From: an uncultured delta proteobacterium
GTDB taxonomy: Bacteria; Desulfobacterota; Binatia; UBA9968
Direction: 5' to 3'
Assembly: GCA_963760795.1 (NCBI GenBank)
Contig: CAVXEP010000001.1
Location: 64,001 to 128,000, forward strand
DNA: 64,000 nt
In this document: positions 1 through 64,000 of the stretch, piece after piece
How the letters are laid out: each line of letters starts with the position of its first letter
How positions within the stretch are numbered: position 1 is the stretch's first letter
Made by a program: the position numbers and the translations under genes
The notes under the pieces: model-generated
The model's database searches: none
What the model saw: only the letters and a program-made list of their open reading frames with translations
What the model was told of the DNA's origin: nothing

Positions 1-369
1 GATGCAAAGGGCCGGTTGGATGGTCGTTTGACAAAGCCGACGGCAGGATAATGTTTTTTTAGCGGCTGAACACGAGATCCATGTCGTCCACCTCGATGCC
101 AAAGTGATCGATGCCGGCGGGGTATCCCGGCCGCGGCGCAAAAACGCGACACCGACGTTGCCATCGCCGGCGATGACCGTTGCGTCGTAGGGCTTGGCGA
201 CTCGTTTGGTCGATAACAGCGGATTGCCGAAACGCTTGGCGAACTCTTCCTCCGATGCCGGCGAGGTATCTGCTCTTGCCCGAGTCAGTCCAAACAGGCA
301 CTCATAAAACCGGCAGAGCCGGGGCGCGTTGTGGCTCATGAACGCCACATGTTTGATCAATGCTTTCAT
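1..369 (-). CDS. VOC (glyoxalase-like) family protein, runs off the left edge, frameshifted
   Basis: ATG at 369 with GGAG upstream reads MKALIKHVAFMSHNAPRLCRFYECLFG...; a shifted frame continues PGYPAGIDHFGIEVDD. Paralogous to 35008..35874. Confidence 0.7.
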   Translation of the reverse strand, partial: MKALIKHVAFMSHNAPRLCRFYECLFGLTRARADTSPASEEEFAKRFGNPLLSTKRVAKPYDATVIAGDGNVGVAFLRRGRDTPPASITLASRWTTWISCSAAKKTLSCRRLCQTTIQPALCI

Positions 370-452
370 TTGAAAGCTCCTTTCCGTTGGTTGTTTTCAA
401 TCCGCCGGCGAATTCCGCCGGCACCGCTTAAAATTACAGAACGATAAGCAGT

Positions 453-1481
453 CTATTTCCGGCTATATTCTTTTTGCAACCGGTTAAAGAATCCTTCTCG
501 TTCCAGTTCGTCGATCAGGCTTTCGTCGATCAGCCGGTTCAAATTGACTTCCTCTTTCGGGCGCCCCATCTGCTGCAGAACGATGTCGACAACGCCGCGG
601 AAGCCCTTGCGGCCGACCCTGGGCGGCATGGAAAAAACCTTGTGGTAAAGCTCATAGGTTTCTTCCGCGACCTTTCGATCCACTTTTAAGTGGCTGCTAA
701 TGACCGGCAGGATTTTTTCCCGCTGGGTGCTGACCTGGTAGATAGATTCGCTCAGCGCCTGCAGGAAACGCTTGACCGTGTCTCGTTCCTTTTCAAGAAA
801 CGACCGGCGCACCACGATCAGTCTGTCGGGGAATTCCGGCACGATCTCGGCCAAGTCGCCTAAAATAGTCAGACCTTTCTGGGCTGCAAGAAGCGCATGG
901 TCGTAAGAAATGACGGTGGCATCCATGCCCCGTGCCTCCACCATGGTTGTCAGTCGCGACGCGCTGCCGCCGGCAGGAATGATATTGACCGCTTCGCGTG
1001 GAATGCCCCATTCTCGAAGCGCGAGCAGAACGCCGAATTCGTTCGATCCGCCGAAATTGGCGATACCGATCTTCTTGCCGCGAAGATCCTCTGGCTTAGT
1101 GATGGTTTTTTGCGCGATGAACTTAAGCAAATTTTTGTTCAAGAAACCGGCGACGATGACTGCGTCTCCTCCCGCGAGGGCGGTCCTGATGGGAAGCATG
1201 GCCGCCATATTCGCAGAATGAGTGCTGCCGCCAATCAGCGCTTGCATGCCGCGGGCGCCGCCGAGGATCAGCACGCCTTCGACATCCAACTGATATTTGC
1301 GGAATGTTCCCAGATCCCGACCGGCCCACAGAGGAATCTGTGGGCCGCCGACACCGGCGCTGCTATGAAGGTGTCGTTGTTGTGCGCCAAGAGAAAAAAG
1401 CGGCAGAACAACAAACCAAAGAACAAATAAGGCTGTGGTTAGGGGTCGCATCCGATCTGTTAATTTCGCCCTGATCGGCAT
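453..1481 (-). CDS. SsuA/THI5(NMT1)-like ABC substrate-binding protein
   Basis: Signal-like N-terminus; DLRGKKIGIANFGGS motif; typical C-terminal VKRFLQAL segment. Confidence 0.85.
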   Translation of the reverse strand: MPIRAKLTDRMRPLTTALFVLWFVVLPLFSLGAQQRHLHSSAGVGGPQIPLWAGRDLGTFRKYQLDVEGVLILGGARGMQALIGGSTHSANMAAMLPIRTALAGGDAVIVAGFLNKNLLKFIAQKTITKPEDLRGKKIGIANFGGSNEFGVLLALREWGIPREAVNIIPAGGSASRLTTMVEARGMDATVISYDHALLAAQKGLTILGDLAEIVPEFPDRLIVVRRSFLEKERDTVKRFLQALSESIYQVSTQREKILPVISSHLKVDRKVAEETYELYHKVFSMPPRVGRKGFRGVVDIVLQQMGRPKEEVNLNRLIDESLIDELEREGFFNRLQKEYSRK

Positions 1482-1493
1482 GGCCGATTGAAC

Positions 1494-2486
1494 CTATTTC
1501 AATGTCTCACCGACCTTGCGGGCAATGCTAAAGTCGAACACTTGCGCCGGCAGCACCGGTTGCTTGGGCTTAATTTGCGCCGCCGCATCGGCAATCATTT
1601 GGCGTTGAATCTCTTCGCCGACGATGCCGTTTTCCAAGAGCGCCGGAGCGGCGATGTCATAGGTGCGCGCCGCGATCTTTTCAGGGTCCTTGCCAATGTC
1701 CAACCACGGACCTTTGAGGAATTCGATGCCATACTTCCGATCGGATTTGAAGAGCCGAGTCGCTCGCAACATGGCGCGCACGACTTTGGTCACCAACTCG
1801 GGTTGCTCCGTGAGCATGGCTGTGGTGGTCGCAAGACCGCCTTGCACCGTTTGATAAACGTCGCCGGCGGCGACCAGCTTGCGGAAGCCTTCGTCCTGGG
1901 CGGTAAAGGTTAACGGCATTTGCAGCGGCGCGGCATCAATGACTTTGGCTTTTAGCGACAAATAAGTAACGTGGCTGGGACCCGTTGCCAGGATGGCAAC
2001 CTCCTCCGGGCGGACGTTATTCGCCATAAGAATCCGGCGCGTGAGGATTTCCGCCAGAGAACCGACGCCGCCGGTGCCGATTTTTTTGCCGCGCAGTTGT
2101 TGCACGCTGGTAATATTGGGCTGGACGATAAGATCGAATGACGGCCGGTCGGTTACGGCCAATATCACTTTGATGTCGGCGCCTCTCACAGCGGCGCTGA
2201 CCGCCGATCCGGTTGCCGAGGCGAATTGCGTGCTATTCCCCAACGTTGCTTGAATGGTTTGGATCGCCTGCATGACGATCAGCTCAACATCCAAACCTTC
2301 TTCGCGGAAGAAGCCGCGTTCCTTGGCGACGAAGAAAGGCATGGAAGTCGTGCTTCGCGCGGCCAAGCCCATGCGGATGCGGGTAAGCTTCTCGGTGCCA
2401 TCGGCTGAATGAGCCACGCTGGCCATAGAGCAGAGGAATGTAAGGGAGACTAGAGAAAGAGTGACGAATCGTCTTAGCGTCGTCAT
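1494..2486 (-). CDS. SsuA/THI5(NMT1)-like ABC substrate-binding protein
   Basis: Signal peptide; VAKERGFFREEGLDVELI and QLRGKKIG motifs. Confidence 0.88.
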   Translation of the reverse strand: MTTLRRFVTLSLVSLTFLCSMASVAHSADGTEKLTRIRMGLAARSTTSMPFFVAKERGFFREEGLDVELIVMQAIQTIQATLGNSTQFASATGSAVSAAVRGADIKVILAVTDRPSFDLIVQPNITSVQQLRGKKIGTGGVGSLAEILTRRILMANNVRPEEVAILATGPSHVTYLSLKAKVIDAAPLQMPLTFTAQDEGFRKLVAAGDVYQTVQGGLATTTAMLTEQPELVTKVVRAMLRATRLFKSDRKYGIEFLKGPWLDIGKDPEKIAARTYDIAAPALLENGIVGEEIQRQMIADAAAQIKPKQPVLPAQVFDFSIARKVGETLK

Positions 2487-2615
2487 CGCGTTCTTCTTTC
2501 GCTTACGTCGATCCCTTCAGCCCAATGGCTTCCGATCGACGAATCGGCAAATTCCGCGCTCTGCCAATGGCCGGGTTGCCCCGGCGCACTTCTCAGATGA
2601 CGCTTGGCAATGCGA

Positions 2616-3233
2616 CTAGCCATCCGAGCTATGCGCCGCCGGTTCCTTCAAGACATGCTCGATCAGCCGCTGCAATTCCTCATAGGGCTGGGCGCCGACC
2701 ATTAGATATTTGCCGGCCAGAAACGTCGGCACGCCGTTGACGCCGAAGGCGGCGCAGCGTTTCCAGTCCGCATCGACGGCGTCTTTGTATTTGCGGCTGA
2801 GCAAGACGTCGGTGGCTTCGTCTTTCGGCAAGTCGTTCTGCTCGGCGATTTGCGCCAGCACGTCGACCTTGCCGATGTTTTTCACGTCGACGAAGTAGGC
2901 GCGGAACAGCGCGTTGACGACTTCCTCGGCTTTGCCTTTGGTTGCCGCCCAGGTGGCGAGTTCTTGAGCGAGGCGGCTGTTGAAGGACATGTTGCGTTCG
3001 GCGTTGAACGGCAAGCCTTCGCGCTCCATGTTTACTTTCATCCGGCCGTTGCGCGCGATGATCTCGGGGCCGCGCACGCTGCCTTCTTCCGGCGTCTCAG
3101 GGTGAAGCGGAAAGTTGGTGAATTTGATGCCTAGACCGTATTCGTTCTTGAGTTTCTCGACACGCCCGGTGACGAGGTAGCACCAGGGTCAAACGAAGTC
3201 GGAAAAGATTTCTAATACTAATGGTTCAGCCAT
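2616..3233 (-). CDS. DsbA/FrnE-like thioredoxin-fold selenoprotein (UxxC), 205 aa
   Basis: GGAGGT RBS, ATG 3233, MAEPLVLEIFSDFV-TGA(3189-3191)-PWCY continuing in frame into the track ORF 2616..3077 (FPLHP, GVPTF, GAQP). The TGA occupies the first Cys of the CPWC motif. Confidence 0.9.
3156..3176 (-). promoter_or_regulatory. Candidate bacterial SECIS hairpin of the DsbA-like gene
   Basis: mRNA CUCG-U-CAC-CGGGC-GUG-U-CGAG begins 12 nt after the UGA; G-rich loop. Confidence 0.7.
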
Positions 3234-3252
3234 AATTACCTCCGTTAAAATC

Positions 3253-3282
3253 GTTCAAAAGTTCAAGGTTCAAGGGTTCAAG
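3253..3282. repeat. GTTCAA short tandem repeat (4 copies)
   Basis: gttcaaaa gttcaag gttcaagg gttcaag in the divergent intergenic region. Confidence 0.7.
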
Positions 3283-3372
3283 CGGATTCTATGGTTGTTG
3301 ATTGGCGGAAGTCAAAGACTTTCTCGCCGGTTAATTTGACATTGTTGCGCTGGCTCGGATAGTTTCAAAGCG

Positions 3373-4167
3373 ATGCCATTCTTGCAAATCGCTGACTCTG
3401 TTCATCACTATCAAGCCCACGGGCCGAAAGAGCAGCCCGCGGTGGTTTTCTCCAACTCGCTCGGCAGCGACCTGCGCATCTGGGACGGCGTGGCGGCGCG
3501 CTTGTTGCCGCATTGCCACGTGGTTCGTTACGACTTGCGCGGCCATGGCTTGTCGGAAGCTCCTACGCCACCGTATTCGGCAGTGGATTTGGCGGGCGAC
3601 GTAGTCGCATTGCTCGATGGGTTGGAAATTCGTGACGCAGTGGTGTGCGGCGTGTCGGTTGGCGGTGTGATCGCTCAGGCGGTGGCGCTAAATCATCCCG
3701 AGCGCGTGCGCGCGCTGGTGCTATCCGATACCGGTGCGCGCATTGGCAGCGCAGAGGCTTGGCAGCAGCGTATCGACAAGGTGCGCGCCGATGGCGTCGA
3801 CTCTTTAGTGCAGATGACCATGGATCGTTGGTTTTCCGCCGGCTTCCGCGAAAAATGGCCGGCCGATATTCGCGGCTATTCTCTAATGTTGCGGCAATCT
3901 TCGGCGGACGGCTACATAGGAACTTGCGCTGCGCTGCGGGATGCGGATTTTCGCTCGACGGTGGTGCAGATCAAGCAGCCGACTCTGGTTCTCTGCGGCG
4001 CCGAAGATATTGCCACGCCGCCGGAACTTGGCCGAGAGTTGGCGAGTCTGATCCCAGGAGCGCAGTTTTCTCTGATTGAAAAGGCGGCTCATCTGCCCTG
4101 CGTCGAACAGCCGGATGCGGTTGCCGAGCGCATCATGCAATTTCTTCAGGAGGTGGACATTGTCTGA
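3373..4167 (+). CDS. pcaD: 3-oxoadipate enol-lactonase
   Basis: SNSLGSD, RYDLRGHG, GVSVGG nucleophile elbow, AAHLPCVE; pca context. Confidence 0.92.
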   Translation: MPFLQIADSVHHYQAHGPKEQPAVVFSNSLGSDLRIWDGVAARLLPHCHVVRYDLRGHGLSEAPTPPYSAVDLAGDVVALLDGLEIRDAVVCGVSVGGVIAQAVALNHPERVRALVLSDTGARIGSAEAWQQRIDKVRADGVDSLVQMTMDRWFSAGFREKWPADIRGYSLMLRQSSADGYIGTCAALRDADFRSTVVQIKQPTLVLCGAEDIATPPELGRELASLIPGAQFSLIEKAAHLPCVEQPDAVAERIMQFLQEVDIV

Positions 4168-4546
4168 CGAGCTATTCGACAAAGGTATGGCCGTGCGCAA
4201 AGCGGTGTTGGGTGAAGAATACGTCGCGCGCGCGGAGGCGAATAAGACCGACTTCGACGCCGATTGGCAACGCTACGTCACCGAACATGCTTGGGCCGCG
4301 GTATGGACCCGGCCGGGGCTGGAAAAGCGCACGCGCAGCATGCTGACCATTGCCATGCTGGCTTCGTTGGGCAGGCTCGACGAATTGGGCGCGCATATCC
4401 GGGCGACGCGCAACACCGGCGTGACCAAAGAGGAAGTCAAAGAAGTATTGCTGCAAGTCGCCGTCTACGCCGGCGCCCCGGCGGCGAATTCGGCGTTTGC
4501 CATCGCCAAGCGTGTCTACAAAGAAATGGAAATGGAAGGGAAATAA
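4160..4546 (+). CDS. pcaC: 4-carboxymuconolactone decarboxylase
   Basis: TTG start after GGAGG; GMAVRKAVLGEEYV, VWTRPGL, AVYAGAPAAN. Confidence 0.92.
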   Translation: MSDELFDKGMAVRKAVLGEEYVARAEANKTDFDADWQRYVTEHAWAAVWTRPGLEKRTRSMLTIAMLASLGRLDELGAHIRATRNTGVTKEEVKEVLLQVAVYAGAPAANSAFAIAKRVYKEMEMEGK

Positions 4547-4551
4547 GACTA

Positions 4552-4635
4552 TTCACCACGAAGGCCGCGAAGACCACGAAATTCGGAGAAATTATTATCC
4601 GAAACCTTCGTGTCCTTTGTGATCTTCGTGGTGAA
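4552..4635. repeat. Intergenic palindromic element (CACGAAG family)
   Basis: 12-bp terminal inverted repeat TTCACCACGAAG...CTTCGTGGTGAA; relatives at 58661 and 60574. Confidence 0.8.
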
Positions 4636-4661
4636 ATCATTTGTGATCGAGGCAGGCTGTT

Positions 4662-5379
4662 ATGATGAACATCAAACCCTACAATCCACGCGACTGGCGC
4701 TCCCATCCGCCTTACAGTTTCAAAGACTATGGTTCGTCGGTTAAACGCGGGCCGCTCAAGAAGTTGGTGCCGCTCAAGCAAACCCTCTCGGAGATTACCG
4801 GGCCGTTGTTCGGTGACATTAAATTGGCGCCGGGCGAGAACGATCTTACGCGCAACGCCGACACCGGCAAAGAAGCGATGGGCGAACGCATCATCGTCGT
4901 CGGCCGGGTGTTGGACGAAGATGACAAGCCGGTGCCCAACACTTTGATCGAAATTTGGCAGGCCAACGCCGCTGGGCGCTATCAACATCCGGTGGATCAA
5001 CACAACGCGCCGCTCGATCCGAACTTTACCGGCGGGGGGCGCTGCGTGACCAATGACAAGGGCGAGTATCGCTACCTGACGATCAAGCCGGGCGCCTATC
5101 CCTGGTTGAATCACAGCAACGCCTGGCGGCCGGCGCATATCCACTTGTCGTTATTCGGGCCAAGCTTCGTAACCCGGCTGGTGACGCAATTTTTCTTTCC
5201 CGGCGATCCGTTGATCCCACTCGATCCGATCTTCAATTCAGTGCCGACCAAGAGCGGCCGGGAGCGGTTGATGGCGAGCTATGCCCATGACGTCACCGAA
5301 CCTGAGTTCGCCTTGGGTTATCGTTTCGACATCGTGCTGCGCGGACGCCAGAGCTACGCCATTCGAGGGACCGCAATGA
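4662..5379 (+). CDS. pcaH: Protocatechuate 3,4-dioxygenase beta subunit (1-nt insertion near the 3' end)
   Basis: EIWQANAAGRY, IKPGAYPW, WRPAHIHLS; removing one base near 5350 restores RGRRATPFEGPQ-TGA overlapping the pcaG ATG. Confidence 0.92.
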
Positions 5380-5948
5380 GCAAGCAAACACCTTCGCAAA
5401 CCGTCGGTCCGTTTTACGCCATCGGCTTGACGCGCCAACCGATGAACGGGATGGCGGTCGATGGGACCCAAGGCGAGCGCATTCGCATCGAAGGGCAGGT
5501 CTTTGACGGCGACGGCGTAGCGATTCCCGATGTCATGGTGGAGCTTTGGCAAGCCAACTCCTACGGCCGCTACAATCACCCGGATGACAAGCAAGAGAAA
5601 CCGCTAGATCCGACGTTTACCGGCTGGGGCCGGTCCGGCACCGACGAAAAATGTTTTTACAGTTTTGAAACCATCAAGCCGGGACCGGTGCCGGGAAGCG
5701 ACGATACAGTCCAAGCGCCGCACGTCAACGTAGTGATTTTTGCCCGCGGCATGTTGGTGCATGCCTATACGCGCATTTACTTTAATGACGAGCCGGCTAA
5801 TGAAAATGATCCTGTGTTGAAATCGATCAAGAATAAGGCGCGGCGTCGGACGTTGATCGCGCAGCGCGGCGAGCGGGATGGTAAGGCCGTCTACCGTTTC
5901 GACATTCGGCTGCAGGGAGGCAACGAGACGGTTTTCTTCGATATGTGA
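5376..5948 (+). CDS. pcaG: Protocatechuate 3,4-dioxygenase alpha subunit
   Basis: QTPSQTVGPF, QAPH, FARGML, FDIRLQG, ETVFFD. Confidence 0.93.
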   Translation: MSKQTPSQTVGPFYAIGLTRQPMNGMAVDGTQGERIRIEGQVFDGDGVAIPDVMVELWQANSYGRYNHPDDKQEKPLDPTFTGWGRSGTDEKCFYSFETIKPGPVPGSDDTVQAPHVNVVIFARGMLVHAYTRIYFNDEPANENDPVLKSIKNKARRRTLIAQRGERDGKAVYRFDIRLQGGNETVFFDM

Positions 5949-5983
5949 GGCACGGATGTTAGCGGTTTTTGCGAGACGAATTA

Positions 5984-6083
5984 CTGTCATTTCGACCGAA
6001 GGGAGAAATCTTTGTCTAGTGCAGTCACTCGAAATCGTTGAGGCAACGGAAGATAGATTCCTCACGTTCGTTCGGAATGACAG
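5984..6083. repeat. REP/MITE-like palindrome (TGTCAT...ATGACA)
   Basis: CTGTCATTTCGACCGAAGGGAGAAATCT ... AGATTCCTCACGTTCGTTCGGAATGACAG; a degenerate relative lies near 28044-28085. Confidence 0.75.
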
Positions 6084-6128
6084 AACAGGACAGTCACTAG
6101 TTTTAGAAATCAGCCCGAACCCACAACC

Positions 6129-7484
6129 ATGACCACGCTGCTCGATTCCACTATTTTCGGCCCGTTGTTCGGTGACGAGGCAATTAACGGCCTCTTCAGC
6201 GATCAAGCCTATGTTCGCGCGCTAGTGGACGTGGAAATTGCCTTGGCCCGCGCCGAGGCGTTTGTCGGAGTCATTCCAGCCACAGCGGCGGAGCAGATCG
6301 CTGCGGTGACAGGCGACAAGATCGATGTTGCCGCGCTTGCCAAGGGAACCCTTCGTTCCGGCTTTCCGATCATCGCTCTGGTGCAGGAGCTGCGAAAGCA
6401 AGTGAGCGCCGACGCGGCGCCATATATTCACTGGGGTGCGACGACACAAGATATTATGGACACGGCCAGCGTGTTGCAGTTGCGCGGGGCGATTCAAATA
6501 TTCGGCAAACGAATCCGCGAGATCACCGGCCACCTGGCTGCGCTGGCCGAAAAGCATCGGTCAACTGTTCTGGCCGGGCGCACTCATAGTCAGCAGGCGT
6601 TGCCGATCACCTTTGGTCTGAAGGCGGCGGCCTGGTTGGCGCCGCTCGTGCGCCATGTTGAACGATTGGCGGAAATCCAATCGCGGTTGCTGGTGGTGCA
6701 GTTCGGCGGTGCGGCGGGAACCTTGGCGGCGCTTGGCGGTAGTGGCTTGGCGGTCATGCAAGCCCTGGCTAACGAGTTGAACCTTGGCACGCCGGCGATG
6801 CCTTGGCATACGCAGCGCGATAGCATCGTCGAGTTCGGCGGCTGGCTCAGTATGGTTAGCGGTTCGCTGGCGAAAATGGCGCAGGATGTCATCCTCATGG
6901 CGCAGACCGAAGTGGCAGAGGTCGGCGAGTCAGCGGAAGAAGGGCGCGGCGGCAGCAGCACCATGCCGCAGAAGTCCAACCCAATCACCAGCGAGTTAAT
7001 CGTCGCCGCGGCGCGCATGAATGCATCTTTGCTTTCGGCGCTGCACAACGCGCAGATTCAGGAACATGAGCGTGGCACTCATGGCTGGCAGGTGGAATGG
7101 TTGACGCTGCCGCAGATGGTCATGCTTACCGGCGGCGCACTTAGGCACGCAGCGTATTTGGCGAAAAATCTACAAGTCGATGCGCCGGCGATGCTTTCGA
7201 ATATCACGCGCGCCAACGACGTGATTCTCGCCGAAGCGGCGGTGTTCGCCTTGGCTAATGCAATGCCACGGGCGCAGGCGGAGGAATTAGTCAAGAAGGC
7301 GTGCGCTGTCGCCGTGTCGGAAAACAAATCGCTCATCGATATCGTCAAGCAGCTTGCCGGCGATTCGGCTCCATCGGTCGACTGGCAGGCGTTGGCGAAA
7401 CCGCATAACTATCTCGGCGAGACCGACAATATTATCGACCGAGTGCTGAAGGATGCAACTAGAAAAGGAGGGCGGGTTTTCTAA
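6129..7484 (+). CDS. pcaB: 3-carboxy-cis,cis-muconate cycloisomerase
   Basis: HWGATTQD and the fumarate-lyase signature GSSTMPQKSNP; pca context. Confidence 0.9.
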   Translation: MTTLLDSTIFGPLFGDEAINGLFSDQAYVRALVDVEIALARAEAFVGVIPATAAEQIAAVTGDKIDVAALAKGTLRSGFPIIALVQELRKQVSADAAPYIHWGATTQDIMDTASVLQLRGAIQIFGKRIREITGHLAALAEKHRSTVLAGRTHSQQALPITFGLKAAAWLAPLVRHVERLAEIQSRLLVVQFGGAAGTLAALGGSGLAVMQALANELNLGTPAMPWHTQRDSIVEFGGWLSMVSGSLAKMAQDVILMAQTEVAEVGESAEEGRGGSSTMPQKSNPITSELIVAAARMNASLLSALHNAQIQEHERGTHGWQVEWLTLPQMVMLTGGALRHAAYLAKNLQVDAPAMLSNITRANDVILAEAAVFALANAMPRAQAEELVKKACAVAVSENKSLIDIVKQLAGDSAPSVDWQALAKPHNYLGETDNIIDRVLKDATRKGGRVF

Positions 7485-7521
7485 CCCGCCGAAGGACGGC
7501 GGACAAGAATGTCCGCCCTCC
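7467..7521. repeat. GGAG-type REP-like element overlapping the pcaB stop
   Basis: GGAGGGCGGGTTTTCTAACCCGCC...GGCGGACAAGAATGTCCGCCCTCC; homologous copy at 47211. Confidence 0.75.
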
Positions 7522-7527
7522 GACGCT

Positions 7528-8460
7528 ATGAACAAACCTCAAAAAGCCGATAAGCTCACTACCATGCGGGAAGCCATCGCTGCCTATGTCGACGACGGCT
7601 GCTCGCTGGCGATCGAAGGATTCACCGGATTCATTTCATTCGCCGCGGGCCATGAGATCATCCGCCAGAAGCGCCAGGGTCTCACTTTGATCCGCATGAC
7701 TCCAGACCTGATCTACGATCAGATGATCGCCGCCGGCACGGCGAAGAAATTAATCTTCAGCTACACGGGCAACCCCGGTGTCGGCTCGCTATACTGCGTC
7801 CGCCGCGCGGTGGAAAAATCTATTCCTGGCCCGCTGGAATGGGAGGAGTATTCGCACTACGGGTTGGTGGGACGATATGCGGCTGGGGCGTCGCGGGCGC
7901 CATTTTTTCCGCTGCGCAGTTATATCGGCTCGGAAATGCTGGAGGTCAATCCGCTGATCAAATTGATCGACGATCCCTACGGCACTGGCAAGATCGCGGT
8001 GGTGCCGCCGCTCAATCCCGACGTGGCGATTCTCCACGCTCAGCGCGCGGACCGGCGCGGCAACACGCAACTGTGGGGCCTGCTGGGCATGCAAAAAGAA
8101 GTGGCGTTTGCCGCCAAGCATGTGATCATCGTGGTGGAAGAAATCGTCGATGAATCCGTGATTCGCGCCGATCCCAACCGCACTTTGATTCCCGGCCTGA
8201 TCGTCGATGCGGTGGTGCACGAGCCCTACGGCGCTCACCCATCCTACGTCCAGGGTTATTACGACCGGGACAACGAGACTTATCTTACCTGGGACAAGCT
8301 TTCTCAGGATCACGGGGCGGTCCTGGCGTGGCTCGACGAATGGGTTTACGGCTTGGAAAATCACGCCGCGTACGTGCGGAAATTGGGTCAAGCTTATTTC
8401 GATAGGCTCAAGCCGGAGCCATTGCTGGCGCCCTCGGTCGACTACGGGAGGTATCGATGA
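7528..8460 (+). CDS. pcaI: 3-oxoadipate CoA-transferase subunit A (GctA/CatI-like)
   Basis: AGHEIIRQ, RMTPDLIYDQ, GNPGVGSL, GAHPSY.QGYYDRD. Confidence 0.85.
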   Translation: MNKPQKADKLTTMREAIAAYVDDGCSLAIEGFTGFISFAAGHEIIRQKRQGLTLIRMTPDLIYDQMIAAGTAKKLIFSYTGNPGVGSLYCVRRAVEKSIPGPLEWEEYSHYGLVGRYAAGASRAPFFPLRSYIGSEMLEVNPLIKLIDDPYGTGKIAVVPPLNPDVAILHAQRADRRGNTQLWGLLGMQKEVAFAAKHVIIVVEEIVDESVIRADPNRTLIPGLIVDAVVHEPYGAHPSYVQGYYDRDNETYLTWDKLSQDHGAVLAWLDEWVYGLENHAAYVRKLGQAYFDRLKPEPLLAPSVDYGRYR

Positions 8461-9224
8461 GCGAAGTCACTTACACCGATTCCGAGATGATGATCGCGGT
8501 GGCGGCGCGCATGTTGAAAGGAGCGCGCACGGTTTTCGTCGGCGTCGGTTTGCCCAATGTCGCCTGCAACCTCGCGCGCTACACGGTCGCGCCTGACTTG
8601 GAGTTGATTTACGAATCCGGTGTCTACGGCGCCCGTCCGGAGCGGCTGCCGCTTTCGATCGGCGATCCCACCTTGGTGAGCGGAGCGACATCGGTGGTCT
8701 CCATGGCGGATCTGTTTGGGTTGTACTTGCAAGGGGGGTTGGTCGAGATCGCGCTCCTCGGCGGCGCCCAGATCGACCGCTACGGCAATCTCAACTCCAC
8801 GGTCATCGGCGACTATGCCAAACCGAAGACGCGACTGCCGGGAAGCGGCGGCGCCTTGGAAATCGCTACCAATGCGCAACGCACGTTCATGATCATGCGT
8901 CTTAAGCGCCGTGCGTTTGTCGGCAAGCTCGATTTTCTCACCAGCCCAGGCCACTTGACCGGTGGTGACAGCCGCGCTCGGTTGGGCTTGCCCGGCGGCG
9001 GGCCGGAAATCGTGATCACCGACAAAGCTGTCTTGAATTTCGCTAACCCGGAGCGCGAAATGCAGCTTAACGCCCTCTATCCAGGCGTGACGGCAGAAGA
9101 CGTGCAGGCCGAGGTCGGCTGGCCGCTGCGTTTAGCCGAGACGATCGAAGAAATCACCGCGCCGACGAGTGAAGAGCTGCATTTGATCCGCGACGAAGTC
9201 GACCCCGACGCTATGTACCGTTGA
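8457..9224 (+). CDS. pcaJ: 3-oxoadipate CoA-transferase subunit B (GctB/CatJ-like)
   Basis: VFVGVGLP, LIYESG catalytic Glu, AQIDRYGNLN, LPGSGGA; ATGA overlap with the upstream gene. Confidence 0.85.
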   Translation: MSEVTYTDSEMMIAVAARMLKGARTVFVGVGLPNVACNLARYTVAPDLELIYESGVYGARPERLPLSIGDPTLVSGATSVVSMADLFGLYLQGGLVEIALLGGAQIDRYGNLNSTVIGDYAKPKTRLPGSGGALEIATNAQRTFMIMRLKRRAFVGKLDFLTSPGHLTGGDSRARLGLPGGGPEIVITDKAVLNFANPEREMQLNALYPGVTAEDVQAEVGWPLRLAETIEEITAPTSEELHLIRDEVDPDAMYR

Positions 9225-9271
9225 ATACGAAAACAGCCACTGGAGCATTTTGCTGATTTCACGATCTGCGG

Positions 9272-9395
9272 CGCGGCGATGAAAATATTTCCTCGGAGGA
9301 AGTCGAGCGCGTGCTCAATTCTCATCCGCAGGTCGCCGAGTCGGCGGTGATCGCCGTGTCTGATTCGCGGCGAGGAAGTGAAAGCGTACATCCTC
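9272..9395 (+). pseudogene. Remnant of an acyl-CoA synthetase C-terminal domain
   Basis: Reads RGDENISSEEVERVLNSHPQVAESAVIAVSD/RGEEVKAYIL with no start and no upstream gene body. Confidence 0.7.
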
Positions 9396-9422
9396 TTTCT
9401 CGAAAACCAGATTGCAATAACT

Positions 9423-11300
9423 CTAGTTGCAAATCATCAAACGACAATCGTGGGGCAATTTCTTCATCAACCCTTTGATCACATGGCCGCGCAGCATGTG
9501 GTAGAAGGCTGAGCGGCGCGATGCGCCGATGATCACTGAATCGACGTCGAGGGCTTTGGCGGCGTTGGCGATCGCTTCGGCGGCGTTGTGCGACACCGAC
9601 CAGATTGGCAGGATCTCGATTCCCCTATCGCGCACGGCCTGTAACACCGCTTTTAGAGTTTGGACTCCCTGTTCATTGGGCGCATGGGGCGTTTTCCCGG
9701 CAAACAAACCGGGCCATTCTTCCACGTAAATGCAATAGAGCGCCGACTCTCCCTTGCCTCTTACGCGGGTGATCGCTTCTTGCACCAAACCGGGGCTCTG
9801 ATCACGCAATGCCAATAAGGTTGACGACGAGTAGAGCGGCTTGACGTCAACCGCCTCAGATAGTGTCATTAATCCTTTCAACTCATCTTCCACCAGGTTT
9901 TCCGACGCGTGGTAGGCGCGCGCTTGTAGACGCTGGATGAAGGGAACCTGCACCAGAATGTCGAGGAACCACGCACGACGGACACCGACAGCGGTAAGCA
10001 TGCCGATCAACGTGATCGCGCCACCGAAGTAAGTGGCCAGCGGTTTCTCCACGATATTGATCGCCCAGGCCACCGCGACCATCAAGGTCGTGAAGACGCC
10101 GATCCAGAATCCAAGATCGCGTCGGCCGAGCCTCCATCGAATAGAATCGAGACTCAATGAAGAAAAAACAAAGGCGCCGAGTAGTCCGAAGGCATACATA
10201 TCGCCCAAGATCTTCATTTGACCGCCCGACCCAACGATAACGACCATCGGTAGGAGAGTTGCCAAGACGACGGCAATATGCGGTGAATTAAACGCATTGT
10301 TGCGAAGCGCGATGACTCGCGGCAAAAAACCGCCATTCACGAGGGCGAGAAACACATGGTAGGAGCCGATGATCGCGGTGTTGGAGGCGAACAGCAGTAA
10401 GCTTGAAGCGGTCAAAACCACAGCGAGCTTGAGGCCCAGCCCGCCGACGATCATGCCCAATTGCGATATGAATCTCTCGCTTTCGGTCGCCTTGAAGTGC
10501 TCGGGCAAAAGGCCGATGGACAGAGCGGTGAGGACCGGCGCAGTGATGACCATGGTGACTATCACCGCTGTCATGGCCCAGCGAGTAGTGCGCCGCAGGG
10601 GAAATTTCATGGTTGGACTCAACTGGCTGATGCTTTCCAAACCGGAAAACGCCAGCCAAGCCGAAGAAAATCCGACCAGCAGCTCATAGTGAGAGATTCC
10701 TTTGCCGGTGCCTAGACGGCTGAGAACCGTGCTCCACTGTGCGCCGTCCATGGTGATCAACGCCATGGCGATGACTACCATGTTGACGAAAAACGAAGCG
10801 CAGGCCATGACCATCGCCACGGCGGCGCTCTCGCGAATGCCGACGATGTTGAGCGCGGCCAAGACTCCGACGCCCGTACAGGCGAGCAAAACGATATGGG
10901 CGTCCAACGCCGGGAAGGCGCTGCCAACATATTGAAAGCCCGCAACCGCCGAGATCGCGGTGGTCAGAAAATAGTCCACCGTGATCAGCATGCCGCCCAG
11001 GCAGCCCCAAATCGGGCCGAAGGCTTTGGTCGTGATCGTCACGACGCCGCCACCCTCGGGGTTGCGCCAGGAGATTTCGATGTATTTAAGCGATAGCAGG
11101 ATGAAGCCGCCGGTGGTCAAGAGCACAAAAAACGGCGTAGCGTCTTTGACATGGCCGTAAAGAATGCCCGGGACATAATAAACCGAGGTGCCGATATCGC
11201 AGAACACCACTGCCCAGGCCAAAAACCAATTGAGTTGCCGAGTGTCGCGAGTCGGTTTCATGCCGCGCGGTTGTGATAAGCGTTCAGCCATTTTTCGCAT
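9423..11300 (-). CDS. APC-fold permease with C-terminal USP domain, probable K+ transporter
   Basis: TM1 CDIGTSVYY, GGG loop, TM3 VDYFLT, GLESISQ, about 12 TM segments, USP-like tail. Confidence 0.8.
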   Translation of the reverse strand: MRKMAERLSQPRGMKPTRDTRQLNWFLAWAVVFCDIGTSVYYVPGILYGHVKDATPFFVLLTTGGFILLSLKYIEISWRNPEGGGVVTITTKAFGPIWGCLGGMLITVDYFLTTAISAVAGFQYVGSAFPALDAHIVLLACTGVGVLAALNIVGIRESAAVAMVMACASFFVNMVVIAMALITMDGAQWSTVLSRLGTGKGISHYELLVGFSSAWLAFSGLESISQLSPTMKFPLRRTTRWAMTAVIVTMVITAPVLTALSIGLLPEHFKATESERFISQLGMIVGGLGLKLAVVLTASSLLLFASNTAIIGSYHVFLALVNGGFLPRVIALRNNAFNSPHIAVVLATLLPMVVIVGSGGQMKILGDMYAFGLLGAFVFSSLSLDSIRWRLGRRDLGFWIGVFTTLMVAVAWAINIVEKPLATYFGGAITLIGMLTAVGVRRAWFLDILVQVPFIQRLQARAYHASENLVEDELKGLMTLSEAVDVKPLYSSSTLLALRDQSPGLVQEAITRVRGKGESALYCIYVEEWPGLFAGKTPHAPNEQGVQTLKAVLQAVRDRGIEILPIWSVSHNAAEAIANAAKALDVDSVIIGASRRSAFYHMLRGHVIKGLMKKLPHDCRLMICN

Positions 11301-11481
11301 TCTTATAAAACAAAATTCGAACGAAACCGCTACTCATTTAAGAAAGTTCTTAAGATCATGCAATAGCCCCACGGCGCTTTGCCGTTTGCAGCGATTTATC
11401 GAGAATTTACTCTAAGGGTGAATTTACCTTTCACCGGTGATTTAATTGCTCTTTTGCAGCATGGATGGTTAGTATGAGCGG

Positions 11482-11964
11482 ATGAATGCGGGGAAGCCGG
11501 TATGGCTGAAAGCGCCGTTCAATGCGCTTCCGGCGACAAACATAAAACTGCTGCTTCATCCGACCGACCTGACGCAGGGCTCCGAGAAGGCGTTTGCCGT
11601 CGCTGTGAGTCTCGCCAGACAACATGGTGCCGAGTTGATTATCGCCCATGCCTTGCCGCCGCCCACACCGCTCTTTGAAAGCGAATCTCCGCATCGGGCT
11701 CAAGCCGAAGCCGCTCTCGCACGCTTGGCGGATGTTGCCGCGGAGTCTGGCGTGTCGGCGCGACGAATCTTGATCGACAGCACCGCCCCGGTGAGCCATA
11801 GCATCGTGCGCTGCGCGGAGGATGTCCATGCCGACATGATCGTCATGGGCACCGCTGGCAAAACCGGCATCATCCGATGGCTGGTTGGAAGTCATGCGGC
11901 CAGGGTTATCGCTCGCGCCCAATGTCCGGTGGTGGTTGTGCGCGCGGGCGCGACGCGCTGCTGA
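11482..11964 (+). CDS. Universal stress protein
   Basis: LLHPTDL, ADMIVMGTAG, LVGS..RV, CPVVVV. Confidence 0.9.
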   Translation: MNAGKPVWLKAPFNALPATNIKLLLHPTDLTQGSEKAFAVAVSLARQHGAELIIAHALPPPTPLFESESPHRAQAEAALARLADVAAESGVSARRILIDSTAPVSHSIVRCAEDVHADMIVMGTAGKTGIIRWLVGSHAARVIARAQCPVVVVRAGATRC

Positions 11965-11992
11965 CCAGCGAAAAAGAGATTGCGTAAAACCG

Positions 11993-14005
11993 ATGGATCA
12001 AGCAAACAAAAAATCATTCACAGAACTGTTGTTGGGAAAAGCCAAGGATCCGCTCGATCCGAAAGTGTTCCATCAAATCTCGTTGGTGGCTTTCCTCGCC
12101 TGGGTTGGACTCGGCGCCGACGGCTTGAGCTCTTCGGCCTATGGTCCGGAAGAAGCCTATCTGGCGCTGGGACAGCATTATCATCTGGCTTTGTTGCTTG
12201 TAATTATGATGGCCGCCACGGTCTTCATCATTTCCGCCAGCTATGCGCAGATCATCGAGCTGTTTCCGACCGGCGGCGGCGGTTATCTGGTCGCGACCAA
12301 ATTGCTCGGCTCGCGGGCGGGCCTGGTGTCGGGGTCGGCGCTGGTGGTCGACTACATGTTGACGATTACCATTTCGATCGCCAGCAGCACCGATGCGATG
12401 TTCAGTTTTCTTCCGATGGCGTTGGCCCCTTACAAGTTCGCCGTTGCGGTGCTGCTGATCTTCGCGCTGATTTTTCTCAATCTGCGCGGTGTCAGGGAAT
12501 CGGTGCTGTTCTTGCTGCCGATTTTTCTGCTGTTCATCGTCATGCATATCGTCGTAATCACGATGGGCATCATCCCGCACGCCGCCGATATGCCAGCACT
12601 GGCGGCGAACACGTACCGGGAAGTTAACCGCGATGTTCAAGGAATTGGCTTGCTTGCCACGCTGGGAATTCTCCTCCACGCCTACAGCTTGGGCGGCGGC
12701 ACCTATACCGGAATCGAGGCGGTGAGCAACGGTTTGCAGATCTTGCGCGAACCCCGTGTCCTCACCGGCAAAAAGACCATGCTTTACATGGCGATTTCAC
12801 TCGCTTTCACCGCCGGCGGCATCCTGCTCTGTTACTTGCTCAACCGCGTGATGCACGAGCCGGGGAAAACGCTCAACGCAAGTCTCTTCGCCAATATCTA
12901 CGGGATATTTTTTGGCGGCGATACAACGACCACGGCGGCCTTGGTGATCGTCACGCTGATCACCGAAGCTGCGATATTGATTGTCGCCGCCCAGGCAGGC
13001 TTTCTCGACGGCCCGCGGGTGCTCTCCAATATGTCGCTCGACTCCTGGACGCCGCATCGTTTGTCCCACTTGAGCGACCAGCTAGTCACGCGTAACGGCG
13101 TCTGGTTCATGGGCATCGCGTCGCTCGGATTTTTGGCCTACAGCCACGGCGAAGTGAAGCTGTTGGTGATCATGTACAGCATCAACGTGTTTCTGACCTT
13201 TACCTTGTCGCAGCTGGGCATGTGCCGGCATTGGTGGCAGGTGCGCCGGAGCGCCGAGCCTTGGCGCATGAAGCTGGCGGTCAATGGCTTGGGTTTGCTT
13301 TCGACCAGCACGATACTTTGCGTCACGGTGGCGACGAAATTTCTCGAAGGCGGCTGGCTGACGGTCGTCGTGACCTTGAGTTTCGTAATGGTTTGCCAGG
13401 CGGTGCGCTGGCACTACGAGAAGGTTCAGCGAGCTCTAAAAACCCTCGACGACACGCTTTTGGGCATTCCCTTCCAACCGGATTTGAAAGCGCCGACGCC
13501 GGTGAAGAATGTCCAGGCGCCGACCGCCGCGATTATCGTGCGCGAGTTCGATGGTGTCGCGGTGCACACATTGCTGAACCTCCAACGGTTGTTCCCGAAT
13601 CACTATAAGAACATCGTCTTCGTTTCCGTCGGCGTGATCGATGCCGGCCAGTTCAAAGGCCATGCGGAAATGGAGAGTCTCCAGCGAAAAAAAGAAGAGG
13701 ACCTCAAGAGTTTCGTCGACTACGCAACCTGTTTGGGTTGGTACGCGGAGTATCGCTACGCGCTCGGCGTCGATCTGATCGACGAGCTGGAGCAAACTTG
13801 TAACTTGGTTGCCAAGGAATTTCCCCGCACGGTCTTCTTTAGCGGCAAGCTGGTTTTCGAGGAGGAGAGTGTGTTTACCCGGCTACTGCATAACCACACG
13901 CCTTATACCTTGCAGCAGAAACTCCAGTTCGCCGGCCGGGACATGATGATATTACCGATCCGGGTAACAACTCAGCAGAACGCTGCTAAGCGCGTCGCCG
14001 TCTAA
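11993..14005 (+). CDS. KimA/YdaO-like APC-fold potassium transporter
   Basis: ADGLSSSAYGPEE, FPTGGGGY, LVVDYMLT, TGIEAVSNG; cytosolic C-terminal domain. Confidence 0.82.
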   Translation: MDQANKKSFTELLLGKAKDPLDPKVFHQISLVAFLAWVGLGADGLSSSAYGPEEAYLALGQHYHLALLLVIMMAATVFIISASYAQIIELFPTGGGGYLVATKLLGSRAGLVSGSALVVDYMLTITISIASSTDAMFSFLPMALAPYKFAVAVLLIFALIFLNLRGVRESVLFLLPIFLLFIVMHIVVITMGIIPHAADMPALAANTYREVNRDVQGIGLLATLGILLHAYSLGGGTYTGIEAVSNGLQILREPRVLTGKKTMLYMAISLAFTAGGILLCYLLNRVMHEPGKTLNASLFANIYGIFFGGDTTTTAALVIVTLITEAAILIVAAQAGFLDGPRVLSNMSLDSWTPHRLSHLSDQLVTRNGVWFMGIASLGFLAYSHGEVKLLVIMYSINVFLTFTLSQLGMCRHWWQVRRSAEPWRMKLAVNGLGLLSTSTILCVTVATKFLEGGWLTVVVTLSFVMVCQAVRWHYEKVQRALKTLDDTLLGIPFQPDLKAPTPVKNVQAPTAAIIVREFDGVAVHTLLNLQRLFPNHYKNIVFVSVGVIDAGQFKGHAEMESLQRKKEEDLKSFVDYATCLGWYAEYRYALGVDLIDELEQTCNLVAKEFPRTVFFSGKLVFEEESVFTRLLHNHTPYTLQQKLQFAGRDMMILPIRVTTQQNAAKRVAV

Positions 14006-14531
14006 GACTCGACTTTGTCAGTGCGGGTTGAGTATCCCATGCTGTTTAATGAAATGATCTCACGAAGTGTAGGATAGACTTTTCGCGACGACCAAGCAGG
14101 CCGTGGCCAAGAATTCACTTTGTATTTACGCCACGACATCTGAATCGCGGGTCTTATGAGCTGGCCGAAGGTGCTACGATGGACGGCGAAACCGACGAGA
14201 ACCAAGCGGCTGCGATTTCCGATGTGGTTTCGCGGCTTGGTGTGTCCAACGTGCGCGCATTCGGTTTGACTTGGGAAGATTGCGTGCAATTACTGCGGCA
14301 AGTTGGTAACACTGCCCGCGTCGATATCGTGGCGGCGTAAAATGTCGGACTCCCCCTGCTCCAGCAAGTCCATCTCTTAAACGCAACCTTCCGGCGTCGC
14401 GCCGGACTGGAATTGACCAGTGTGTTGCCGAGAAGAAATGATCTTTCACGGTCTGACTCGCCCACCCTCAGTAACACCGTGCGTTGCTTTGTCGCCCAGC
14501 ATGCGTTAGCAAGTGAAATACAGTATTTCAA

Positions 14532-14873
14532 ATGTTGCCTTACCTCACAAATGACAAGCATCAACGTCCGCCCAGCAGGACTGTTGCACACCTGCTTTTG
14601 TTGCTGACTTTTCTATGGGCTTTTGTTGGAACCATCGATGGGCCTTCGGTGCAATTTGGCTCAAAGTCCGGCTATGAAGTTTACAAAACACCGAAGCTCG
14701 TCGACGGGGAACATAGCAAACAACCTACGCCGCTTTGGACCGGAGAATTTCTGGCAGACCCCCCAACGGTTCATGCCTCTTTTCTGTTGTTCGACTTCAA
14801 ACAAAACCTTCGTCGCTGGCCGAACGTAGCCGGCGATATCAGTCGCTCGCCGCCTTTCGTTCTCGCGGTTTAA
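14532..14873 (+). CDS. Small leader ORF with N-terminal hydrophobic segment and C-terminal RSPP
   Basis: VAHLLLLLTFLWAFVGTI near the N-terminus; ISRSPPFVLAV-stop; lies upstream of the antiporter. Confidence 0.5.
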   Translation: MLPYLTNDKHQRPPSRTVAHLLLLLTFLWAFVGTIDGPSVQFGSKSGYEVYKTPKLVDGEHSKQPTPLWTGEFLADPPTVHASFLLFDFKQNLRRWPNVAGDISRSPPFVLAV

Positions 14874-15019
14874 GACTCCGCCTACTAGTTTCTATAAATT
14901 GAATCGTCCGACTGCCGCGTCGGTGCCTTTGATAATAGGCACTGAGCCGTGAGCTCCATCGGGCGACTGTAACGAAGTCGGCGCACCACCGCGTCGCGCT
15001 TCAGTAATGGAGCTACTTT

Positions 15020-16159
15020 ATGCAAAGAGTAATCATTTACAGCCTTTTGCTGGTCGCCGGCATGGTTTTGTCCCAATTGCCGATCGTTCAATCGTCCAAC
15101 ACCGCGTTCACGACTCTGACGATGATTTTCCTCGCCTACATCATGATCGAAGTGGGCATGGAGTTCGATATCGACAAGTCACACTTGGGCTCGTACGCAA
15201 TCGATTACGGCATCGCCATGGCCGCGCGGCGGTGCCCTGGCTGTGCGCGGCGCTTTATTTTTGGTGGTTCTTTAGCCTGGGTTTCAATGAGTCGTTGCTG
15301 GTCGGCAGGTTTGCTTCACCCACTTCGGCGGGAATTTTGTTTACCATGCTTGCCGCTGCTGGGCTGGCGACAACCTGGGTTTACAAAAAGGCACGCGTGC
15401 TGGCGATCTTCGACGATCTCGACACGGTGCTATTGATGATTCCGCTCAAGATGATGCTCATCGGCTTTGAGCCCAAGCTGCTCATCCTGATTTTCGCCGT
15501 GTTTCTGTTACTGGCGGCTGCCTATTTCTGCATCCACTGGCTGCCGGTGCCGACGACTAACGCGTGGATCGTTATTTACGCGCTTTTGGTCTGGGGCGTG
15601 ACTTACGCCTTTGACTATGTGACCGATTTGCACCTGGAAGTTTGGTGCCGGCATTTGCCCTCGGTTGCGTGATCAAGTCCGATCATCTGCACGGTTCGGC
15701 GGAATACGCCGACACAAACCATGGAGTGACCGCTCACGAATCCCCCGCACAGGCAATCTTGGACTGGGCGATCAAAGGCGGATTCATGTTGCTCGCGGGC
15801 ATGGCGCTGCCGCCGATTCAATTGGGCGGCTTGGCGGTCGTCGCTGTGCTCGCCCACGTGGTACTCATCACCGTCGCCAGCAACATCGGAAGTGCGTGCC
15901 CATGGTGGCGTACAGAGACGAAGCCACTCTACGCCAGCGCTTGGCGCTCAGTATCGGCATGTTCCCGCGGGGCGAGGTCGGCATCGGCGTTCTGCTGGTT
16001 TCGCTGGAACTCTTTCGCCAGCAGAACCTGCTCGACTCGCCCGCGGTTCAGCAAAGCATGACCATCGGCACGCTCAGCTTGGCGCTGAACCTGGCGCTAA
16101 CAGGAGTTTTCATCATGGCGGTGATCCGATTGCTGCGGACGCCAACCGCTTCGGCATAA
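15020..16159 (+). CDS. Cation:proton antiporter (CPA-like), several frameshifts
   Basis: Pieces YIMIEVGMEFDIDK / RFASPTSAGILFTML..LAIFDDLD / PAFALGC / GMFPRGEVGIGV fall in different frames; GGAG RBS before ATG 15020. Confidence 0.75.
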
Positions 16160-16506
16160 AAGCATGCTGCAGCAACTCTACCGTTAGGTCGGAAAGAGGC
16201 GGTTGGGGCCTGGAGGAGATTGGCGCCTGGCATACGAATCTTATCAATCTTGGATTTGATGCGAATGATGAACACACACCTCGCTGTTGATGAGAACTTG
16301 CAGAGGCGTTGCGGACGCAGCGGTTTTAGAGTTCCGCTCCTGAGTCGTTTACGACGCGACGCTTTCCGTTCCCTTCAAAGCCTCGGCGTCTCGTTCGATC
16401 TCTCCTTCTTCATTTTCAGAAACCTCACTCCATCTTGCGGCTGGTTTCAGGCGGTCACTGCAAAACTTCAGCTAATTCAAACCTAAAGCGCGACGAGCGG
16501 TTACCT

Positions 16507-16550
16507 TTGCATTTTGCAATCTGCGCAACGAGGCGTCGTGCAAATTGCCA
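16507..16550. promoter_or_regulatory. Two candidate enhancer (UAS) sites for a sigma54 activator
   Basis: Perfect palindrome TTGCA-TTT-TGCAA (16507-16519) and GTGCA-AAT-TGCCA (16538-16550), 31 bp apart, upstream of the -24/-12 element. Confidence 0.55.
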
Positions 16551-16602
16551 GGCGGTTGCCGGTTCTTCGGCAGAAACCGATGTGTTTTCGCGGCCTGCTA
16601 GG

Positions 16603-16617
16603 TGGCATATCGCTTGC
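16603..16617 (+). promoter_or_regulatory. sigma54 (-24/-12) promoter of the kdp operon
   Basis: TGGCAT-ATCGC-TTGC matches TGGCAC-N5-TTGC with exact spacing, about 40 nt before the first ORF. Confidence 0.8.
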
Positions 16618-16659
16618 GGTACCCGACTATAAAGGTCGTCAACTTTCAGGAGCGATCAA

Positions 16660-16743
16660 ATGGCTGACGTTATATTTATCCTAATCACCGCGCTGTTTTT
16701 CATCATCTCGTGGCTTTACGTTCGCGGGTGCGATCGTTTGTAA
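16660..16743 (+). CDS. 27-aa single-TM peptide upstream of kdpF
   Basis: AGGAG RBS; MADVIFILITALFFIISWLYVRGCDRL. Confidence 0.75.
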   Translation: MADVIFILITALFFIISWLYVRGCDRL

Positions 16744-16752
16744 GAGGTCATC

Positions 16753-16842
16753 ATGGGAATCGAATACGTTATCGGCTTGGCCGTGTCGGTGGTCATTTTG
16801 GTGTACTTGGTTTATGCGCTGCTCTGGCCGGAAAAGTTCTGA
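16753..16842 (+). CDS. kdpF: K+-transporting ATPase subunit F
   Basis: GAGG RBS; MGIEYVIGLAVSVVILVYLVYALLWPEKF with the YL.YAL..PEKF signature. Confidence 0.92.
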   Translation: MGIEYVIGLAVSVVILVYLVYALLWPEKF

Positions 16843-16929
16843 GGTCGGCAGCAGCGTAGGAACGAGACAATTCGCAGGTTCGCGAAGATTCTCTGAGCAA
16901 TTTTCAGTACTGCGAAGGCAGGAGAAGTT

Positions 16930-18652
16930 ATGACAGTCAATGGATGGATTCAGATTCTGCTCTATTCGGCGATGATCTTGGCCGATAACCAAGCCGCTGG
17001 GCAACTACATGTATCGTGTATTCGAGGGTGAGCGGCAACCTTTGCCGCGTCTGTTTGGCGCGATCGAGCGGCTGCTCTACAAGCTTTGCGGCGTCGACCC
17101 GCAGCAGCAATACGACTGGAAACAGTACACCGTAGCGATGCTCGTGTTCAGCGCGATCACGTTGCTGGTGACCTACGGGATCGAGCGGCTGCAACATATC
17201 TTGCCGTTGAATCCGCAGAATTTTGGCCCGGTGCCCGCGGACCTGGCGTTCAATACCGCAGCGAGTTTTACAACCAATACCAACTGGCAAGCGTACACCG
17301 GTGAGTCGACGATGAGCTATCTGACCCAGATGGCGGGTCTCGCCTGGCATAATTTCATGTCGGCCGCTGTCGGCATCGGCATAGCGCTGGCTTTGGCGCG
17401 CGGCATTACCTACCGCTTGCAGGCGGGCGCAGCGAAGACGCTGGGCAATTTCTGGGTCGATCTGGTGCGCGCCACGGTGTACGTCTTGATTCCTATATCT
17501 ATTCCGGTCGCATTGTTGCTGGTCTCGCAGGGAGTCATTCAAAACTTTTCGTCGTACATTGAAGTGACGACCCTGGAGGGCGTCAAACAAACCCTAGCGA
17601 TGGGGCCGGTGGCTTCGCAGGAGGTCATCAAAGAATTCGGCACCAACGGCGGTGGGTTTTTCAATGCCAACAGCGCCCATCCGTTCGAGAGTCCGACGCC
17701 CCTGACTAACTTGATCGAGATGCTGTTAATCTTCGCGATTCCAGCGGGCCTGACTTACACGTTCGGTCGCATGGCGCGCGACCAAAAACAAGGTTGGACG
17801 ATCTTCGCCGCTATGGCTGTGCTTTTCTTCGTTGGCGTGACGACGGCGTATCGCTTCGAAGCGGCCGGCAACCCGATTATGAATGGCATGGCTGTCAATC
17901 AAACGTTAGGGAACATGGAAGGAAAGGAAGTCCGATTCGGTGTCGCTAACTCGGCGCTTTTCGCCACGATTACGACCGACGCGTCGTGCGGCGCGGTTAA
18001 TTCAATGCACGACAGTTTTACCTCCATCGGTGGCCTCGTGCCGCTGGTCAACATCCAACTTGGCGAAGTCATCTTCGGCGGCGTCGGCGCGGGGCTGTAC
18101 GGCATGTTGGTGATGGTCTTGTTGTCGGTTTTCATCGCCGGTCTGATGGTCGGTCGGACTCCTGAATACCTGGGCAAGAAGATCGAGGCGCGGGAAATGA
18201 AGTTGGCGATGCTTTACATTCTCATCTTCCCCCTCGTCATCCTTGTTTTTTCGGGGTGGTCGGTCGCCGCGCCTTACGGTGTTTCATCTTTGAATAATGC
18301 CGGTCCCCACGGTTTGAGTGAAATCCTCTACGCATTCACCAGCGCGACCGGCAACAATGGCTCGGCTTTCGCCGGTCTGAATGCAAACACTCCTTGGTAC
18401 AACGTAACACTAGGCTTAGCGATGCTCATGGGGCGCTTCTTAATGATCGTGCCGGCTCTGGCGATCGCCGGTTCGTTGGTCGGTAAAAAAGCTGTGGCGG
18501 AGAGCCTGGGCACATTCCCGACAAACGGCGGGCTTTTCATCGTGCTTTTGGTTGGTGTGATTCTGATCGTTGGCGCCCTGACGTTTTTCCCGGCGCTCGC
18601 GCTTGGCCCGATCGTCGAGCATTTTTTAGCTCAAGCAGGAAAGGTTTACTGA
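16930..18652 (+). CDS. kdpA: K+-transporting ATPase subunit A (frameshift near 16983)
   Basis: MTVNGWIQ start after GGAG; [29 protein letters not shown]. Confidence 0.95.
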
Positions 18653-18653
18653 C

Positions 18654-20711
18654 ATGGCAGATACTCGCTTAAAAGATCGTTCGCTTTTCGATCCAGAAAT
18701 CGTCCGGCCGGCGGTGTGGGAGAGCTTCCGCAAACTCGCGCCGCAGCATGTGATCAAGAACCCGGTCATGTTCGTGGTCGAGATCGGCAGCGTGCTGACG
18801 ACTTTGATTTTGCTGCGTGACCTGATCGCTCCGACGGCTGGATCTCAGCCGCTGTGGTTCACCTTCAACGTCAGCTTTTGGCTGTGGTTCACGGTAATCT
18901 TCGCCAACTTCGCCGAGGCGGTCGCTGAAGGCCGCGGTAAGGCGCAGGCTGCCACTTTGCGCAAGATGCGCCAGGAAACCAGCGCGCGGCGCTTGATCAA
19001 TGGCAGTCGCGAAGAAACGGTGCCGGCGTCGGCGTTGCGCAAAGGAGATAGCGTCGTCGTCGAAGCCGGCGAGATCATTCCCGGTGATGGCGACGTGATC
19101 CAGGGCATCGCGTCGGTCGATGAATCGGCGATCACCGGCGAATCCGCGCCGGTTATTCGCGAGAGCGGCGGCGATCGTTCGGCTGTCACCGGCGGCACGA
19201 AGGTATTGTCCGACCGTATCGTCGTGCGTATCACGGCGAGCCCGGGCGAATCTTTTCTGGACCGCATGATCGCTTTGGTCGAAGGCGCTTCGCGGCAAAA
19301 AACCCCGAATGAAATTGCCCTCAATATCTTGCTCGCTGGATTGACGATCGTTTTTCTATTTGCTTGCGTGACGCTCGTGCCGATGGCGCTTTATTCGGGC
19401 GTTGCGGTAGTCTCCGTGACAGTGATCGTGGCTTTGCTGGTTTGCTTGATTCCCACAACGATCGGCGGACTGCTTTCCGCCATCGGCATCGCCGGCATCG
19501 ATCGGTTGCTGCGGAAAAATGTCTTGGCGATGAGCGGGCGCGCCGTCGAGGCTGCGGGCGACGTGGACACGCTGTTGTTGGATAAAACCGGGACGATCAC
19601 CTTGGGCAATCGCATGGCGACCGAATTCATTCCGGTCGACGGCGCCAGGGCGGAGACGTTGGCGGATGCGGCGCAGCTTTCGAGCCTGGCGGACGAAACC
19701 CCGGAAGGGCGATCGATTGTCGTGCTCGCCAAGGAAAAATACGGACTGCGCGGCCGTGACGTGACCGAGATCGGCGCGCATTTTATTCCATTTAGCGCTG
19801 AAACCCGAATGAGCGGCTGCGATCTCAACGGACGCAAGATCCGCAAGGGCGCGGTCGACGCGATCGTCGGCTATGTTCAAGAATTAGGCGGAACGGTCGG
19901 CTCGCAAGTCGAGGGCATTACCCATGGCATCTCGGACACCGGCGGCACGCCGTTGGTGGTGTCCGAAGGCAATAAAATGCTCGGCGTGATCCATTTGAAG
20001 GACGTGGTGAAGGGCGGCATCAAAGAACGCTTTGAGCGCTTCCGCGCCATGGGTATTCGAACAGTAATGATTACTGGTGACAATCCGCGCACCGCGGCGG
20101 CCATCGCCCGCGAGGCGGGCGTGGACGATTTTCTCGCCGAAGCGACTCCGGAAGCCAAGATGCGCTTGATCAAAGAAGAGCAAGCCAAGGGCAAACTCGT
20201 GGCGATGACCGGTGACGGCACCAACGATGCGCCGGCGTTGGCGCAGGCGGACGTCGGCGTGGCGATGAACACGGGCACTCAGGCGGCGAAGGAAGCCGGC
20301 AACATGGTCGACTTGGATTCCAATCCGACCAAGCTGCTTGAAGTGGTCGAGATCGGCAAACAGATGCTGATGACGCGCGGCGTGCTGACGACATTTTCGA
20401 TTGCCAACGACGTGGCGAAGTATTTCGCGATTATCCCCGCCATGTTCATGGGTGTTTACCCGGAGATCGCGCCGCTCGAATGTCATGCATCTGGCTTCGC
20501 CGCTAAGCGCGATTCTTGCGGCGGTTATATTCAACGCTCTGATTATTATTGCACTCATTCCCCTAGCTCTACGCGGCGTGCAGTACCGCCCCATCGGCGC
20601 CGGCCCTTTGCTGGCGCGTTCTTTGTTGATTTACGGCGTCGGCGGAGTCGTCGCGCCCTTTATCGGTATCAAACTGATCGATTTGGTTTTGAAGCCGTCG
20701 GACTTGTCTAG
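18654..20711 (+). CDS. kdpB: K+-transporting ATPase subunit B (compensating frameshifts near the 3' end)
   Basis: [26 protein letters not shown]. Confidence 0.96.
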
Positions 20712-20721
20712 GAGAGAATCT

Positions 20722-21360
20722 ATGAAAAACCATGGCTATCGCTTTACGAGTTACCATTGTCACTCTGGTTTTAACCGGACTTCTTTATCCGTTCGCAATG
20801 ACCGGACTCGTCTCAAGTGCTATTTCCTTGGCGCGCCAACGGCAGCTTGGTGACAGACGAAAAAGGGCAAGTCGTCGGCTCCGAGTTGATTGCGCCAGGG
20901 ATTTGTCAATCCGGCTTACTTTCAACCCCGGCCATCGGCGGCAGGCGAGAAAGGCTATGACGCGACCGCGTCGTCCGGCTCCAATCTCGGTCCGACTTCT
21001 AAAAAATTGCAGGATCGTATCAACGATGACCTCAAACGGCTGAAGGCAGAAAATCCGGACGCCGCCGGACCCATCCCCGCTGAGCTTGTTACTGCGTCCG
21101 CCAGCGGACTCGATCCCCATCTCTCGCCTGAAGCGATGCTGTGGCAGGTGCCGCGAGTTGCCAAAGCACGCGGTGTCACCGCGGATCGTGTAAAAGCCGT
21201 CGTCGAGTCGAATGTGGAAGGTCGGACCTTCGGCATCTTAGGCGAACCCAGAGTCAATGTGCTGCTGGCCAACATGGCGCTCGATCGGCAGTTCGGCAAA
21301 GCGACTCCGCTGCCTCCGCTGCGGAGAAGAAGCGCAAAGAAGCGCCGCGCCCCAAACTGA
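20722..21360 (+). CDS. kdpC: K+-transporting ATPase subunit C (frameshifted; 3' end uncertain)
   Basis: [37 protein letters not shown]. Confidence 0.9.
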
Positions 21361-21473
21361 CGATACGACGCGCCCGGGACCGGCGAGCGCCTTAGGCGCC
21401 GTGGGAATCAATATCCCGATGCTGCGGTTCGAGGAATATCAAATGATGAGATAGTGATTACGCAGCATCGCGT

Positions 21474-22633
21474 ATGAGCACGGAAAACATAAACGCCCGG
21501 AAGATTTTCTCGAGCTGGTCGAACGCGCGAAACGCGGCCGACTCAAGGTCTACATCGGCTCGGCCGCGGGCGTCGGCAAAACTTACCAGATGCTCGAGGA
21601 GGCGCATGCTTTGCAAAAGCGCGGCGTCGACGTCGTGTTAGGGTTCATCGAGCCGCACGACCGGCTCGATACTGCGGCGCTGATCGACGGGCTCGATGTC
21701 GTGCCGCGCCAGCGGGTCGAGTATCGCGGCGTGATTGTCGAAGAGATGGACCTGGACGCGGTGCTAAACCGGCGTCCGCAAGTGGCCATCGTTGACGAGC
21801 TGGCGCATACCAACGCGCCGTTTTGCCGCAATAAGAAGCGTTATCAGGACGTGTTGGAACTGCTCGAAGCCGGCATCAACGTGATCTGCGCCTTTAACGT
21901 TCAGCATCTCGAAAGCCTCAACGATATGGTCAAACAGGCCACCGGGGTAGTCGTCCGGGAGACGGTTCCCGACTCGATCCTCAAACGGGCCGACCAGGTG
22001 GTCGACATCGATCTAGCGGTCGAAGACCTCATTGATCGGTTGAAGGCCGGGAAAATCTACGCGCCGGACAAGGTCGGTTGGGCGTTGGAAAACTTTTTTC
22101 AGCCGGAAAAACTCGCGGTACTGCGGGAAATCGCCCTGCGCGAAGTGGCGGAAAGCGTCGATCGCGCGGTTTCAGCAAAAGCTGACGACCACGATGCCGG
22201 GCGCCGAGCTGCCGCGAGCGAACGAGTGATGGTTTGTCTACCCACTCGCCCGCCGCCTCACGGTGTGCTCTTGCTCAGACAGGGATCGCGTTTGGCCGGA
22301 CGCTTGAACACGGATTGGTTTGTTGTTCACGTGGAATCCAAAAGCGAAGCCGGCCACCGCATCGACGCGACGCTGCAGCGTCATCTGTTGGAAGACGAAC
22401 AAAGAGCCAGGGACCTGGGCGCCGAAGTCGTGCGGCTGCAGTCGGAAAAGCCGGTGGCGGCGCTTCTCGAATTTGGCCGCGACCATGGTGTCCGCCACAT
22501 CGTCGTTGGCCGTTCGCATAAACCCTGGTGGCGTCGTCTATTAGGTCAATCGCCGGTGTTTAAGCTGGTAACCGAAGCTGTTGGTTTCGATCTCCATATC
22601 GTGTCGTTAGAAGAGCAGGAGAGTAAGGAATGA
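21474..22633 (+). CDS. kdpD: KdpD N-terminal cytoplasmic module (KdpD + USP domains), stand-alone
   Basis: RGRLKVYIGSAAGVGKTYQML (5' frameshift), VDELAHTN, NVQHLESLND, LREIALR; no TM or kinase domain. Confidence 0.88.
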
Positions 22634-24487
22634 ACCTCTACAAAAAGCTCTTGCTGGCGCAGGCCCCGATCGCGCTGGCGTTGGTCATCCTGGGTGTTTT
22701 CTCGGTGGTGGCGATGTCGTATCTAGGCTCCCACTCACAGACGATCTTGAAGGACAATTACCGCAGCGTCCTGGCGTCGCAGCGAATGAAGGAAGCTATC
22801 GAGCGGATGGACAGCGCGGCGCTTTTTTTGGTGGCGGGCCAATATGAAAAAGGCGTCCAACAGGCGGCGAAATACCGGCCCATCTTCGAGGCCGAGCTCA
22901 AAGTACAGGAAGGCAATATCACCGAGGCCGGGGAAAAAGAGTTCACCGAAGGGCTGCGTGCCGCGTGGAAGGATTATCAGGCGAAATTCGATCGCTTACA
23001 GGGAACTCAGAATCTCGAGGAGACGCGCCGGGTCTATTTCGCCGAACTCGAAGCAGCATTCTATAAAGTCAAAGGCGTTGCTGACGAGATCCTGGCGGTC
23101 AATCAGGACTCGATGGTCCGCAAGAGCGATGCCGTGCGACGCACCGCGGAACGCATGAACGCGATAACCATCACGGTGGCGCTGGCGGCGCTGGCGCTGG
23201 GGCTTTTGGTCTCGACATTCTTGACGCGGCGAATGCTCCAGCCGCTCGCGGCGCTCAGCGACGCCAGCCGCAAGATCGGTGAAGGTAATTTCGACACCCG
23301 GGCGCATGTGCGCGGCAACGATGAATTGGCGAGCTTGGCCAGGGACTTCAACGCCATGGCGGTGCGTTTGGCTGAGTATCGCAAAAGCTCGTTGGGAGAT
23401 TTGCTGCAAGCTCACTTGAGCATGCAGGCGGCGATCGACAGCATTCCGGACCCAGTGGCGATTTTCAGCGTCGAAGGCAGCCTTCAAAATGTCAACCGTG
23501 CGGCGGAAACGCTGCTTGGGCTTAGAACCGATTCTTCGTCCAAAGACCCTCTCAAGGGCATCCACGCGTCGATCGGCGCGGTGATCGAACGGCTTCGCAG
23601 CCATGTCCTTAGCGGCAAGGGTGCCTACTCTCCCAGGGGGTTCGAGGATGCGGTGCAGCTCCCCACGCTTTTGGGTGATCGCTATTTCTTGCCGCGGGGG
23701 GCGCCGGTGTACGAGACCCGCGGTGTGGTTGTCGGCGCCACAGTGATCTTGCAAGACGTCACTCGCTTGCGCCGTTTCGAAGAGCTTAAAAACGACATCG
23801 TCGCCACCGTCGCCCACGAATTTCGCACGCCGCTTACCTCGCTGCGCATGGCGGTGCATCTTTGCACCGAGCAGGTGGCGGGTCCTCTCACCGACAAGCA
23901 AGCCGAACTGCTCCATGCTGCGCGCGAGGACTGCGATCGGTTACAGGGCATGGTCGACGATTTCTTGGATCTTTCCCGCATCGAATCCGGCAGGGTCGAG
24001 CTTTATTCGCTACCCACTGAAGCTGCCGGTCTGGTCAAGCACGCCGTGGAAAACTCCAAGGCCGAAGCGGACGTCAAAGGCGTTAGTCTGAGCGCTTCGC
24101 CTAACCTGCCTTTGGTAAACGTGTTGGCCGATCACGATCGCATCGGGCATGTGTTTTCCAATCTGATCGGCAATGCGATGCGACATACGCCGAAGGACGG
24201 CAGTATCGCAGTGGACGCGGTGCTCGCGGAAAACTCCGTTCGCTTTAGGGTCACAGATACCGGCAGCGGAATTGCCAAGGAATATCAAGCACGAATCTTT
24301 GAGAAATTTTTTCAAGTCCCGGACGCCGAGCCGTAAAGGTACGGGACTAGGCCTTTACATCGCCAAGGAAATTGTCCGCGCCCACGGCGGTGAAATTGGC
24401 GTGGAGAGCGAGCCGGGAAAGGGCAGCAGCTTCTGGTTTACCTTGCCCGCTGTAACAAATATCGCCTCGAAAGGAGTCCTGCCATGA
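22630..24487 (+). CDS. Membrane histidine kinase (TM, periplasmic bundle, TM, HAMP, PAS-like, HisKA, HATPase); frameshift near 24335
   Basis: [10 protein letters not shown]-box, NLIGNA, DTGSG; GTGLGL follows in the next frame; ATGA overlap with kdpD-N. Confidence 0.9.
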
Positions 24488-25125
24488 CGTTACCAAAGTC
24501 GCGGATTCTGGTTGCCGACGACGAACGCAATATTCGCAAGAATTTGGCAATGGTCCTGGAGGCCGCGGACTATTGCGTCGATGAGGCCAAGGACGGCGTC
24601 GAAGCGTTGGCGCTTTGCAAAAATAACCATCCGGACATCGCCTTCGTCGATCTTCATATGCCGAAGTTGGCCGGGCTCGAGGTGCTCGGGCATATCCGCG
24701 TGCTCAGTCCCAAGACAGCGGTGGTGATTATTACCGCCTATGGCTCGGCGGCCAACGCCGTGCAAGCCATGAAACTCGGCGCGGTGGAATTTTTGGAGAA
24801 ACCCTTCGACCCCAAAGTGATCGGGCTCTTAGCCGAGGAAATTCTTTTTCGCCAGCGACTAGGATCCGACATGTCATTCGACGATCTCATGCACTTGGCG
24901 GAACTCGCGCGCGAACGAAAAGCCAATATCGAGGCGCGCGGTTACCTCAAAGCGGCGATGTCGCAAGCGCTCGATCGGCCGGAGCCTTACTATTGGCTGG
25001 GTTTTCTCTGGGAGAACGAAGGCGACGAAAGGCGCGCCGTGCAGTATTATTATATGGCGATCACCGCGGATCATTCCTATGAAGCCGCGACGGTGGCCTT
25101 GAAGCGGCTCGGCAAGCTGCATTGA
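24484..25125 (+). CDS. Response regulator with TPR-like C-terminus, no DNA-binding domain
   Basis: ILVADD, VDLHMP, TAYG, KPF; tail [12 protein letters not shown]...AVQYYYMA. Confidence 0.85.
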
Positions 25126-25135
25126 GCCTGGTGGT

Positions 25136-26509
25136 TCAGCTCTCGTATTTCTTTCGTTTGCGCCAAAGCGTCGAACTATCGATGCCGAGAATCGCCGCCG
25201 CGTCGTCCAAGGTCGGCGAGCGGCCGACGACGCGAGTGATATGTTCGCGCTCGATGTCCTCCAAGGAGAAGTTTCCGCCGACGTTGCGGCGCTTCGGCTG
25301 ACTTAACCCGCGCGGCAATGTGCGCGGGAAAGGCTTGCGGCTCGATTATCTTGCGCAGGCCAAAGGATCACCGCTCGTTCGACGGTGTTTCTGAGCTCGC
25401 GAACATTACCGGGCCAGTTATAAGACGTGAGGGCAACTTCCGCCGCTGTGCGATAACTCCGGCGGCTGGCGTCGTGCCGAGCGCGCGAAGAACAATAGAA
25501 AACGCTGCGCCAAACGCAGGATATCTTCGGGCCGTTCCCGCAGTGGCGGCAACTCCAATTCGATGACGTTTAGACGGTAGAGCAGGTCTTCGCGAAACAG
25601 TCCCTGGCGCATCAACTCTTCAAGGTCACGGTTGGTGGCGGCAAGTGTGCGAACGTCGGCGTGCCTGGTTTTGTTTTCGCCGAGCCGCTCGAATTCCTTT
25701 TCCTCGATGAAACGCAATAGTTTTGCTTGTAGGGATGGTGAGATATCGCCGATCTCATCGAGAAACAGAGTTCCCCCCTCGGCGGCCTCGACGCGCCCCG
25801 GCTGATCACGCACGGCGCCGGTGAAGGCCCCCTTTGCGTGGCCGAACAGTTCGCTGGTGAGCAACTCCTCGGACAAGGTCGGGCAATTGACTACAATGAA
25901 CGGTTGCCGGCTGCGCGGACTCAGCGAATGAATCCAGCGGGCGAGCACGCTCTTGCCGGTGCCGCTCTCGCCGCGAAGCAAAACCGGCGCGTCTGATGCG
26001 GCTACTTTCGTGGCGATTTCAAATACCGCGCGGACTTTGGGCGAGTCGGATTCCAGATCGGTCTCCGGCGCGGCCTCGCGCAGGCGGCCTTCCAGGTCGG
26101 TGAGTTGTCTTTTTATATCGCGTTGTTTGACGCTCTGATCGACGAGGTGGCGAATCTGCGCCGGGGTGAATGGCTTGGCGAGATAATCGGCGGCGCCGCG
26201 TTTAATCGCTTCGACCGCGCTGTCGATGGTTGCGTAGGCGGTCACTATCACCACCATCAGGTTAGGACAGTCCGCGATAAGTTTCGGAATCAGATCGAGA
26301 CCGCTCGATTGGCCGAGACGGACATCGAGGAACGCTAAATCGTAAGCTTGTTGGCTGAGCGCGTCCAAGGCGCCGTCGGCAGACGCTACCGCGGTTACCT
26401 GACAGCCGGCTTGTTCGAGACAAAACGCAAGAGTGGTACGAATGTTCTTTTCGTCATCGATGACGAGCACGCGAAGGTTTGTGCCGGATGTTGAAATGTT
26501 AGAGCCCAC
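25136..26509 (-). CDS. sigma54-dependent NtrC/AlgB-like response regulator (frameshifted near the 3' end)
   Basis: Receiver domain, [32 protein letters not shown], Fis-type [18 protein letters not shown]. Confidence 0.92.
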
Positions 26510-26647
26510 GTTGTCGGCCTATTGCGGCGCACTATGCTACCGCGGCGGCGTCGATGCAAGCGACAAAGTCTGCCAAAGAAATTGTCCAGCGCTCAGAAGA
26601 AGTATGGCAGTTACAGCTGCAATTCATATGGCATCGCTTCGCTTGGC

Positions 26648-26738
26648 GTTTCAAACGTTCCATGGGTTCCAAAGGTTCCGGATGTTGTCTCGGCATTCGA
26701 CGGTTGGACCGATTGGAACGTCTGGAACTATTGGAACC
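26648..26738. repeat. Inverted pair of 9-bp-period GTTCCA/TGGAAC repeats
   Basis: GTTTCAAAC GTTCCATGG GTTCCAAAG GTTCC ... TTGGACCGA TTGGAACGT CTGGAACTA TTGGAAC. Confidence 0.7.
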
Positions 26739-26777
26739 GGCGTCGTAGACGGCGTTGATGAATGCTATCATCGCCGA

Positions 26778-28016
26778 ATGTGGCATTCGATACCGCTGAC
26801 GCTTTTCTGGTTTGCGTATTTCGGCTCCCTGGGTGTTTTCTATCCTTACTTTGCACTCTATCTCCGTGAGAACGCCGGTTTGACCGGCACTCAAGTCGGC
26901 ATGGTGTTGGCGATCTCGCCGTTGATCGGCATGATTGCTCAACCGCTTTGGGGGCAGGTGGCGGATCGGACCGGCGCGCGCACGCGGGTGTTGGCGTTTC
27001 TCACGCTGGGGACGGCGCTTGGCTATCTCGGCCTCGGCGCGGCGACGAGTTTTCAGTCGATCTTGCTGGCGACCTCGGCGCTGGCGCTGGTCGGCACCGC
27101 GGTGTTTCCACTGATGACTTCGGTAAGCCTGGCGATCCTGCGCGATTCCGGGCGCCATGCGTTCGGCCGGGTGCGCGGCTGGGGCACCATCGGTTACTTC
27201 ATTCTGGTTCTGGTCTTTCCTTGGGCGCTCACCGTGTATCAGCCACCGGCGCAATCCGCCGTTGCCGCCGCCAACGTATCACAGCCTGGCATGGGCTTGA
27301 TGTTTCCGCTGACGGCTTCGTTAGTTTTCGTCGCGGCGCTAATCGCGTTCTTGCTGCCGCAGAAAGGCGCGGTGGGATGGCGTGCCGAACGCGGCGATTG
27401 GCGCGAGCTGTTGCGCAATCGGGCTTTTTTTCGCTTTCTCTGTTTTTCCCTGCTAGGCCACTTCCTCATGCATGGGCCGATGTGGCTGTTTCCGATCTTC
27501 ATCCGCTCCCGCGGCGGCGATTTAACGACGATCCGCAACATGTGGATTCTCATGCTGATCGTCGAAGTGCCGTTGGTCTTTCTCACCGGCAGCGGGCTGA
27601 AACGGCTGGGCGCGCGCGGTCTGTTGACCGTCGGCGTGACCGTGGGCGGCCTGCGTTGGATTCTGTCGGCGCTGATCACCGATCCGATGATTTTGTTCGC
27701 CGTCCAGGCGCTGCATGGTGTCATGGTCGTCGGCTTCAACCTTGGCAGCCCGCTCTACTTGGATGTGGTCGCGCCGGAAAAGCTGCGCTCGACGGCGCAG
27801 GGCATACTCTCCATGGTCGGCAGCGGCTTGGCCGGGATTCTATCGAACTTGACGGCGGGTTGGTTGGTCGATCGCAGCGGCACCGACGCGCTCTACCTAT
27901 TGTGCGGTATCGGTTCGCTGACTCTGGGGATTTTGAGCCGCTGGATTCTGCCGAATGTCGAACGGCGGCGGGAGGCACCGAAGGAGATCGTTCTCGCCAG
28001 TGAGACGATAACTTAG
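26778..28016 (+). CDS. MFS transporter
   Basis: About 12 TM segments; WGQVADRTG, FGRVRGWGTIG; likely start MWHSIP. Confidence 0.88.
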   Translation: MWHSIPLTLFWFAYFGSLGVFYPYFALYLRENAGLTGTQVGMVLAISPLIGMIAQPLWGQVADRTGARTRVLAFLTLGTALGYLGLGAATSFQSILLATSALALVGTAVFPLMTSVSLAILRDSGRHAFGRVRGWGTIGYFILVLVFPWALTVYQPPAQSAVAAANVSQPGMGLMFPLTASLVFVAALIAFLLPQKGAVGWRAERGDWRELLRNRAFFRFLCFSLLGHFLMHGPMWLFPIFIRSRGGDLTTIRNMWILMLIVEVPLVFLTGSGLKRLGARGLLTVGVTVGGLRWILSALITDPMILFAVQALHGVMVVGFNLGSPLYLDVVAPEKLRSTAQGILSMVGSGLAGILSNLTAGWLVDRSGTDALYLLCGIGSLTLGILSRWILPNVERRREAPKEIVLASETIT

Positions 28017-28104
28017 TGCGGAGGGCCTGCTGAACCTAAGCTTGTGTCACTACGCCGAGATCCTTCGCTGGCGCTCAGGACGACTCATCAGCGAGATGAG
28101 TCGC

Positions 28105-29062
28105 TTAATGCGGCAGTCCCGTGCCTTCCGGAACACCGAGCATGAGATTCAAATTCTGAATCGCCACGCCGGCGGCGCCCTTGCCGAGATTGTCCAGGCG
28201 CGCCATCAGAATGACGTGGCCGGACTGATGCGGCAGGACGCGCAGGGAAATGCGATTGGTGTCATTGAACTCTTGCGGATCGAAGCTCGTTTCGTCAGTC
28301 TCACTGGCGTCGGTGAGCGGTTCGACCTCAATGAAAGGTTCTTTGTCGTAACGCGCGGCCAATGCTTCCCACATCGCTTTGGCCGATCCGGCTTTCGGCG
28401 GTGAATTCGCCGGAAGCATAATTTGCACACGCATGCCGCAGCGAAACGGGCCCGACGTTGGGGAGAAACTGCGGTTCAACCTTCAACGCGCCGTAGCGCA
28501 TGATCTCCGGGATATGCTTGTGCAGCTTGCCGATGCTGTAGGGCGCCTCGTGGGGCAGATTGATTAATTTCTTTTTCGGATCTTCCCAGCGCTCGATCAA
28601 CGCGCGGCCGCCGCCCGAGTAACCCGACAGTGCGTGGATTGCCAGTGGTGTGTCATGCGCGATTAATTTCGCATCGACCAGCGGCCGGGTGAGCAAGATG
28701 ACAGCAGACGCATAGCAGCCCGGATTTGCCACCCGCTTTGCCTTGGCAATCCGCTGCCGCTGCCCGGCAGTCAATTCGGGCAAACCATAAACCCAGCTCG
28801 TCACTGACCCGGTGCGCCGTGCTGGCGTCGAGTATGCGCACCGGCGAGTCGGCAAGCCATGCCGCAGCTTCCTTCGCTGCGTCGTCGGGAAGGCAAAGGA
28901 GCACGATGGTCGCGTCTTGAGCGCGTTCTTTCGCGCCGCCGGGTCTTTGCGCAGCTCTTCAGGGAGTGTGATGACTTCGAGATCGTGACGGCCTGTGAGC
29001 CAGTCGCGAATGCGCAGCGCGGTGGTGCCCGCCTGGCCGTCGATGTAGATTTTGGCTGGCAT
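28105..29062 (-). CDS. argC: N-acetyl-gamma-glutamyl-phosphate reductase, type 2 (frameshifted)
   Basis: IYIDGQAGTT, LCLPDD, DASTAHR, ANPGCY, SGYSGGG, DNLGKGA spread over several frames. Confidence 0.9.
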
Positions 29063-29183
29063 TTGAGAGTCCTTCTGAAGCTTGAGCTCAAATCTTAGCA
29101 GAATTTCATTAACTTGAAATGGCGCAGGCAACTGACATATACGGATACGGAAACGTAACCCGTGCGAGTTGCAAGGAGGCCCT

Positions 29184-30260
29184 ATGATAAGTCTGGTTCG
29201 AATCTCGGCCGTCGTCGTCGTTTTGGTCCTGGTGTCATGGTCTAAGGACAGCCGTGCCGCGGAGCGCTCCACCGAGCAGCTCTATGCCACCCTGGCGAAA
29301 CTCCCTGCCGACCAGCGCGAAAAACGCATTGAAGAGGGCGCGCGCAAAGAGGGCAAGCTCAATTTCGTCCACACCTGGCGCGGCAAGAACGCGCGAGATC
29401 ATGTCAAGCTGTTCGAGAAGCGCTATCCCTTCGTGAAAGTCGACATGGGCGACTTGGGTTCGCAAGACGCCGCCGAGCGTTTCATCGCCGAGGAAAGCGC
29501 CGGGCGCCATTTGACCGATATCCTGACGCTCGGCGTTCCCGACATGGCGATAATCCTCAAACATAATTTCGTCGCCAAGTTTCCCACGCCGGCGACCAAG
29601 AAAATTTTAAAGCAGTATCAAAACTTCATCGATCCGGCGGAACGCTGGATTCCCTGGTACTGGGCCGAGCATGGCATTTCTTACAACACCAATTTGATCA
29701 AGCCGGACAAAGCGCCCAAGACTTGGTTCGATCTGTGCAAGCCGGAGTTTAAAGGGCAAGTATCCTTCGATCCGTCGGAGACGCGGTTTCTCGCCGGGCT
29801 GCATGTCATGATGGGCGAGGAGAAAACCAAAGAGTGGCTCAAGTGCATGGGACAGAACCAAATCATTATCCAAACCGGCCACACCCAGCGCATGGAGTTG
29901 ATGCTCACCGGCGACCATGCGGTACAGGGCGACAATTATTTCTACACCGGCGTCGAAGCCAAGCGCAAAGATCCCAAGGCGCCTTTCGCGATGGTACTGA
30001 CGGCGCCGATCCTGTCGTTTGCCGGCGGCATGATCATCAACAAGAACGCTCTGAACCCGTACGCGTCCGCGCTCTTTGTCGACTGGACGCTTTCGACGGA
30101 TAGCCAAAACATGATCAACGAAATTTTGCGCGGCCCACTGACGATCAAGCACCCGTATCTGCCCGATAACGTCAAGCTGGTGACCTATAACGTCGTTAGC
30201 GACGATATTACCAAGCGTTTACATGACGCCTGGGGCCAGTACATCGGCCGCATGAAATAA
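29184..30260 (+). CDS. Fe3+/thiamine-type ABC substrate-binding protein
   Basis: Signal peptide; EGARKEGKL, FEKRYP, YNTNLIKP...PKTW.DL; adjacent permease. Confidence 0.8.
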   Translation: MISLVRISAVVVVLVLVSWSKDSRAAERSTEQLYATLAKLPADQREKRIEEGARKEGKLNFVHTWRGKNARDHVKLFEKRYPFVKVDMGDLGSQDAAERFIAEESAGRHLTDILTLGVPDMAIILKHNFVAKFPTPATKKILKQYQNFIDPAERWIPWYWAEHGISYNTNLIKPDKAPKTWFDLCKPEFKGQVSFDPSETRFLAGLHVMMGEEKTKEWLKCMGQNQIIIQTGHTQRMELMLTGDHAVQGDNYFYTGVEAKRKDPKAPFAMVLTAPILSFAGGMIINKNALNPYASALFVDWTLSTDSQNMINEILRGPLTIKHPYLPDNVKLVTYNVVSDDITKRLHDAWGQYIGRMK

Positions 30261-30278
30261 CCTGCCTCATTTTCTATC

Positions 30279-32027
30279 ATGGCCGCCGTCGATTCACCGC
30301 GCTCGGGAGCCGGCTTCCGTCCGCCTTTGCTGAGCGCCGGCGGCATCGTGCTGCTTGGTCTCAGCGCTATTCTCGTCTACCAAGTTGCGGTTCCGCTGGG
30401 GCTAATCATTTGGACGAGCCTCAAAACCATTCGTCCCGGCGAGGCCGGCTTTTTGGATTTCAGTTTTACTTTGGCCAATTACAGCCGCGCCTACGGCATC
30501 GGCGAGTTTTGGCGGGCGAGTGTCAACACGCTTTACTTCGCTCTGGCCACAACTGTTCTGGCATTTATCTGGGGCACATTTCTCGCCTGGACTGTCGAGC
30601 GCACCAACACGCCGCTGGCGCGGCTGATCGGCCTGGTCACACTCGGCCGGATTATTATTCCAGGTGTGATCATCACGGTCTCGTGGATTTTGATGGCGAG
30701 CCCGAGCATTGGAATTTTGAATCACCTCATCGCTGCGCTGACCGGTGTAAGCAGATTCCTCAACATTTATTCATTCTGGGGCATGGTCTGGGTGCAGGCG
30801 CTGGAAATGACGCCGCTGGCTTATTTGTTAATGTCGGCGGCGCTGCAGTCCATCGACCCGCGGCTCGAGGAAGCATCGGCGATCGCCGGCGGCGGCACTT
30901 GGCCGACCTTTCGCCGGATCACTTTGCCGCTGGTCTTGCCGGCCGCGGCCGCGGCCGCTTTACTGTTGTTTATCCAAACCGTGGAGAGCTTCGAGGTGCC
31001 GCTATTGCTCGGCGGCCGCGCGCGCGTGTCGGTCTACACGACGGAAGTTTACTTCAACACCTCGCGCATGCCGACTGACTGGGGATTATCGAGCACCTAT
31101 TCGATGGTGTTGCTGCTGTTGGCGATGGTATTGCTCTTCGTCTATTTCAGACTGGTGCGCCACGGCGAGCGTTATCAGACCATCACCGGCAAGGACTACC
31201 GGCCGCGACGTGTTGATCTTGGTCGCTGGAAATATCCGGCTTGCGCGCTCAGCTTGCTGCTGATTTTTCTCATCACCGGGTTGCCGTTTCTCACGATGCT
31301 CTACGCGTCGTTCCTGCCGCGGTTTCAAGCGCCGACCGCCGAAGCCTTCCAGGCGATGACATGGATGAACTACGCCAACCTGCTCGCCGACGACGGCTAT
31401 GCCTTGAAACCACTATGGAACAGCACGCTGCTCGGCGTCGGTTCGGCGACCGCGGTGATGCTGCTGGTCGCCGGTATTAGCTATTTCGTGCATAAGACGC
31501 GTATCCGCGGACGGAAAATTCTCGACTTCCTTGGCTTTGCGCCGATCGCGCTGCCGAGCGTCGTGCTCGGCTCGGCGTTCATGTGGCTTTATCTGATCAT
31601 CCCGCTGCCGGTGATTGGCACGCTGAGCATTATTGGCTTGGCTTATCTGACGCGATATTTACCGTTCGCATTGCGCTTCGTCTCGACCGCCATGGTGCAA
31701 ATCCACGCCGAACTCGAAGAGGCGGCGGCGGTCGCCGGCGGCGGGTGGTGGAGAAATTTTTATCACATTTATTTGCCGCTGCTCCGTCCGGGACTCATGG
31801 CCGGATGGTTCTGGGTGATGGTGCACGCTTACCGCGAACTGACGATTTCACTCATGCTCGCGCGCTCGAATAATCGCACCGCCTCGGTGATCATCTTCGA
31901 CCTGTGGTCGAACGGTTCGTTTCAACAGTTGAGCGCCTTCGGCGTCGTCATGTTCACGCTGCTGATCGTGCTGGTGGCCATCGCGCAGAAGATTAGCAGG
32001 CGCTACGGCATACAGGAGCAGGTGTGA
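30279..32027 (+). CDS. FbpB-like ABC permease (duplicated domain)
   Basis: Two EAA loops (LEEASAIAGG, LEEAAAVAGG). Confidence 0.9.
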   Translation: MAAVDSPRSGAGFRPPLLSAGGIVLLGLSAILVYQVAVPLGLIIWTSLKTIRPGEAGFLDFSFTLANYSRAYGIGEFWRASVNTLYFALATTVLAFIWGTFLAWTVERTNTPLARLIGLVTLGRIIIPGVIITVSWILMASPSIGILNHLIAALTGVSRFLNIYSFWGMVWVQALEMTPLAYLLMSAALQSIDPRLEEASAIAGGGTWPTFRRITLPLVLPAAAAAALLLFIQTVESFEVPLLLGGRARVSVYTTEVYFNTSRMPTDWGLSSTYSMVLLLLAMVLLFVYFRLVRHGERYQTITGKDYRPRRVDLGRWKYPACALSLLLIFLITGLPFLTMLYASFLPRFQAPTAEAFQAMTWMNYANLLADDGYALKPLWNSTLLGVGSATAVMLLVAGISYFVHKTRIRGRKILDFLGFAPIALPSVVLGSAFMWLYLIIPLPVIGTLSIIGLAYLTRYLPFALRFVSTAMVQIHAELEEAAAVAGGGWWRNFYHIYLPLLRPGLMAGWFWVMVHAYRELTISLMLARSNNRTASVIIFDLWSNGSFQQLSAFGVVMFTLLIVLVAIAQKISRRYGIQEQV

Positions 32028-32089
32028 GGAATCTGTTTGTCGCTGGTCAAGCTGCAGACCAGCGCTTGGGTTGGCATGCATCGGGAGCC

Positions 32090-32182
32090 GTAGGCTTGGG
32101 TTAAGTAGCGCAGCGACAAGCCCAATGTTTTGAGGGTATCAATCCAAGAACGATGGGTATCGCAAAGCTCAACCCATCCTAC
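32090..32182. repeat. GTAG-type REP element supplying the Rieske gene stop
   Basis: GTAGGCTTGGGTT...AACCCATCCTAC; the CTA at 32179-32181 is the TAG of the minus-strand gene. Confidence 0.65.
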
Positions 32183-33319
32183 GACGGATCAAACCGTTGC
32201 TTCCTGGTCCGAAGCCCTGCAGATAAGTCCGCGTGCAGCAGCCGGTGAAACAGATGCTCGCCCGCTTCGCGACGAACTGATAAACGCCCGGTATTGTAGG
32301 CGCGAGAATTCAAACCGCGCTGCACCGACTGGCAAATAGCCACGTCCTCGGCCTGAATTTGCTCGCTGACGGCGATGCTGGCTAGATTCTTTTCTCGCGC
32401 CGATGCGGAAACGTCGGCGAAGTAGTAGTCGAAGATGACTTCGGTCATGTCGACGCCGCGCGGGATGACCAGATTGGTATCCATCACTTCGTCGTAAATG
32501 TTGATCATGAAATTGGGATAGATCCAGAGATAGTTGGCGCGCTCGCCTTTGCGCACGGCGGCGGTTTTGACTTCGCCCTTTTCGGACGCGATGGGACTCG
32601 ATTGCAGGCAAAAGCGCTCGCCGGTTTCGATCTTGTATTTGCTGTTGTCCAAAACGCTGCTCAGGCCGCCGTGGATATGCGGCACATGGTAGCCGCCGTC
32701 GAGATAGTTGTCGACGAAGACTTTCCAGTTGCAGTTCAAGAAGTAAGCACGGCGCTCGAACCACGAATACTGTTCAAGGTTCAAGGGTTCAAGGCGTTCA
32801 ATCAGATCGGTGCCGACGTAATCCGTCAGGTCGGGATCGCCACTCTCTAGTTTAACGAACACCCAGCCATGCCATTCCGCGGTTTGGACCGGGACGAGGC
32901 CGTTGGCGCTTCGATCGAAGTTGGCAACGCCGGCAAATTCCGGTGTGAGGATCAGCTTGCCTTCTAGGTCGTAGGTCCAGCCGTGATAGGGACAGCGGAG
33001 ATTTTCGGCTTTGCCTTCACATTTTGTCACGACCGCCGCGGCATGGTGGCGGCATACGTTGAAGAAGCCGCGCAGGACGCTGTCGTTGCCTCTGACGACG
33101 AGAATCGCTTCGCCCGCTACATCCGCCGTGATGTATTGCCCTGGATTGCGAACTTGATCGGAGCGACCGGCGAGTTGCCACGACTGCGAAAAAACGGTGC
33201 GCTGTTCCAACTCAAGAATTCGCGGATCGGTATACCAGGCGGAGGGAGGAGTGGATGCTTCCGCTAGCGGAGAGTTGGGATCGTAGCGTTCGATGAGTTC
33301 CGCGTACGGAAGGTCTCAT
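32179..33319 (-). CDS. Rieske non-heme iron oxygenase alpha subunit (choline monooxygenase-like); 5' frameshift
   Basis: NVCRHH, CPYHGW, NWKVFVDNYLDGGYHVPHIH, EDVAICQSVQRG; the open frame extends upstream of 33210 (ASTPPSAWYTDP). Confidence 0.9.
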
Positions 33320-33574
33320 GCTATTGCCCCACGGATAAGTTCAAAAAAATCTGCCGCGGGTCATAAAACGTACCGCATATGCGTCCGATGTATCGCGGCT
33401 TTGTTTGCTGCGTCCACAAGACGACTTCGTGATCGACTTTCTCGCGGTTCAGGTCCAGCCGATCTCGAACCGCAGCGTTTCAGCTTCGATCGCACCGACT
33501 CGGCGAAAACCTTGACGGCGATCAAACGAGCCTCAGGGCGATTCTATTCAATTAGTTAGATCGTTATTATCGTC

Positions 33575-34546
33575 CTAGGCGCTGCTTCCCAATTCCCGCC
33601 GCGCTTGTTCGGCGAAGCTCCAGTTGCGCACTTTGTCGAGCGGGACGGGGTCTTTGCTTTTCAGTTCGAGCATCGACTGATCCACCAGGGATTGCACCGC
33701 GGCGTCGGAGACGACTCCGCCGTCGGACCAACTTCGTTTACCGAGTTCGTAACTTCTAGAAGCGACTTCGCGATCGAGCCGGAGCCAGTTCACCAGCATC
33801 TGGATGGTTTCTTCGCGATTGGCGCTGGCGAAGGCCATGGCGCGGAAGACTGCTCGGATTACGCCGTAAACTTGCTTGGGATTTTTCTGAATCGTCTCGT
33901 CGCGGACGGCGAGACCGGCGAGCGGTAGCTCTAAGCGTTCGCCGAACCAGAGCAGGTCTTTGTAGCCGGCTTTCTCCGCTTGCAGGTTGTACGGCAGAGT
34001 TAAGATCGTCGCGTCGACGCTGCCGGAAATGAGCGCAGCGTAGCGCGCCGCGGCTCCGCCCATTTGCAAACGAATGAGATCGCGGTCGGGGTCCAAACCT
34101 TCTTGTTTGGCGACCGTGCGGAGCGCGAGATCGGCGGCGGCGCCGAAGCTGCCGATGGCGATGCGTTTGCCTTTGAGATCGCGTACGGTTCTCACGTCTC
34201 GCTTGACGGTGAGAAAGTAGTCGGGACGGCCGAGCAAGACGGCTACCGTTTTAACCGGCAAACCGGCGCTGGCGGCGTTTATCGCTGAAGTGCTGGGAGT
34301 GGCGAATTCGACGCTGCGGGTGAGCAATGCGTTGACCGCGATATTGGTGCGCATCGTAATCGTCAATACGTCAAAGCCTTCGTCGCGAAAAAATCCTTTG
34401 CGCGCGGCGATCTCAAGCGGCAAGGTGCTGAGGCCCGCACCGGTGGAGGCGATCTTGATTTCTTCGGCTGCGGCAACGACAGATGGTGAAAGTACCAGGA
34501 CGGAGAAGATTGCGACGAAGAAACGCAATGCGTATGACTTCTTCAT
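33575..34546 (-). CDS. SsuA/THI5(NMT1)-like ABC substrate-binding protein
   Basis: Signal peptide; KGFFRDEG, DLKGKRIAIGSFG, ARYAALISGSVDA. Confidence 0.88.
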   Translation of the reverse strand: MKKSYALRFFVAIFSVLVLSPSVVAAAEEIKIASTGAGLSTLPLEIAARKGFFRDEGFDVLTITMRTNIAVNALLTRSVEFATPSTSAINAASAGLPVKTVAVLLGRPDYFLTVKRDVRTVRDLKGKRIAIGSFGAAADLALRTVAKQEGLDPDRDLIRLQMGGAAARYAALISGSVDATILTLPYNLQAEKAGYKDLLWFGERLELPLAGLAVRDETIQKNPKQVYGVIRAVFRAMAFASANREETIQMLVNWLRLDREVASRSYELGKRSWSDGGVVSDAAVQSLVDQSMLELKSKDPVPLDKVRNWSFAEQARRELGSSA

Positions 34547-34587
34547 CCTGGCATAGGTCGACGAAGCTAGCGAAGTGAGGTTTACGA

Positions 34588-34938
34588 TTACGCTTCTTTC
34601 GCAGTCACATGGGCGCCGCCGAACGCTTCGGAGCGGTTGCCGACGAGCACCAGCGGTTCGGTGCCGACGTTAGTGATCTGGTAGTAATCCTTGGCGCCGA
34701 AAAAAACGATCTCGTTCTGCTCAATCACGCGCTCTTCGCCTTTGAGCCCTTTGACCGACGCTTTGCCTTGAAGCACGAGAAAAGTTTCCGGCGACATATG
34801 GAAATGCATGTCGGTGTGTTCGCCGGGGCGGAAATAAAGAATCCATGAGCGAAAAGTCTCCGAACCGAAGAGCGGCATGAAGCGTTTGTCCTGGTCCTTG
34901 GCCGTCCGCATGGTGTCATTGATATTCGCGAATTCCAT
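34588..34938 (-). CDS. Small cupin protein
   Basis: PGEHTDMHFH..PETFLVLQG cupin motif 1; GGAGG RBS. Confidence 0.85.
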   Translation of the reverse strand: MEFANINDTMRTAKDQDKRFMPLFGSETFRSWILYFRPGEHTDMHFHMSPETFLVLQGKASVKGLKGEERVIEQNEIVFFGAKDYYQITNVGTEPLVLVGNRSEAFGGAHVTAKEA

Positions 34939-35007
34939 ACAACCTCCGATATTTGGCGGTCTTTAAGCTTCAGCTTGGCCCGAATTTGGCGGATCCTGCT
35001 AGATTGT

Positions 35008-35874
35008 TCAGTCCGTCAGATCCAGCAGGACGCCGTCGGGATCGGCCAAGCTTTGCTTGCACAGCTTGCAGCCTTCGAGGTTTTTCTGGCGCGTTTCACC
35101 TTCGCGGCCGATGGCGATTTTTCTCGGCGCGGAAGCGGGCGAGGATGCAGCTAGGGCGTCAAGATCCTTTTTTGTTTGTTCAAGATCGTCGACCTTGAAG
35201 CCGAAGTGATCCAAGCCCGCCATATGGCCGCGATACTGGATCATATCCCAGGGACGGATCGCAAGATTCACTTTTCCGTCGGTAAGATAGTAGCTGTTGT
35301 CGCCGGACATTCCCTCGACCGGCTGGAGATCGAAAACTTTCTGGTAGAACTCGGCGATATAAGCGGGGCGGCCGCTGCGGATACAAACATGATTGATCCA
35401 GCGCGGCTGTTCCCAGCCGAACTCGACGTATCCTTCGCGCACGTTGGCCATGCCTTTTTGCGACAGATCGTATTGGTTGCCGTCCGGGTCATGGCCGCGC
35501 AAGCCGGCAAATGGCACATGTCCCGGGCTCTCGTGAATGTAGATATCGGGGTATGACTCTTTGATGCGATCGCGGACCAACTGGACATTGTCGACGGCAA
35601 AGCCGAAATGATCCAGGCCCGATCTCGACCCGGGCTGGCGCTGCAAGAGGGCGAGGCCGATGACGCCGTCGCTCAAATGGCCGCGGTCCTTGTTGTAGTC
35701 GCCTTTCTCATCGGTCATGCCGTTGGTGATTTTCTTCATGCCGAAAATCGTTTGATAAAATTTCGCTTCGCGATCCCAATTTTCGGTCAACACGGCGATA
35801 TGTCGAATGCTGGTAAACATGGTCCTTACCCTCCTGTGTGATTGATTCATCTCAAAGTTGGTCGTTGCTGTCAA
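35008..35874 (-). CDS. Two-domain VOC family protein
   Basis: IRHIA / INHVC, two LDHFGF, two DPDG motifs; the start may be the internal ATG (MFTSIRH). Confidence 0.85.
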   Translation of the reverse strand: MTATTNFEMNQSHRRVRTMFTSIRHIAVLTENWDREAKFYQTIFGMKKITNGMTDEKGDYNKDRGHLSDGVIGLALLQRQPGSRSGLDHFGFAVDNVQLVRDRIKESYPDIYIHESPGHVPFAGLRGHDPDGNQYDLSQKGMANVREGYVEFGWEQPRWINHVCIRSGRPAYIAEFYQKVFDLQPVEGMSGDNSYYLTDGKVNLAIRPWDMIQYRGHMAGLDHFGFKVDDLEQTKKDLDALAASSPASAPRKIAIGREGETRQKNLEGCKLCKQSLADPDGVLLDLTD

Positions 35875-35972
35875 ATGGATAGAAGCCGGTGCTCCCGGCA
35901 GTTTTTCCGGCGAACGCGCCTTGATTCTAAAAACCTGGAAGGATAGAAACGAAGCGATCTTAAAAAACGCCG

Positions 35973-36827
35973 ATGACTATTCGCTCGTTCGATTTACTCC
36001 AACCGCGATCCTTGGCCGAAGCCGTGGAGCTTTTGCATAAGCATGGCGACGACGCCCGCGCCATTGGCGGCGGCACGACCCTGGTTATTCTGATGAAGCA
36101 GCGCGCGCTGCACTATCCCTACTTGGTCGATTTGCAGACGATTCCGGGGCTGAATCACATCACCAAAGAGAATGACGGCATACGCATCGGCGCTCTGGCG
36201 ACCCATCGCATGGTCGAGCTGTCGCCGGTCATTCGGCAAGCTGTCCCCGTGGTCGCCGAGGCGTTCAGCCATATCGGCAACGTGCGCGTGCGTCAGACGG
36301 CGTCGGTTGGCGGCAATCTCGCCCATGCCGATTATCGTTTGGACCCGCCGCCGCCCTTGTTGGTTCTTGACGCCCAAGTCTCGGTCTTCGGCGCCAACGG
36401 CGCGCGCACGATTCCGCTCAAGAGATTTTTCCGCGGCATGTATGAAACCGCGCTGGAGCCAGGCGAGATTCTCTCCGAGGTATTCATTCCGCAGCTGCCG
36501 GTAAACGGCAAAGCGGTCTACCTGCGTTACAACGCATTGTCGGCCAATGATTGGCCTTGTTTGGGCGTGGCGGCGTTCATGCGGAAGGACAGTGGCCGGT
36601 GTCAGGAACTCCGTCTCGCGCTCGGCGGCGTGGCGGCTACGCCGCTGCTGATCTCCGGATTGGAATTCGCCAACGACCAGCTGGTCGACACCGGCTTGGT
36701 TGATCGGATTCTCGCTGCGGTGGACGAGCAGATCTCGCCTTCTGCAGATTTGCGCGGCTCGGAGTGGTACAAGCGCCGCATGGCTCGGCTGTTTACTCAA
36801 AAGGCGATTGCGCAGTTGAACGGATAA
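35973..36827 (+). CDS. Xanthine dehydrogenase-family FAD subunit (CoxM-like)
   Basis: IGGGTTL, VRQTASVGGNLAHAD, DLRGSEWYKR. Confidence 0.92.
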   Translation: MTIRSFDLLQPRSLAEAVELLHKHGDDARAIGGGTTLVILMKQRALHYPYLVDLQTIPGLNHITKENDGIRIGALATHRMVELSPVIRQAVPVVAEAFSHIGNVRVRQTASVGGNLAHADYRLDPPPPLLVLDAQVSVFGANGARTIPLKRFFRGMYETALEPGEILSEVFIPQLPVNGKAVYLRYNALSANDWPCLGVAAFMRKDSGRCQELRLALGGVAATPLLISGLEFANDQLVDTGLVDRILAAVDEQISPSADLRGSEWYKRRMARLFTQKAIAQLNG

Positions 36828-36831
36828 ACCC

Positions 36832-39162
36832 ATGGCAAATTTCGCAGTGGTCGGACAATCGGTTTATCGCAAGGACGCCAACCCGAAGGTTACGGGACGG
36901 GCTTTGTACGTCGGCAATATCGATATGCCGGGTATGCTTCATGTCGCGGTATTGCGCAGTCCGTATCCTCACGCGCGCATCGCGCGCATCGACAAATCCA
37001 AGGCCGAGGCGCTGAGCGGCGTGGCGGTGGTAGTCACGGGCGCCGAGATCGCCAAGATGCCGGGAATCGATCCCCACTTCGGGCCGGCGTTTCGCGACCA
37101 GCCGATTCTCGCCGTGGAAAAAGTCTGTCATGTCGGCGATCCGGTGGTCGCGGTGGCGGCGGTCGATAAGCGCACGGCCGAGGACGCCTTGCAGTTGATT
37201 GAAATTGACTACGATCCGTTGCCGGCGGTTTTCAATGTGCTCGATGCCGTCACGGAACAGTCGGCGCTGGTCCATGAAGTACACCGGCCGGCCAAAGCGT
37301 TCGCTGATCTGGCTCATGTCCAGGCCGGCCAAAAGTCCAATATCTGCTATCAGTTTAAACTTCGCTTGGGCGACGTCGATAAGGCCTTCGCTGAAGCCGA
37401 CCGGGTGTTCGAAGATCAGTTCACTTCGCCGCCGGCGCAGCATGTGCCGATGGAGCCCCATGTCACGCTGGTCTATCTCGACGAGCATGAACGGGTAAAC
37501 ATCTGGACCGCCAGCCAGTCGCCATCGTATGTGCGCACGGAGGTGTCGGCGACCTTTGGCATCCCGATGCACCGGATTCGCGTGCGTGTGCCTTATCTCG
37601 GCGGCGGTTACGGCGCAAAACTTTACGCTAAGCTGGAACCGCTGGTGACGCTTCTAGCGCTGATCACAAGGAAACCGGTGCGTTACACGTTGACGCGAGA
37701 AGAGGAGTTCCTGACCGTCACCAAGCATGGGGTGGTGACCAAGATCAAGACGGCGCTCAAGAACGGCGCGATCACGGCGCGCAAGTGCGAGGTCTATTGG
37801 GACACCGGCGCCTATGCCGAGATCGGCCCGCGCATCGGTCACAAATCGGGTTACACTTCCGCCGGGCCCTACAAGATCCCAAACGTTTGGATCGACTCTT
37901 ATTGTGTGTACACGAACAAGGTTCCCGCCGGCGCCTTTCGCGGTTTCGGTGTGCCGCAGGTTATATGGGCGTACGATTCGCAGACTGACATGATCGCGCG
38001 CGCCCTCGGTGTCGACCCCGTCGAATTTCGTCTCCGGCCGATGCTTGACGAAGGCGAGGCGTTCGCCACCGGCACGTTGGTGAAGTCCTTCGGTATTAGA
38101 CAGGCGACCCTTCAAGCCGCCCAATCCATCGACTGGTCGAAACCGCGCACGGCCCAATCCGGCACCAAGTTTCGCGGCAAAGGCATCGCCGCCGGCGTCA
38201 AAGCGGTGCTCACGCCGTCGATTTCGGGCGCGATCGTGATTCTCAATGCCGACGGCACGGCCAATGTCTTGAGCAGTACGGTGGAAATGGGCCAAGGGTC
38301 GGAGACGACCATGAGTCAGATCGTCGCCGAGGAGTTGGGCATCGCCGCCGACGAAGTCCATATCGTCCAGCCCGACACCGATGTCACGCCTTACGATACC
38401 ATTACCGCCGGCAGCCGCTCGACTTACCATATGGGCAATGCAGTGCGCATGGCTGCCGCCAAGGTCAAGGCAGCACTGTGCGATGTGGTGGCGTCAAAGC
38501 TCGAGGTCGATCCCGACGATCTGGCTGCGGGCAAGGGGCGCATTTACGTCCGCGGCCTGGAAGAACGCGGCATGACCATCGGGCAAATTTTTTTGGCCAA
38601 GTTTGGCAGCCTCGGCACCACTCTGGCGGCCGAAGCGGTTTGCCAGCCGAGCGCGGCCCATATGGATCCCGAAACCGGCCAGTCTGAGAAGTGCACGGAG
38701 TACTGGTTCCCGTCGGCGACCGCCGCCGAGGTCGAGGTTGACACCGAGACCGGGCAGGTCAAAGTGCTTCAACTGGTGAGCGTCGGCGATACTGGGACTT
38801 CGATCAACCCGCGCCATTGCGAGCAGCAACTGCAAGGAGCTGCGCTCATGCACCTGGGACTCACTATGTTCGAGGAGATGATTTTCGAGGACGGACAGCT
38901 GGTCAATGGCTCACTGCTCGATTACCAAATCGCTTCGATCAAAGATATGCCGGAAGCGGTCCGTCCGGTGGTAATTCAGGTGCCTCATGAGGACGGGCCG
39001 TTCGGCGCCAAAGGGGCCGGTGAGACCGGTGCCCTAACAGTGGCGCCGGCGATTGCCAACGCGATCCACGACGCCGTCGGTGTGCGCATTCGCGACTTGC
39101 CGATCACGGCGGAACGGGTGTTAAGAGCGTTGGCAGAAAAAGACCAGATGGCGCGGGGTTAG
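36832..39162 (+). CDS. Xanthine dehydrogenase-family molybdopterin subunit
   Basis: LRSPYPHA, GGGYGAK, AFRGFG, EMGQG, GAKGAGE. Confidence 0.93.
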   Translation: MANFAVVGQSVYRKDANPKVTGRALYVGNIDMPGMLHVAVLRSPYPHARIARIDKSKAEALSGVAVVVTGAEIAKMPGIDPHFGPAFRDQPILAVEKVCHVGDPVVAVAAVDKRTAEDALQLIEIDYDPLPAVFNVLDAVTEQSALVHEVHRPAKAFADLAHVQAGQKSNICYQFKLRLGDVDKAFAEADRVFEDQFTSPPAQHVPMEPHVTLVYLDEHERVNIWTASQSPSYVRTEVSATFGIPMHRIRVRVPYLGGGYGAKLYAKLEPLVTLLALITRKPVRYTLTREEEFLTVTKHGVVTKIKTALKNGAITARKCEVYWDTGAYAEIGPRIGHKSGYTSAGPYKIPNVWIDSYCVYTNKVPAGAFRGFGVPQVIWAYDSQTDMIARALGVDPVEFRLRPMLDEGEAFATGTLVKSFGIRQATLQAAQSIDWSKPRTAQSGTKFRGKGIAAGVKAVLTPSISGAIVILNADGTANVLSSTVEMGQGSETTMSQIVAEELGIAADEVHIVQPDTDVTPYDTITAGSRSTYHMGNAVRMAAAKVKAALCDVVASKLEVDPDDLAAGKGRIYVRGLEERGMTIGQIFLAKFGSLGTTLAAEAVCQPSAAHMDPETGQSEKCTEYWFPSATAAEVEVDTETGQVKVLQLVSVGDTGTSINPRHCEQQLQGAALMHLGLTMFEEMIFEDGQLVNGSLLDYQIASIKDMPEAVRPVVIQVPHEDGPFGAKGAGETGALTVAPAIANAIHDAVGVRIRDLPITAERVLRALAEKDQMARG

Positions 39163-39166
39163 ATTC

Positions 39167-39649
39167 ATGAAGCGCGAGATTGCACTGAGAATCAATGAGC
39201 AGGAGGAGCGCATTACCATCGACGACGCCGACACGCTGCTCGAAGTCTTGCGCGAGCGCTGCAAGTTGTGGAGCGTGCGCGAAGGTTGCGGTGTCGGCGC
39301 CTGTGGCACTTGCACGGTGTTGCTTGACGGCAAGCCGGTGAGCTCGTGCCTGCTGCTTGCTGCGCGTGCCGCCGGCTGTGACATTCTCACAGTCGAAGGC
39401 TTAAGCGAAGGTGAGTCACTGCATCCGATTCAGCAGGCTTGGGTCGAAGAGCGCGCGTTGCAATGCGCCTACTGCACGCCTGGCTTCGTGCTCTCGGTCA
39501 AAGCCCTGCTCGAAGAGAACACCGATCCAAGCGATGACGAGATCCGCGAATATCTTGCCGGCAATCTCTGCCGCTGTGCCGGCTATGCCGATATCCTGCG
39601 CGCGGTCCATGCGGCGCGTGTGAAGCTTAAAGCTACAGTCAATTGCTGA
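39167..39649 (+). CDS. Xanthine dehydrogenase-family 2Fe-2S subunit (CoxS-like)
   Basis: GCGVGACGTC, QCAYCTPG, NLCRC. Confidence 0.95.
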   Translation: MKREIALRINEQEERITIDDADTLLEVLRERCKLWSVREGCGVGACGTCTVLLDGKPVSSCLLLAARAAGCDILTVEGLSEGESLHPIQQAWVEERALQCAYCTPGFVLSVKALLEENTDPSDDEIREYLAGNLCRCAGYADILRAVHAARVKLKATVNC

Positions 39650-39867
39650 TCAGTCGTCCACTCCCGCCTCCTGCAATTCCACAATTTGAACATTTCTGTC
39701 GTTATGGGGGCCTCAAGGCAACTTACGACATTTTTGTGCCGCTGCGGTGCGAATTGTCCGTCATCGTTGCCACGATTGCCCCGGGTTCATCGCAGTCGGC
39801 AGTCAACTCATTAACAACGCTAGACAAATCTTATAGCTGGTGGTCGCCACCCGAGCTTCGAGGTCGC

Positions 39868-39882
39868 TGGCACGCCATGTGC
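39868..39882 (+). promoter_or_regulatory. Possible sigma54 promoter
   Basis: TGGCAC-GCCAT-GTGC with correct GG/GC spacing, 53 nt before ATG 39936. Confidence 0.5.
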
Positions 39883-39935
39883 TGATGAGACCGGGAGAGG
39901 GCTCAAGTTCAACCTAAAAGCGCCAACAGTGATAT

Positions 39936-41834
39936 ATGGATATCCAGCAAAACCATCAATTCGCTAGTAAGAAGCGGTCATGGAATGTCGATTGGATCTT
40001 CGGTGTGGCCAAGAAGGAAACGGTTATTCGTTTGCGCTGGCCGCTGGTCATACTTTCCTCCTATCTGCTTTACTACGCGCCGGTTGCATGGCTCTCCGCG
40101 ACGCAAGTCCAGGCGCTTCTGAGTCTCTATCTCTTGAGCCACGCCACGCTGTATTTTTTGGCGGATGATTTTTTCGATTCGCCCTATTTCTACGGTCCTT
40201 TGCTGGTATTCGATACCCTGGTGCTGATCGTCGTCTTGAGCGCCAGCGGTGCGGCGAGTCCCGACTTTTATATCGCCTGTGTCGTGACCGTCGTCTTGAG
40301 TCTGATCTGCAACGACTCTCGCGGTCTCCTGGTAGTAACGATCCTGGCGCCGCTCCTCTACGGCTACGCATTGTTTAGCTCGTCCACCGTGCTCGAGCCG
40401 GAGCTTTTTGTTCAGCTGCCGTTTCCCTTCGTGATATCGCTGTTTTACGGTTATTTCGCTCAGGTCGGCAGGATGCGCCGGCTGGCCCGGGAAAAAGAGC
40501 AAGAGGTGCGGCGCGAGCAGCGTGCGGCGGAAGAACTGCGCCGCCAGCGCGAGCGCTTGGAGGCGATGCATGAAGTCAACGTCGCCGTGACCTCGACCAA
40601 CGAAACCAAGAGCATTCTGAATGGTCTGTTGGAGAAAACCTTAAGCCACTTGCCCTATGCCGCGGCGCTGGTTAGGTTGCGCGACCCGCAGTCGCAGCTG
40701 GTCGAGACGGTTGCGGCCAAGGGCTTCGATACTAAAGAGCGGTTGGACGCGGATACGCTCAGCTTTGTCGATGGGATCATGAAAGCCACCGAGCCCTTGA
40801 TGGTGTGCAACGTCTTTGCTGATACGCGGTTCGAGAATTTGGCGTTTTTCAAAAAAGAAGGCTTAGTGTCGATCATCGGTCTGCCGCTGGTGGCCAACCA
40901 CGAAAGCCTCGGCTGTCTTGTCTATGCGACCCGTGAAGAGCATGGCTTTGGTGCTGAAGAAGTCGAGTTTTTAGACACGCTGGCCGGCCAAGCCGCCATG
41001 GCGATCCACCACTCGCAGTTGTACCGCCAAAGCCAGCAGCAGACCGAAGAGCTGCGTCATGCGCACAAGATCAAAGATGAGTTTCTCAAGGTGGTTTCCA
41101 ACGAATTAAAAACGCCGCTCAGCGTGATCGTCGGTTACACCGACATGTTCAACCAAGGATTGTTGGGCCAACTGACGCCGATTCAAGAGAAGGCGATCGC
41201 AACCATCGAGCGGCAATCGAAAGAGCTTGGCGGTCTAATCAACACGGTTCTGCGGGTGAGCGATATCGAGTCGGAGACTCTGCGCGCCGGCGAAAATGAA
41301 ATCAGTCTGTGGGAATTTCTGTCCGAGCTGCGCTCGGAGTACGACACCCCTCTGGAGAAAAACGTCAAACTCGTCTGGGATTATCCGGCGGATTTGCCGA
41401 CCATCCAAAGTGACCGGCCCAAGCTCAAACGCATTGCTGAGAATCTGATCAACAATGCCGTCAAGTTCACCGAACATGGCACGGTGACGATTTCGCTCTA
41501 CTATTTGGCAGCGGCTAAAATTCTTGAGCTCACGGTGGCCGATACCGGAATCGGTATGGCGAGCGAAAGGCGCGGTGTGATATTCGAGAAGTTCCGCCAA
41601 CTACATGATTCCCATCTGGTACCACAGCATGGCGGCGTCGGATTGGGACTCTACATTGTCAGGAAGTACATGGACATTCTCGGCGGTGAGATTCGCGTCG
41701 ACAGCGAGCCGGGGAAGGGATCGACATTTACCATGCGCATCCCGATAGCGCTCTACAAACAAGCGACGCTGCATGAACAGCTTTTACTGCCTACCGGAAT
41801 CGAAACACCGAGGGTTGGTTTAGAGTCAAGATAG
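39936..41834 (+). CDS. Membrane GAF histidine kinase-like protein with the H-box His replaced by Asn
   Basis: About 5 TM segments, GAF domain, VSNELKTPL, NLINNAVKFT, DTGIG, GVGLGL. Confidence 0.88.
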   Translation: MDIQQNHQFASKKRSWNVDWIFGVAKKETVIRLRWPLVILSSYLLYYAPVAWLSATQVQALLSLYLLSHATLYFLADDFFDSPYFYGPLLVFDTLVLIVVLSASGAASPDFYIACVVTVVLSLICNDSRGLLVVTILAPLLYGYALFSSSTVLEPELFVQLPFPFVISLFYGYFAQVGRMRRLAREKEQEVRREQRAAEELRRQRERLEAMHEVNVAVTSTNETKSILNGLLEKTLSHLPYAAALVRLRDPQSQLVETVAAKGFDTKERLDADTLSFVDGIMKATEPLMVCNVFADTRFENLAFFKKEGLVSIIGLPLVANHESLGCLVYATREEHGFGAEEVEFLDTLAGQAAMAIHHSQLYRQSQQQTEELRHAHKIKDEFLKVVSNELKTPLSVIVGYTDMFNQGLLGQLTPIQEKAIATIERQSKELGGLINTVLRVSDIESETLRAGENEISLWEFLSELRSEYDTPLEKNVKLVWDYPADLPTIQSDRPKLKRIAENLINNAVKFTEHGTVTISLYYLAAAKILELTVADTGIGMASERRGVIFEKFRQLHDSHLVPQHGGVGLGLYIVRKYMDILGGEIRVDSEPGKGSTFTMRIPIALYKQATLHEQLLLPTGIETPRVGLESR

Positions 41835-41863
41835 TTGCGACGCGCGGGAGCGGCGCAGAATAT

Positions 41864-42430
41864 TTAACGTGGCGTGTCTGAAATCGCCCGGTTGCCACGT
41901 TTCAAATACATTTTGACCCAATGGTCGTAAAGATTGTCGGGCCGCAAGACATCGATCCGTTTACCGCCATTGGCGGTCTCGACGACAATGCTGACGGATA
42001 GCTCCTGCCAGGATACCCCGAGCAGTCGTTCGTTGCTTTGTTCAACCAAAGCCCCGATGGTGCGCATGAGCTGAGATAGACCGTGCCCGTCGGCGCTGCG
42101 GCTGTGGCGCCGCCGCAATTGGCGGCGGTCGCGCTCGATCCGGTCAAGATCTTGGAACGAGTAGCGTAAGCGCTTAGCGAGTTGCGACGAGGTATTGGTA
42201 TAGGTCTCTTCGTGGCCGATCACACGCGGCGCAACTCGATTCTTCCAAAGTTTTTGCAGGCGATTGCGGCTAATTCGCAGCAGCGGATTTTGGCTCGCCG
42301 TCGGCGACTCTGGGCGCAGCCAAACCAGATAATTATCGCCGGTGCATTCTAAATTGAATCGGTCGAGCTGAAGGTTCTCCAGATCGTGGCCAATGACGCG
42401 CAAATGGCGCGCGTAATCGTTATTGCCCAT
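41864..42430 (-). CDS. Hypothetical protein
   Basis: Open frame with an internal repeat (YARHLRVIGHDLE / LSQLMRTIGALVE); start uncertain. Confidence 0.65.
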   Translation of the reverse strand: MGNNDYARHLRVIGHDLENLQLDRFNLECTGDNYLVWLRPESPTASQNPLLRISRNRLQKLWKNRVAPRVIGHEETYTNTSSQLAKRLRYSFQDLDRIERDRRQLRRRHSRSADGHGLSQLMRTIGALVEQSNERLLGVSWQELSVSIVVETANGGKRIDVLRPDNLYDHWVKMYLKRGNRAISDTPR

Positions 42431-42689
42431 GGATTTGTTGTGCTTGGGAGTATTCGGCGTCATCGCCGAACTGTGGTCCCTGCCGGCAATCAATCTCAAG
42501 AGTCCGCGTTTGACTGGCCGCGGCGCGCGCCGAACTCCCTCGCAAGATACTAAACATAGGCAATTTATAGTTGCAATTGAGGCAAAAGTTAGTCACCACG
42601 ACTCGGACGGCTTTGGGCAACCGCTTCGAGATGGAGAAGCCGAGATAGTAACCACACTTGGGACAAGACCGGGCGCGATATTTGGACAT
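42420..42689 (-). CDS. Small zinc-ribbon-like protein
   Basis: CPKC...CLNC. Confidence 0.5.
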   Translation of the reverse strand: MSKYRARSCPKCGYYLGFSISKRLPKAVRVVVTNFCLNCNYKLPMFSILRGSSARAAASQTRTLEIDCRQGPQFGDDAEYSQAQQIHGQ

Positions 42690-42966
42690 GACGATATTGC
42701 TTCTGGTGATGGTACTTATTCATATCATCGGCGAATGTCAAGAAAGGGGGCTCTTCCGCTGATCGCAGTGATATTCAGTTCACCGCGCCTTGGATAGTCC
42801 GCTTTCCCACGTTGTCATCTTTTAGCTAAGGATTGCAACGAATCTTCCCAGCATTTTTATTACGTCTTTTGTTTCGCCGCTTGGCGGAGCGCCAGCAGTG
42901 TCCAGGCTGATGGCCATCGACTTTAATACCGATTGATCTTTGTATAAACAAAATCGTTAGCCACGC

Positions 42967-42992
42967 AAAAAAAGCCGGGAGACTGCTCCGGC
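42967..42992 (-). terminator. Intrinsic terminator after the GrdB-like gene
   Basis: GCCGGAG-CAGT-CTCCCGGC followed by T7 on the minus strand, just past stop 43007. Confidence 0.8.
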
Positions 42993-43006
42993 CATGCTCG
43001 TCGTAG

Positions 43007-44311
43007 TCAAACTTCGGTCGGTTTGTCAGCTTTGCTCTCCAACGACGCCAGCGCTTTTTCCATCAATGCGATGCGCCAGCGCCGTTCTTCCTCGGCGGGC
43101 AGCTCCGGCTGGCCGACCGGATAATGAAACTTATTGCCGCCGACGATTCTGCCGACGCCAACTTGCGCGGCGACGTTGGCCAGGCAGGTGATGAGCACCA
43201 CCGGGATTCCTTGTTTCTCAATTTCTTTTGCGATCGTAGCGCCGCTACGCGTGCCGGTGCCTCAGGTCGCGGTCAAGATGACGGCGTTCACACCGGAGTT
43301 CGCCAGTTCCCCGGCGATGCCGGCGCCGAGCTCAGCCATCTTGCTCGGCATCGCGCCGGTGCCGGTGGTGACGAAATAGCGCTCGTGAAGTTTTTTGAAG
43401 CGTTGGTTCTTCTCCAGCTGGCGCATCGCATCCAGCGGCACAATGCGGTCGGGATCTTCATCCACCATCGAGGTGTCGTAGCCAGTATGCATCGCTGCGA
43501 ATTCGCCGCACTTCAAATCGTCCAGCCCGGCCAGCGAATATTTGAAATAACGTGAGCCGCGCGAGCTTTCGAGCCGATCCGGATTACCCTTGGGCACGAG
43601 ACCGCCTTCGGTGACGAGAGCCACCGTGGCGTCTTTCAAGCTGCCGGTTAGATTGGGAATCATGTGCCGCGCGGTTGTGATGAGCGGGATCTCGCTTTCG
43701 TAGGTTTCGCCGTTAAGCTTGGCGAGCATGAGATCGACGGCGCGGACATAATCCGGCTTGGCGGTTCTGACGGTGAAGCGGCGTGGAATCGGCAAGCAAT
43801 GCTCGGCGCGGAAGGCTTCCGCGCCGGCTGGGTCTTGCGCTATTAACAGTTCGACCAGCGCTGAAAAGCGTTTTGCCGCCTCCGCCATGGACGCCGTGGA
43901 GGCGCCGGTTTGCACGACGAATACTTGGCGGCCGATCTCCTGTGTGCCCGGATTGTTTTCATGCATGCCGGTGATTGCCGGAATACGCCAGTTGTCGCGC
44001 ACCCAGCTGCACGCCTTGGCGCAGGCGATACCGTAGCGGCCGGCGTTGAAGGCTGGGCCGGCCAGGAAGAAATCGGGCTGAAACCGGTCGATGGCGGCGC
44101 GCATCGATTGCAGTGCTTGCTCTTCTTGTTCATGAAAGTAGTTGTCGCCGCAGGCCAGCGTTGCATACTCGACGCCGCGCTGCTGGAAACTCCTTTCGAT
44201 TTCAACTCCGATACCGACCGCCTGCGGCAAAAATATAACTTCCTGCCCGGCCTTCTCTTCGCCGCCGATGCCGGCGAAGAACTGATTCAAATAATGGAGC
44301 ACTTTGATCAT
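43007..44311 (-). CDS. Glycine/sarcosine/betaine reductase selenoprotein B-like (GrdB family), Sec350, 434 aa
   Basis: LNQFFAGIGGEEKA, CGDNYF, AGPAFNAGRYG, GGLVPKGNPD; VILTAT-TGA(43262-43264)-GTGTRSGATIAKEIEKQGIPVV continues in frame to 43007. Confidence 0.93.
43235..43249 (-). promoter_or_regulatory. Candidate SECIS hairpin of the GrdB-like gene
   Basis: mRNA CGUAGC-GGC-GCUACG, a perfect 6-bp stem beginning 12 nt after the UGA. Confidence 0.75.
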
Positions 44312-44322
44312 GTCGTTCCTCT

Positions 44323-45612
44323 CTAGTTTTCATAGACCGCGCGAAAGCCGCTCATGCCCATTTTGCTGTAGGAACCGAAGAAAATCGTCGGGTCGAAGAG
44401 AAAAGGTTCACGCGCGTCATGGCGCGCTTTCAAGTGGAGGTCGATCTCAGGCCCGCCGATGACACTTTCCAGTGGTGGAATATAAATCTTCTCCGAAACA
44501 TTACCGCGGCTGATCATGCCATCGGCCTCTGCCGGATGATCGACCAGCGGCCGCTCGTAGCCCTTGGGTCCGTTGGATTCATGCAACACCGCGGCGGTCT
44601 TGATGCCTTCATCTTCGCATGCTTTCACGGTTTGCATGAAATCGACGGTGCCGTTGCCGGTGCCTTCCATGAAAGCCAGCGCGCCGTCGGCGCCCAAATT
44701 TTTTGCCAGCCGCGCCACCCACAGGCCCATTTTCTTTTTCTGCTCGAAGCTGTCGTTATAACCGCGCGAAAGAATCACACCGCGAAAGTTTATGCCCCTG
44801 CCGTGGCGGTTGAGCAATTCCCATATAAACGGATTGTCGCAATGCAGCGACGTCGGCACCTTGCGTTCGCTCTTAAAGTTGCCGCTGACCAGCGCGCCGT
44901 CGAAAAATTCCGCCGGATGGACGAATGTCGGCAGCGTCCGTGAGATTTCTTCGCCATAGTAAAATGTCCGGGCGCAGCGCACTTGGCTTTGTACTTGGTA
45001 GATCAAGACGACTTTGGGCAGACTCGCGTCTGACCGCAGTGAGCGCAATCCTGTGGCGCTGCGGGCGCGGCGTGGTGCTTTTCCGCTTGCGGCAATAAAG
45101 CGCGCGCAGCGCAGCGCCATGAGCCGGAGCGCTTGATCGAAGCCGGCATTGGAGACCGACGCATCGGCAGTTAGCGATAGCACCAGATGAAAACAATCCG
45201 AGCCGTAGGAGTATGGGGCGCCGACGCCGGTCATGTCGAGAATCCCCTCGCGCTGTTTCTCGATGGGAGTCAATTCGTCGAAATGAGGGAAGCGGCCGGC
45301 GACGGTGATGAGCAGGTTGCGAATTCGCACTGTCTGTCCCGTTCCCACGAGAGCTGCGGGACCGTCGAATCCCGGAAAAGTCGAGCCGCCACCGGAGAGT
45401 TTGGCGATCGGCAGGACCGTGTCGAGCACATGGACGATGCGCTTGGCTTCGCCGGGACGAGCGAGTTCGAAATCAACCCCGATGCCGTGACTAAGGTCGT
45501 CGATTTGCTTTTCAAGCTCGGCCCGGCAGAGCGAGAGGGCGGCGCCGTCAAGCCGCGTGCGCTCGCCCCATCCGAGATCTCCGATTGAATAATCGAGCAG
45601 TTCCAGTTCCAT
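44323..45612 (-). CDS. Glycine/sarcosine/betaine reductase component B partner subunit (GrdE/GrdI family)
   Basis: MELEL start; ELARPGE, REGILDMTG.GA.YS, LPKVVLIYQVQSQ, HPAEFFDGALVSGN, LGADGA, EG.GN; ends 11 nt upstream of the GrdB-like gene. Confidence 0.88.
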   Translation of the reverse strand: MELELLDYSIGDLGWGERTRLDGAALSLCRAELEKQIDDLSHGIGVDFELARPGEAKRIVHVLDTVLPIAKLSGGGSTFPGFDGPAALVGTGQTVRIRNLLITVAGRFPHFDELTPIEKQREGILDMTGVGAPYSYGSDCFHLVLSLTADASVSNAGFDQALRLMALRCARFIAASGKAPRRARSATGLRSLRSDASLPKVVLIYQVQSQVRCARTFYYGEEISRTLPTFVHPAEFFDGALVSGNFKSERKVPTSLHCDNPFIWELLNRHGRGINFRGVILSRGYNDSFEQKKKMGLWVARLAKNLGADGALAFMEGTGNGTVDFMQTVKACEDEGIKTAAVLHESNGPKGYERPLVDHPAEADGMISRGNVSEKIYIPPLESVIGGPEIDLHLKARHDAREPFLFDPTIFFGSYSKMGMSGFRAVYEN

Positions 45613-45725
45613 CGCGCGATCCTTTCGACAAACGGAACGCTCGATGTTTATCGCGGCAGCAAGCTTGGTGTCAATGCAGTTCGAATCACTCCGATGCGGG
45701 TGCCGCAATGCCAGCAGGGTATTTC

Positions 45726-47054
45726 TTAAAATCGCGCGTCGACCCATTTCGCCACGTAGTCGAAAAAGTTTTTCACCGAATTGGAATATTGCCCCTTGGT
45801 TTTCTCGCACTCCGTGCATGGCGTGATGCCGTGGGTGGCGCCTTCGATGGTGATGAAGTCCTTATCCTTGCTCCTGGCGACCTCGTAGTGGATCTCATTG
45901 TCGCGGATAAAGTAATGGCCGCCCATGGCGCCGAAGAGGACCGGCACGGAAATCTGTTGCAGGGCGCAGACGGTGGAGTTGTTGCTCGAGCAATGGTCGA
46001 TGCCGTCGAGCGAATTGGTCGCGCGCACGGCATTGGCGCTCAAGAACGAGCGCACGGTGAGAAACAGCGTGCCGCCGTCGAAGGTAGAGTTCTGCTTGGC
46101 AATATCGGGCACGGCTACGCGCACACTGTCGAGCATGCAGCAATCGTCGATACTGCCGTCGTTTTTGAGCAGCCGGCGCGGCGCGCTGGTGCTGCGCAGA
46201 ATGCTCAGGTCGAGCTGAAAGAGTTTGGCGGCGTCACCGCGGGGCACGATGAACGGCGCGTCGTCTTTCGGGTTTGCACTCGCTTCGATGCGGCGGAGTT
46301 TTTCCACTGCCAAGTCGATCAGCCGGTTCATGCGCTTGGCCTGTCCCTCGAAGTAGGTTTTTTTGAACGCCTCAGAATAGTGCGATGGACCGTTGGGGTT
46401 GTAGCCGTTCTTGGCATCGAAGGGGTCCAACTTCGGGTCGATCTTGGGCGCTTTGTTTTCGTTGATCATCGCGGCGTCGTTGATGACCGCGGGATTTAGA
46501 TTTCTCACCCCGGCGATGACCGGATTGCCTGGGTGGGCATCGCGAAAAATAATCCCGTCCGCCGGCGGCAATCCGGCGAGCTCGTTGCCGCACTTCAAAA
46601 TTCGCTGCGGCGCCTGGCAGTAGGCGACGCCGTTTTCGGCGACGGCTTGATAAAAACTCATGGTCGGCCCGCCGCCGCTGCCGCCGAGCAGCAAGACTTT
46701 GGCGATGCCGGCTTGCTTGCGCAGGAAGTTGACGCCGGATTTCACATCGAGAGCGATCTGGTCCCACTTCACCATGGCTTCGTTGTTGTCCGAGCGCGGA
46801 TTTAAGCACAGCACCATGTAGCCGCGCTTGGCGAGTTCAGTGCATGCAAGACTGCCCATAACGTTGCCAGTGCGATGCACGACCAAGATGCCCACCCGGG
46901 CGGCCGGCAATGGCGGATCGGGTTTGTACAGCGCGCCTTTTACCGCGGGTGGCGCGAACTGGATGTAGGTCGGATTACTTTGCGCGTGGGCGCGCTGAAC
47001 GGCGACAGACGCGATGAGTGTGAAAAAAATCATTTGAAACCGGCGCATGTTCAC
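45726..47054 (-). CDS. Secreted alpha/beta-hydrolase-fold protein
   Basis: Signal peptide ending AHA; GGSGGG nucleophile elbow; IEGATHG C-terminal His. Confidence 0.75.
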   Translation of the reverse strand: MNMRRFQMIFFTLIASVAVQRAHAQSNPTYIQFAPPAVKGALYKPDPPLPAARVGILVVHRTGNVMGSLACTELAKRGYMVLCLNPRSDNNEAMVKWDQIALDVKSGVNFLRKQAGIAKVLLLGGSGGGPTMSFYQAVAENGVAYCQAPQRILKCGNELAGLPPADGIIFRDAHPGNPVIAGVRNLNPAVINDAAMINENKAPKIDPKLDPFDAKNGYNPNGPSHYSEAFKKTYFEGQAKRMNRLIDLAVEKLRRIEASANPKDDAPFIVPRGDAAKLFQLDLSILRSTSAPRRLLKNDGSIDDCCMLDSVRVAVPDIAKQNSTFDGGTLFLTVRSFLSANAVRATNSLDGIDHCSSNNSTVCALQQISVPVLFGAMGGHYFIRDNEIHYEVARSKDKDFITIEGATHGITPCTECEKTKGQYSNSVKNFFDYVAKWVDARF

Positions 47055-47210
47055 TTCCTTCCTGTGGTTGGTGCGGTCAACTTAGATGGAAACAGGAATC
47101 GGAACAAGAAAAATTTTGCGTATGCGCACAGCGAGGCAACGGCTGCTTGCTCAGTAATCTTGCTGCAGCCGGAGTATGAGTACCCTCTTAGCAAAATTCA
47201 GGGGAAAAAT

Positions 47211-47268
47211 GGAGCGCGGGCTTTCTAGCCCGCGTTGCTGATTTTGCGGACAGGGATGTCCGCGCTCC
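47211..47268. repeat. GGAG-type REP-like element
   Basis: GGAGCGCGGGCTTTCTAGCCCGCG...GCGGACAGGGATGTCCGCGCTCC; homolog of 7467-7521. Confidence 0.75.
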
Positions 47269-47336
47269 TCTTTAGCGCCATTCGGCGCTGGAGCGGAAGG
47301 TGTCGCAGCTACAATGCGATTTCGCCGAGGATGTAG

Positions 47337-48821
47337 TTACTGCTCCGGCGATGCCGGGAAAATCAAAGACTTGATGACCACCGGCACGGCGCCGGAGGAT
47401 TGAATGAGCGCGCCGACATCGATGAAGTCGAAGTCGCTAAGCGCAATGCCGTCGATGGAGATGATCGCGCTGTCCAACTTCAGCTCTTCCTGGCAGTGCA
47501 GGCCGATGATGCCGCCGATGTCGCCGTCGTTGACCAAAACCAGCGGATGGCCTTTGGCGAGAATGTCTTTGAGACCTTCGGCCACGCCGCTGCAAAACGC
47601 TTGCAGCCGCGCGAAGGTCGCTGAGCCTTCCCAATGAAATGCTACGGCGACCGGCTGGCGGCCGTGCAGCATATCGAGGCGCCGCAGCGCGCTGAGCAAT
47701 CCGTCGCGCACGGCATCCTTGGTGAATTCTTCCTGACCCAGCGGGAACTCGGGCGCAACCACGGCGATGTTGCGCACCGGCACGGCGTCGTCAGGCATGA
47801 TGAAGATGGTGTTGCCGCTCACTTGCACGGTGTATTGAGACGCGCCGATGACGGTGGCGCGGATGCGCGCGTTGGGTTCCATCATCAGCAGGCCCAAGTT
47901 GCCGGCGCGTTTGTGCACTTCCTCGGCGATCAGCGGCCCCAGGTCGCCAAAGCTGGTCTTGGCGCGACTGTAAATAAATTCCGAGACGCCGCCGGAAAAC
48001 ATCACGCAATCGATCTCGCCGGTGTAGCTTAGCGGCGGCATGCGCAACAAGCTCTTGAAACCGTCGTCGATGGCCGATGGTTTCAACATGGCGAACAGCT
48101 TGTCGACCATGCCGGAGACCATTTTGCGTAAATTCTCTTCGGGAATTTTCTCGCCCATGGCCACCGAGAAGCCGGCCCAGCCAGCATGCTTGCGGGCGGC
48201 TTCTTCGATGCGCACGATGACACCGTCTTTGTCGAAGGCGAGCAGGCGGGCGCCGATGTCGATGGCCGATACTTCCTGGACTTTACCGTTGTTGCAGATC
48301 GCGAACTTGCTGGTGCCGCCGCCGATGTCGATGTTCAAAACTACGCCACCCATTTTCGCCGAGTGGGCTACCGCGCCCGAACCATGGGCAGCCATGGTCG
48401 CCTCAAGGCCGTCGCCGGCGCTGACCGCGACGAACTTACCGGCTTCCTGGGCGAACAGCTCGCCGATGGCGCGGGCATTGCGCCGACGCACGGCAACGCC
48501 GGTGAGGATCAATGCGCCGGTGTCGACCTGTTCGCGGCTAATTTTCGCGATCTTATATTGGTCGTTGATGAACTTGCCCAATGCTTCGACATCGATTCTC
48601 GTGTCATCGACGTAGGGCGTCAGGAGGATTTGCGATTCATTTATAACCTCGCGCTTGGTCACCCGGTAGCGCGACCCTTCGAGGGTCAGTTCGAGGCGAG
48701 AGAAAACCAGATGGGAGGTCGACGATCCAATGTCGACGCCGACGCTGGTGAGCCGTAGGTTTTCTTCATCCTGCATGTGGCGGTTGGCATTGGAAAACGA
48801 ACCTCTAGGTGCGGTGGCCAT
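47337..48821 (-). CDS. EutA-like reactivating factor (ASKHA ATPase)
   Basis: SVGVDIGSSTSHLVFSRL, GALILTG, LNIDIGGGT, FSGGVSE, IRATVIGASQYT, VPVVIKSLIF. Confidence 0.9.
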   Translation of the reverse strand: MATAPRGSFSNANRHMQDEENLRLTSVGVDIGSSTSHLVFSRLELTLEGSRYRVTKREVINESQILLTPYVDDTRIDVEALGKFINDQYKIAKISREQVDTGALILTGVAVRRRNARAIGELFAQEAGKFVAVSAGDGLEATMAAHGSGAVAHSAKMGGVVLNIDIGGGTSKFAICNNGKVQEVSAIDIGARLLAFDKDGVIVRIEEAARKHAGWAGFSVAMGEKIPEENLRKMVSGMVDKLFAMLKPSAIDDGFKSLLRMPPLSYTGEIDCVMFSGGVSEFIYSRAKTSFGDLGPLIAEEVHKRAGNLGLLMMEPNARIRATVIGASQYTVQVSGNTIFIMPDDAVPVRNIAVVAPEFPLGQEEFTKDAVRDGLLSALRRLDMLHGRQPVAVAFHWEGSATFARLQAFCSGVAEGLKDILAKGHPLVLVNDGDIGGIIGLHCQEELKLDSAIISIDGIALSDFDFIDVGALIQSSGAVPVVIKSLIFPASPEQ

Positions 48822-48917
48822 GGAAATCCTTACGGGTTTAAATTGGTTCGGCGTCGAGAGTCTAGAGTCTGGCGTCAAGCCAAACCCTAGACCCCAGGCG
48901 CTGGATGCGAGACGAAT

Positions 48918-50114
48918 TTAGTAAGAGTTCTTGTAAAGATCGGGTTCCATGCGCGATTTGGCGCCGACCTTTTCGAGGGTTTCCTCGAATTCTTTACGCA
49001 GGTACGGATCTTCTTCGTTGTACGGGATCGCGGTGCCGCCGTCTTTCAAGTCGATGGCGCCGTAGTCGATGCCCTTTTCGCCGGGCTTGCCGCGATCGCG
49101 CCCAGGCGCGTTGGGACCGAACCAGGCCGTGAGACGCAGCGGCTCTTTGCTGGCGCCAAAGTGAGCGTGGAACCAATTGCCGCTCATCGGCGCGGCGCTG
49201 ACCATGCCCACCGGTTCATAGTCCTGTCGTCTAATTTTTTCCGTCGTGCCTTTTTCCCAGGGGTGCATGCCTAATTCTGACGGCCAGGTGTAGGTATATC
49301 CTTTGCCGCTGAGGCAAATTAGCACGGCGGCGGAGCCATGCGCATGCGCCTTCGAGTAACGGCCGGTTTCATGCTGGCCGATCCACATGTAGAATTGCTG
49401 GCCAGCCATGTGCGGCTCGATACGCCGGTAACCCGGCGAGCGCCGGTTATCCATCGGCAATTCGCAGGACATCACGTCGGGAATGATGTTGGTCTGGCGC
49501 ATGGCGAGACCGCGCAGCGGATCGGGTGTCACTTCTTCTTTGTACTTGTAATAATCGTCGCTCGGATCGAAACGATCTTTGAAGTGATAGGGGCAATTGA
49601 AAATAAAATCGTCGTTGCCGAAATTATTCATAACGTTCGGCGCCGTGGTGCCGCCCAATAAGAGCGCCGGGCTGGAAGTCGCGTTAACAATTCGGTGGGT
49701 CGCGTTCATTGGAATGGCAAACATCGAACCTTTTTGCCACTCGAAGGTGATCTTCTTCGGATTGCCGTCGATCCACACTTCCGTGGTGCCGCGGCCGTCG
49801 ACGACGAGGTATTGTTCTTCGTACAAATGCTTTTCGGGATTCAACGCGCCGGCGCCGGGAACCTCAACAACGTAGCAGCCCCACAAACCTTCGGTGCCCA
49901 GTAGCTGAATAAAGGTGCCGTTGCCGCCCATGCGTTTCCACGGCTTGCGCGGCAAATCCTGTACGCGGCGCACGCCGATGTCACGATAGATCGGAATACC
50001 CTGCGACTCCATGTAGTTGTCGTAAGGCGTGTTTGGCCGGAGAAATTTTCCATAGCCTGCCCGGGTCTTATTATCCGTCGGTTCCTGAAATGCTTGCTCA
50101 GCGGGATGATCCAT
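48918..50114 (-). CDS. Bicupin protein
   Basis: Two cupin modules (EKHLYEE...PMNATH; KAHAH...WFHAH); GGAGG RBS. Confidence 0.85.
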   Translation of the reverse strand: MDHPAEQAFQEPTDNKTRAGYGKFLRPNTPYDNYMESQGIPIYRDIGVRRVQDLPRKPWKRMGGNGTFIQLLGTEGLWGCYVVEVPGAGALNPEKHLYEEQYLVVDGRGTTEVWIDGNPKKITFEWQKGSMFAIPMNATHRIVNATSSPALLLGGTTAPNVMNNFGNDDFIFNCPYHFKDRFDPSDDYYKYKEEVTPDPLRGLAMRQTNIIPDVMSCELPMDNRRSPGYRRIEPHMAGQQFYMWIGQHETGRYSKAHAHGSAAVLICLSGKGYTYTWPSELGMHPWEKGTTEKIRRQDYEPVGMVSAAPMSGNWFHAHFGASKEPLRLTAWFGPNAPGRDRGKPGEKGIDYGAIDLKDGGTAIPYNEEDPYLRKEFEETLEKVGAKSRMEPDLYKNSY

Positions 50115-50340
50115 AATGCCTCCTTAAGAAATTGTTGGTTGTTTGACTCTGCGACTTGGCACGAGAAAAAAATGCTCAAGCAAGCCCAGGCGAATTACCC
50201 GATCAACTTATAGTCTAGCGAAATCGGAGTCAAATAGCCCTTGCGAATGACCTCGAATTTTAGCGGCTAAGCATATTTCCGATTGTCACTAGAGCGAACT
50301 ACATGGCAGGTAGACTCCAAATGCCGCCCAAGTCCATCGG

Positions 50341-50559
50341 TTAGGCCGAGTCAGTTTGTACGATACCTGGCAACTTACTCAGCGTAAGCTTTTTGAGATC
50401 TACTTTTAGGCTGGCATTGTCGATGTCTATCCCTACCAAATTGCCCGCGCTGTCGTAGTCGAGAACGACGCCTTCCGAAATCTCTCGGCTTTCGGTACTT
50501 GGGCGCTCCGAGAGATCGATATACAGCGAGTCCGTATCGGCGTAGTAGTTGAGTTTCAT
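50341..50559 (-). CDS. DUF2283-like small protein
   Basis: YYADTDSLYI, GVVLDYD..GNLVGIDI. Confidence 0.85.
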   Translation of the reverse strand: MKLNYYADTDSLYIDLSERPSTESREISEGVVLDYDSAGNLVGIDIDNASLKVDLKKLTLSKLPGIVQTDSA

Positions 50560-50798
50560 GGTTTAAATCCTCGATCCGGAAAAGCGTTGTGAATAGTGAC
50601 CTTGTCCTCTAAAGTGATGACTCTCAGAACTCTTCCCTCTAGCTCGTCGATTCTACCCCAAAACCGATAACGGTTCATCTCCTGAGGTTCACTTCTTAAC
50701 GGCCCCTCTACAACTCGTATGCACCATTCCTTTTTCAAATACGAACGCTTGCGTAGAACCTCTCTCTCGAAATATTCCGTGAAGAGGTATTGCACCAC
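50556..50798 (-). CDS. Small hypothetical protein (DUF4258/RelE-like), coupled to the DUF2283 gene
   Basis: RYRFWG, RVLRV, IHNAFPDR; 4-nt overlap with the downstream gene; lower GC. Confidence 0.7.
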   Translation of the reverse strand: MVQYLFTEYFEREVLRKRSYLKKEWCIRVVEGPLRSEPQEMNRYRFWGRIDELEGRVLRVITLEDKVTIHNAFPDRGFKP

Positions 50799-51194
50799 GC
50801 GAGGAAGGATAGCCTGTTTTTAACGCTAGAACCAGACTTTTAATCAGCGCGTGTTTTTTGTTAACAGCAGAACGGTCGGGTGAGGTCGGCGCGGTGGCGG
50901 GTCATGTCTTGCATTGCGATAATGTGTGATTGCAAGATCTGGCCCAGTTCTCTTTCTCTATACGTTGAACCGCTAGATAGGCGGCATTATTTGAGCACGG
51001 GACATTTCCAGACGTTGGCTGCCTCCTCCGAAAAGTGCATGGCGAAGAACGGTTCGAGGATTCTCGTCTTAAGATGCCAAAGATAATTCACCCAGAGCCC
51101 ACAGATGGGTTATGAAATGAATTATCCTCTGTGGTAAAAACAATTTTTCTTTCAGATGGGCGAGCGCCGCTCGTCCCCTACGCCAGACTTGGCG

Positions 51195-51785
51195 CTATTT
51201 CGTAAACGTCAGCCGCTTGTAAACCTGCCGCACCGATTCGACATCCCGTTTGCAGTATTCGATGATCTCGGGGAGTTTGCCGGCGCGGTAGTAGGGGTAG
51301 ACTTTGGAGCCGTCGAGATTTTCCTTCGGTGACGGGATGCCGAGGACTTTCGATAGCGAATCGAGGCTGGCGTGTTCGCGGCCCCATTTGCTCCACTCTT
51401 GCATGGTGTCGTAGATCGGCGCGTTGCGGAAGCGGGTGAAGGGGATATCGCGGCTGGGTTTGATCTGGTGGATCACCGAGCGCTGGTAGATGAAGCGCAT
51501 GTCGAAGTCCAAGATGTTATGGCCGACGAAGAGATTGCAGTCGGGGACGATCTTCCAGAAGCCTTTGATGATGTCGGTCTCTTCGCCCTGCAAGACTTCG
51601 ATAGTCCCGCTGACCGACGGCTCAAAGGCGTAGCACAGGCAAATAATTTTTGCCGTGGCGGCGGACAGGCTTAGTTTTTTGATGATCTCCGCTTCGTCAA
51701 GTTTGATTTGCTCATCGAGCAAGCCGTTTTCCTGCAAGGCTTTGTCCGTCGGTACGGTTTCGATGTCGAAGTAAAATATTTTCAT
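51195..51785 (-). CDS. DEDDy 3'-5' exonuclease (PolB-exonuclease-like)
   Basis: FDIET, GHNILDFD, YCKRD. Confidence 0.88.
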   Translation of the reverse strand: MKIFYFDIETVPTDKALQENGLLDEQIKLDEAEIIKKLSLSAATAKIICLCYAFEPSVSGTIEVLQGEETDIIKGFWKIVPDCNLFVGHNILDFDMRFIYQRSVIHQIKPSRDIPFTRFRNAPIYDTMQEWSKWGREHASLDSLSKVLGIPSPKENLDGSKVYPYYRAGKLPEIIEYCKRDVESVRQVYKRLTFTK

Positions 51786-51817
51786 ATTTGCTCTATCCTG
51801 TGATTCGCCGCCGATAC

Positions 51818-54800
51818 TTAGAACAGCGTCAATTCTTCATTGGCTTGCGTGCCGACATCAATCGATTCGCCCAGGCGCAGAAAGATTAATTTAAACGCCG
51901 CCACTTGGCGCCCGAGGCCTTTTCGTGCCGCCTCGATATAAATCTCCGCCTGCTGGCGATAGCGCTCGGCGCCGATGCGTAATTCATTTCGTTTAATTCT
52001 ATCTGTCTTATAGTCGGCCAGGTAAAGCAAGCCGTTTTTCTCGTAGATGAGATCGATGACACCTTCCATGATCTGATCCGTTCCATGGCATGAGTGAGCG
52101 GCACTTCGCGGCCGAGGATCTTGGCGCCGGCGAGTTCGCCGTAGACTTTTGAGCGGAAATAATTATCCAAAATTTCGTGCAGCTCGGTTTCGATCTCAGC
52201 GCGGTGTGAAACGAATTCCGCCGGCAGAGCGCCGTCGATGAAAGCTGCGCAATTGCTCATCGAGATTCGCTGTCTCACCGCCGAACTGCCAGGTCTGCAA
52301 AAATCGGTGCGTCAGATCGCCGACCACCAGCGCCGGGGTCTTTCGCGGTGGTTGGATGGTCAGTCTATCGCCGGCTTCGGTGCTCGCTTCTTCCTGGCGC
52401 TTGAGCAGGGTCGGCGTGAGAAATGGCGTGGTCTGTTGCGCCTTTTCATAGATCGCCGTCCGGCGCGCCCAATCGTCGACATAGGGTTTCCAGTTGGGCT
52501 TTTTTTTGGAGCGTTTGGCTTTGGCCGGCGCGTGGCTGGGGGCGCTGAGACTCTGATTGACGACTTCGATCTCGACCATACCTTTGCCGAGGGCGACCCG
52601 GGTTGAGGATTCGGCGCCGGCGATGCTGTCGCCCAGCGTTGTGTCGAGCATGGCCTGAAAGCTGCCGCTGGAACGCCGGCCGCTCGGTGCGCAGGAGATG
52701 ACTAGATGTTCTCGCGCTCTCGTCATGGCGACGTAGAGCAGCCGTTTTTGTTCTTCGGCATTTCTCAAGCGGTTTTTCTCGGCGATGTAGAGGCCGGCGA
52801 GATCGGCGATCTGGCCGATGCGCGTGCCGGTGAGTCCGGTGGACCAATCGAAGGTCGACTCGGCTTCGGCGCTATGGCGTCCTTCGGTGCCGGTCTGGCA
52901 GCCGGCCAGGATGACGATGGGGAACTCCAAGCCTTTGGCCTTATGGATGCTCATGATGCGCACGGCGTCGAGGTTTTCTTCGGCGAGCACGCTTTCGCCT
53001 TCGTCCTTGACGTCGAGGACGCGCTGTTCGAGCTGGCGGATCGCTTGTTTGAGCGTGGTCAATCCCTCGCGGCCGAGCTGTTCGGCTTGCTGGCGCAGCT
53101 TGGCTAAGTTGGCCACCGCCTGCTCGCCGTGGAAATGGCAGGCGGCGAGCAGCTCCACCGGCAGAGTGGAAAATACCCGATCGACGGCGGCGCCGATGGG
53201 CAGGGTTCTGGTTTCCTCGTTGAGCCTGGCCAGCGCCTGATAGAGTTGAGCGAGCGTTGCTGGAAACTCTTCGACGTCGAGTTTGGCGGCGTCGCGATAG
53301 TCGAGCCGGTTTTGCCGGTGCAGCTGGTAAATCTGCAAGTCGGTGAGCCCGCCCAAGGGCGAACGCAGCACGCCGACTAGGGCCAAGCGGTCGTAGGGGT
53401 TCTCCACCGCGCGCAGCAGATTGACCGCGTCGATGATTTCTTTGGCGGCGTAGAAATGGCGCTCGCCTTCGACCACGTAGCGAATGCCCTGGCGGCGTAA
53501 CGGTTCCAAATAGTCGTGGATGTCGGTCAGCTTGCGCATCAGAGATGGCGACGTCTTTCGGCTGGGCGTAGACGGTCTCGCCGCGCGGGTTGAGAATCTG
53601 CGCTTTACCCAACACAGACTCTTTCAACCAGCGCGCCAAGCTCTCGCCTTCGATGCGCCGGGCGGTTTCGGCATCGGTCTGATCGTCAGGCGGCGATGAT
53701 TTTTCTGACCGAGAGTTTCGCCAGCGGGCCTGAGAGGCTCGCGCGGCCGGGCGCGGGCTGGATAGCGATATAGGGCGGCTGTAACGCCTCTCGGGTTTGG
53801 ATCAATTGTTCAAAGGCGCCGTTGACGACGTCGAGGATGGCGCCGTCGCTGCGGAAGTTAGTCGTTAGCCGGCACTCGATGCCGTCTTGTGCCAAGATGA
53901 TTTTTTCTACCACTTCCAAATAGGCCTCGATGTCGGCGCGGCGGAAAGCATAGATCGATTGTTTCGGGTCGCCGACCACGAATAGTTTGCCGGGTTCCAA
54001 TCTAACTTTGCGCCACTCCGACACGCTCTGATTGGCCTGTTCGGCCAAATAGAGAAGAATCTCGTACTGGATCGGGTCGGTGTCCTGAAACTCGTCGATC
54101 AAGATCGTCCGGTAGCGGCGTTTGAGTTCGGCGCGCACCCGCTTGTGGTCGCGCATCAGGTTGCGGGCGCGAACTAACAAGCCGTCGAATGAGATATGGC
54201 CGTCGCGCAGGAAGCGCTCGCGAAAGGCGCTGGCGTAGGGAACGAGCAATCGCCAGAGCAATGCGGTGAACTCGCCGTCGACGCCGGCCAGGCCTTTGGC
54301 GGCGCGGACTAGCTTTTGCGCCGCAGCGATATCTTCCGCAGACCAGCCATTGAGGTCGCGGCTGACCGATTTTTCCGCCAGGAGCGCGTAGCACTCGGCC
54401 AAGTCCGCCGAGCGCCGGCCGGATTTTTCAAACTCGTAGATCACCGCGTGGGCGGCGCGCACGAGTTTTTCATTCATCCGGTCTTCCCGATAGCGCGCGT
54501 CCAAGGCCGCGGCTTGCGCGGCTAATTTGCCGAGCCAAGCGCGCAGCGGCGCGGCGATTTCGTTGGTATTCGTTGGATCTTGGTCGAGGTTCACGGTTTC
54601 CGCTGCCAGCGATATAGCGAGAGCTTTGATTTGATCGAGCTGGCAGCGCGCGAGCACTTTGCGCCATTCGTCGGCGTGGGGGCTGCCTAAGGCCAGTTCT
54701 TGATCGAGCCAGGCGTCCCATTGCTCGTCGAATAGCCGATCGAATTGCGTGCCGTCGTCTTCGCGAAATTGCGGATCAACACCGGCTTCGATGGGATAGA

Positions 54801-55245
54801 GGCGCAGCAAATTGGCGGCGAAGCTATGGATCGTGCCGATGTCGCTGCGTTCTAAATTTCGCAGTGCCTCACGGATGCGCGAGTCCATTTCATCCTTGGA
54901 AAGTTGGTAGAGCGCGATGATGTCTTCGACAGCGTGGAAAGTTTTCTTGTCTACCTCGCCGGCGGGTTGGCGGTCGAGCTCGACGGCTAAGTAGGCCTGC
55001 AAGAGTTCGCGCAACCGCAACTTCATTTCATCGGCGGCTTTGTTGGTAAAGGTCAAGGCGACGATCTCGGTGACCTTGAGCGGTTGGGGATTGCGCAAGA
55101 TCAAGTGCGCCAGCCGGTCCACCAGCAAGGTTGTTTTGCCGGTGCCGGCGCCGGCCGTGACCACCAGATTTCGGTCGAAGGTGCCCACCGCTACTTGGCG
55201 ATCGCGGGCGTCGGGCAGTGCGATGTTTTCCGTCGCTGGGCTCAT
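51818..55245 (-). CDS. AddA-like UvrD helicase/nuclease (several frameshifts)
   Basis: AGAGTGKT, TIHSF, DEFQDT, VGDPKQSIYAFR, IHKAKGLEF, LYVAMTRAR, GVIDL...DYKTD. Confidence 0.88.
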
Positions 55246-58200
55246 AGTTTCTTCGGATCTTTGGCGCGCAAAGCGTAATGCGCGTCGGTCAGTGGATCGT
55301 TCTCGGCGCGCCACAAGCTCGGTGGATGATTCTTGCGGCAGATAGTGGCGAAATCGCAGCGGCCGCAGTACTCGCCGCGGTGGATGAAGTACCGACCCTG
55401 GCGCACGCCATTCGCTAGATACTCGATGGTCTCTTTGGTGGCGGCGCCGAGGTTGCCGCTCAAACCGTCGCGATCGTAGGGCGCTGTAACCAGCGGGCCG
55501 TCGGGCCAGCGCTGAGCGATGTAATAAAAATCCGCTTCGATGGCCGGGGCGGGCTTGCCGTCCTGGCGTTCGGACCACGCCTGGGCTAACAAATAATAGA
55601 AAGGCGGCTGCAAGCGCTCGCCGCGCAGGGCGGCGCGCACAAGGTTTTTGTCTTGAGTCGCCGGTGCGGCGCCAAACTTGAATTTGTAGTCGATGACCCG
55701 CAGCGCGTTGCCGTCGCGCTCGTTGCCCAAGTTACGATCAATGCGGTCCATGCGGCCACGAATAGTCAGGCCCTTCAAACTATCGGGCCAGTCATCCGGC
55801 AAGCTTCGCGCCATGTCGGTTTCCAGACTCACCGGGGCGAAACCCGAGCTCGAAAGTTCATTGAGATCCTCGTCGGTCACCTGGCGCAGCAATTGAATTA
55901 AACCCTCTTTCAACGTTTCCCAGGCCAACGGATAGCCCACCGGATTGTTCGCCTCGTAGTCGGCGAAAGCCTGGTTCGCGATCGCCGACAGCGTGTTTTC
56001 TATATTCATTGCTGGCGTGTTGCCGGTAAAATAGCCGCCCTCCATCAACGCGGCATAAAAGCTGTTGAGAATTTCATGGCCCAACTCACCGAACTCGGCG
56101 GCATTGGGACCGAGGATTTCTTCGGGTCGTTCGAGCGGCTGTAAGCCAAGCACATGACGGGCAAAAAATTGGAACGGGCAACGCGCGTAGGTTTCCAACG
56201 CCGTCGGTGATAAGCCGCGCTCGGCGAAACGTTTCCAGTGAGCGGCGAGTTCGCCGACCAACCCATCGTAGGCCAACAAGCGATCGCCGGAGCGATCGAG
56301 TCTCGCTGACGATCTTGCGTCCCTCCCGGTAGAGCGCCGGCAGATTGCCGGTGGCTTCGATCAACGAGGTTGGATCTTGGTTCTGCAAGGTTAGCCGCAC
56401 AGCGAGCTCGCCCGGCAACAGCAAGTCTTGGCGGTCGAAGGGCGCCGTAGTGGCTTTTTCGATCAGGCTGCGCGGGATGGTGACGATTTCACACTCAACT
56501 CCTTGGCTGACTTGGGCTTGCTTCAGTTCTTCGACATACCACGACGGCGCCAGCGCCCGGCCATTGTCGTCGGCGCGTTGGTACGAGCAGTAGAACCGCT
56601 CGCGGCCGGCGCCGACGAGGAGGGTGAACAGCAGTTTCTCTTCGTCGTAGCCGGTGAGTTTCCGGTTGACCTTGTAGCCCAGGTCGGTTTCCAAGACTTC
56701 GCGGTCGCGGTCGCGCAGAAAGGCGTCCTCGCGGATGGTGCGCGGGAACACGCCTTCGTTCATGCCGAGAACGAACAAAGCCCGGAAGCAAAGGCCGCGG
56801 GCAGCGGTGGCGCCGAGCACCATGACGCCGTCGCGGTTGCGCCGGTCTTCGGTCACCGTGGTGCGTTCGAGCCAGTGCTCGAAGGTATGGCTGAAATCGT
56901 CGAGGCTGACGTTGTCATGGATTTTATCGAGACCGCCGAGCTGGTCCAGGACTTCCAGAATTGCATTATTCACCGACGCTTCGCCTGTTCCAGCCTCGTC
57001 TATGGACGAGATGCCCAGATATTTTTCCAGCAAAGCCTTCCATCTCGTGCTGAAGTCCTGCCAAGTCGCTTGGTTGGGCAGTGCGGCGAGATCGGCAATC
57101 AGCGCATCGACGACATCGGCGAGGGAGAGCAACTGCGCCGCGGCAATGCGGATCACCCGCGCTTCGTCGTCGTCGGAAATTTGCCGCAGTAACAAATCGC
57201 GCTGGGTGAAACGGCGCAGCCGGCGCCATTCGCTAACGCCTTGACAAATCGCCAGCTCGCGGGTCGCCAAGTCCCAGAGATCCGGGCGCGCGTGAGCGGG
57301 GTCAGCGGCGAGTTTGTAAAGCTGAAAATAGGGCGACGACAGCAAGTCGATCACTTGGCTGCGCAAGAAGTCTTTGGCCGGCAGACTTGAGCAGCAGGAT
57401 GACCGCCTTGGTCAGCGGAAACAGCACCAGCGGTTCTTCAAGGCGGCCGGCAAGTGGGATGCGATGTTGGGCAAAGCCGTCGCGAATGACCCTGCCGTAG
57501 GACGTCCAAACCGCGCACCACCACGCCGATCTCATGAAATGCCAACTGACCAACCTCGACCAGCCGCAGGATTTCTTTTGCCGTCGTTGCGACTTCGTCC
57601 TGGATGCCGAAGGTATTGACGATTGTGCAGTGCCACTTTTTGTTGGCTTTCGCATAGCTTCTGCTCTTGTCGCCGTCAAACAGGCGGGCGCCGGTGGGCA
57701 GAGTGCTGTTCGATTCCGCATCACCCACTGAATCACTTGTGTGTCCTTGGACGTAGCGCTCGTAAAAGCGTGCGGCGAACGTCCAGGCGTCATGGCTCGG
57801 TTTGGCGGGGAGCAGCGGAAAGAACAACTTGGTCGGATAGTTGCCTGCCACCGCCAGAAAAAAATCCAGTTGAATCTGCGTCAAATCGTAAAAGCCGTAG
57901 TAAAAAATCTCGGTGAACTGTTGGAGAAACGGCGACGCCGGCGCCTGTTCGGTGGCGCGGCGATCGAGATCGGAAAGATCTCGAATCCCCTGATCGTCAC
58001 AGAAATGGCGCAAGGTTTGCAGACAACGCCAGCAGCTGCGCCGTGCGCTCGCTGGCGGGCTGGCTGAAATGTCCCTCGCTGAGCGCCACCAGCGCCAGCG
58101 CCGGATCGACCAGACCGTCGCGCAGATCGCGCAGGGTCTGCCAAAGTGCGGCACAGCCGCCGGCGCGATCTTCGATGCCGGCAAAGGGCTCGGCGCCGGG

Positions 58201-58504
58201 TTGGCCGGTGCGGATGATCTGACGCAACGCTTCTTCGTGGAAGAGATCGCTATGCAATTCCGTCGGCACGCTGCCGGATTCGACATTCAGCCGTAACGAC
58301 AACTGGTGAAACGTCAGCAACTGCACGTTGAGCAGCGCCAAGCCCCGCTCGCGGCTCAAGAGTATTTTCAGTCGACGGCGGAGGAAATCGGACGGCACCA
58401 GGATTAACAGCGGGCAGAGCAGGTCGGTAGTCTTTATGTCTGGCAATCGCTTCGACGAGAGCATTTTCAAGATCGGGATGAAATGGACCGAGGACGGTTT
58501 GCAT
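55242..58504 (-). CDS. AddB-like inactive helicase with PD-(D/E)xK nuclease (several frameshifts)
   Basis: LVPS, YGFYDLT, GMNEGVFP, CPFQFF, GRMDRID, IDYK, C..C.....C Fe-S staple. Confidence 0.85.
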
Positions 58505-58660
58505 GGATTTGTTTCGACTGTCGAAACGTTCGCGGGTCAAAATCAATATGAAATAGCCGTTGGCGATTGGCAAGGGAGGGATTGTGTTCACAACTCGGAA
58601 TCGGAGATTGGCGGCAAAGAACCCAGCACGGCACAGCCGCAACCCAATGGGAAAGAGTTT

Positions 58661-58735
58661 TTACCACAAGGTCACGAAGGACACGAAGGCTTCGGAAAAT
58701 TATTTCTCCGAATATCGTGCTCTTGGTGTCCTTTG
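58661..58735. repeat. Degenerate CACGAAG-family palindrome
   Basis: ACCACAAGGTCACGAAGGACACGAAG...TTCGGA..TCCGAA, similar to 4552-4635. Confidence 0.65.
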
Positions 58736-58802
58736 GACAGGATTTCTCATTCAGGCCGCTGCTGATTGCAAACGCGCAGGCAAAGCATTAAACCCGATCG
58801 AT

Positions 58803-60489
58803 ATGCGCTTCTTACTCCGGTCGAGGATTTTTTTCTGTTTCCTCTCTATCTGTTAGCTTCGTTGCCGCGGAGGTCTCGGCGCGGACGCAGCAAGCCAGCT
58901 CCGGACTTGTGGTGGCCGACAGCGAGCAGGCGAGCCAGGCCGGTATGGAGATTCTCAAGCGCGGCGGCAATGCGATCGACGCGGCGATCGCCACGGCGCT
59001 GGCATTATCCGTCGTCGATCAGGCATCGTCGGGGTTGGGCGGCGGCGGCTTCATGGTGATCTACCGCGCCAAAGACAAAAAATCATTCGCTCTCGATTTC
59101 CGTGAGACCGCGCCGGCAGCGTCGCGTCGCGAGTTGTATATGAAAGACGGCAAGCCGGTGGCGGCGGCGAGTCTGACGGGGCCGCTGGCGGTGGGCGTAC
59201 CCGGCGAGGCGGCGGGATTGATCGAGGCGCATAAGAAGTTCGGCACGCTGCCGCTGGCGGTGTTGGCGGCGCCGGCAATCAAATTAGCCAGCGAAGGATT
59301 TCCCCTCGATGCGACGTTGCGGATCGCCATCGAGCGCGGCGTAAACAACCTGAAGCGCTTCGCCGATCTCGCGCGCATCTACATGCCCAACGGGGAAGTG
59401 CCCAAGGAAGGCGAGCAGATCCGCCAACCGCAACTGGCGGCGACGATCAAGGCGCTGGCCCAGCAGGGCGGCGAAGTTTTTTACCGCGGCTGGATCGCCG
59501 AGGCGATCGTCGACATGGTCAAAAAAGAGGGCGGTGTCATGACCCTCGACGATCTAAAAAACTACCAAGCGGTGTGGCGCGAGCCGCTGGTCGGCAGCTA
59601 CCGGGGTCGCACGGTAATTACTATGCCGCCGCCGAGTTCGGGCGGCGTCGCGCTGTTGCAGATGCTCAATGTCGTGGAAGGCTATAAATTCGACGAGTTC
59701 AAACATAATGCGGCGCCCTATCTGCACTTGCTCGGCGAATCTATGAAGCATGCGTTTGCCGATCGGGCTGAATATTTGGGCGATCCCGACTTCGTCCATG
59801 TGCCGATCCGCAAACTGACGGACAAAAGCTACGCGACCTGGGTGCGCGGCCGGATTACGCCGGATAAAACCCATGCGCCGACCTACTATGGTTACTACAA
59901 CTACAACGGCGAGAAAGGCAGCACGACGCATTTCAGCGTCATCGACCGGGACGGCAACGCGGTGGCCTGCACACAGACCGTCAACACGCGCTTCGGCTCG
60001 AAACTGCTCGTGCCCAAGGCGGGTATCGTGCTCAACAATGAGATCGACGATTTCGCCATTCATGGCGAGACCGGCAATGTCTACGGCTTGATCGGTAACC
60101 AGGCCAACTCGCTCCAGCCCAACAAGCGGCCGCTCAGCAGTATGTCGCCGACGATTGTCCTGAACAACGGGCGGCCCGAGATCGTCGTCGGCGCCTCGGG
60201 TGGGCCGCGCATTATCAACGCGACCTTGCAGACCATCCTCAATATTCTCGAATTCAAGATGCCGGTGGCCGCCGCTGTCGAGTCGGCGCGCATCCACCAC
60301 CAATGGATGCCGGATCGGATGGGGGTCGAAGCCGGCGTCGCGGCGGAGGCGAAAAAGGATTTAGAAAAACGCGGCCACGCGCTGCGCACGCAAAGCGCTC
60401 TCGGCGTCGTCCAGGCGATCACCTGGGATGGGGTGACGATGAAAGGGGCGGCGGATTCACGAAAAGTTGAGCGGGCGAGGACGGAGTAG
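58803..60489 (+). CDS. ggt: Gamma-glutamyltransferase (frameshift in the signal peptide)
   Basis: GGNAIDAA, DFRETAP, PPPSSGG, TTHFSV nucleophile Thr, RPLSSMSP. Confidence 0.93.
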
Positions 60490-60510
60490 CGCGCGGCTAT
60501 TGTCGCGCTG

Positions 60511-60648
60511 GTTCCATTGGTTCCAGCCGTTCAAAAAGTTCCAATCGTTATTTCGGATTCAAGATTCGGAGAGTCATCGCGGAGGCGCAGAGTTCGCCGA
60601 GGAATTCTGTCTAATATTTTCTCTGTGTCCTCAGCGTCTCTGCGGTGA
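60511..60648. repeat. 9-bp-period GTTC(C/A)A repeat followed by a palindromic element
   Basis: GTTCCA/GTTCAA at 60511, 60520, 60529 and 60538; TCATCGCGGAGGCGC...GCGTCTCTGCGGTGA at 60574-60648. Confidence 0.65.
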
Positions 60649-60677
60649 AAACTTCCGAAGTGTGTTGATGGGCGGTG

Positions 60678-60977
60678 CTATTTTTTGCGGCGTTTACGCC
60701 ACCAGCTCCAGATGGGCAGGGCGAGCTTCCAGAGTCGCAGCGCATCGCTGGCGGATCGGAGTACTTTGCCGGCGTAGCCGCTGACGAGAAAACTGGAGAG
60801 GCCGGCGGCGACGATGGGGTGGGTTTTGAGCGCGCGGCCGAGTCCCAAAACCGTCGAACTCATATCGAAGGGCGATTTCAGATTGGCGTAATTGCGGGCT
60901 ATCTCGGTGCGCTCGTGAGCGGCTTTGTCGATCAAGGCTTGCTTGCGCCGGACGACGTCTTCGAGGCGGTTGGCCAT
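60678..60977 (-). CDS. YqjK-like protein
   Basis: Third gene of the DUF883-YqjE-YqjK-like trio; basic Trp-rich C-terminus. Confidence 0.7.
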   Translation of the reverse strand: MANRLEDVVRRKQALIDKAAHERTEIARNYANLKSPFDMSSTVLGLGRALKTHPIVAAGLSSFLVSGYAGKVLRSASDALRLWKLALPIWSWWRKRRKK

Positions 60978-60981
60978 GGTT

Positions 60982-61380
60982 TTAAACTTTGAGGCGGTCG
61001 CGATCTTTGCCCAGTTCCGCCACCGTCGCAGAGAACAGTCCGGGGCGCGTGAAAAATACCTCGCGCAATTTGACCGCGGCGAATACCGCGACGCCCAAGT
61101 AGAGGAAAGCCAGAGAGCCGATGGCGCCGATCCAGCCGTTCTGCCAAAACAGCGCGACCAGAAAGATCGTCAGGAGAATGAACCCCATGCTGAGGCCGAA
61201 CACCAGCAACAGGGTGAAGATCAGGGTCTGCTTGAGCCGCTCGCGTTCTTCCTCGAGCTCGGTGACGAACAGTTCGACGCGGGTGTGAAAGGCCGACGCT
61301 AACGTCGCGCCGAGCGCTTTCAGCGAGTATATTATGCCGGGCGAGTTACCCTCGCCCGGACGGCTGCCACTGTCGAACAT
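60982..61380 (-). CDS. YqjE-like membrane protein
   Basis: HTRVELFVTELEEE, 2 TM segments, T..EL.KD. Confidence 0.85.
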   Translation of the reverse strand: MFDSGSRPGEGNSPGIIYSLKALGATLASAFHTRVELFVTELEEERERLKQTLIFTLLLVFGLSMGFILLTIFLVALFWQNGWIGAIGSLAFLYLGVAVFAAVKLREVFFTRPGLFSATVAELGKDRDRLKV

Positions 61381-61389
61381 GGGCGGGAG

Positions 61390-61710
61390 TTATTTGCCGC
61401 GGATCAAGAGCCCGAGCACGAGGCCAACTCCGGCGGCGATGCCGATGGCGCTCCAGGGATTCTCGCGGACATAGTCGTCGGCGATATCCGCGGCTTCTTT
61501 GGATTTCTCAACGATGGTTTTTTCGGCGTCGGCTAAGGCTTTCTTGCCCTCGATCAAGCTCTGCTCGATTTTCTGGCGCGCCACGCCGATCTTGTCGCCG
61601 GCCTGGCTGGCCGTGGCTTTTAGCAGTTCCTCGGCGTCGGCGACGAGATTCTTCAAATCGCTGGCCAATTTTTCTTTGCTGCTGGCTTCACCGTCCATAA
61701 AGTCCTCCAT
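61390..61710 (-). CDS. DUF883 ElaB/YqjD family membrane-anchored ribosome-binding protein
   Basis: DAEELLKATA, DDYVRENPWSAIGIAAGVGLVLGLL. Confidence 0.92.
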   Translation of the reverse strand: MEDFMDGEASSKEKLASDLKNLVADAEELLKATASQAGDKIGVARQKIEQSLIEGKKALADAEKTIVEKSKEAADIADDYVRENPWSAIGIAAGVGLVLGLLIRGK

Positions 61711-61857
61711 GTGCAGGTCTAATGGTGGACATAATAAACACGGGGCAGTGGGCTATTCAAGGTCAATCTTGGCAGTCCAGAGAATTATTTTCTCTGCGTG
61801 CGATGTGGAAAACGAGAATGGCGCGCGGTGTGGGCAGCGGCAAAGCCCGCCTTGTCT

Positions 61858-64000
<2,143 letters not shown>

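Follow-up and report, generated by a model that had tools for sequence, protein, structure and literature searches.

The 64,000-nucleotide stretch of DNA analysed here (the window) carries a GrdB-family selenoprotein gene at positions 43007..44311 of the reverse (-) strand. Together with an adjacent GrdE-like subunit, its product probably forms a substrate-specific, pyruvoyl-independent 'protein B' module of the glycine/sarcosine/betaine reductase family, in which it would be the selenocysteine (Sec) subunit. The host of this module is a Binatia-type soil bacterium, and the clade to which the protein belongs is uncharacterised and widespread.

The GrdB-like gene and its product

When the in-frame TGA is read as U, positions 43007-44311 (-) comprise 434 codons and a stop codon, which is also TGA, and the 434-residue product reads LTAT-U-GTGTRSG-ATIAKEIEK around the Sec site. 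Sec corresponds to codon 350 (U350, 43262..43264, -), as assigned from the translation and the homologous site. It opens the motif U-G-T-G-T-R-S-G, and 84 further codons follow it. Gly353 (GGC, 43253..43255, -) at the +3 position and Ser356 (AGC, 43244..43246, -) at the +6 position stand where Firmicutes-type enzymes have Cys (UGC at +6), and the motif is followed by Ala358 (GCT, 43238..43240, -). In profile searches the protein scored 361.2 bits against PF07355 (cut-off 22) and 371 bits against TIGR01918 'various_sel_PB' (cut-off 65.45). A sequence-only reading of this DNA had proposed a GrdB-like selenoprotein with an in-frame TGA at codon 350. These two profiles, the covariation in the SECIS element and the Sec machinery of the genome, both described below, bear this out; the UGTGTRSG motif and the 84 residues beyond the TGA are likewise reproduced by translation, with the motif recurring in 14 other sequences.

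Over codons 350-430 (81 codons), comparison with 11 orthologs gave 141/86/385 differences at the three codon positions, and none of the 11 has an in-frame stop in this stretch. Judged by sequence conservation, the stretch downstream of the UGA is coding. Of the 82 family members sampled, 81 have a TGA at the Sec site, as does every site-spanning match across 41 related genomes. Gene callers end nearly all homologs at 348-349 residues. The UGA is thus where the genes are cut, and they may be discarded in annotation. RNA-library contigs overlap parts of the gene, which is a weak hint only.

An AF2 model of the protein (mean pLDDT 91.3) places U350 in a loop between the strand 343-347 and the helix 351-366, and Cys376 just after the strand 371-375. 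The PDB contained no sequence relative of the protein. A Foldseek search with the model returned only generic two-lobed alpha/beta proteins (periplasmic sugar-binding, GT-B) at query-normalised TM-scores of 0.17-0.21 and rmsd > 16 A, which are a basis for no functional conclusion.

Authenticity and distribution of the thiol-free site

The bases at the motif codons are genuine. In two soil-metagenome runs, which belong to different studies and one of which may be the source sample, contigs match the window with 0 differences (X1 record 1, 43230-43264; X2 record 15, 43233-43382) over all four codons (TGA, Gly353, Ser356 and Ala358). Short high-depth contigs over the hairpin were not counted as evidence, and some runs leave portions of the stretch uncovered. 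Other short contigs at the same place show 3-4 differences each, at positions that are only partly listed. The UGTGTRSG motif with AGC and GCT is found in each of the 12 orthologs extending to the site (64-94% identity) and in two Dehalococcoidia homologs; all 14 of these sequences come from separate assemblies. The exact DNA pattern occurs in at least 120 metagenome contigs. We therefore rejected sequencing error as the source of the motif, given the two run contigs without differences and the 14 independent assemblies, and the codons are Gly and Ser rather than TGC, as had been claimed from the sequence.

In a tree of 82 family members, a sample skewed to relatives of this genome, all 15 UGTGTRSG sequences form one group, with SH-aLRT support of 97 when the motif columns are included and 96 when they are left out. 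Gly at +3 and Ser at +6 are present in 15/15. Whether UxxGxxS defines a clade had been posed as a check, and the grouping answers it positively. The group consists of 13 Binatia-type sequences, including that of the window, and two from Dehalococcoidia; the joining of these two sets carries a long-branch warning. Of the 24 other genomes in the genus, 17 have an ortholog with at least 62% identity.

The thiol-free site, which had been described as non-canonical, is thus real and clade-defining, but it is not peculiar to this gene. Both cysteines are absent in 33/82 family members, Ser occupies +6 in 36/82, and a second thiol-free clade with the motif UGTSTRSG accounts for 18 members. All five paralogs of this genome, one of which is frameshifted, have Ser at +6. 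Since 33/82 members, among them the UGTSTRSG clade, are thiol-free, UxxCxxC is a trait of the Firmicutes-type branch and not of the family. By this alignment, the thiol-free trait is common to a whole uncharacterised clade of soil-bacterial enzymes and is not a one-off.

SECIS hairpin and terminator

Twelve nucleotides past the UGA begins the hairpin CGUAGC-GGC-GCUACG (43235..43249, -), assigned as the SECIS apical hairpin from pairing and covariation. It lies inside a match to Rfam SECIS_4 (RF01990; 43224-43261, -) with a score of 34 bits, below the gathering score of 38, and an E-value of 1.5e-5. Folded as a single sequence, the 76-nt SECIS stretch was no better in energy than shuffles (z +0.78), so the case for the hairpin rests on sequence comparison. 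In an alignment of 81 family members, 99% of the cells of the 6-bp stem are paired. The 80 distinct rows divide at pair 25-33 into 45 with U-A and 35 with A-U, and at pair 24-34 into 53 with U-A, 26 with C-G and 1 with A-U, with 0 broken at either position. None of 500 shuffles reached the observed pairing or covariation, and RNAalifold recovered the same stem.

The third base of the Ala358 codon pairs with the first base of the Ser356 codon. Among 81 TGA-bearing sequences, Cys at +6 (UGC) is always accompanied by Ala GCA and Ser (AGC) always by GCU. The pairing of the Ser codon with Ala GCU, pointed out earlier for this gene alone, is upheld here in a broader form: as aligned, AGC/GCU versus UGC/GCA is a family-wide compensatory pair in a conserved SECIS hairpin. 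The stem admits only xGC codons at +6. The Cys/Ser codon and the hairpin co-evolve, and the RNA thereby restricts which residues can replace the +6 Cys, and Ser may be the mildest replacement that it tolerates.

The terminator noted downstream of the gene was also recovered. Thirteen nucleotides past the stop codon lies a terminator-like GC-rich hairpin followed by U7 (42967..42993, -), with the sequence GGCCGGAG-CAGU-CUCCCGGC and a folding energy of -21.1 kcal/mol (z -2.31). A simple promoter/terminator scan gave no more matches than in shuffled sequence and missed this hairpin, probably because its stem is bulged.

The GrdE-like partner and the neighbourhood

The pairing of GrdE with GrdB is a textbook case, and GrdE is a proprotein in which one Cys becomes a pyruvoyl group. 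We take this pyruvoyl-precursor residue to be the Cys of the GrdE 'VSGNC' site. A GrdE-like gene adjoins the GrdB-like gene in the window and in all 13 clade loci with enough upstream DNA. Its ORF (44323-45819) scored 305.7 bits against PF09338, and the partner subunit probably starts at M70 of this ORF (44323..45612, -). The 'VSGNC' site carries a Phe codon (44875..44877, -; F315 of the ORF, F246 counted from M70). Phe or Tyr is found here in 14/14 partners of UGTGTRSG genes and Cys in 27/28 partners of UGTCTRCG genes. If this Cys is the precursor, the partner subunit of the clade cannot form a pyruvoyl group from the residue at this site. A reference on the GrdE proprotein appears in the available portion of PMC10298544.

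The GrdE/GrdB pair is the only conserved part of the neighbourhood. Upstream lies a 442-aa ORF (45726..47054, -), possibly co-transcribed, with a weak Hydrolase_4 match (E 0.0026); it has no tblastn match in the clade loci and no relative in the PDB. A hairpin with a T-run (47215-47234, -) separates it from an EutA-like gene. Since the orthologs do not have the upstream EutA-like, cupin and 442-aa genes as conserved neighbours, we rejected these as functional context; for the EutA-like gene the intervening hairpin and T-run were a further reason. ABC-transporter genes are found near some orthologous loci only, so that the clue to the substrate is inconsistent across loci.

Selenocysteine and Grd machinery of the genome

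The genome encodes SelB (410 bits) and tRNA-Sec (76.7 bits), both above cut-off. It has five GrdB-like and seven GrdE-like genes and a single GrdA (PF04723, 172 bits), which contains one in-frame TGA in the motif C-F-V-U (CxxU). GrdA is adjoined by GrdC (NF040746, 536 bits, cut-off 450). Across 41 related genomes, GrdB-like genes were detected in 37, GrdA with its TGA in 34 and GrdC in 30.

GrdD is the subunit with the acetyl-thioester thiol. In this 89%-complete genome the best match to GrdD (NF040747) reached 24.5 bits against a cut-off of 350. GrdD was above cut-off in none of the 41 related genomes and in none of five other non-Firmicutes genomes, versus three of three Firmicutes controls. 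Since GrdD was not found, the canonical hand-off to acetyl phosphate may be absent here. The Cys-less partner and the missing GrdD are stronger hints of altered chemistry than the thiol-free motif.

Function of the module

The protein falls outside the characterised Grd groups. It did not reach the cut-offs of the equivalog models for GrdB (TIGR01917, 331.1 bits against 602.2), GrdF (NF040794, 378.2 against 800), GrdH (NF040795, 360.5 against 775) or PrdB (TIGR04483, 87.9 against 300, over residues 204-402 only), and it did not group with any of these. A control sequence from Anoxynatronum sibiricum (L090) scored 714.6 bits on TIGR01917. Because neither grouping nor scores connect the protein to GrdB, GrdF, GrdH or PrdB, a different substrate is likely, in line with what had been suggested from the sequence. 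A different mechanism, also suggested there from the missing thiols, is plausible.

In the reaction that we envisage, the U350 selenolate would attack a substrate that is presumably neither glycine nor sarcosine. It would probably be a compound that can lose its leaving group unaided by a Schiff base; betaine-like quaternary amines and other X-CH2-R compounds are examples. The Se-alkyl intermediate would pass to the single GrdA (CxxU) and on to GrdC. As there is no thiol at +3 or +6, the B subunit would have no internal selenenylsulfide step. All chemical steps and the nature of the substrate are inferred. The cysteines have been assigned conjectural roles in shielding Sec from oxidation (excerpts of PMC6778437) or as a contact site for GrdA (excerpts of PMC13188914), and the available parts of PMC10298544 and PMC13188914 describe the function of Sec in protein B as unsettled.

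Such a substrate raises the question whether the enzyme is simply a GrdH/GrdI-type betaine reductase, with glycine betaine or a closely related quaternary amine as its substrate and the Cys changes being mechanistically irrelevant. The partner is Cys-less at the 'SGNC' site, as is the partner of the A. sibiricum GrdH-like gene ('SGSF'), and GrdI is not a proprotein according to the available text of PMC10838667. ABC permease and binding-protein genes also stand beside several orthologs (L022, L025, L026, L029, L032), but the kinds of binding protein (SBP_bac_8/6/1, SBP_bac_3) give no specific indication of betaine. We regard this reading as unlikely, in view of the GrdH score of 360 bits and the position of the GrdH-like sequence (L090b), which retains both cysteines and falls within the UGTCTRCG branch of Firmicutes type (SH-aLRT 93), well away from the clade. 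That sequence itself scored 757 bits against the GrdH cut-off of 775, with its last residues missing at a contig end. The module might instead work independently of GrdA and GrdC, in the manner of D-proline reductase: Sec attacks, and an external dithiol or another thiol such as Cys376 resolves the selenoether and releases the reduced product. The distribution of GrdD fits this reading, and in the loci examined the GrdE/GrdB pair never adjoins grdA or grdC. Cys376 ('ITCL') is present in all 13 Binatia-type sequences, counting the window, but is Ala in the two Dehalococcoidia members. The co-occurrence of GrdA (34/41) and GrdC (30/41) with GrdB-like genes (37/41) speaks against such independence, as GrdA and GrdC are not known to play another role, and so does the PrdB score of 88 bits against 300; we hold it to be rather improbable. 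D-proline reductase, as far as the accessible parts of reviews describe it, works without GrdA/GrdC and forms no acyl-phosphate.

Finally, the gene could be decaying or truncated, with the TGA a true stop, a 349-residue product that is inactive or a pseudogene, and cysteines lost by relaxed selection. A motif-less B component was read as a likely pseudogene in the excerpts of PMC6778437, and both the truncation of nearly all homologs by gene callers and the frameshift in one paralog of this genome would fit. This explanation is hardly credible, given the frame that stays open with mostly third-position changes for 81 codons from the TGA in 11/11 orthologs, the compensatory changes that maintain the SECIS stem, the conservation of TGA and motif in orthologs of 64-94% identity as well as in Dehalococcoidia, and the presence of SelB and tRNA-Sec; the RNA-library contigs point the same way, weakly. 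We have rejected it, and retain the pyruvoyl-independent protein B module as the preferred reading.

The literature treats UxxCxxC as required in GrdB, GrdF and GrdH, whereas large conserved clades that retain Sec do without both cysteines. The family can thus dispense with the flanking thiols, a point of relevance to the unsettled function of Sec in protein B. These enzymes form an abundant, uncharacterised group of soil selenoenzymes, with several paralogs, a GrdA and a GrdC per genome and with GrdD not found, in host organisms that are not classic Stickland fermenters. Taken together, a Sec site devoid of thiols, a partner that lacks the pyruvoyl group and the missing GrdD might, as a tentative wider reading that we would not favour over a narrower one, mark a distinct selenoenzyme class in soil Binatia and in lineages like them, such as Dehalococcoidia and Rokuibacteriota. 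Such a class would combine interchangeable GrdE/GrdB-like modules with GrdA and GrdC, without GrdD, for reductive C-N, C-S or C-X cleavage of substrates other than glycine, sarcosine and betaine, by a chemistry other than acetyl-phosphate formation. Among the texts retrieved, many in part, a literature search returned no paper in which Grd terms are linked to Binatia or Binatota, and only two that mention UxxCxxC; such clades may appear in the supplementary tree of PMC9751293.

Comparison with known systems

GrdB, GrdF and GrdH of Peptoclostridium acidaminophilum and Acetoanaerobium sticklandii belong to the same Pfam/NCBIfam family as the GrdB-like protein, have a similar length (about 430 aa), and agree with it in the alignment column of Sec and in the SECIS hairpin. 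They share the N-terminal motif YxNx6GGE...CGD...GPxFNAGRYG with it, and R355, G357 and A358 are invariant. Their systems likewise have a GrdE-family neighbour gene, with GrdA and GrdC in the genome. Firmicutes-type members are 35-43% identical to the GrdB-like protein, which differs in having UGTGTRSG instead of UGTCTRCG, a partner without the precursor Cys and no GrdD found. The UxxCxxC pattern at Sec, which the available text of PMC6778437 credits to Wagner et al. 1999, is accordingly not matched (U-GT-G-TR-S). In its accessible portion, PMC9751293 (Nobu et al. 2022) gives a GrdB pattern (...AHGGxD[QTAP]x8RV[IL]PxD...TxGNxTxV) by which homologs were filtered. The protein matches its N-terminal half but fails the C-terminal half, reading MHTGYDT...RIVPLD...TTGTGA, and it does not match the GrdF residue pattern given there.

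GrdI, the partner of GrdH, offers a parallel to the GrdE-like protein, since the putative GrdI of L090 also has Phe at the 'SGNC' site, a residue from which neither protein could yield a pyruvoyl group. Unlike the GrdB-like protein, the GrdH that it accompanies has UxxCxxC and falls in the Firmicutes-type branch, and the two Cys-less partner states therefore probably have separate origins. FarB/FarE of Cloacibacillus porcorum, a proposed fluoroacetate reductase B module (available text of PMC10838667), is again a GrdB/GrdE-like pair, with a proposed non-amine substrate that needs no Schiff base and an E-type subunit that is not a proprotein. Compared by this partial description, the Far module differs in that no antiporter or radical-SAM gene stands beside the GrdB-like gene, and the partner subunit scored 99.4 bits on FarE (NF053623), below the cut-off of 675. 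The Cloacibacillus layout of many B modules with one A and one C, as given in the same excerpts, is matched by this genome. The uncharacterised UGTSTRSG clade, which includes the paralogs L002 and L003 of this genome, branches separately, at 38% identity, and has Ser in place of Gly at +3; it shares with the UGTGTRSG clade the thiol-free +3 and +6 positions, the AGC/GCU hairpin, the Cys-less partners and the same organisms.

A selenoprotein B-like gene without thiols next to the selenocysteine

The GrdB-like open reading frame (43007-44311, minus strand) starts with ATG and spans 434 codons, with a TGA at codon 350 and a second TGA that ends the frame. Translation around the first TGA gives VILTAT-U-GTGTRSG-ATIAKEIEKQGIPVV, and in the standard ORF list the gene appears as its 349-codon part alone (43262-44311). 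The whole product was matched by Pfam GRDB (361 bits) and by the NCBIfam model TIGR01918, named 'glycine/betaine/sarcosine/D-proline family reductase selenoprotein B' (371 bits, cut-off 65). Membership in this family is already known, and NCBI names close homologs in this way. Sequence inspection revealed a SECIS hairpin on the minus strand, CGUAGC-GGC-GCUACG, that starts 12 nt 3' of the UGA; the Rfam SECIS_4 match (43224-43261, minus strand) scored 34 bits, below the gathering score of 38 (E 1.5e-5). After the stop codon, on the same strand, follows a terminator-like hairpin, GGCCGGAG-CAGU-CUCCCGGC, with seven U (-21.1 kcal/mol, z -2.31). All elements listed by the sequence-only reading, namely in-frame TGA, SECIS-like stem, downstream residues and terminator, were recovered at the same coordinates.

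Sequencing error and translation past the UGA

A sequencing error as the origin of the motif is excluded. The TGA, GGC, AGC and GCT codons were confirmed with 0 differences in contigs from two soil-metagenome runs (X1 record 1 and X2 record 15), which stem from different studies; one of the two runs is possibly the source sample itself. Conservation among orthologs is stronger evidence than this coverage. Homologs were scanned in one genome per species, and the best 80 of 544 matches were analyzed; the query was an alignment of the source genome's own paralogs, so the sample is biased toward such sequences. Among these best 80 of 544, the 14 closest loci are 64-94% identical to the window gene; 12 of them reach the site and all 12 carry UGTGTRSG, as do two Dehalococcoidia loci with 41-43% identity. 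The exact DNA pattern occurs in at least 120 metagenome contigs. A protein-cluster search returned more than 100 clusters at 74-97% identity, nearly all ending at 348-349 residues, and one full-length protein record reads W where the TGA stands and continues with GTGTRSG. In a 362-residue database fragment (P0050) that shares 74% identity with the window protein, Arg occupies the Sec position, with GTGTRSG after it; either a TGA-to-CGA change or an error in the reads could account for this.

Over the 81 codons from the UGA on, 11 orthologs differ from the window gene at codon positions 1, 2 and 3 in 141, 86 and 385 cases, respectively, and none of them has an in-frame stop there. This third-position bias, together with the open frame, indicates that the part beyond the UGA is translated and under purifying selection. 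In a rhizosphere metatranscriptome run (X15), contigs match three parts of the gene (within window 43558-44267) with 0-2 differences, a weak hint at expression that may also reflect DNA carry-over.

Covariation of the SECIS stem with the Cys/Ser codon

For 81 family members (the window gene, 77 loci and three paralogs; the Cys homolog L076 was left out), a stretch of 60 nt around the UGA was aligned. In the 6-bp stem 99% of cells were paired. The +6 codon (counted from Sec) pairs through its first base with the third base of the +8 Ala codon; among 80 distinct rows this pair is U-A 45 times and A-U 35 times, and the adjoining pair is U-A in 53, C-G in 26 and A-U in one; neither is ever broken. 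None of 500 shuffles reached the observed pairing or covariation, shifting the partner columns abolished the stem pairing, and RNAalifold predicted the identical stem. In TGA-bearing rows, Cys at +6 is always UGC with Ala GCA and Ser always AGC with Ala GCU; all 36 Ser codons at this position are AGC and none is UCN. The earlier argument that the pairing of the Ser and Ala codons speaks against a sequencing error is therefore sound, since this pairing is an unbroken covariation throughout the family. The Cys/Ser state changed three times on the tree, so compensation arose more than once or was reversed. With GC dictated by the stem as the second and third bases of the +6 codon, the residue is limited to Cys, Ser, Arg or Gly, and Ser may be the mildest replacement that the RNA allows.

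A single homolog in the sample, found in a Bathyarchaeota MAG (L076:269-1528), has Cys (TGT) where the others have Sec. Its downstream codons are TGT GGA GCC and the stem is not kept, so that it serves as a natural control for the SECIS pairing.

UGTGTRSG defines a clade in the sampled family

[quoted passage not shown] Within this sample from the best 80 of 544 matches, the UxxGxxS motif does define a clade: all 15 UGTGTRSG rows are set apart from the others by one branch (SH-aLRT 97, and 96 after removal of the eight motif columns). The 13 Binatia-type rows group with a support of 100, and a long-branch warning applies to their join with the two Dehalococcoidia rows; this join is independently supported, since the partner genes of both share 'VSGNY' and a one-residue gap.

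In the same 82 rows from the best 80 of 544, UGTCTRCG (27 rows) and UGTSTRSG (18) are followed, after the 15 rows of the clade, by UGTCNRCG (5), UGSCNRCG (4), UGSSTRCG and UGTCSRSG (3 each), UGTGTRCG (2) and five singleton motifs. The +6 Cys is missing in 36 of the 82 rows and both Cys in 33, in a sample biased as described. UxxCxxC is hence a trait of the Firmicutes-type branch and not of the family. Near Sec, U350, R355, G357 and A358 are invariant across 44 diverse members.

The source genome has five GrdB-like paralogs (L002 on contig C20, L003 on C13, L004 and L005 on C4; L103-L106), each with an in-frame TGA, and all five have Ser at +6. The fifth (G000:C4:155457-156750; L005/L006, L106), with UGTCTRSG, is split over two frames with a TAG. 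As a DDE transposase gene is found about 1.5 kb away, this paralog is probably a pseudogene, or else the split is a frameshift from the assembly.

An Armatimonadota MAG encodes a GrdB (L093:6001-7284) over the glycine-reductase equivalog cut-off (621.7 bits vs 602) that has Asp at +3 (UGTDTRCG), with the 'SGNC' Cys kept in its partner. Even a glycine-type enzyme can apparently do without the +3 Cys.

The GrdE-like partner lacks the 'VSGNC' cysteine

The window gene adjoins a GrdE-like gene (44323-45612, minus strand; GrdE family, 306 bits), with M70 of the longer ORF as probable start. Canonical GrdE-type partners contain 'VSGNC', whose Cys we take to be the residue that turns into the pyruvoyl group. 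In the clade, this site holds Phe in the window partner and Tyr or Phe in the 13 others, and partners in other environmental clades also lack this Cys. It is present in 27 of 28 partners of UGTCTRCG genes, the exception being the putative GrdI of Anoxynatronum sibiricum (L090), with Phe. According to PMC10838667, GrdI and FarE are not proproteins; the primary reference for the pyruvoyl Cys appears in the reference list of PMC10298544.

Genomic context and the rest of the system

The source genome encodes SelB, tRNA-Sec, seven GrdE-like genes and one GrdA (C-F-V-U, in-frame TGA), which directly adjoins GrdC (536 bits, cut-off 450; G000:C13:157087-159122, L102:9964-12005). GrdD (NF040747) was not found in this 89% complete genome (best match 24.5 bits, cut-off 350). 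We extended the search to 41 relatives of the same genus and order, five of them single-contig genomes at 97-99% completeness and one (G004) flagged unpublished. GrdB-like genes, mostly in several copies with one TGA each, are present in 37 of the 41, GrdA with TGA in 34, GrdC over the cut-off in 30 and GrdD over the cut-off in none. GrdD was detected in all three Firmicutes controls and in none of five further non-Firmicutes genomes, all with GrdA. The lineage as a whole thus appears to have a form of the system without GrdD. The window gene has orthologs (at least 62% identity) in 17 of 24 other genomes of the genus and in none of the other two families of the order among the 41 genomes.

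The GrdE-like/GrdB-like pair is the only conserved feature of the neighborhood. Upstream lie two genes (window 47337-50114, minus strand), one EutA-like (PF06277, 384 bits) and one of 398 aa with a cupin domain; a hairpin with T-run (47215-47234) separates them from the pair. The EutA-like, cupin and 442-aa upstream genes are not conserved beside orthologs, and the contig of the closest relative ends at the gene. Several orthologous loci include genes for ABC permeases and for solute-binding proteins of type SBP_bac_8/6/1 or SBP_bac_3, and the source-genome paralogs adjoin NMT1/SsuA-type solute-binding protein genes, which suggests imported small polar compounds as putative substrates. At three separate loci, genes of the xanthine-dehydrogenase family, for FAD-binding, MoCo-binding and 2Fe-2S subunits, are found no more than a few kb from a GrdE/GrdB-like pair: window 35973-39649 (plus strand), L053:2088-4388 (a Dehalococcoidia clade member) and L103:12323-15377 (a paralog locus). 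This proximity may be chance or a metabolic link.

Predicted structure and proposed function

An AF2 model of the window protein built from 44 sequences (mean pLDDT 91.3) places Sec350 in the short loop that links strand 343-347 to helix 351-366, so that +3 and +6 would lie in the first turns of the helix. Such a loop-helix arrangement is known from CxxC-type redox sites. Cys376, after strand 371-375, is kept in the 13 Binatia-type members and is Ala in the Dehalococcoidia pair; it is a candidate substitute thiol. A search for solved structures related by sequence returned none, and fold matches of the model were generic. The mechanism at Sec might differ in kind from that of clostridial protein B. 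The texts consulted assign no firm role to the +3/+6 cysteines, and the fact that a third or more of the sampled members lack them (a biased sample, the best 80 of 544) argues that they are accessory.

We consider it reasonably probable that the pair forms a Sec-dependent, pyruvoyl-independent protein-B module that would feed GrdA and GrdC. A substrate other than glycine and sarcosine is quite likely, given that the pyruvoyl precursor is absent from the partner, that the protein misses the equivalog cut-offs and that its clade stands apart; a betaine-like quaternary amine is conceivable but rather doubtful. Relative to the literature searched, it appears new that the thiol-free motif is clade-defining and widespread, that it co-varies with the SECIS, and that it accompanies a Cys-less partner in lineages without GrdD found.

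Comparison with characterized Grd and Prd enzymes

The window protein stays below the equivalog cut-offs of GrdB (TIGR01917, 331 bits vs 602), GrdF (NF040794, 378 vs 800), GrdH (NF040795, 360 vs 775) and PrdB (TIGR04483, 88 vs 300), and its scores are lower than those of every other clade scanned; a control from Anoxynatronum passed the GrdB cut-off with 715 bits. Compared with the residue patterns for recognizing GrdB and GrdF in the Methods of Nobu et al. (PMC9751293), it fits the N-terminal part and fails both C-terminal parts. Grouping within characterized Grd enzymes was not seen: besides the missed cut-offs, the GrdH-like protein of A. sibiricum (L090b, 757 bits) falls among the Firmicutes-type rows, apart from the window clade.

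Follow-up and report, generated by a model that had tools for sequence, protein, structure and literature searches.

Within the window, that is, the whole 64,000-nucleotide stretch of DNA analysed here, the gene at 44323..45612 belongs, to judge from its sequence, to a selenium-dependent reductase that has glycine and betaine reductase as relatives, and encodes its partner subunit. In our preferred reading, to which we assign a probability of roughly 0.6, the product is part of a substrate-specific 'protein B', in which it is the subunit without selenium, a single uncleaved chain without a pyruvoyl group that is paired with a GrdB-like selenoprotein. The Cys from which the pyruvoyl group is formed in GrdE and GrdG is replaced by Phe, and the alignments indicate that this Cys-less state is normal, and not rare, in a large soil-bacterial branch of the family.

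The GrdE-like subunit and its pyruvoyl site

44323..45612, minus strand: GrdE-like subunit gene, 429 aa (ORF and translation); product predicted to remain unprocessed as the alpha subunit in a Grd-type 'protein B'
44875..44877, minus strand: TTT codon of Phe246, at the column where GrdE/GrdG have the pyruvoyl-forming Cys242

The ORF runs on the minus strand from the ATG at 45612 to the stop codon at 44323-44325 and specifies 429 aa with the N-terminus MELELLDYSIGDL; a longer in-frame extension reaches back to 45819, and the homologues, most of them 428 aa long at a query coverage of 100%, begin at the MxLEL position. The protein belongs to the Pfam family PF09338 (Gly_reductase), whose scope is the GrdE/GrdG/GrdI/PrdA superfamily, with an E-value of 3.1e-91; the score is 306.4 bits (cut-off 22.2), and the alignment extends over residues 1-389 and profile positions 1-385 of 426. 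The NCBIfam models of single subfamilies gave scores below their cut-offs, namely 196.8 bits versus 780 for GrdG (NF040793) and 100 bits versus 675 for FarE (NF053623), and the identity was 33% to GrdI, 32% to GrdE/GrdG and, in a local alignment, 24% to PrdA.

The preliminary description had read a Phe after SGN at 44875-44877, and the codon there is TTT on the minus strand, with the peptide DGALVSGNFKSERKVPT recovered in the translation. When the protein was aligned with GrdE, GrdG, GrdI and PrdA, as that description had suggested, Phe246 fell opposite Cys242 of 'SGNC' in both the Acetoanaerobium noterae GrdE and the annotated Peptoclostridium acidaminophilum GrdG, which agrees with the earlier claim of a Cys after SGN in these two proteins; it also aligned with the Cys of PrdA ('ALTC') and with a Phe in GrdI, taken as the neighbour of the annotated grdH of Enterococcus gilvus. 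For the C. difficile GrdE, the pyruvoyl-bearing peptide is given as aa 242-266 in an excerpt of PMC9908766. That GrdI is unprocessed, as the description states, is in keeping with its Phe and with an excerpt of PMC10838667, in which GrdI is said to be no proprotein. Since GrdE and GrdG carry the Cys after SGN and GrdI a Phe, the sequences lend good support to the predicted uncleaved subunit. The second processing Cys, at +4, is likewise absent (SGNFKSERK here versus SGNCVAPC in GrdG and SGNCVSAC in GrdE), here and among the 120 clade members.

Among the 120 closest homologues the column of Phe246 holds Tyr in 91, Phe in 29 and Cys in none, and the motif SGN[YF]K.ERK is kept in all 120. In a wider alignment of 136 rows, made up of the query plus the 135 50%-identity representatives nearest to it, which were chosen by similarity to the query and are no census of the family, Cys stands at the column in 8 rows and is lacking in 128, and the residue is aromatic in 97, the betaine-specific GrdI among them. 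The absence of the Cys noted in the preliminary description is confirmed, but it is no peculiar loss, extending as it does to the whole radiation that surrounds the query in the tree (35 of 35 rows) and to 128 of the 136 aligned rows. Phe246 is neither a sequencing error nor a one-off. Record 7 of run X1, a contig from a soil metagenome that covers 44799-45022, has no more than three mismatches to the window, at 44851, 44992 and 45010, so that the TTT at 44875-44877 is retained, although run X1 may be the very sample from which the window was assembled. In the RNA-library run X15, contigs lie across 44356-45683, each with 4 to 16 differences; these read-run matches are contigs and hence show presence only, and those of X15 are at most a weak hint that a relative is transcribed.

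An AlphaFold2 model of the protein (pLDDT 95.2, pTM 0.94) has a strand, 241-245, that ends at Asn245, with Phe246 opening a loop, 246-253. A PDB sequence search with the protein returned no relative, its sole row being spurious at an E-value of 0.69; Foldseek against the PDB gave no match, with a best TM of about 0.2, and the wide VIA-align search retrieved just generic three-layer alpha/beta matches over residues of about 194-427, at Z-scores of 7.6 or less, which lies inside that tool's stated noise.

Phylogenetic placement and distribution

In the tree the query lay within a 35-row radiation (SH-aLRT 100) that is Cys-less throughout, and GrdI formed a separate clade (SH-aLRT 98) outside that radiation. 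FarE was not included in the tree because no representative reached the FarE cut-off: 114 representatives of the 122-member tree set, 8 being left out, were scored with the GrdG and FarE models, and none exceeded a cut-off, the best GrdG score being 631 bits versus 780. The E/B pair forms a discrete clade of its own inside this well-supported radiation, which is uncharacterised, and stays below every curated cut-off. The members of the cluster bear generic names only, and the database label 'glycine/sarcosine/betaine reductase' on such proteins should not be taken as a substrate call.

The clade is found mostly in Candidatus Binatia genome assemblies and is widespread in soils, the homologue search having given 438 matches at E <= 0.001 among 8000 candidates scored. 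In the phylum of the window's own organism, 201 genomes were sampled, of which 10, that of the window included, gave matches at E <= 1e-20; the top match from any other genome was 37% identical, so that no orthologue was found among the 201. A literature search pairing Binatia with glycine reductase found no report. The E and B genes are adjacent in 25 of 29 related loci, and the remaining four stop at a contig edge.

The selenoprotein partner

43007..44311, minus strand: GrdB-like selenoprotein gene, 434 aa plus stop, starting 11 nt past the stop of the GrdE-like gene
43262..43264, minus strand: in-frame TGA for Sec (U350), conserved, with the frame continuing conserved for 84 codons further
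43235..43249, minus strand: SECIS-like hairpin CGUAGC-GGC-GCUACG, 12 nt past the UGA

Translated with TGA as U, the partner contains the motif ILTATUGTGTRSGATI; it matches PF07355 at an E-value of 8.1e-108 and, with 371 bits on TIGR01918 (various_sel_PB; cut-off 65.45), belongs to the selenoprotein B family. The NCBIfam models of specific enzymes were all below their cut-offs, at 360.5 bits for GrdH (NF040795; 775), 378 for GrdF (800) and 331 for GrdB (602). Neither of the published regular expressions for GrdB and GrdF, which are specificity motifs from the methods of PMC9751293, is matched by the partner, of which only the shared N-terminal part fits and which reads MHTGYDT and TTGTGA at the sites concerned; as controls, the P. 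acidaminophilum GrdF fitted the GrdF expression and the A. noterae GrdB the GrdB expression.

The TGA is kept in the window and in all 23 related loci that reach this part (24 of 24 sequences), and UGTGTRSG is invariant in the same set. All 22 distinct sequences share the six pairs of the hairpin without change, five synonymous sites included, whereas the three codons directly before the hairpin do vary at their third positions; as nothing varies within the hairpin, no covariation is possible. The Sec motif, UGTGTRSG in the partner, is UGTCTRCG in GrdF, GrdH and GrdB and UGTCHR in PrdB, so the partner is without both Cys of U-x-x-C-x-x-C; in addition, it has Ala for the Ser of 'STU', and its Cys172 and Cys376 are conserved. 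According to excerpts of PMC10838667, FarB is without the CxxC, FarE and GrdI are without the two processing cysteines and are no proproteins, and the Ser of 'STU' has been proposed as a second carbonyl site.

Genome context

Six clade-bearing genomes, including that of the window, were examined, and they contain between 5 and 27 Gly_reductase matches each; two further paralogues of this family in the window's own assembly look frameshifted. Each of the six has one Sec-containing GrdA beside GrdC. In the own genome the grdA gene (C13:157087-157515, 172 bits, one TGA) reads CFV-TGA-TAAGAM and adjoins a gene for GrdC (NF040746, 537 bits versus 450); GrdA is also present, and GrdC above its cut-off, in 5 of the 5 others. 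A SelD gene that contains an in-frame TGA is also present in the own genome.

The textbook Grd system requires GrdD. On the GrdD model NF040747 the best matches reached 22-28 bits versus a cut-off of 350, so that none of the six genomes had one above it; the own genome, with a completeness of 89%, gave 24.5 bits at best. As GrdD was not found in these genomes, the downstream chemistry may differ. The grdA and grdC genes are on contig C13 and the E/B pair on C1, and since the pair is apart from them, its coupling to GrdA is deduced from co-occurrence in just six genomes.

Neighbouring genes

47337..48878, minus strand: EutA-like ASKHA ATPase gene, upstream (PF06277, 1.1e-114; EutA models 327 bits versus 598)
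48918..50114, minus strand: cupin-domain protein gene, 398 aa, upstream (Cupin_2, 1.2e-8)

Of the 29 loci, just the three closest have the EutA-like gene beside the pair, and these three have the cupin gene too; the ATPase is a possible accessory, and the association is weak. The most recurrent neighbour is the cupin homologue, in 7 of the 29 loci (three at 95-99% identity, four at 37-38%), and a PDB sequence search with the cupin protein found no relative. In the loci L056, L059, L060 and L063 a radical SAM gene, with a B12-binding domain in the first three of them, is located upstream on the opposite strand, and a cupin homologue is near the pair in all four; L056 and L060 have an ABC transporter as well. 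Both L041 and L042 contain genes for an MFS transporter and for an M24 creatinase-like peptidase, to which L041 adds a class IV aminotransferase. All the NCBIfam matches of the neighbour proteins were far below the cut-offs, and the neighbourhoods of the 29 loci, which vary between sub-clades, indicated no substrate.

Proposed mechanism

By analogy with the betaine reductase GrdI and the fluoroacetate reductase FarE, the GrdE-like subunit would be a pyruvoyl-free chain, in complex with its partner, and the substrate might be an alpha-substituted carboxylate whose substituent already is a good leaving group, an onium group (quaternary ammonium or sulfonium) being the most plausible and a halide or other non-amine possible. 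Such a substrate would be bound without Schiff-base activation, and the Phe or Tyr at the former pyruvoyl position could line the pocket of the leaving group. Sec350 of the partner would then attack the alpha carbon to form a selenoether; with no Cys beside that Sec, the intermediate would have to pass to another protein, most likely to the genome's single selenoprotein A (GrdA) and from there to GrdC. An excerpt of PMC9908766 presents as debated what the pyruvoyl group of GrdE contributes to substrate binding, which weakens the step from a missing pyruvoyl group to a substrate without a Schiff base; the class that the preliminary description had put forward, of substrates unable to form one (a quaternary amine, a sulfonium or a non-amine), is a point that we infer.

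We further suggest, tentatively and as a possibility that we think has the odds against it, that Binatia and other soil bacteria have modular pyruvoyl-independent selenoenzymes, in which many divergent E/B modules, each with its own alpha-substituted carboxylate (for example onium osmolytes, halo-compounds or other C-X compounds), deliver to one GrdD-less GrdA-GrdC core, the present clade being one module whose aromatic residue, at the former pyruvoyl position, would belong to a cation-pi pocket. If this were true, Stickland-type Sec chemistry would reach oxygen-exposed soils and substrates new for the enzyme class, beyond strict anaerobes.

Alternative readings

An unlikely alternative is that of a Far-like reductive dehalogenase, or another non-amine C-X reductase, acting on haloacetate or a similar compound: the double loss, of the processing cysteines in E and of the CxxC in B, is the same as that of FarE and FarB in excerpts of PMC10838667. 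The FarE score of 100 bits versus 675, lower even than the 197 on the GrdG model, argues against this identification, as do the wide occurrence of the clade in soils, with its 438 matches among 8000 scored candidates at E <= 0.001, and the absence of a fluoride exporter and of a radical SAM gene among the ORFs listed at 30000-64000.

We would give a comparably low weight to the idea that the pair acts without GrdA and GrdC, after the manner of PrdA/PrdB, with another reductant resolving the selenoether. The separation of the pair from grdA/grdC, the missing GrdD and the differing neighbours of the sub-clades would suit such an arrangement, and the conserved Cys172 and Cys376 of the partner, or Cys258 of the GrdE-like protein, could give a thiol; but PrdB has a Cys three residues past its Sec (UGTC), which the partner has not, and the Sec-GrdA kept beside GrdC in 6 of 6 genomes with 5-27 Gly_reductase matches fits many B modules served by one A/C core.

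That the pair is a GrdI/GrdH betaine reductase with glycine betaine as the substrate appears to us less probable still. The Phe at GrdI's column, the 360 bits of the partner on the GrdH model and a Rieske oxygenase 11 kb away, whose best match is GbcA below threshold, all speak for it; the protein is, however, at 33% identity to GrdI no nearer than at 32% to GrdE/GrdG, and the GrdI clade (98) is outside the query's 35-row radiation (100). Moreover, the GrdH score is far under its cut-off of 775 and is surpassed by that of GrdF (378), GrdH retains both the CxxC and the 'STU' that the partner has lost, and no BCCT transporter, grdA, grdC, grdD or trx flanks the pair, unlike in the E. gilvus locus.

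Slightly weaker again is the case for another residue as the site of processing or of a redox or carbonyl cofactor, the best candidate being the following:

44839..44841, minus strand: codon of Cys258, a clade-specific conserved Cys 12 residues past Phe246

Cys258 is Cys in 119 of the 120 clade members, and in the 136-row alignment its column holds mostly other residues (Gln 77, Leu 19, Cys 14); this clade-specific conservation, just 12 residues past the former cleavage site, leaves a small chance of such chemistry. In the AlphaFold2 model, however, Cys258 is predicted at the end of a short helix, 254-258, rather than at the strand end where the family cleaves, and we found no precedent. Of the serines nearby, Ser248 is not conserved (S109, T6, I3, C1, A1 in the 120 clade members) and Ser243 is conserved family-wide, even in the Cys-cleaved enzymes.

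That the Phe results from a sequencing error, or that the gene is a decaying pseudogene, as the two frameshifted-looking paralogues might suggest, has next to no credibility given the intact 429-aa frame, the SGN[YF]K.ERK in 120 of 120 homologues, the TTT in an independent contig and the confident model.

Comparison with known systems

The glycine-type reductases of anaerobes that ferment amino acids are textbook examples of selenoenzymes, and the substrate specificities linked to genes are, to our knowledge, only those for glycine, sarcosine, betaine and fluoroacetate, plus proline. Returning to our preferred reading of an uncleaved, pyruvoyl-free subunit, this design, known from GrdI and FarE, prevails among the nearest relatives of the query, in a radiation that abounds in soil metagenomes and has multiplied inside individual Binatia genomes. 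The substrates, if identified, could reveal soil turnover routes for quaternary amines, sulfonium compounds and halogenated acids, and would allow a clean test of the roles of the pyruvoyl group and the CxxC in the classical enzymes.

The GrdI/GrdH pair, compared here through the Enterococcus gilvus pCR1A and Acetoanaerobium noterae copies, the betaine reductase being known from Peptoclostridium acidaminophilum, resembles the present one in combining a Gly_reductase-fold subunit that has Phe in place of the cleavage Cys with a Sec-containing partner of the GrdB family; it differs in the Sec motif ('STUGTCTRC' in GrdH versus 'ATUGTGTRS'), in forming a separate clade and in its E. gilvus locus, where trxB, trx, grdA, grdC, grdD and a BCCT transporter occur, whereas the pair here is alone. 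FarE/FarB of Cloacibacillus porcorum MFA1, with which the comparison was made through the FarE profile model (100 versus 675 bits) and the description in an excerpt of PMC10838667, shares an E subunit without the two processing cysteines and a B subunit without the CxxC by the Sec, and differs in organism and habitat and in that the far operon includes a transporter and a radical SAM gene of its own, no radical SAM gene being among the ORFs listed here at 30000-64000.

With GrdE/GrdB and GrdG/GrdF the pair has in common the families PF09338 and PF07355/TIGR01918, the E-then-B order and the equivalent Sec and hairpin; those enzymes differ by the processing pair Cys242 and Cys246, absent here, by the identity of 32% and by the unmatched regular expressions. 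PrdA/PrdB, the D-proline reductase, are distant homologues that follow the same column logic (PrdA 'ALTC', PrdB 'GUGTC'). PrdA requires, as stated in an excerpt of PMC11229817, both the cleavage at its Cys and the maturase PrdH, and PrdB retains the resolving Cys, without which the partner described here carries its Sec.

The GrdE-like subunit and its cleavage position

44323-45612, minus strand: gene of the GrdE-like subunit, whose 429-aa open reading frame begins with ATG at 45612 and closes with the stop codon at 44323-44325
44877..44875, minus strand: TTT codon of Phe246 in the translation of that gene

The translated product, which contains DGALVSGNFKSERKVPT, was assigned to the Pfam family PF09338 (Gly_reductase; E 3.1e-91) and remained far below the cut-offs of the two related curated NCBIfam models used, GrdG (197 bits; cut-off, 780) and FarE (100 bits; cut-off, 675). 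The named references used at the cleavage column were taken from the plasmid collection: annotated GrdG and GrdF of Peptoclostridium acidaminophilum; the GrdI subunit of Enterococcus gilvus, adjoining an annotated grdH and a BCCT transporter, along with its 76%-identical counterpart from Acetoanaerobium noterae; GrdE of A. noterae, whose downstream GrdB fits the published glycine-specific regular expression; and annotated PrdA and PrdB of Ligilactobacillus salivarius.

The preliminary description had claimed that this protein lacked the cysteine from which GrdE and GrdG form a pyruvoyl group, and the alignment bore that claim out: Phe246 falls in the column of Cys242 of both GrdG (DGAITSGNCVAPCDK) and GrdE (DGAILSGNCVSACDK), where PrdA reads DGGVHALTCIGP and GrdI (DGAMISGSFMPCSSK) likewise has a Phe. 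The family facts stated there—a cleaved Cys following SGN in GrdE and GrdG, and an unprocessed GrdI—were also correct, since the Cys242 of the references, the Phe of GrdI and the pyruvoyl peptide of Clostridium difficile GrdE, given as aa 242-266 in PMC9908766, are all in agreement.

The TTT codon was retained in an independent soil contig, from a run that may be the source sample of the window. The column was occupied by Tyr in 91 and Phe in 29 of the 120 top-ranked homologues in the database, with identities of 74-100%, and by Cys in none; SGN, K247, T254 and Cys258 were invariant or nearly so. An alignment of 136 rows—the GrdE-like subunit plus those 135 of the top 150 representatives that were full-length, ranked by likeness to it and so constituting no census—contained Tyr in 68, Phe in 20, Cys in 8, Leu in 8, His in 6, Asn in 6, Trp in 3 and other residues in 17. 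To judge from these sequences, the Phe is neither a sequencing error nor a rarity, and the subunit would almost certainly stay uncleaved and pyruvoyl-free. In the AlphaFold2 model built on the 136 rows (pLDDT, 95.2; pTM, 0.94), Asn245 is the last residue of a strand (241-245) and Phe246 the first of the loop 246-253; no convincing resemblance of either model or sequence to a solved structure was found.

The partner selenoprotein

43007-44311, minus strand: GrdB-family gene, starting 11 bases downstream of the GrdE-like gene
43262-43264, minus strand: in-frame TGA (Sec), past which the GrdB-like frame runs on for 84 conserved codons
43249-43235, minus strand: hairpin CGUAGC-GGC-GCUACG, twelve bases past the UGA

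The partner scored above the cut-off of TIGR01918 (371 bits; cut-off, 65) and below the curated cut-offs of GrdB (331/602), GrdF (378/800) and GrdH (360/775). Whereas the GrdF, GrdH and GrdB references all read ILTSTUGTCTRCGATM, and PrdB MTAGUGTCHR, the partner reads ILTATUGTGTRSGATI and thus lacks both cysteines after the Sec. An Ala also replaces the Ser of STU, a possible second carbonyl site as proposed in PMC10838667. This motif and the TGA were identical in the window and in all 23 related loci extending that far.

The hairpin was unchanged in 22 of 22 distinct sequences, five synonymous sites included, and third positions vary in the three codons directly upstream; this pattern is as expected of a bacterial SECIS, though such invariance gives no covariation. 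The regular expressions for GrdB and GrdF from PMC9751293 performed correctly on the reference proteins, and neither matched the partner. Its specificity blocks are MHTGYDT and TTGTGA.

Place in the family and genomic content

When the 50%-identity representatives were searched exhaustively, the clade proved discrete, its own representative being 76% identical to the GrdE-like subunit and the next 41%; none of the 114 representatives scored reached a curated cut-off. FastTree (132 rows) placed the subunit beside representative P0122 and then P0123 (support, 97). IQ-TREE (45 rows; LG+G4, SH-aLRT; outgroup PrdA) recovered a 35-row clade (support, 100) that includes the subunit together with the four intact paralogues encoded in the same genome, and has no Cys at the column; the GrdE/GrdG-type rows, all with Cys, formed a separate group (support, 93), and GrdI a further one (support, 98). 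Identity to the subunit is 33% for GrdI and 32% for GrdE/GrdG. Since PrdA is a long branch the root is uncertain, and therefore the loss and the gain of the Cys are indistinguishable.

Nine Gly_reductase matches, from seven genes, were counted in the genome of the window (6.58 Mb, 89% complete); two of these genes appear frameshifted.

C7:96546-97725: Gly_reductase paralogue split over two frames
C4:156798-157977: Gly_reductase paralogue split over two frames
C11:1948-2862, minus strand: selD (selenophosphate synthetase) with an in-frame TGA

The split paralogues are either pseudogenes or affected by assembly indels; SelD, because of its TGA, is likely a selenoprotein itself. The same genome contains five GrdB-like genes, each of which has the TGA and lacks the full CxxC, and one grdA with TGA adjoining a grdC above its cut-off; GrdD was not found in this 89%-complete assembly (best match, 24.5 bits vs 350). 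In five other clade-holding genomes GrdA and GrdC were each present in 5/5 and GrdD in 0/5, with 10, 5, 7, 5 and 27 Gly_reductase matches. The genome with 27 (G205, source of locus L062; 8.3 Mb, labelled Deltaproteobacteria) has two grdA genes, one in an E-C-A arrangement (C130:63392-66630).

Neighbourhoods of the pair

47337-48878, minus strand: EutA-like ASKHA ATPase gene (PF06277, 1.1e-114)
45726-47054, minus strand: 442-aa open reading frame between the EutA-like and GrdE-like genes
32179-33210, minus strand: Rieske oxygenase gene, best match GbcA (glycine betaine monooxygenase; 127 bits, far short of the cut-off of 670)
52196-58470, minus strand: helicase-nuclease-like region of overlapping reading frames
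L059:8155-9996, L056:5713-7389 and L060:8227-9996, minus strand of each locus: radical SAM gene with B12-binding domain, directly upstream of the pair

Twenty-nine related loci were found, most in assemblies labelled Candidatus Binatia, delta proteobacterium or Deltaproteobacteria, and single ones in assemblies labelled Verrucomicrobiia, Acidobacteriota, Chloroflexota and Thermodesulfobacteriota. The two genes are adjacent in 25 of the 29, the remaining four (L055, L058, L064, L066) stopping at a contig edge; the other neighbours are unstable. The EutA-like and cupin genes upstream of the pair are shared with the three closest loci alone, and a cupin 37-38% identical occurs in L056, L059, L060 and L063. 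These four have a radical SAM gene upstream of the pair on the opposite strand, that of L063 being positioned as in the others; the loci L056, L059 and L060 are 62-66% identical, and L056 and L060 additionally contain an ABC transporter. In L041 and L042 the neighbours include an MFS transporter and an M24 creatinase-like gene.

At 327 bits the EutA-like protein stays short of the cut-off (598) and is thus probably no true EutA; no ethanolamine ammonia-lyase genes lie near it, and it might serve in an accessory or activating role. The 442-aa frame matched neither Pfam nor NCBIfam; its N-terminus resembles a signal peptide, and it contains a GGSGGG motif. None of the 29 loci has a counterpart (the corresponding gap in L038 is ~730 bases), and the frame seems to be a local insertion. 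The Rieske gene adjoins an SsuA-like binding protein and a PhnS2/PhnU2-like ABC transporter (29169-34546), and some distant loci (e.g., L056, L060) have weak homologues of these binding proteins and permease in the vicinity of the pair. The helicase-nuclease-like frames (52196-53539, 53686-55578, 55242-56279, 56086-57366, 57438-58286, 57997-58470) overlap in different frames, which suggests frameshifts or assembly indels.

Proposed function and known systems

We propose that the uncleaved subunit would pair with a Sec subunit having no neighbouring cysteine, and that the two are probably one of several substrate-specific modules, each of which would pass its selenoether intermediate on to GrdA/GrdC. 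The aromatic residue that recurs at the old pyruvoyl column, common to the relatives of the subunit and to betaine-specific GrdI, is consistent with a pocket accepting a leaving group that is charged or in some other way self-sufficient, both pocket and substrate class being inferred; that inference is limited because the role of the GrdE pyruvoyl group is debated, as PMC9908766 states, and because Cys258 is conserved and clade-specific.

The literature searched yielded no description of this clade, of the losses combined in it, of a core without GrdD or of the paralogue expansion in Binatia. The principle is already known, unprocessed GrdI and FarE having been published; the same loss of cysteines after the Sec is described for FarB in the fluoroacetate reductase paper (PMC10838667), and the radical SAM genes of L056, L059 and L060 recall farC of the far operon, the likeness being one of gene kind.
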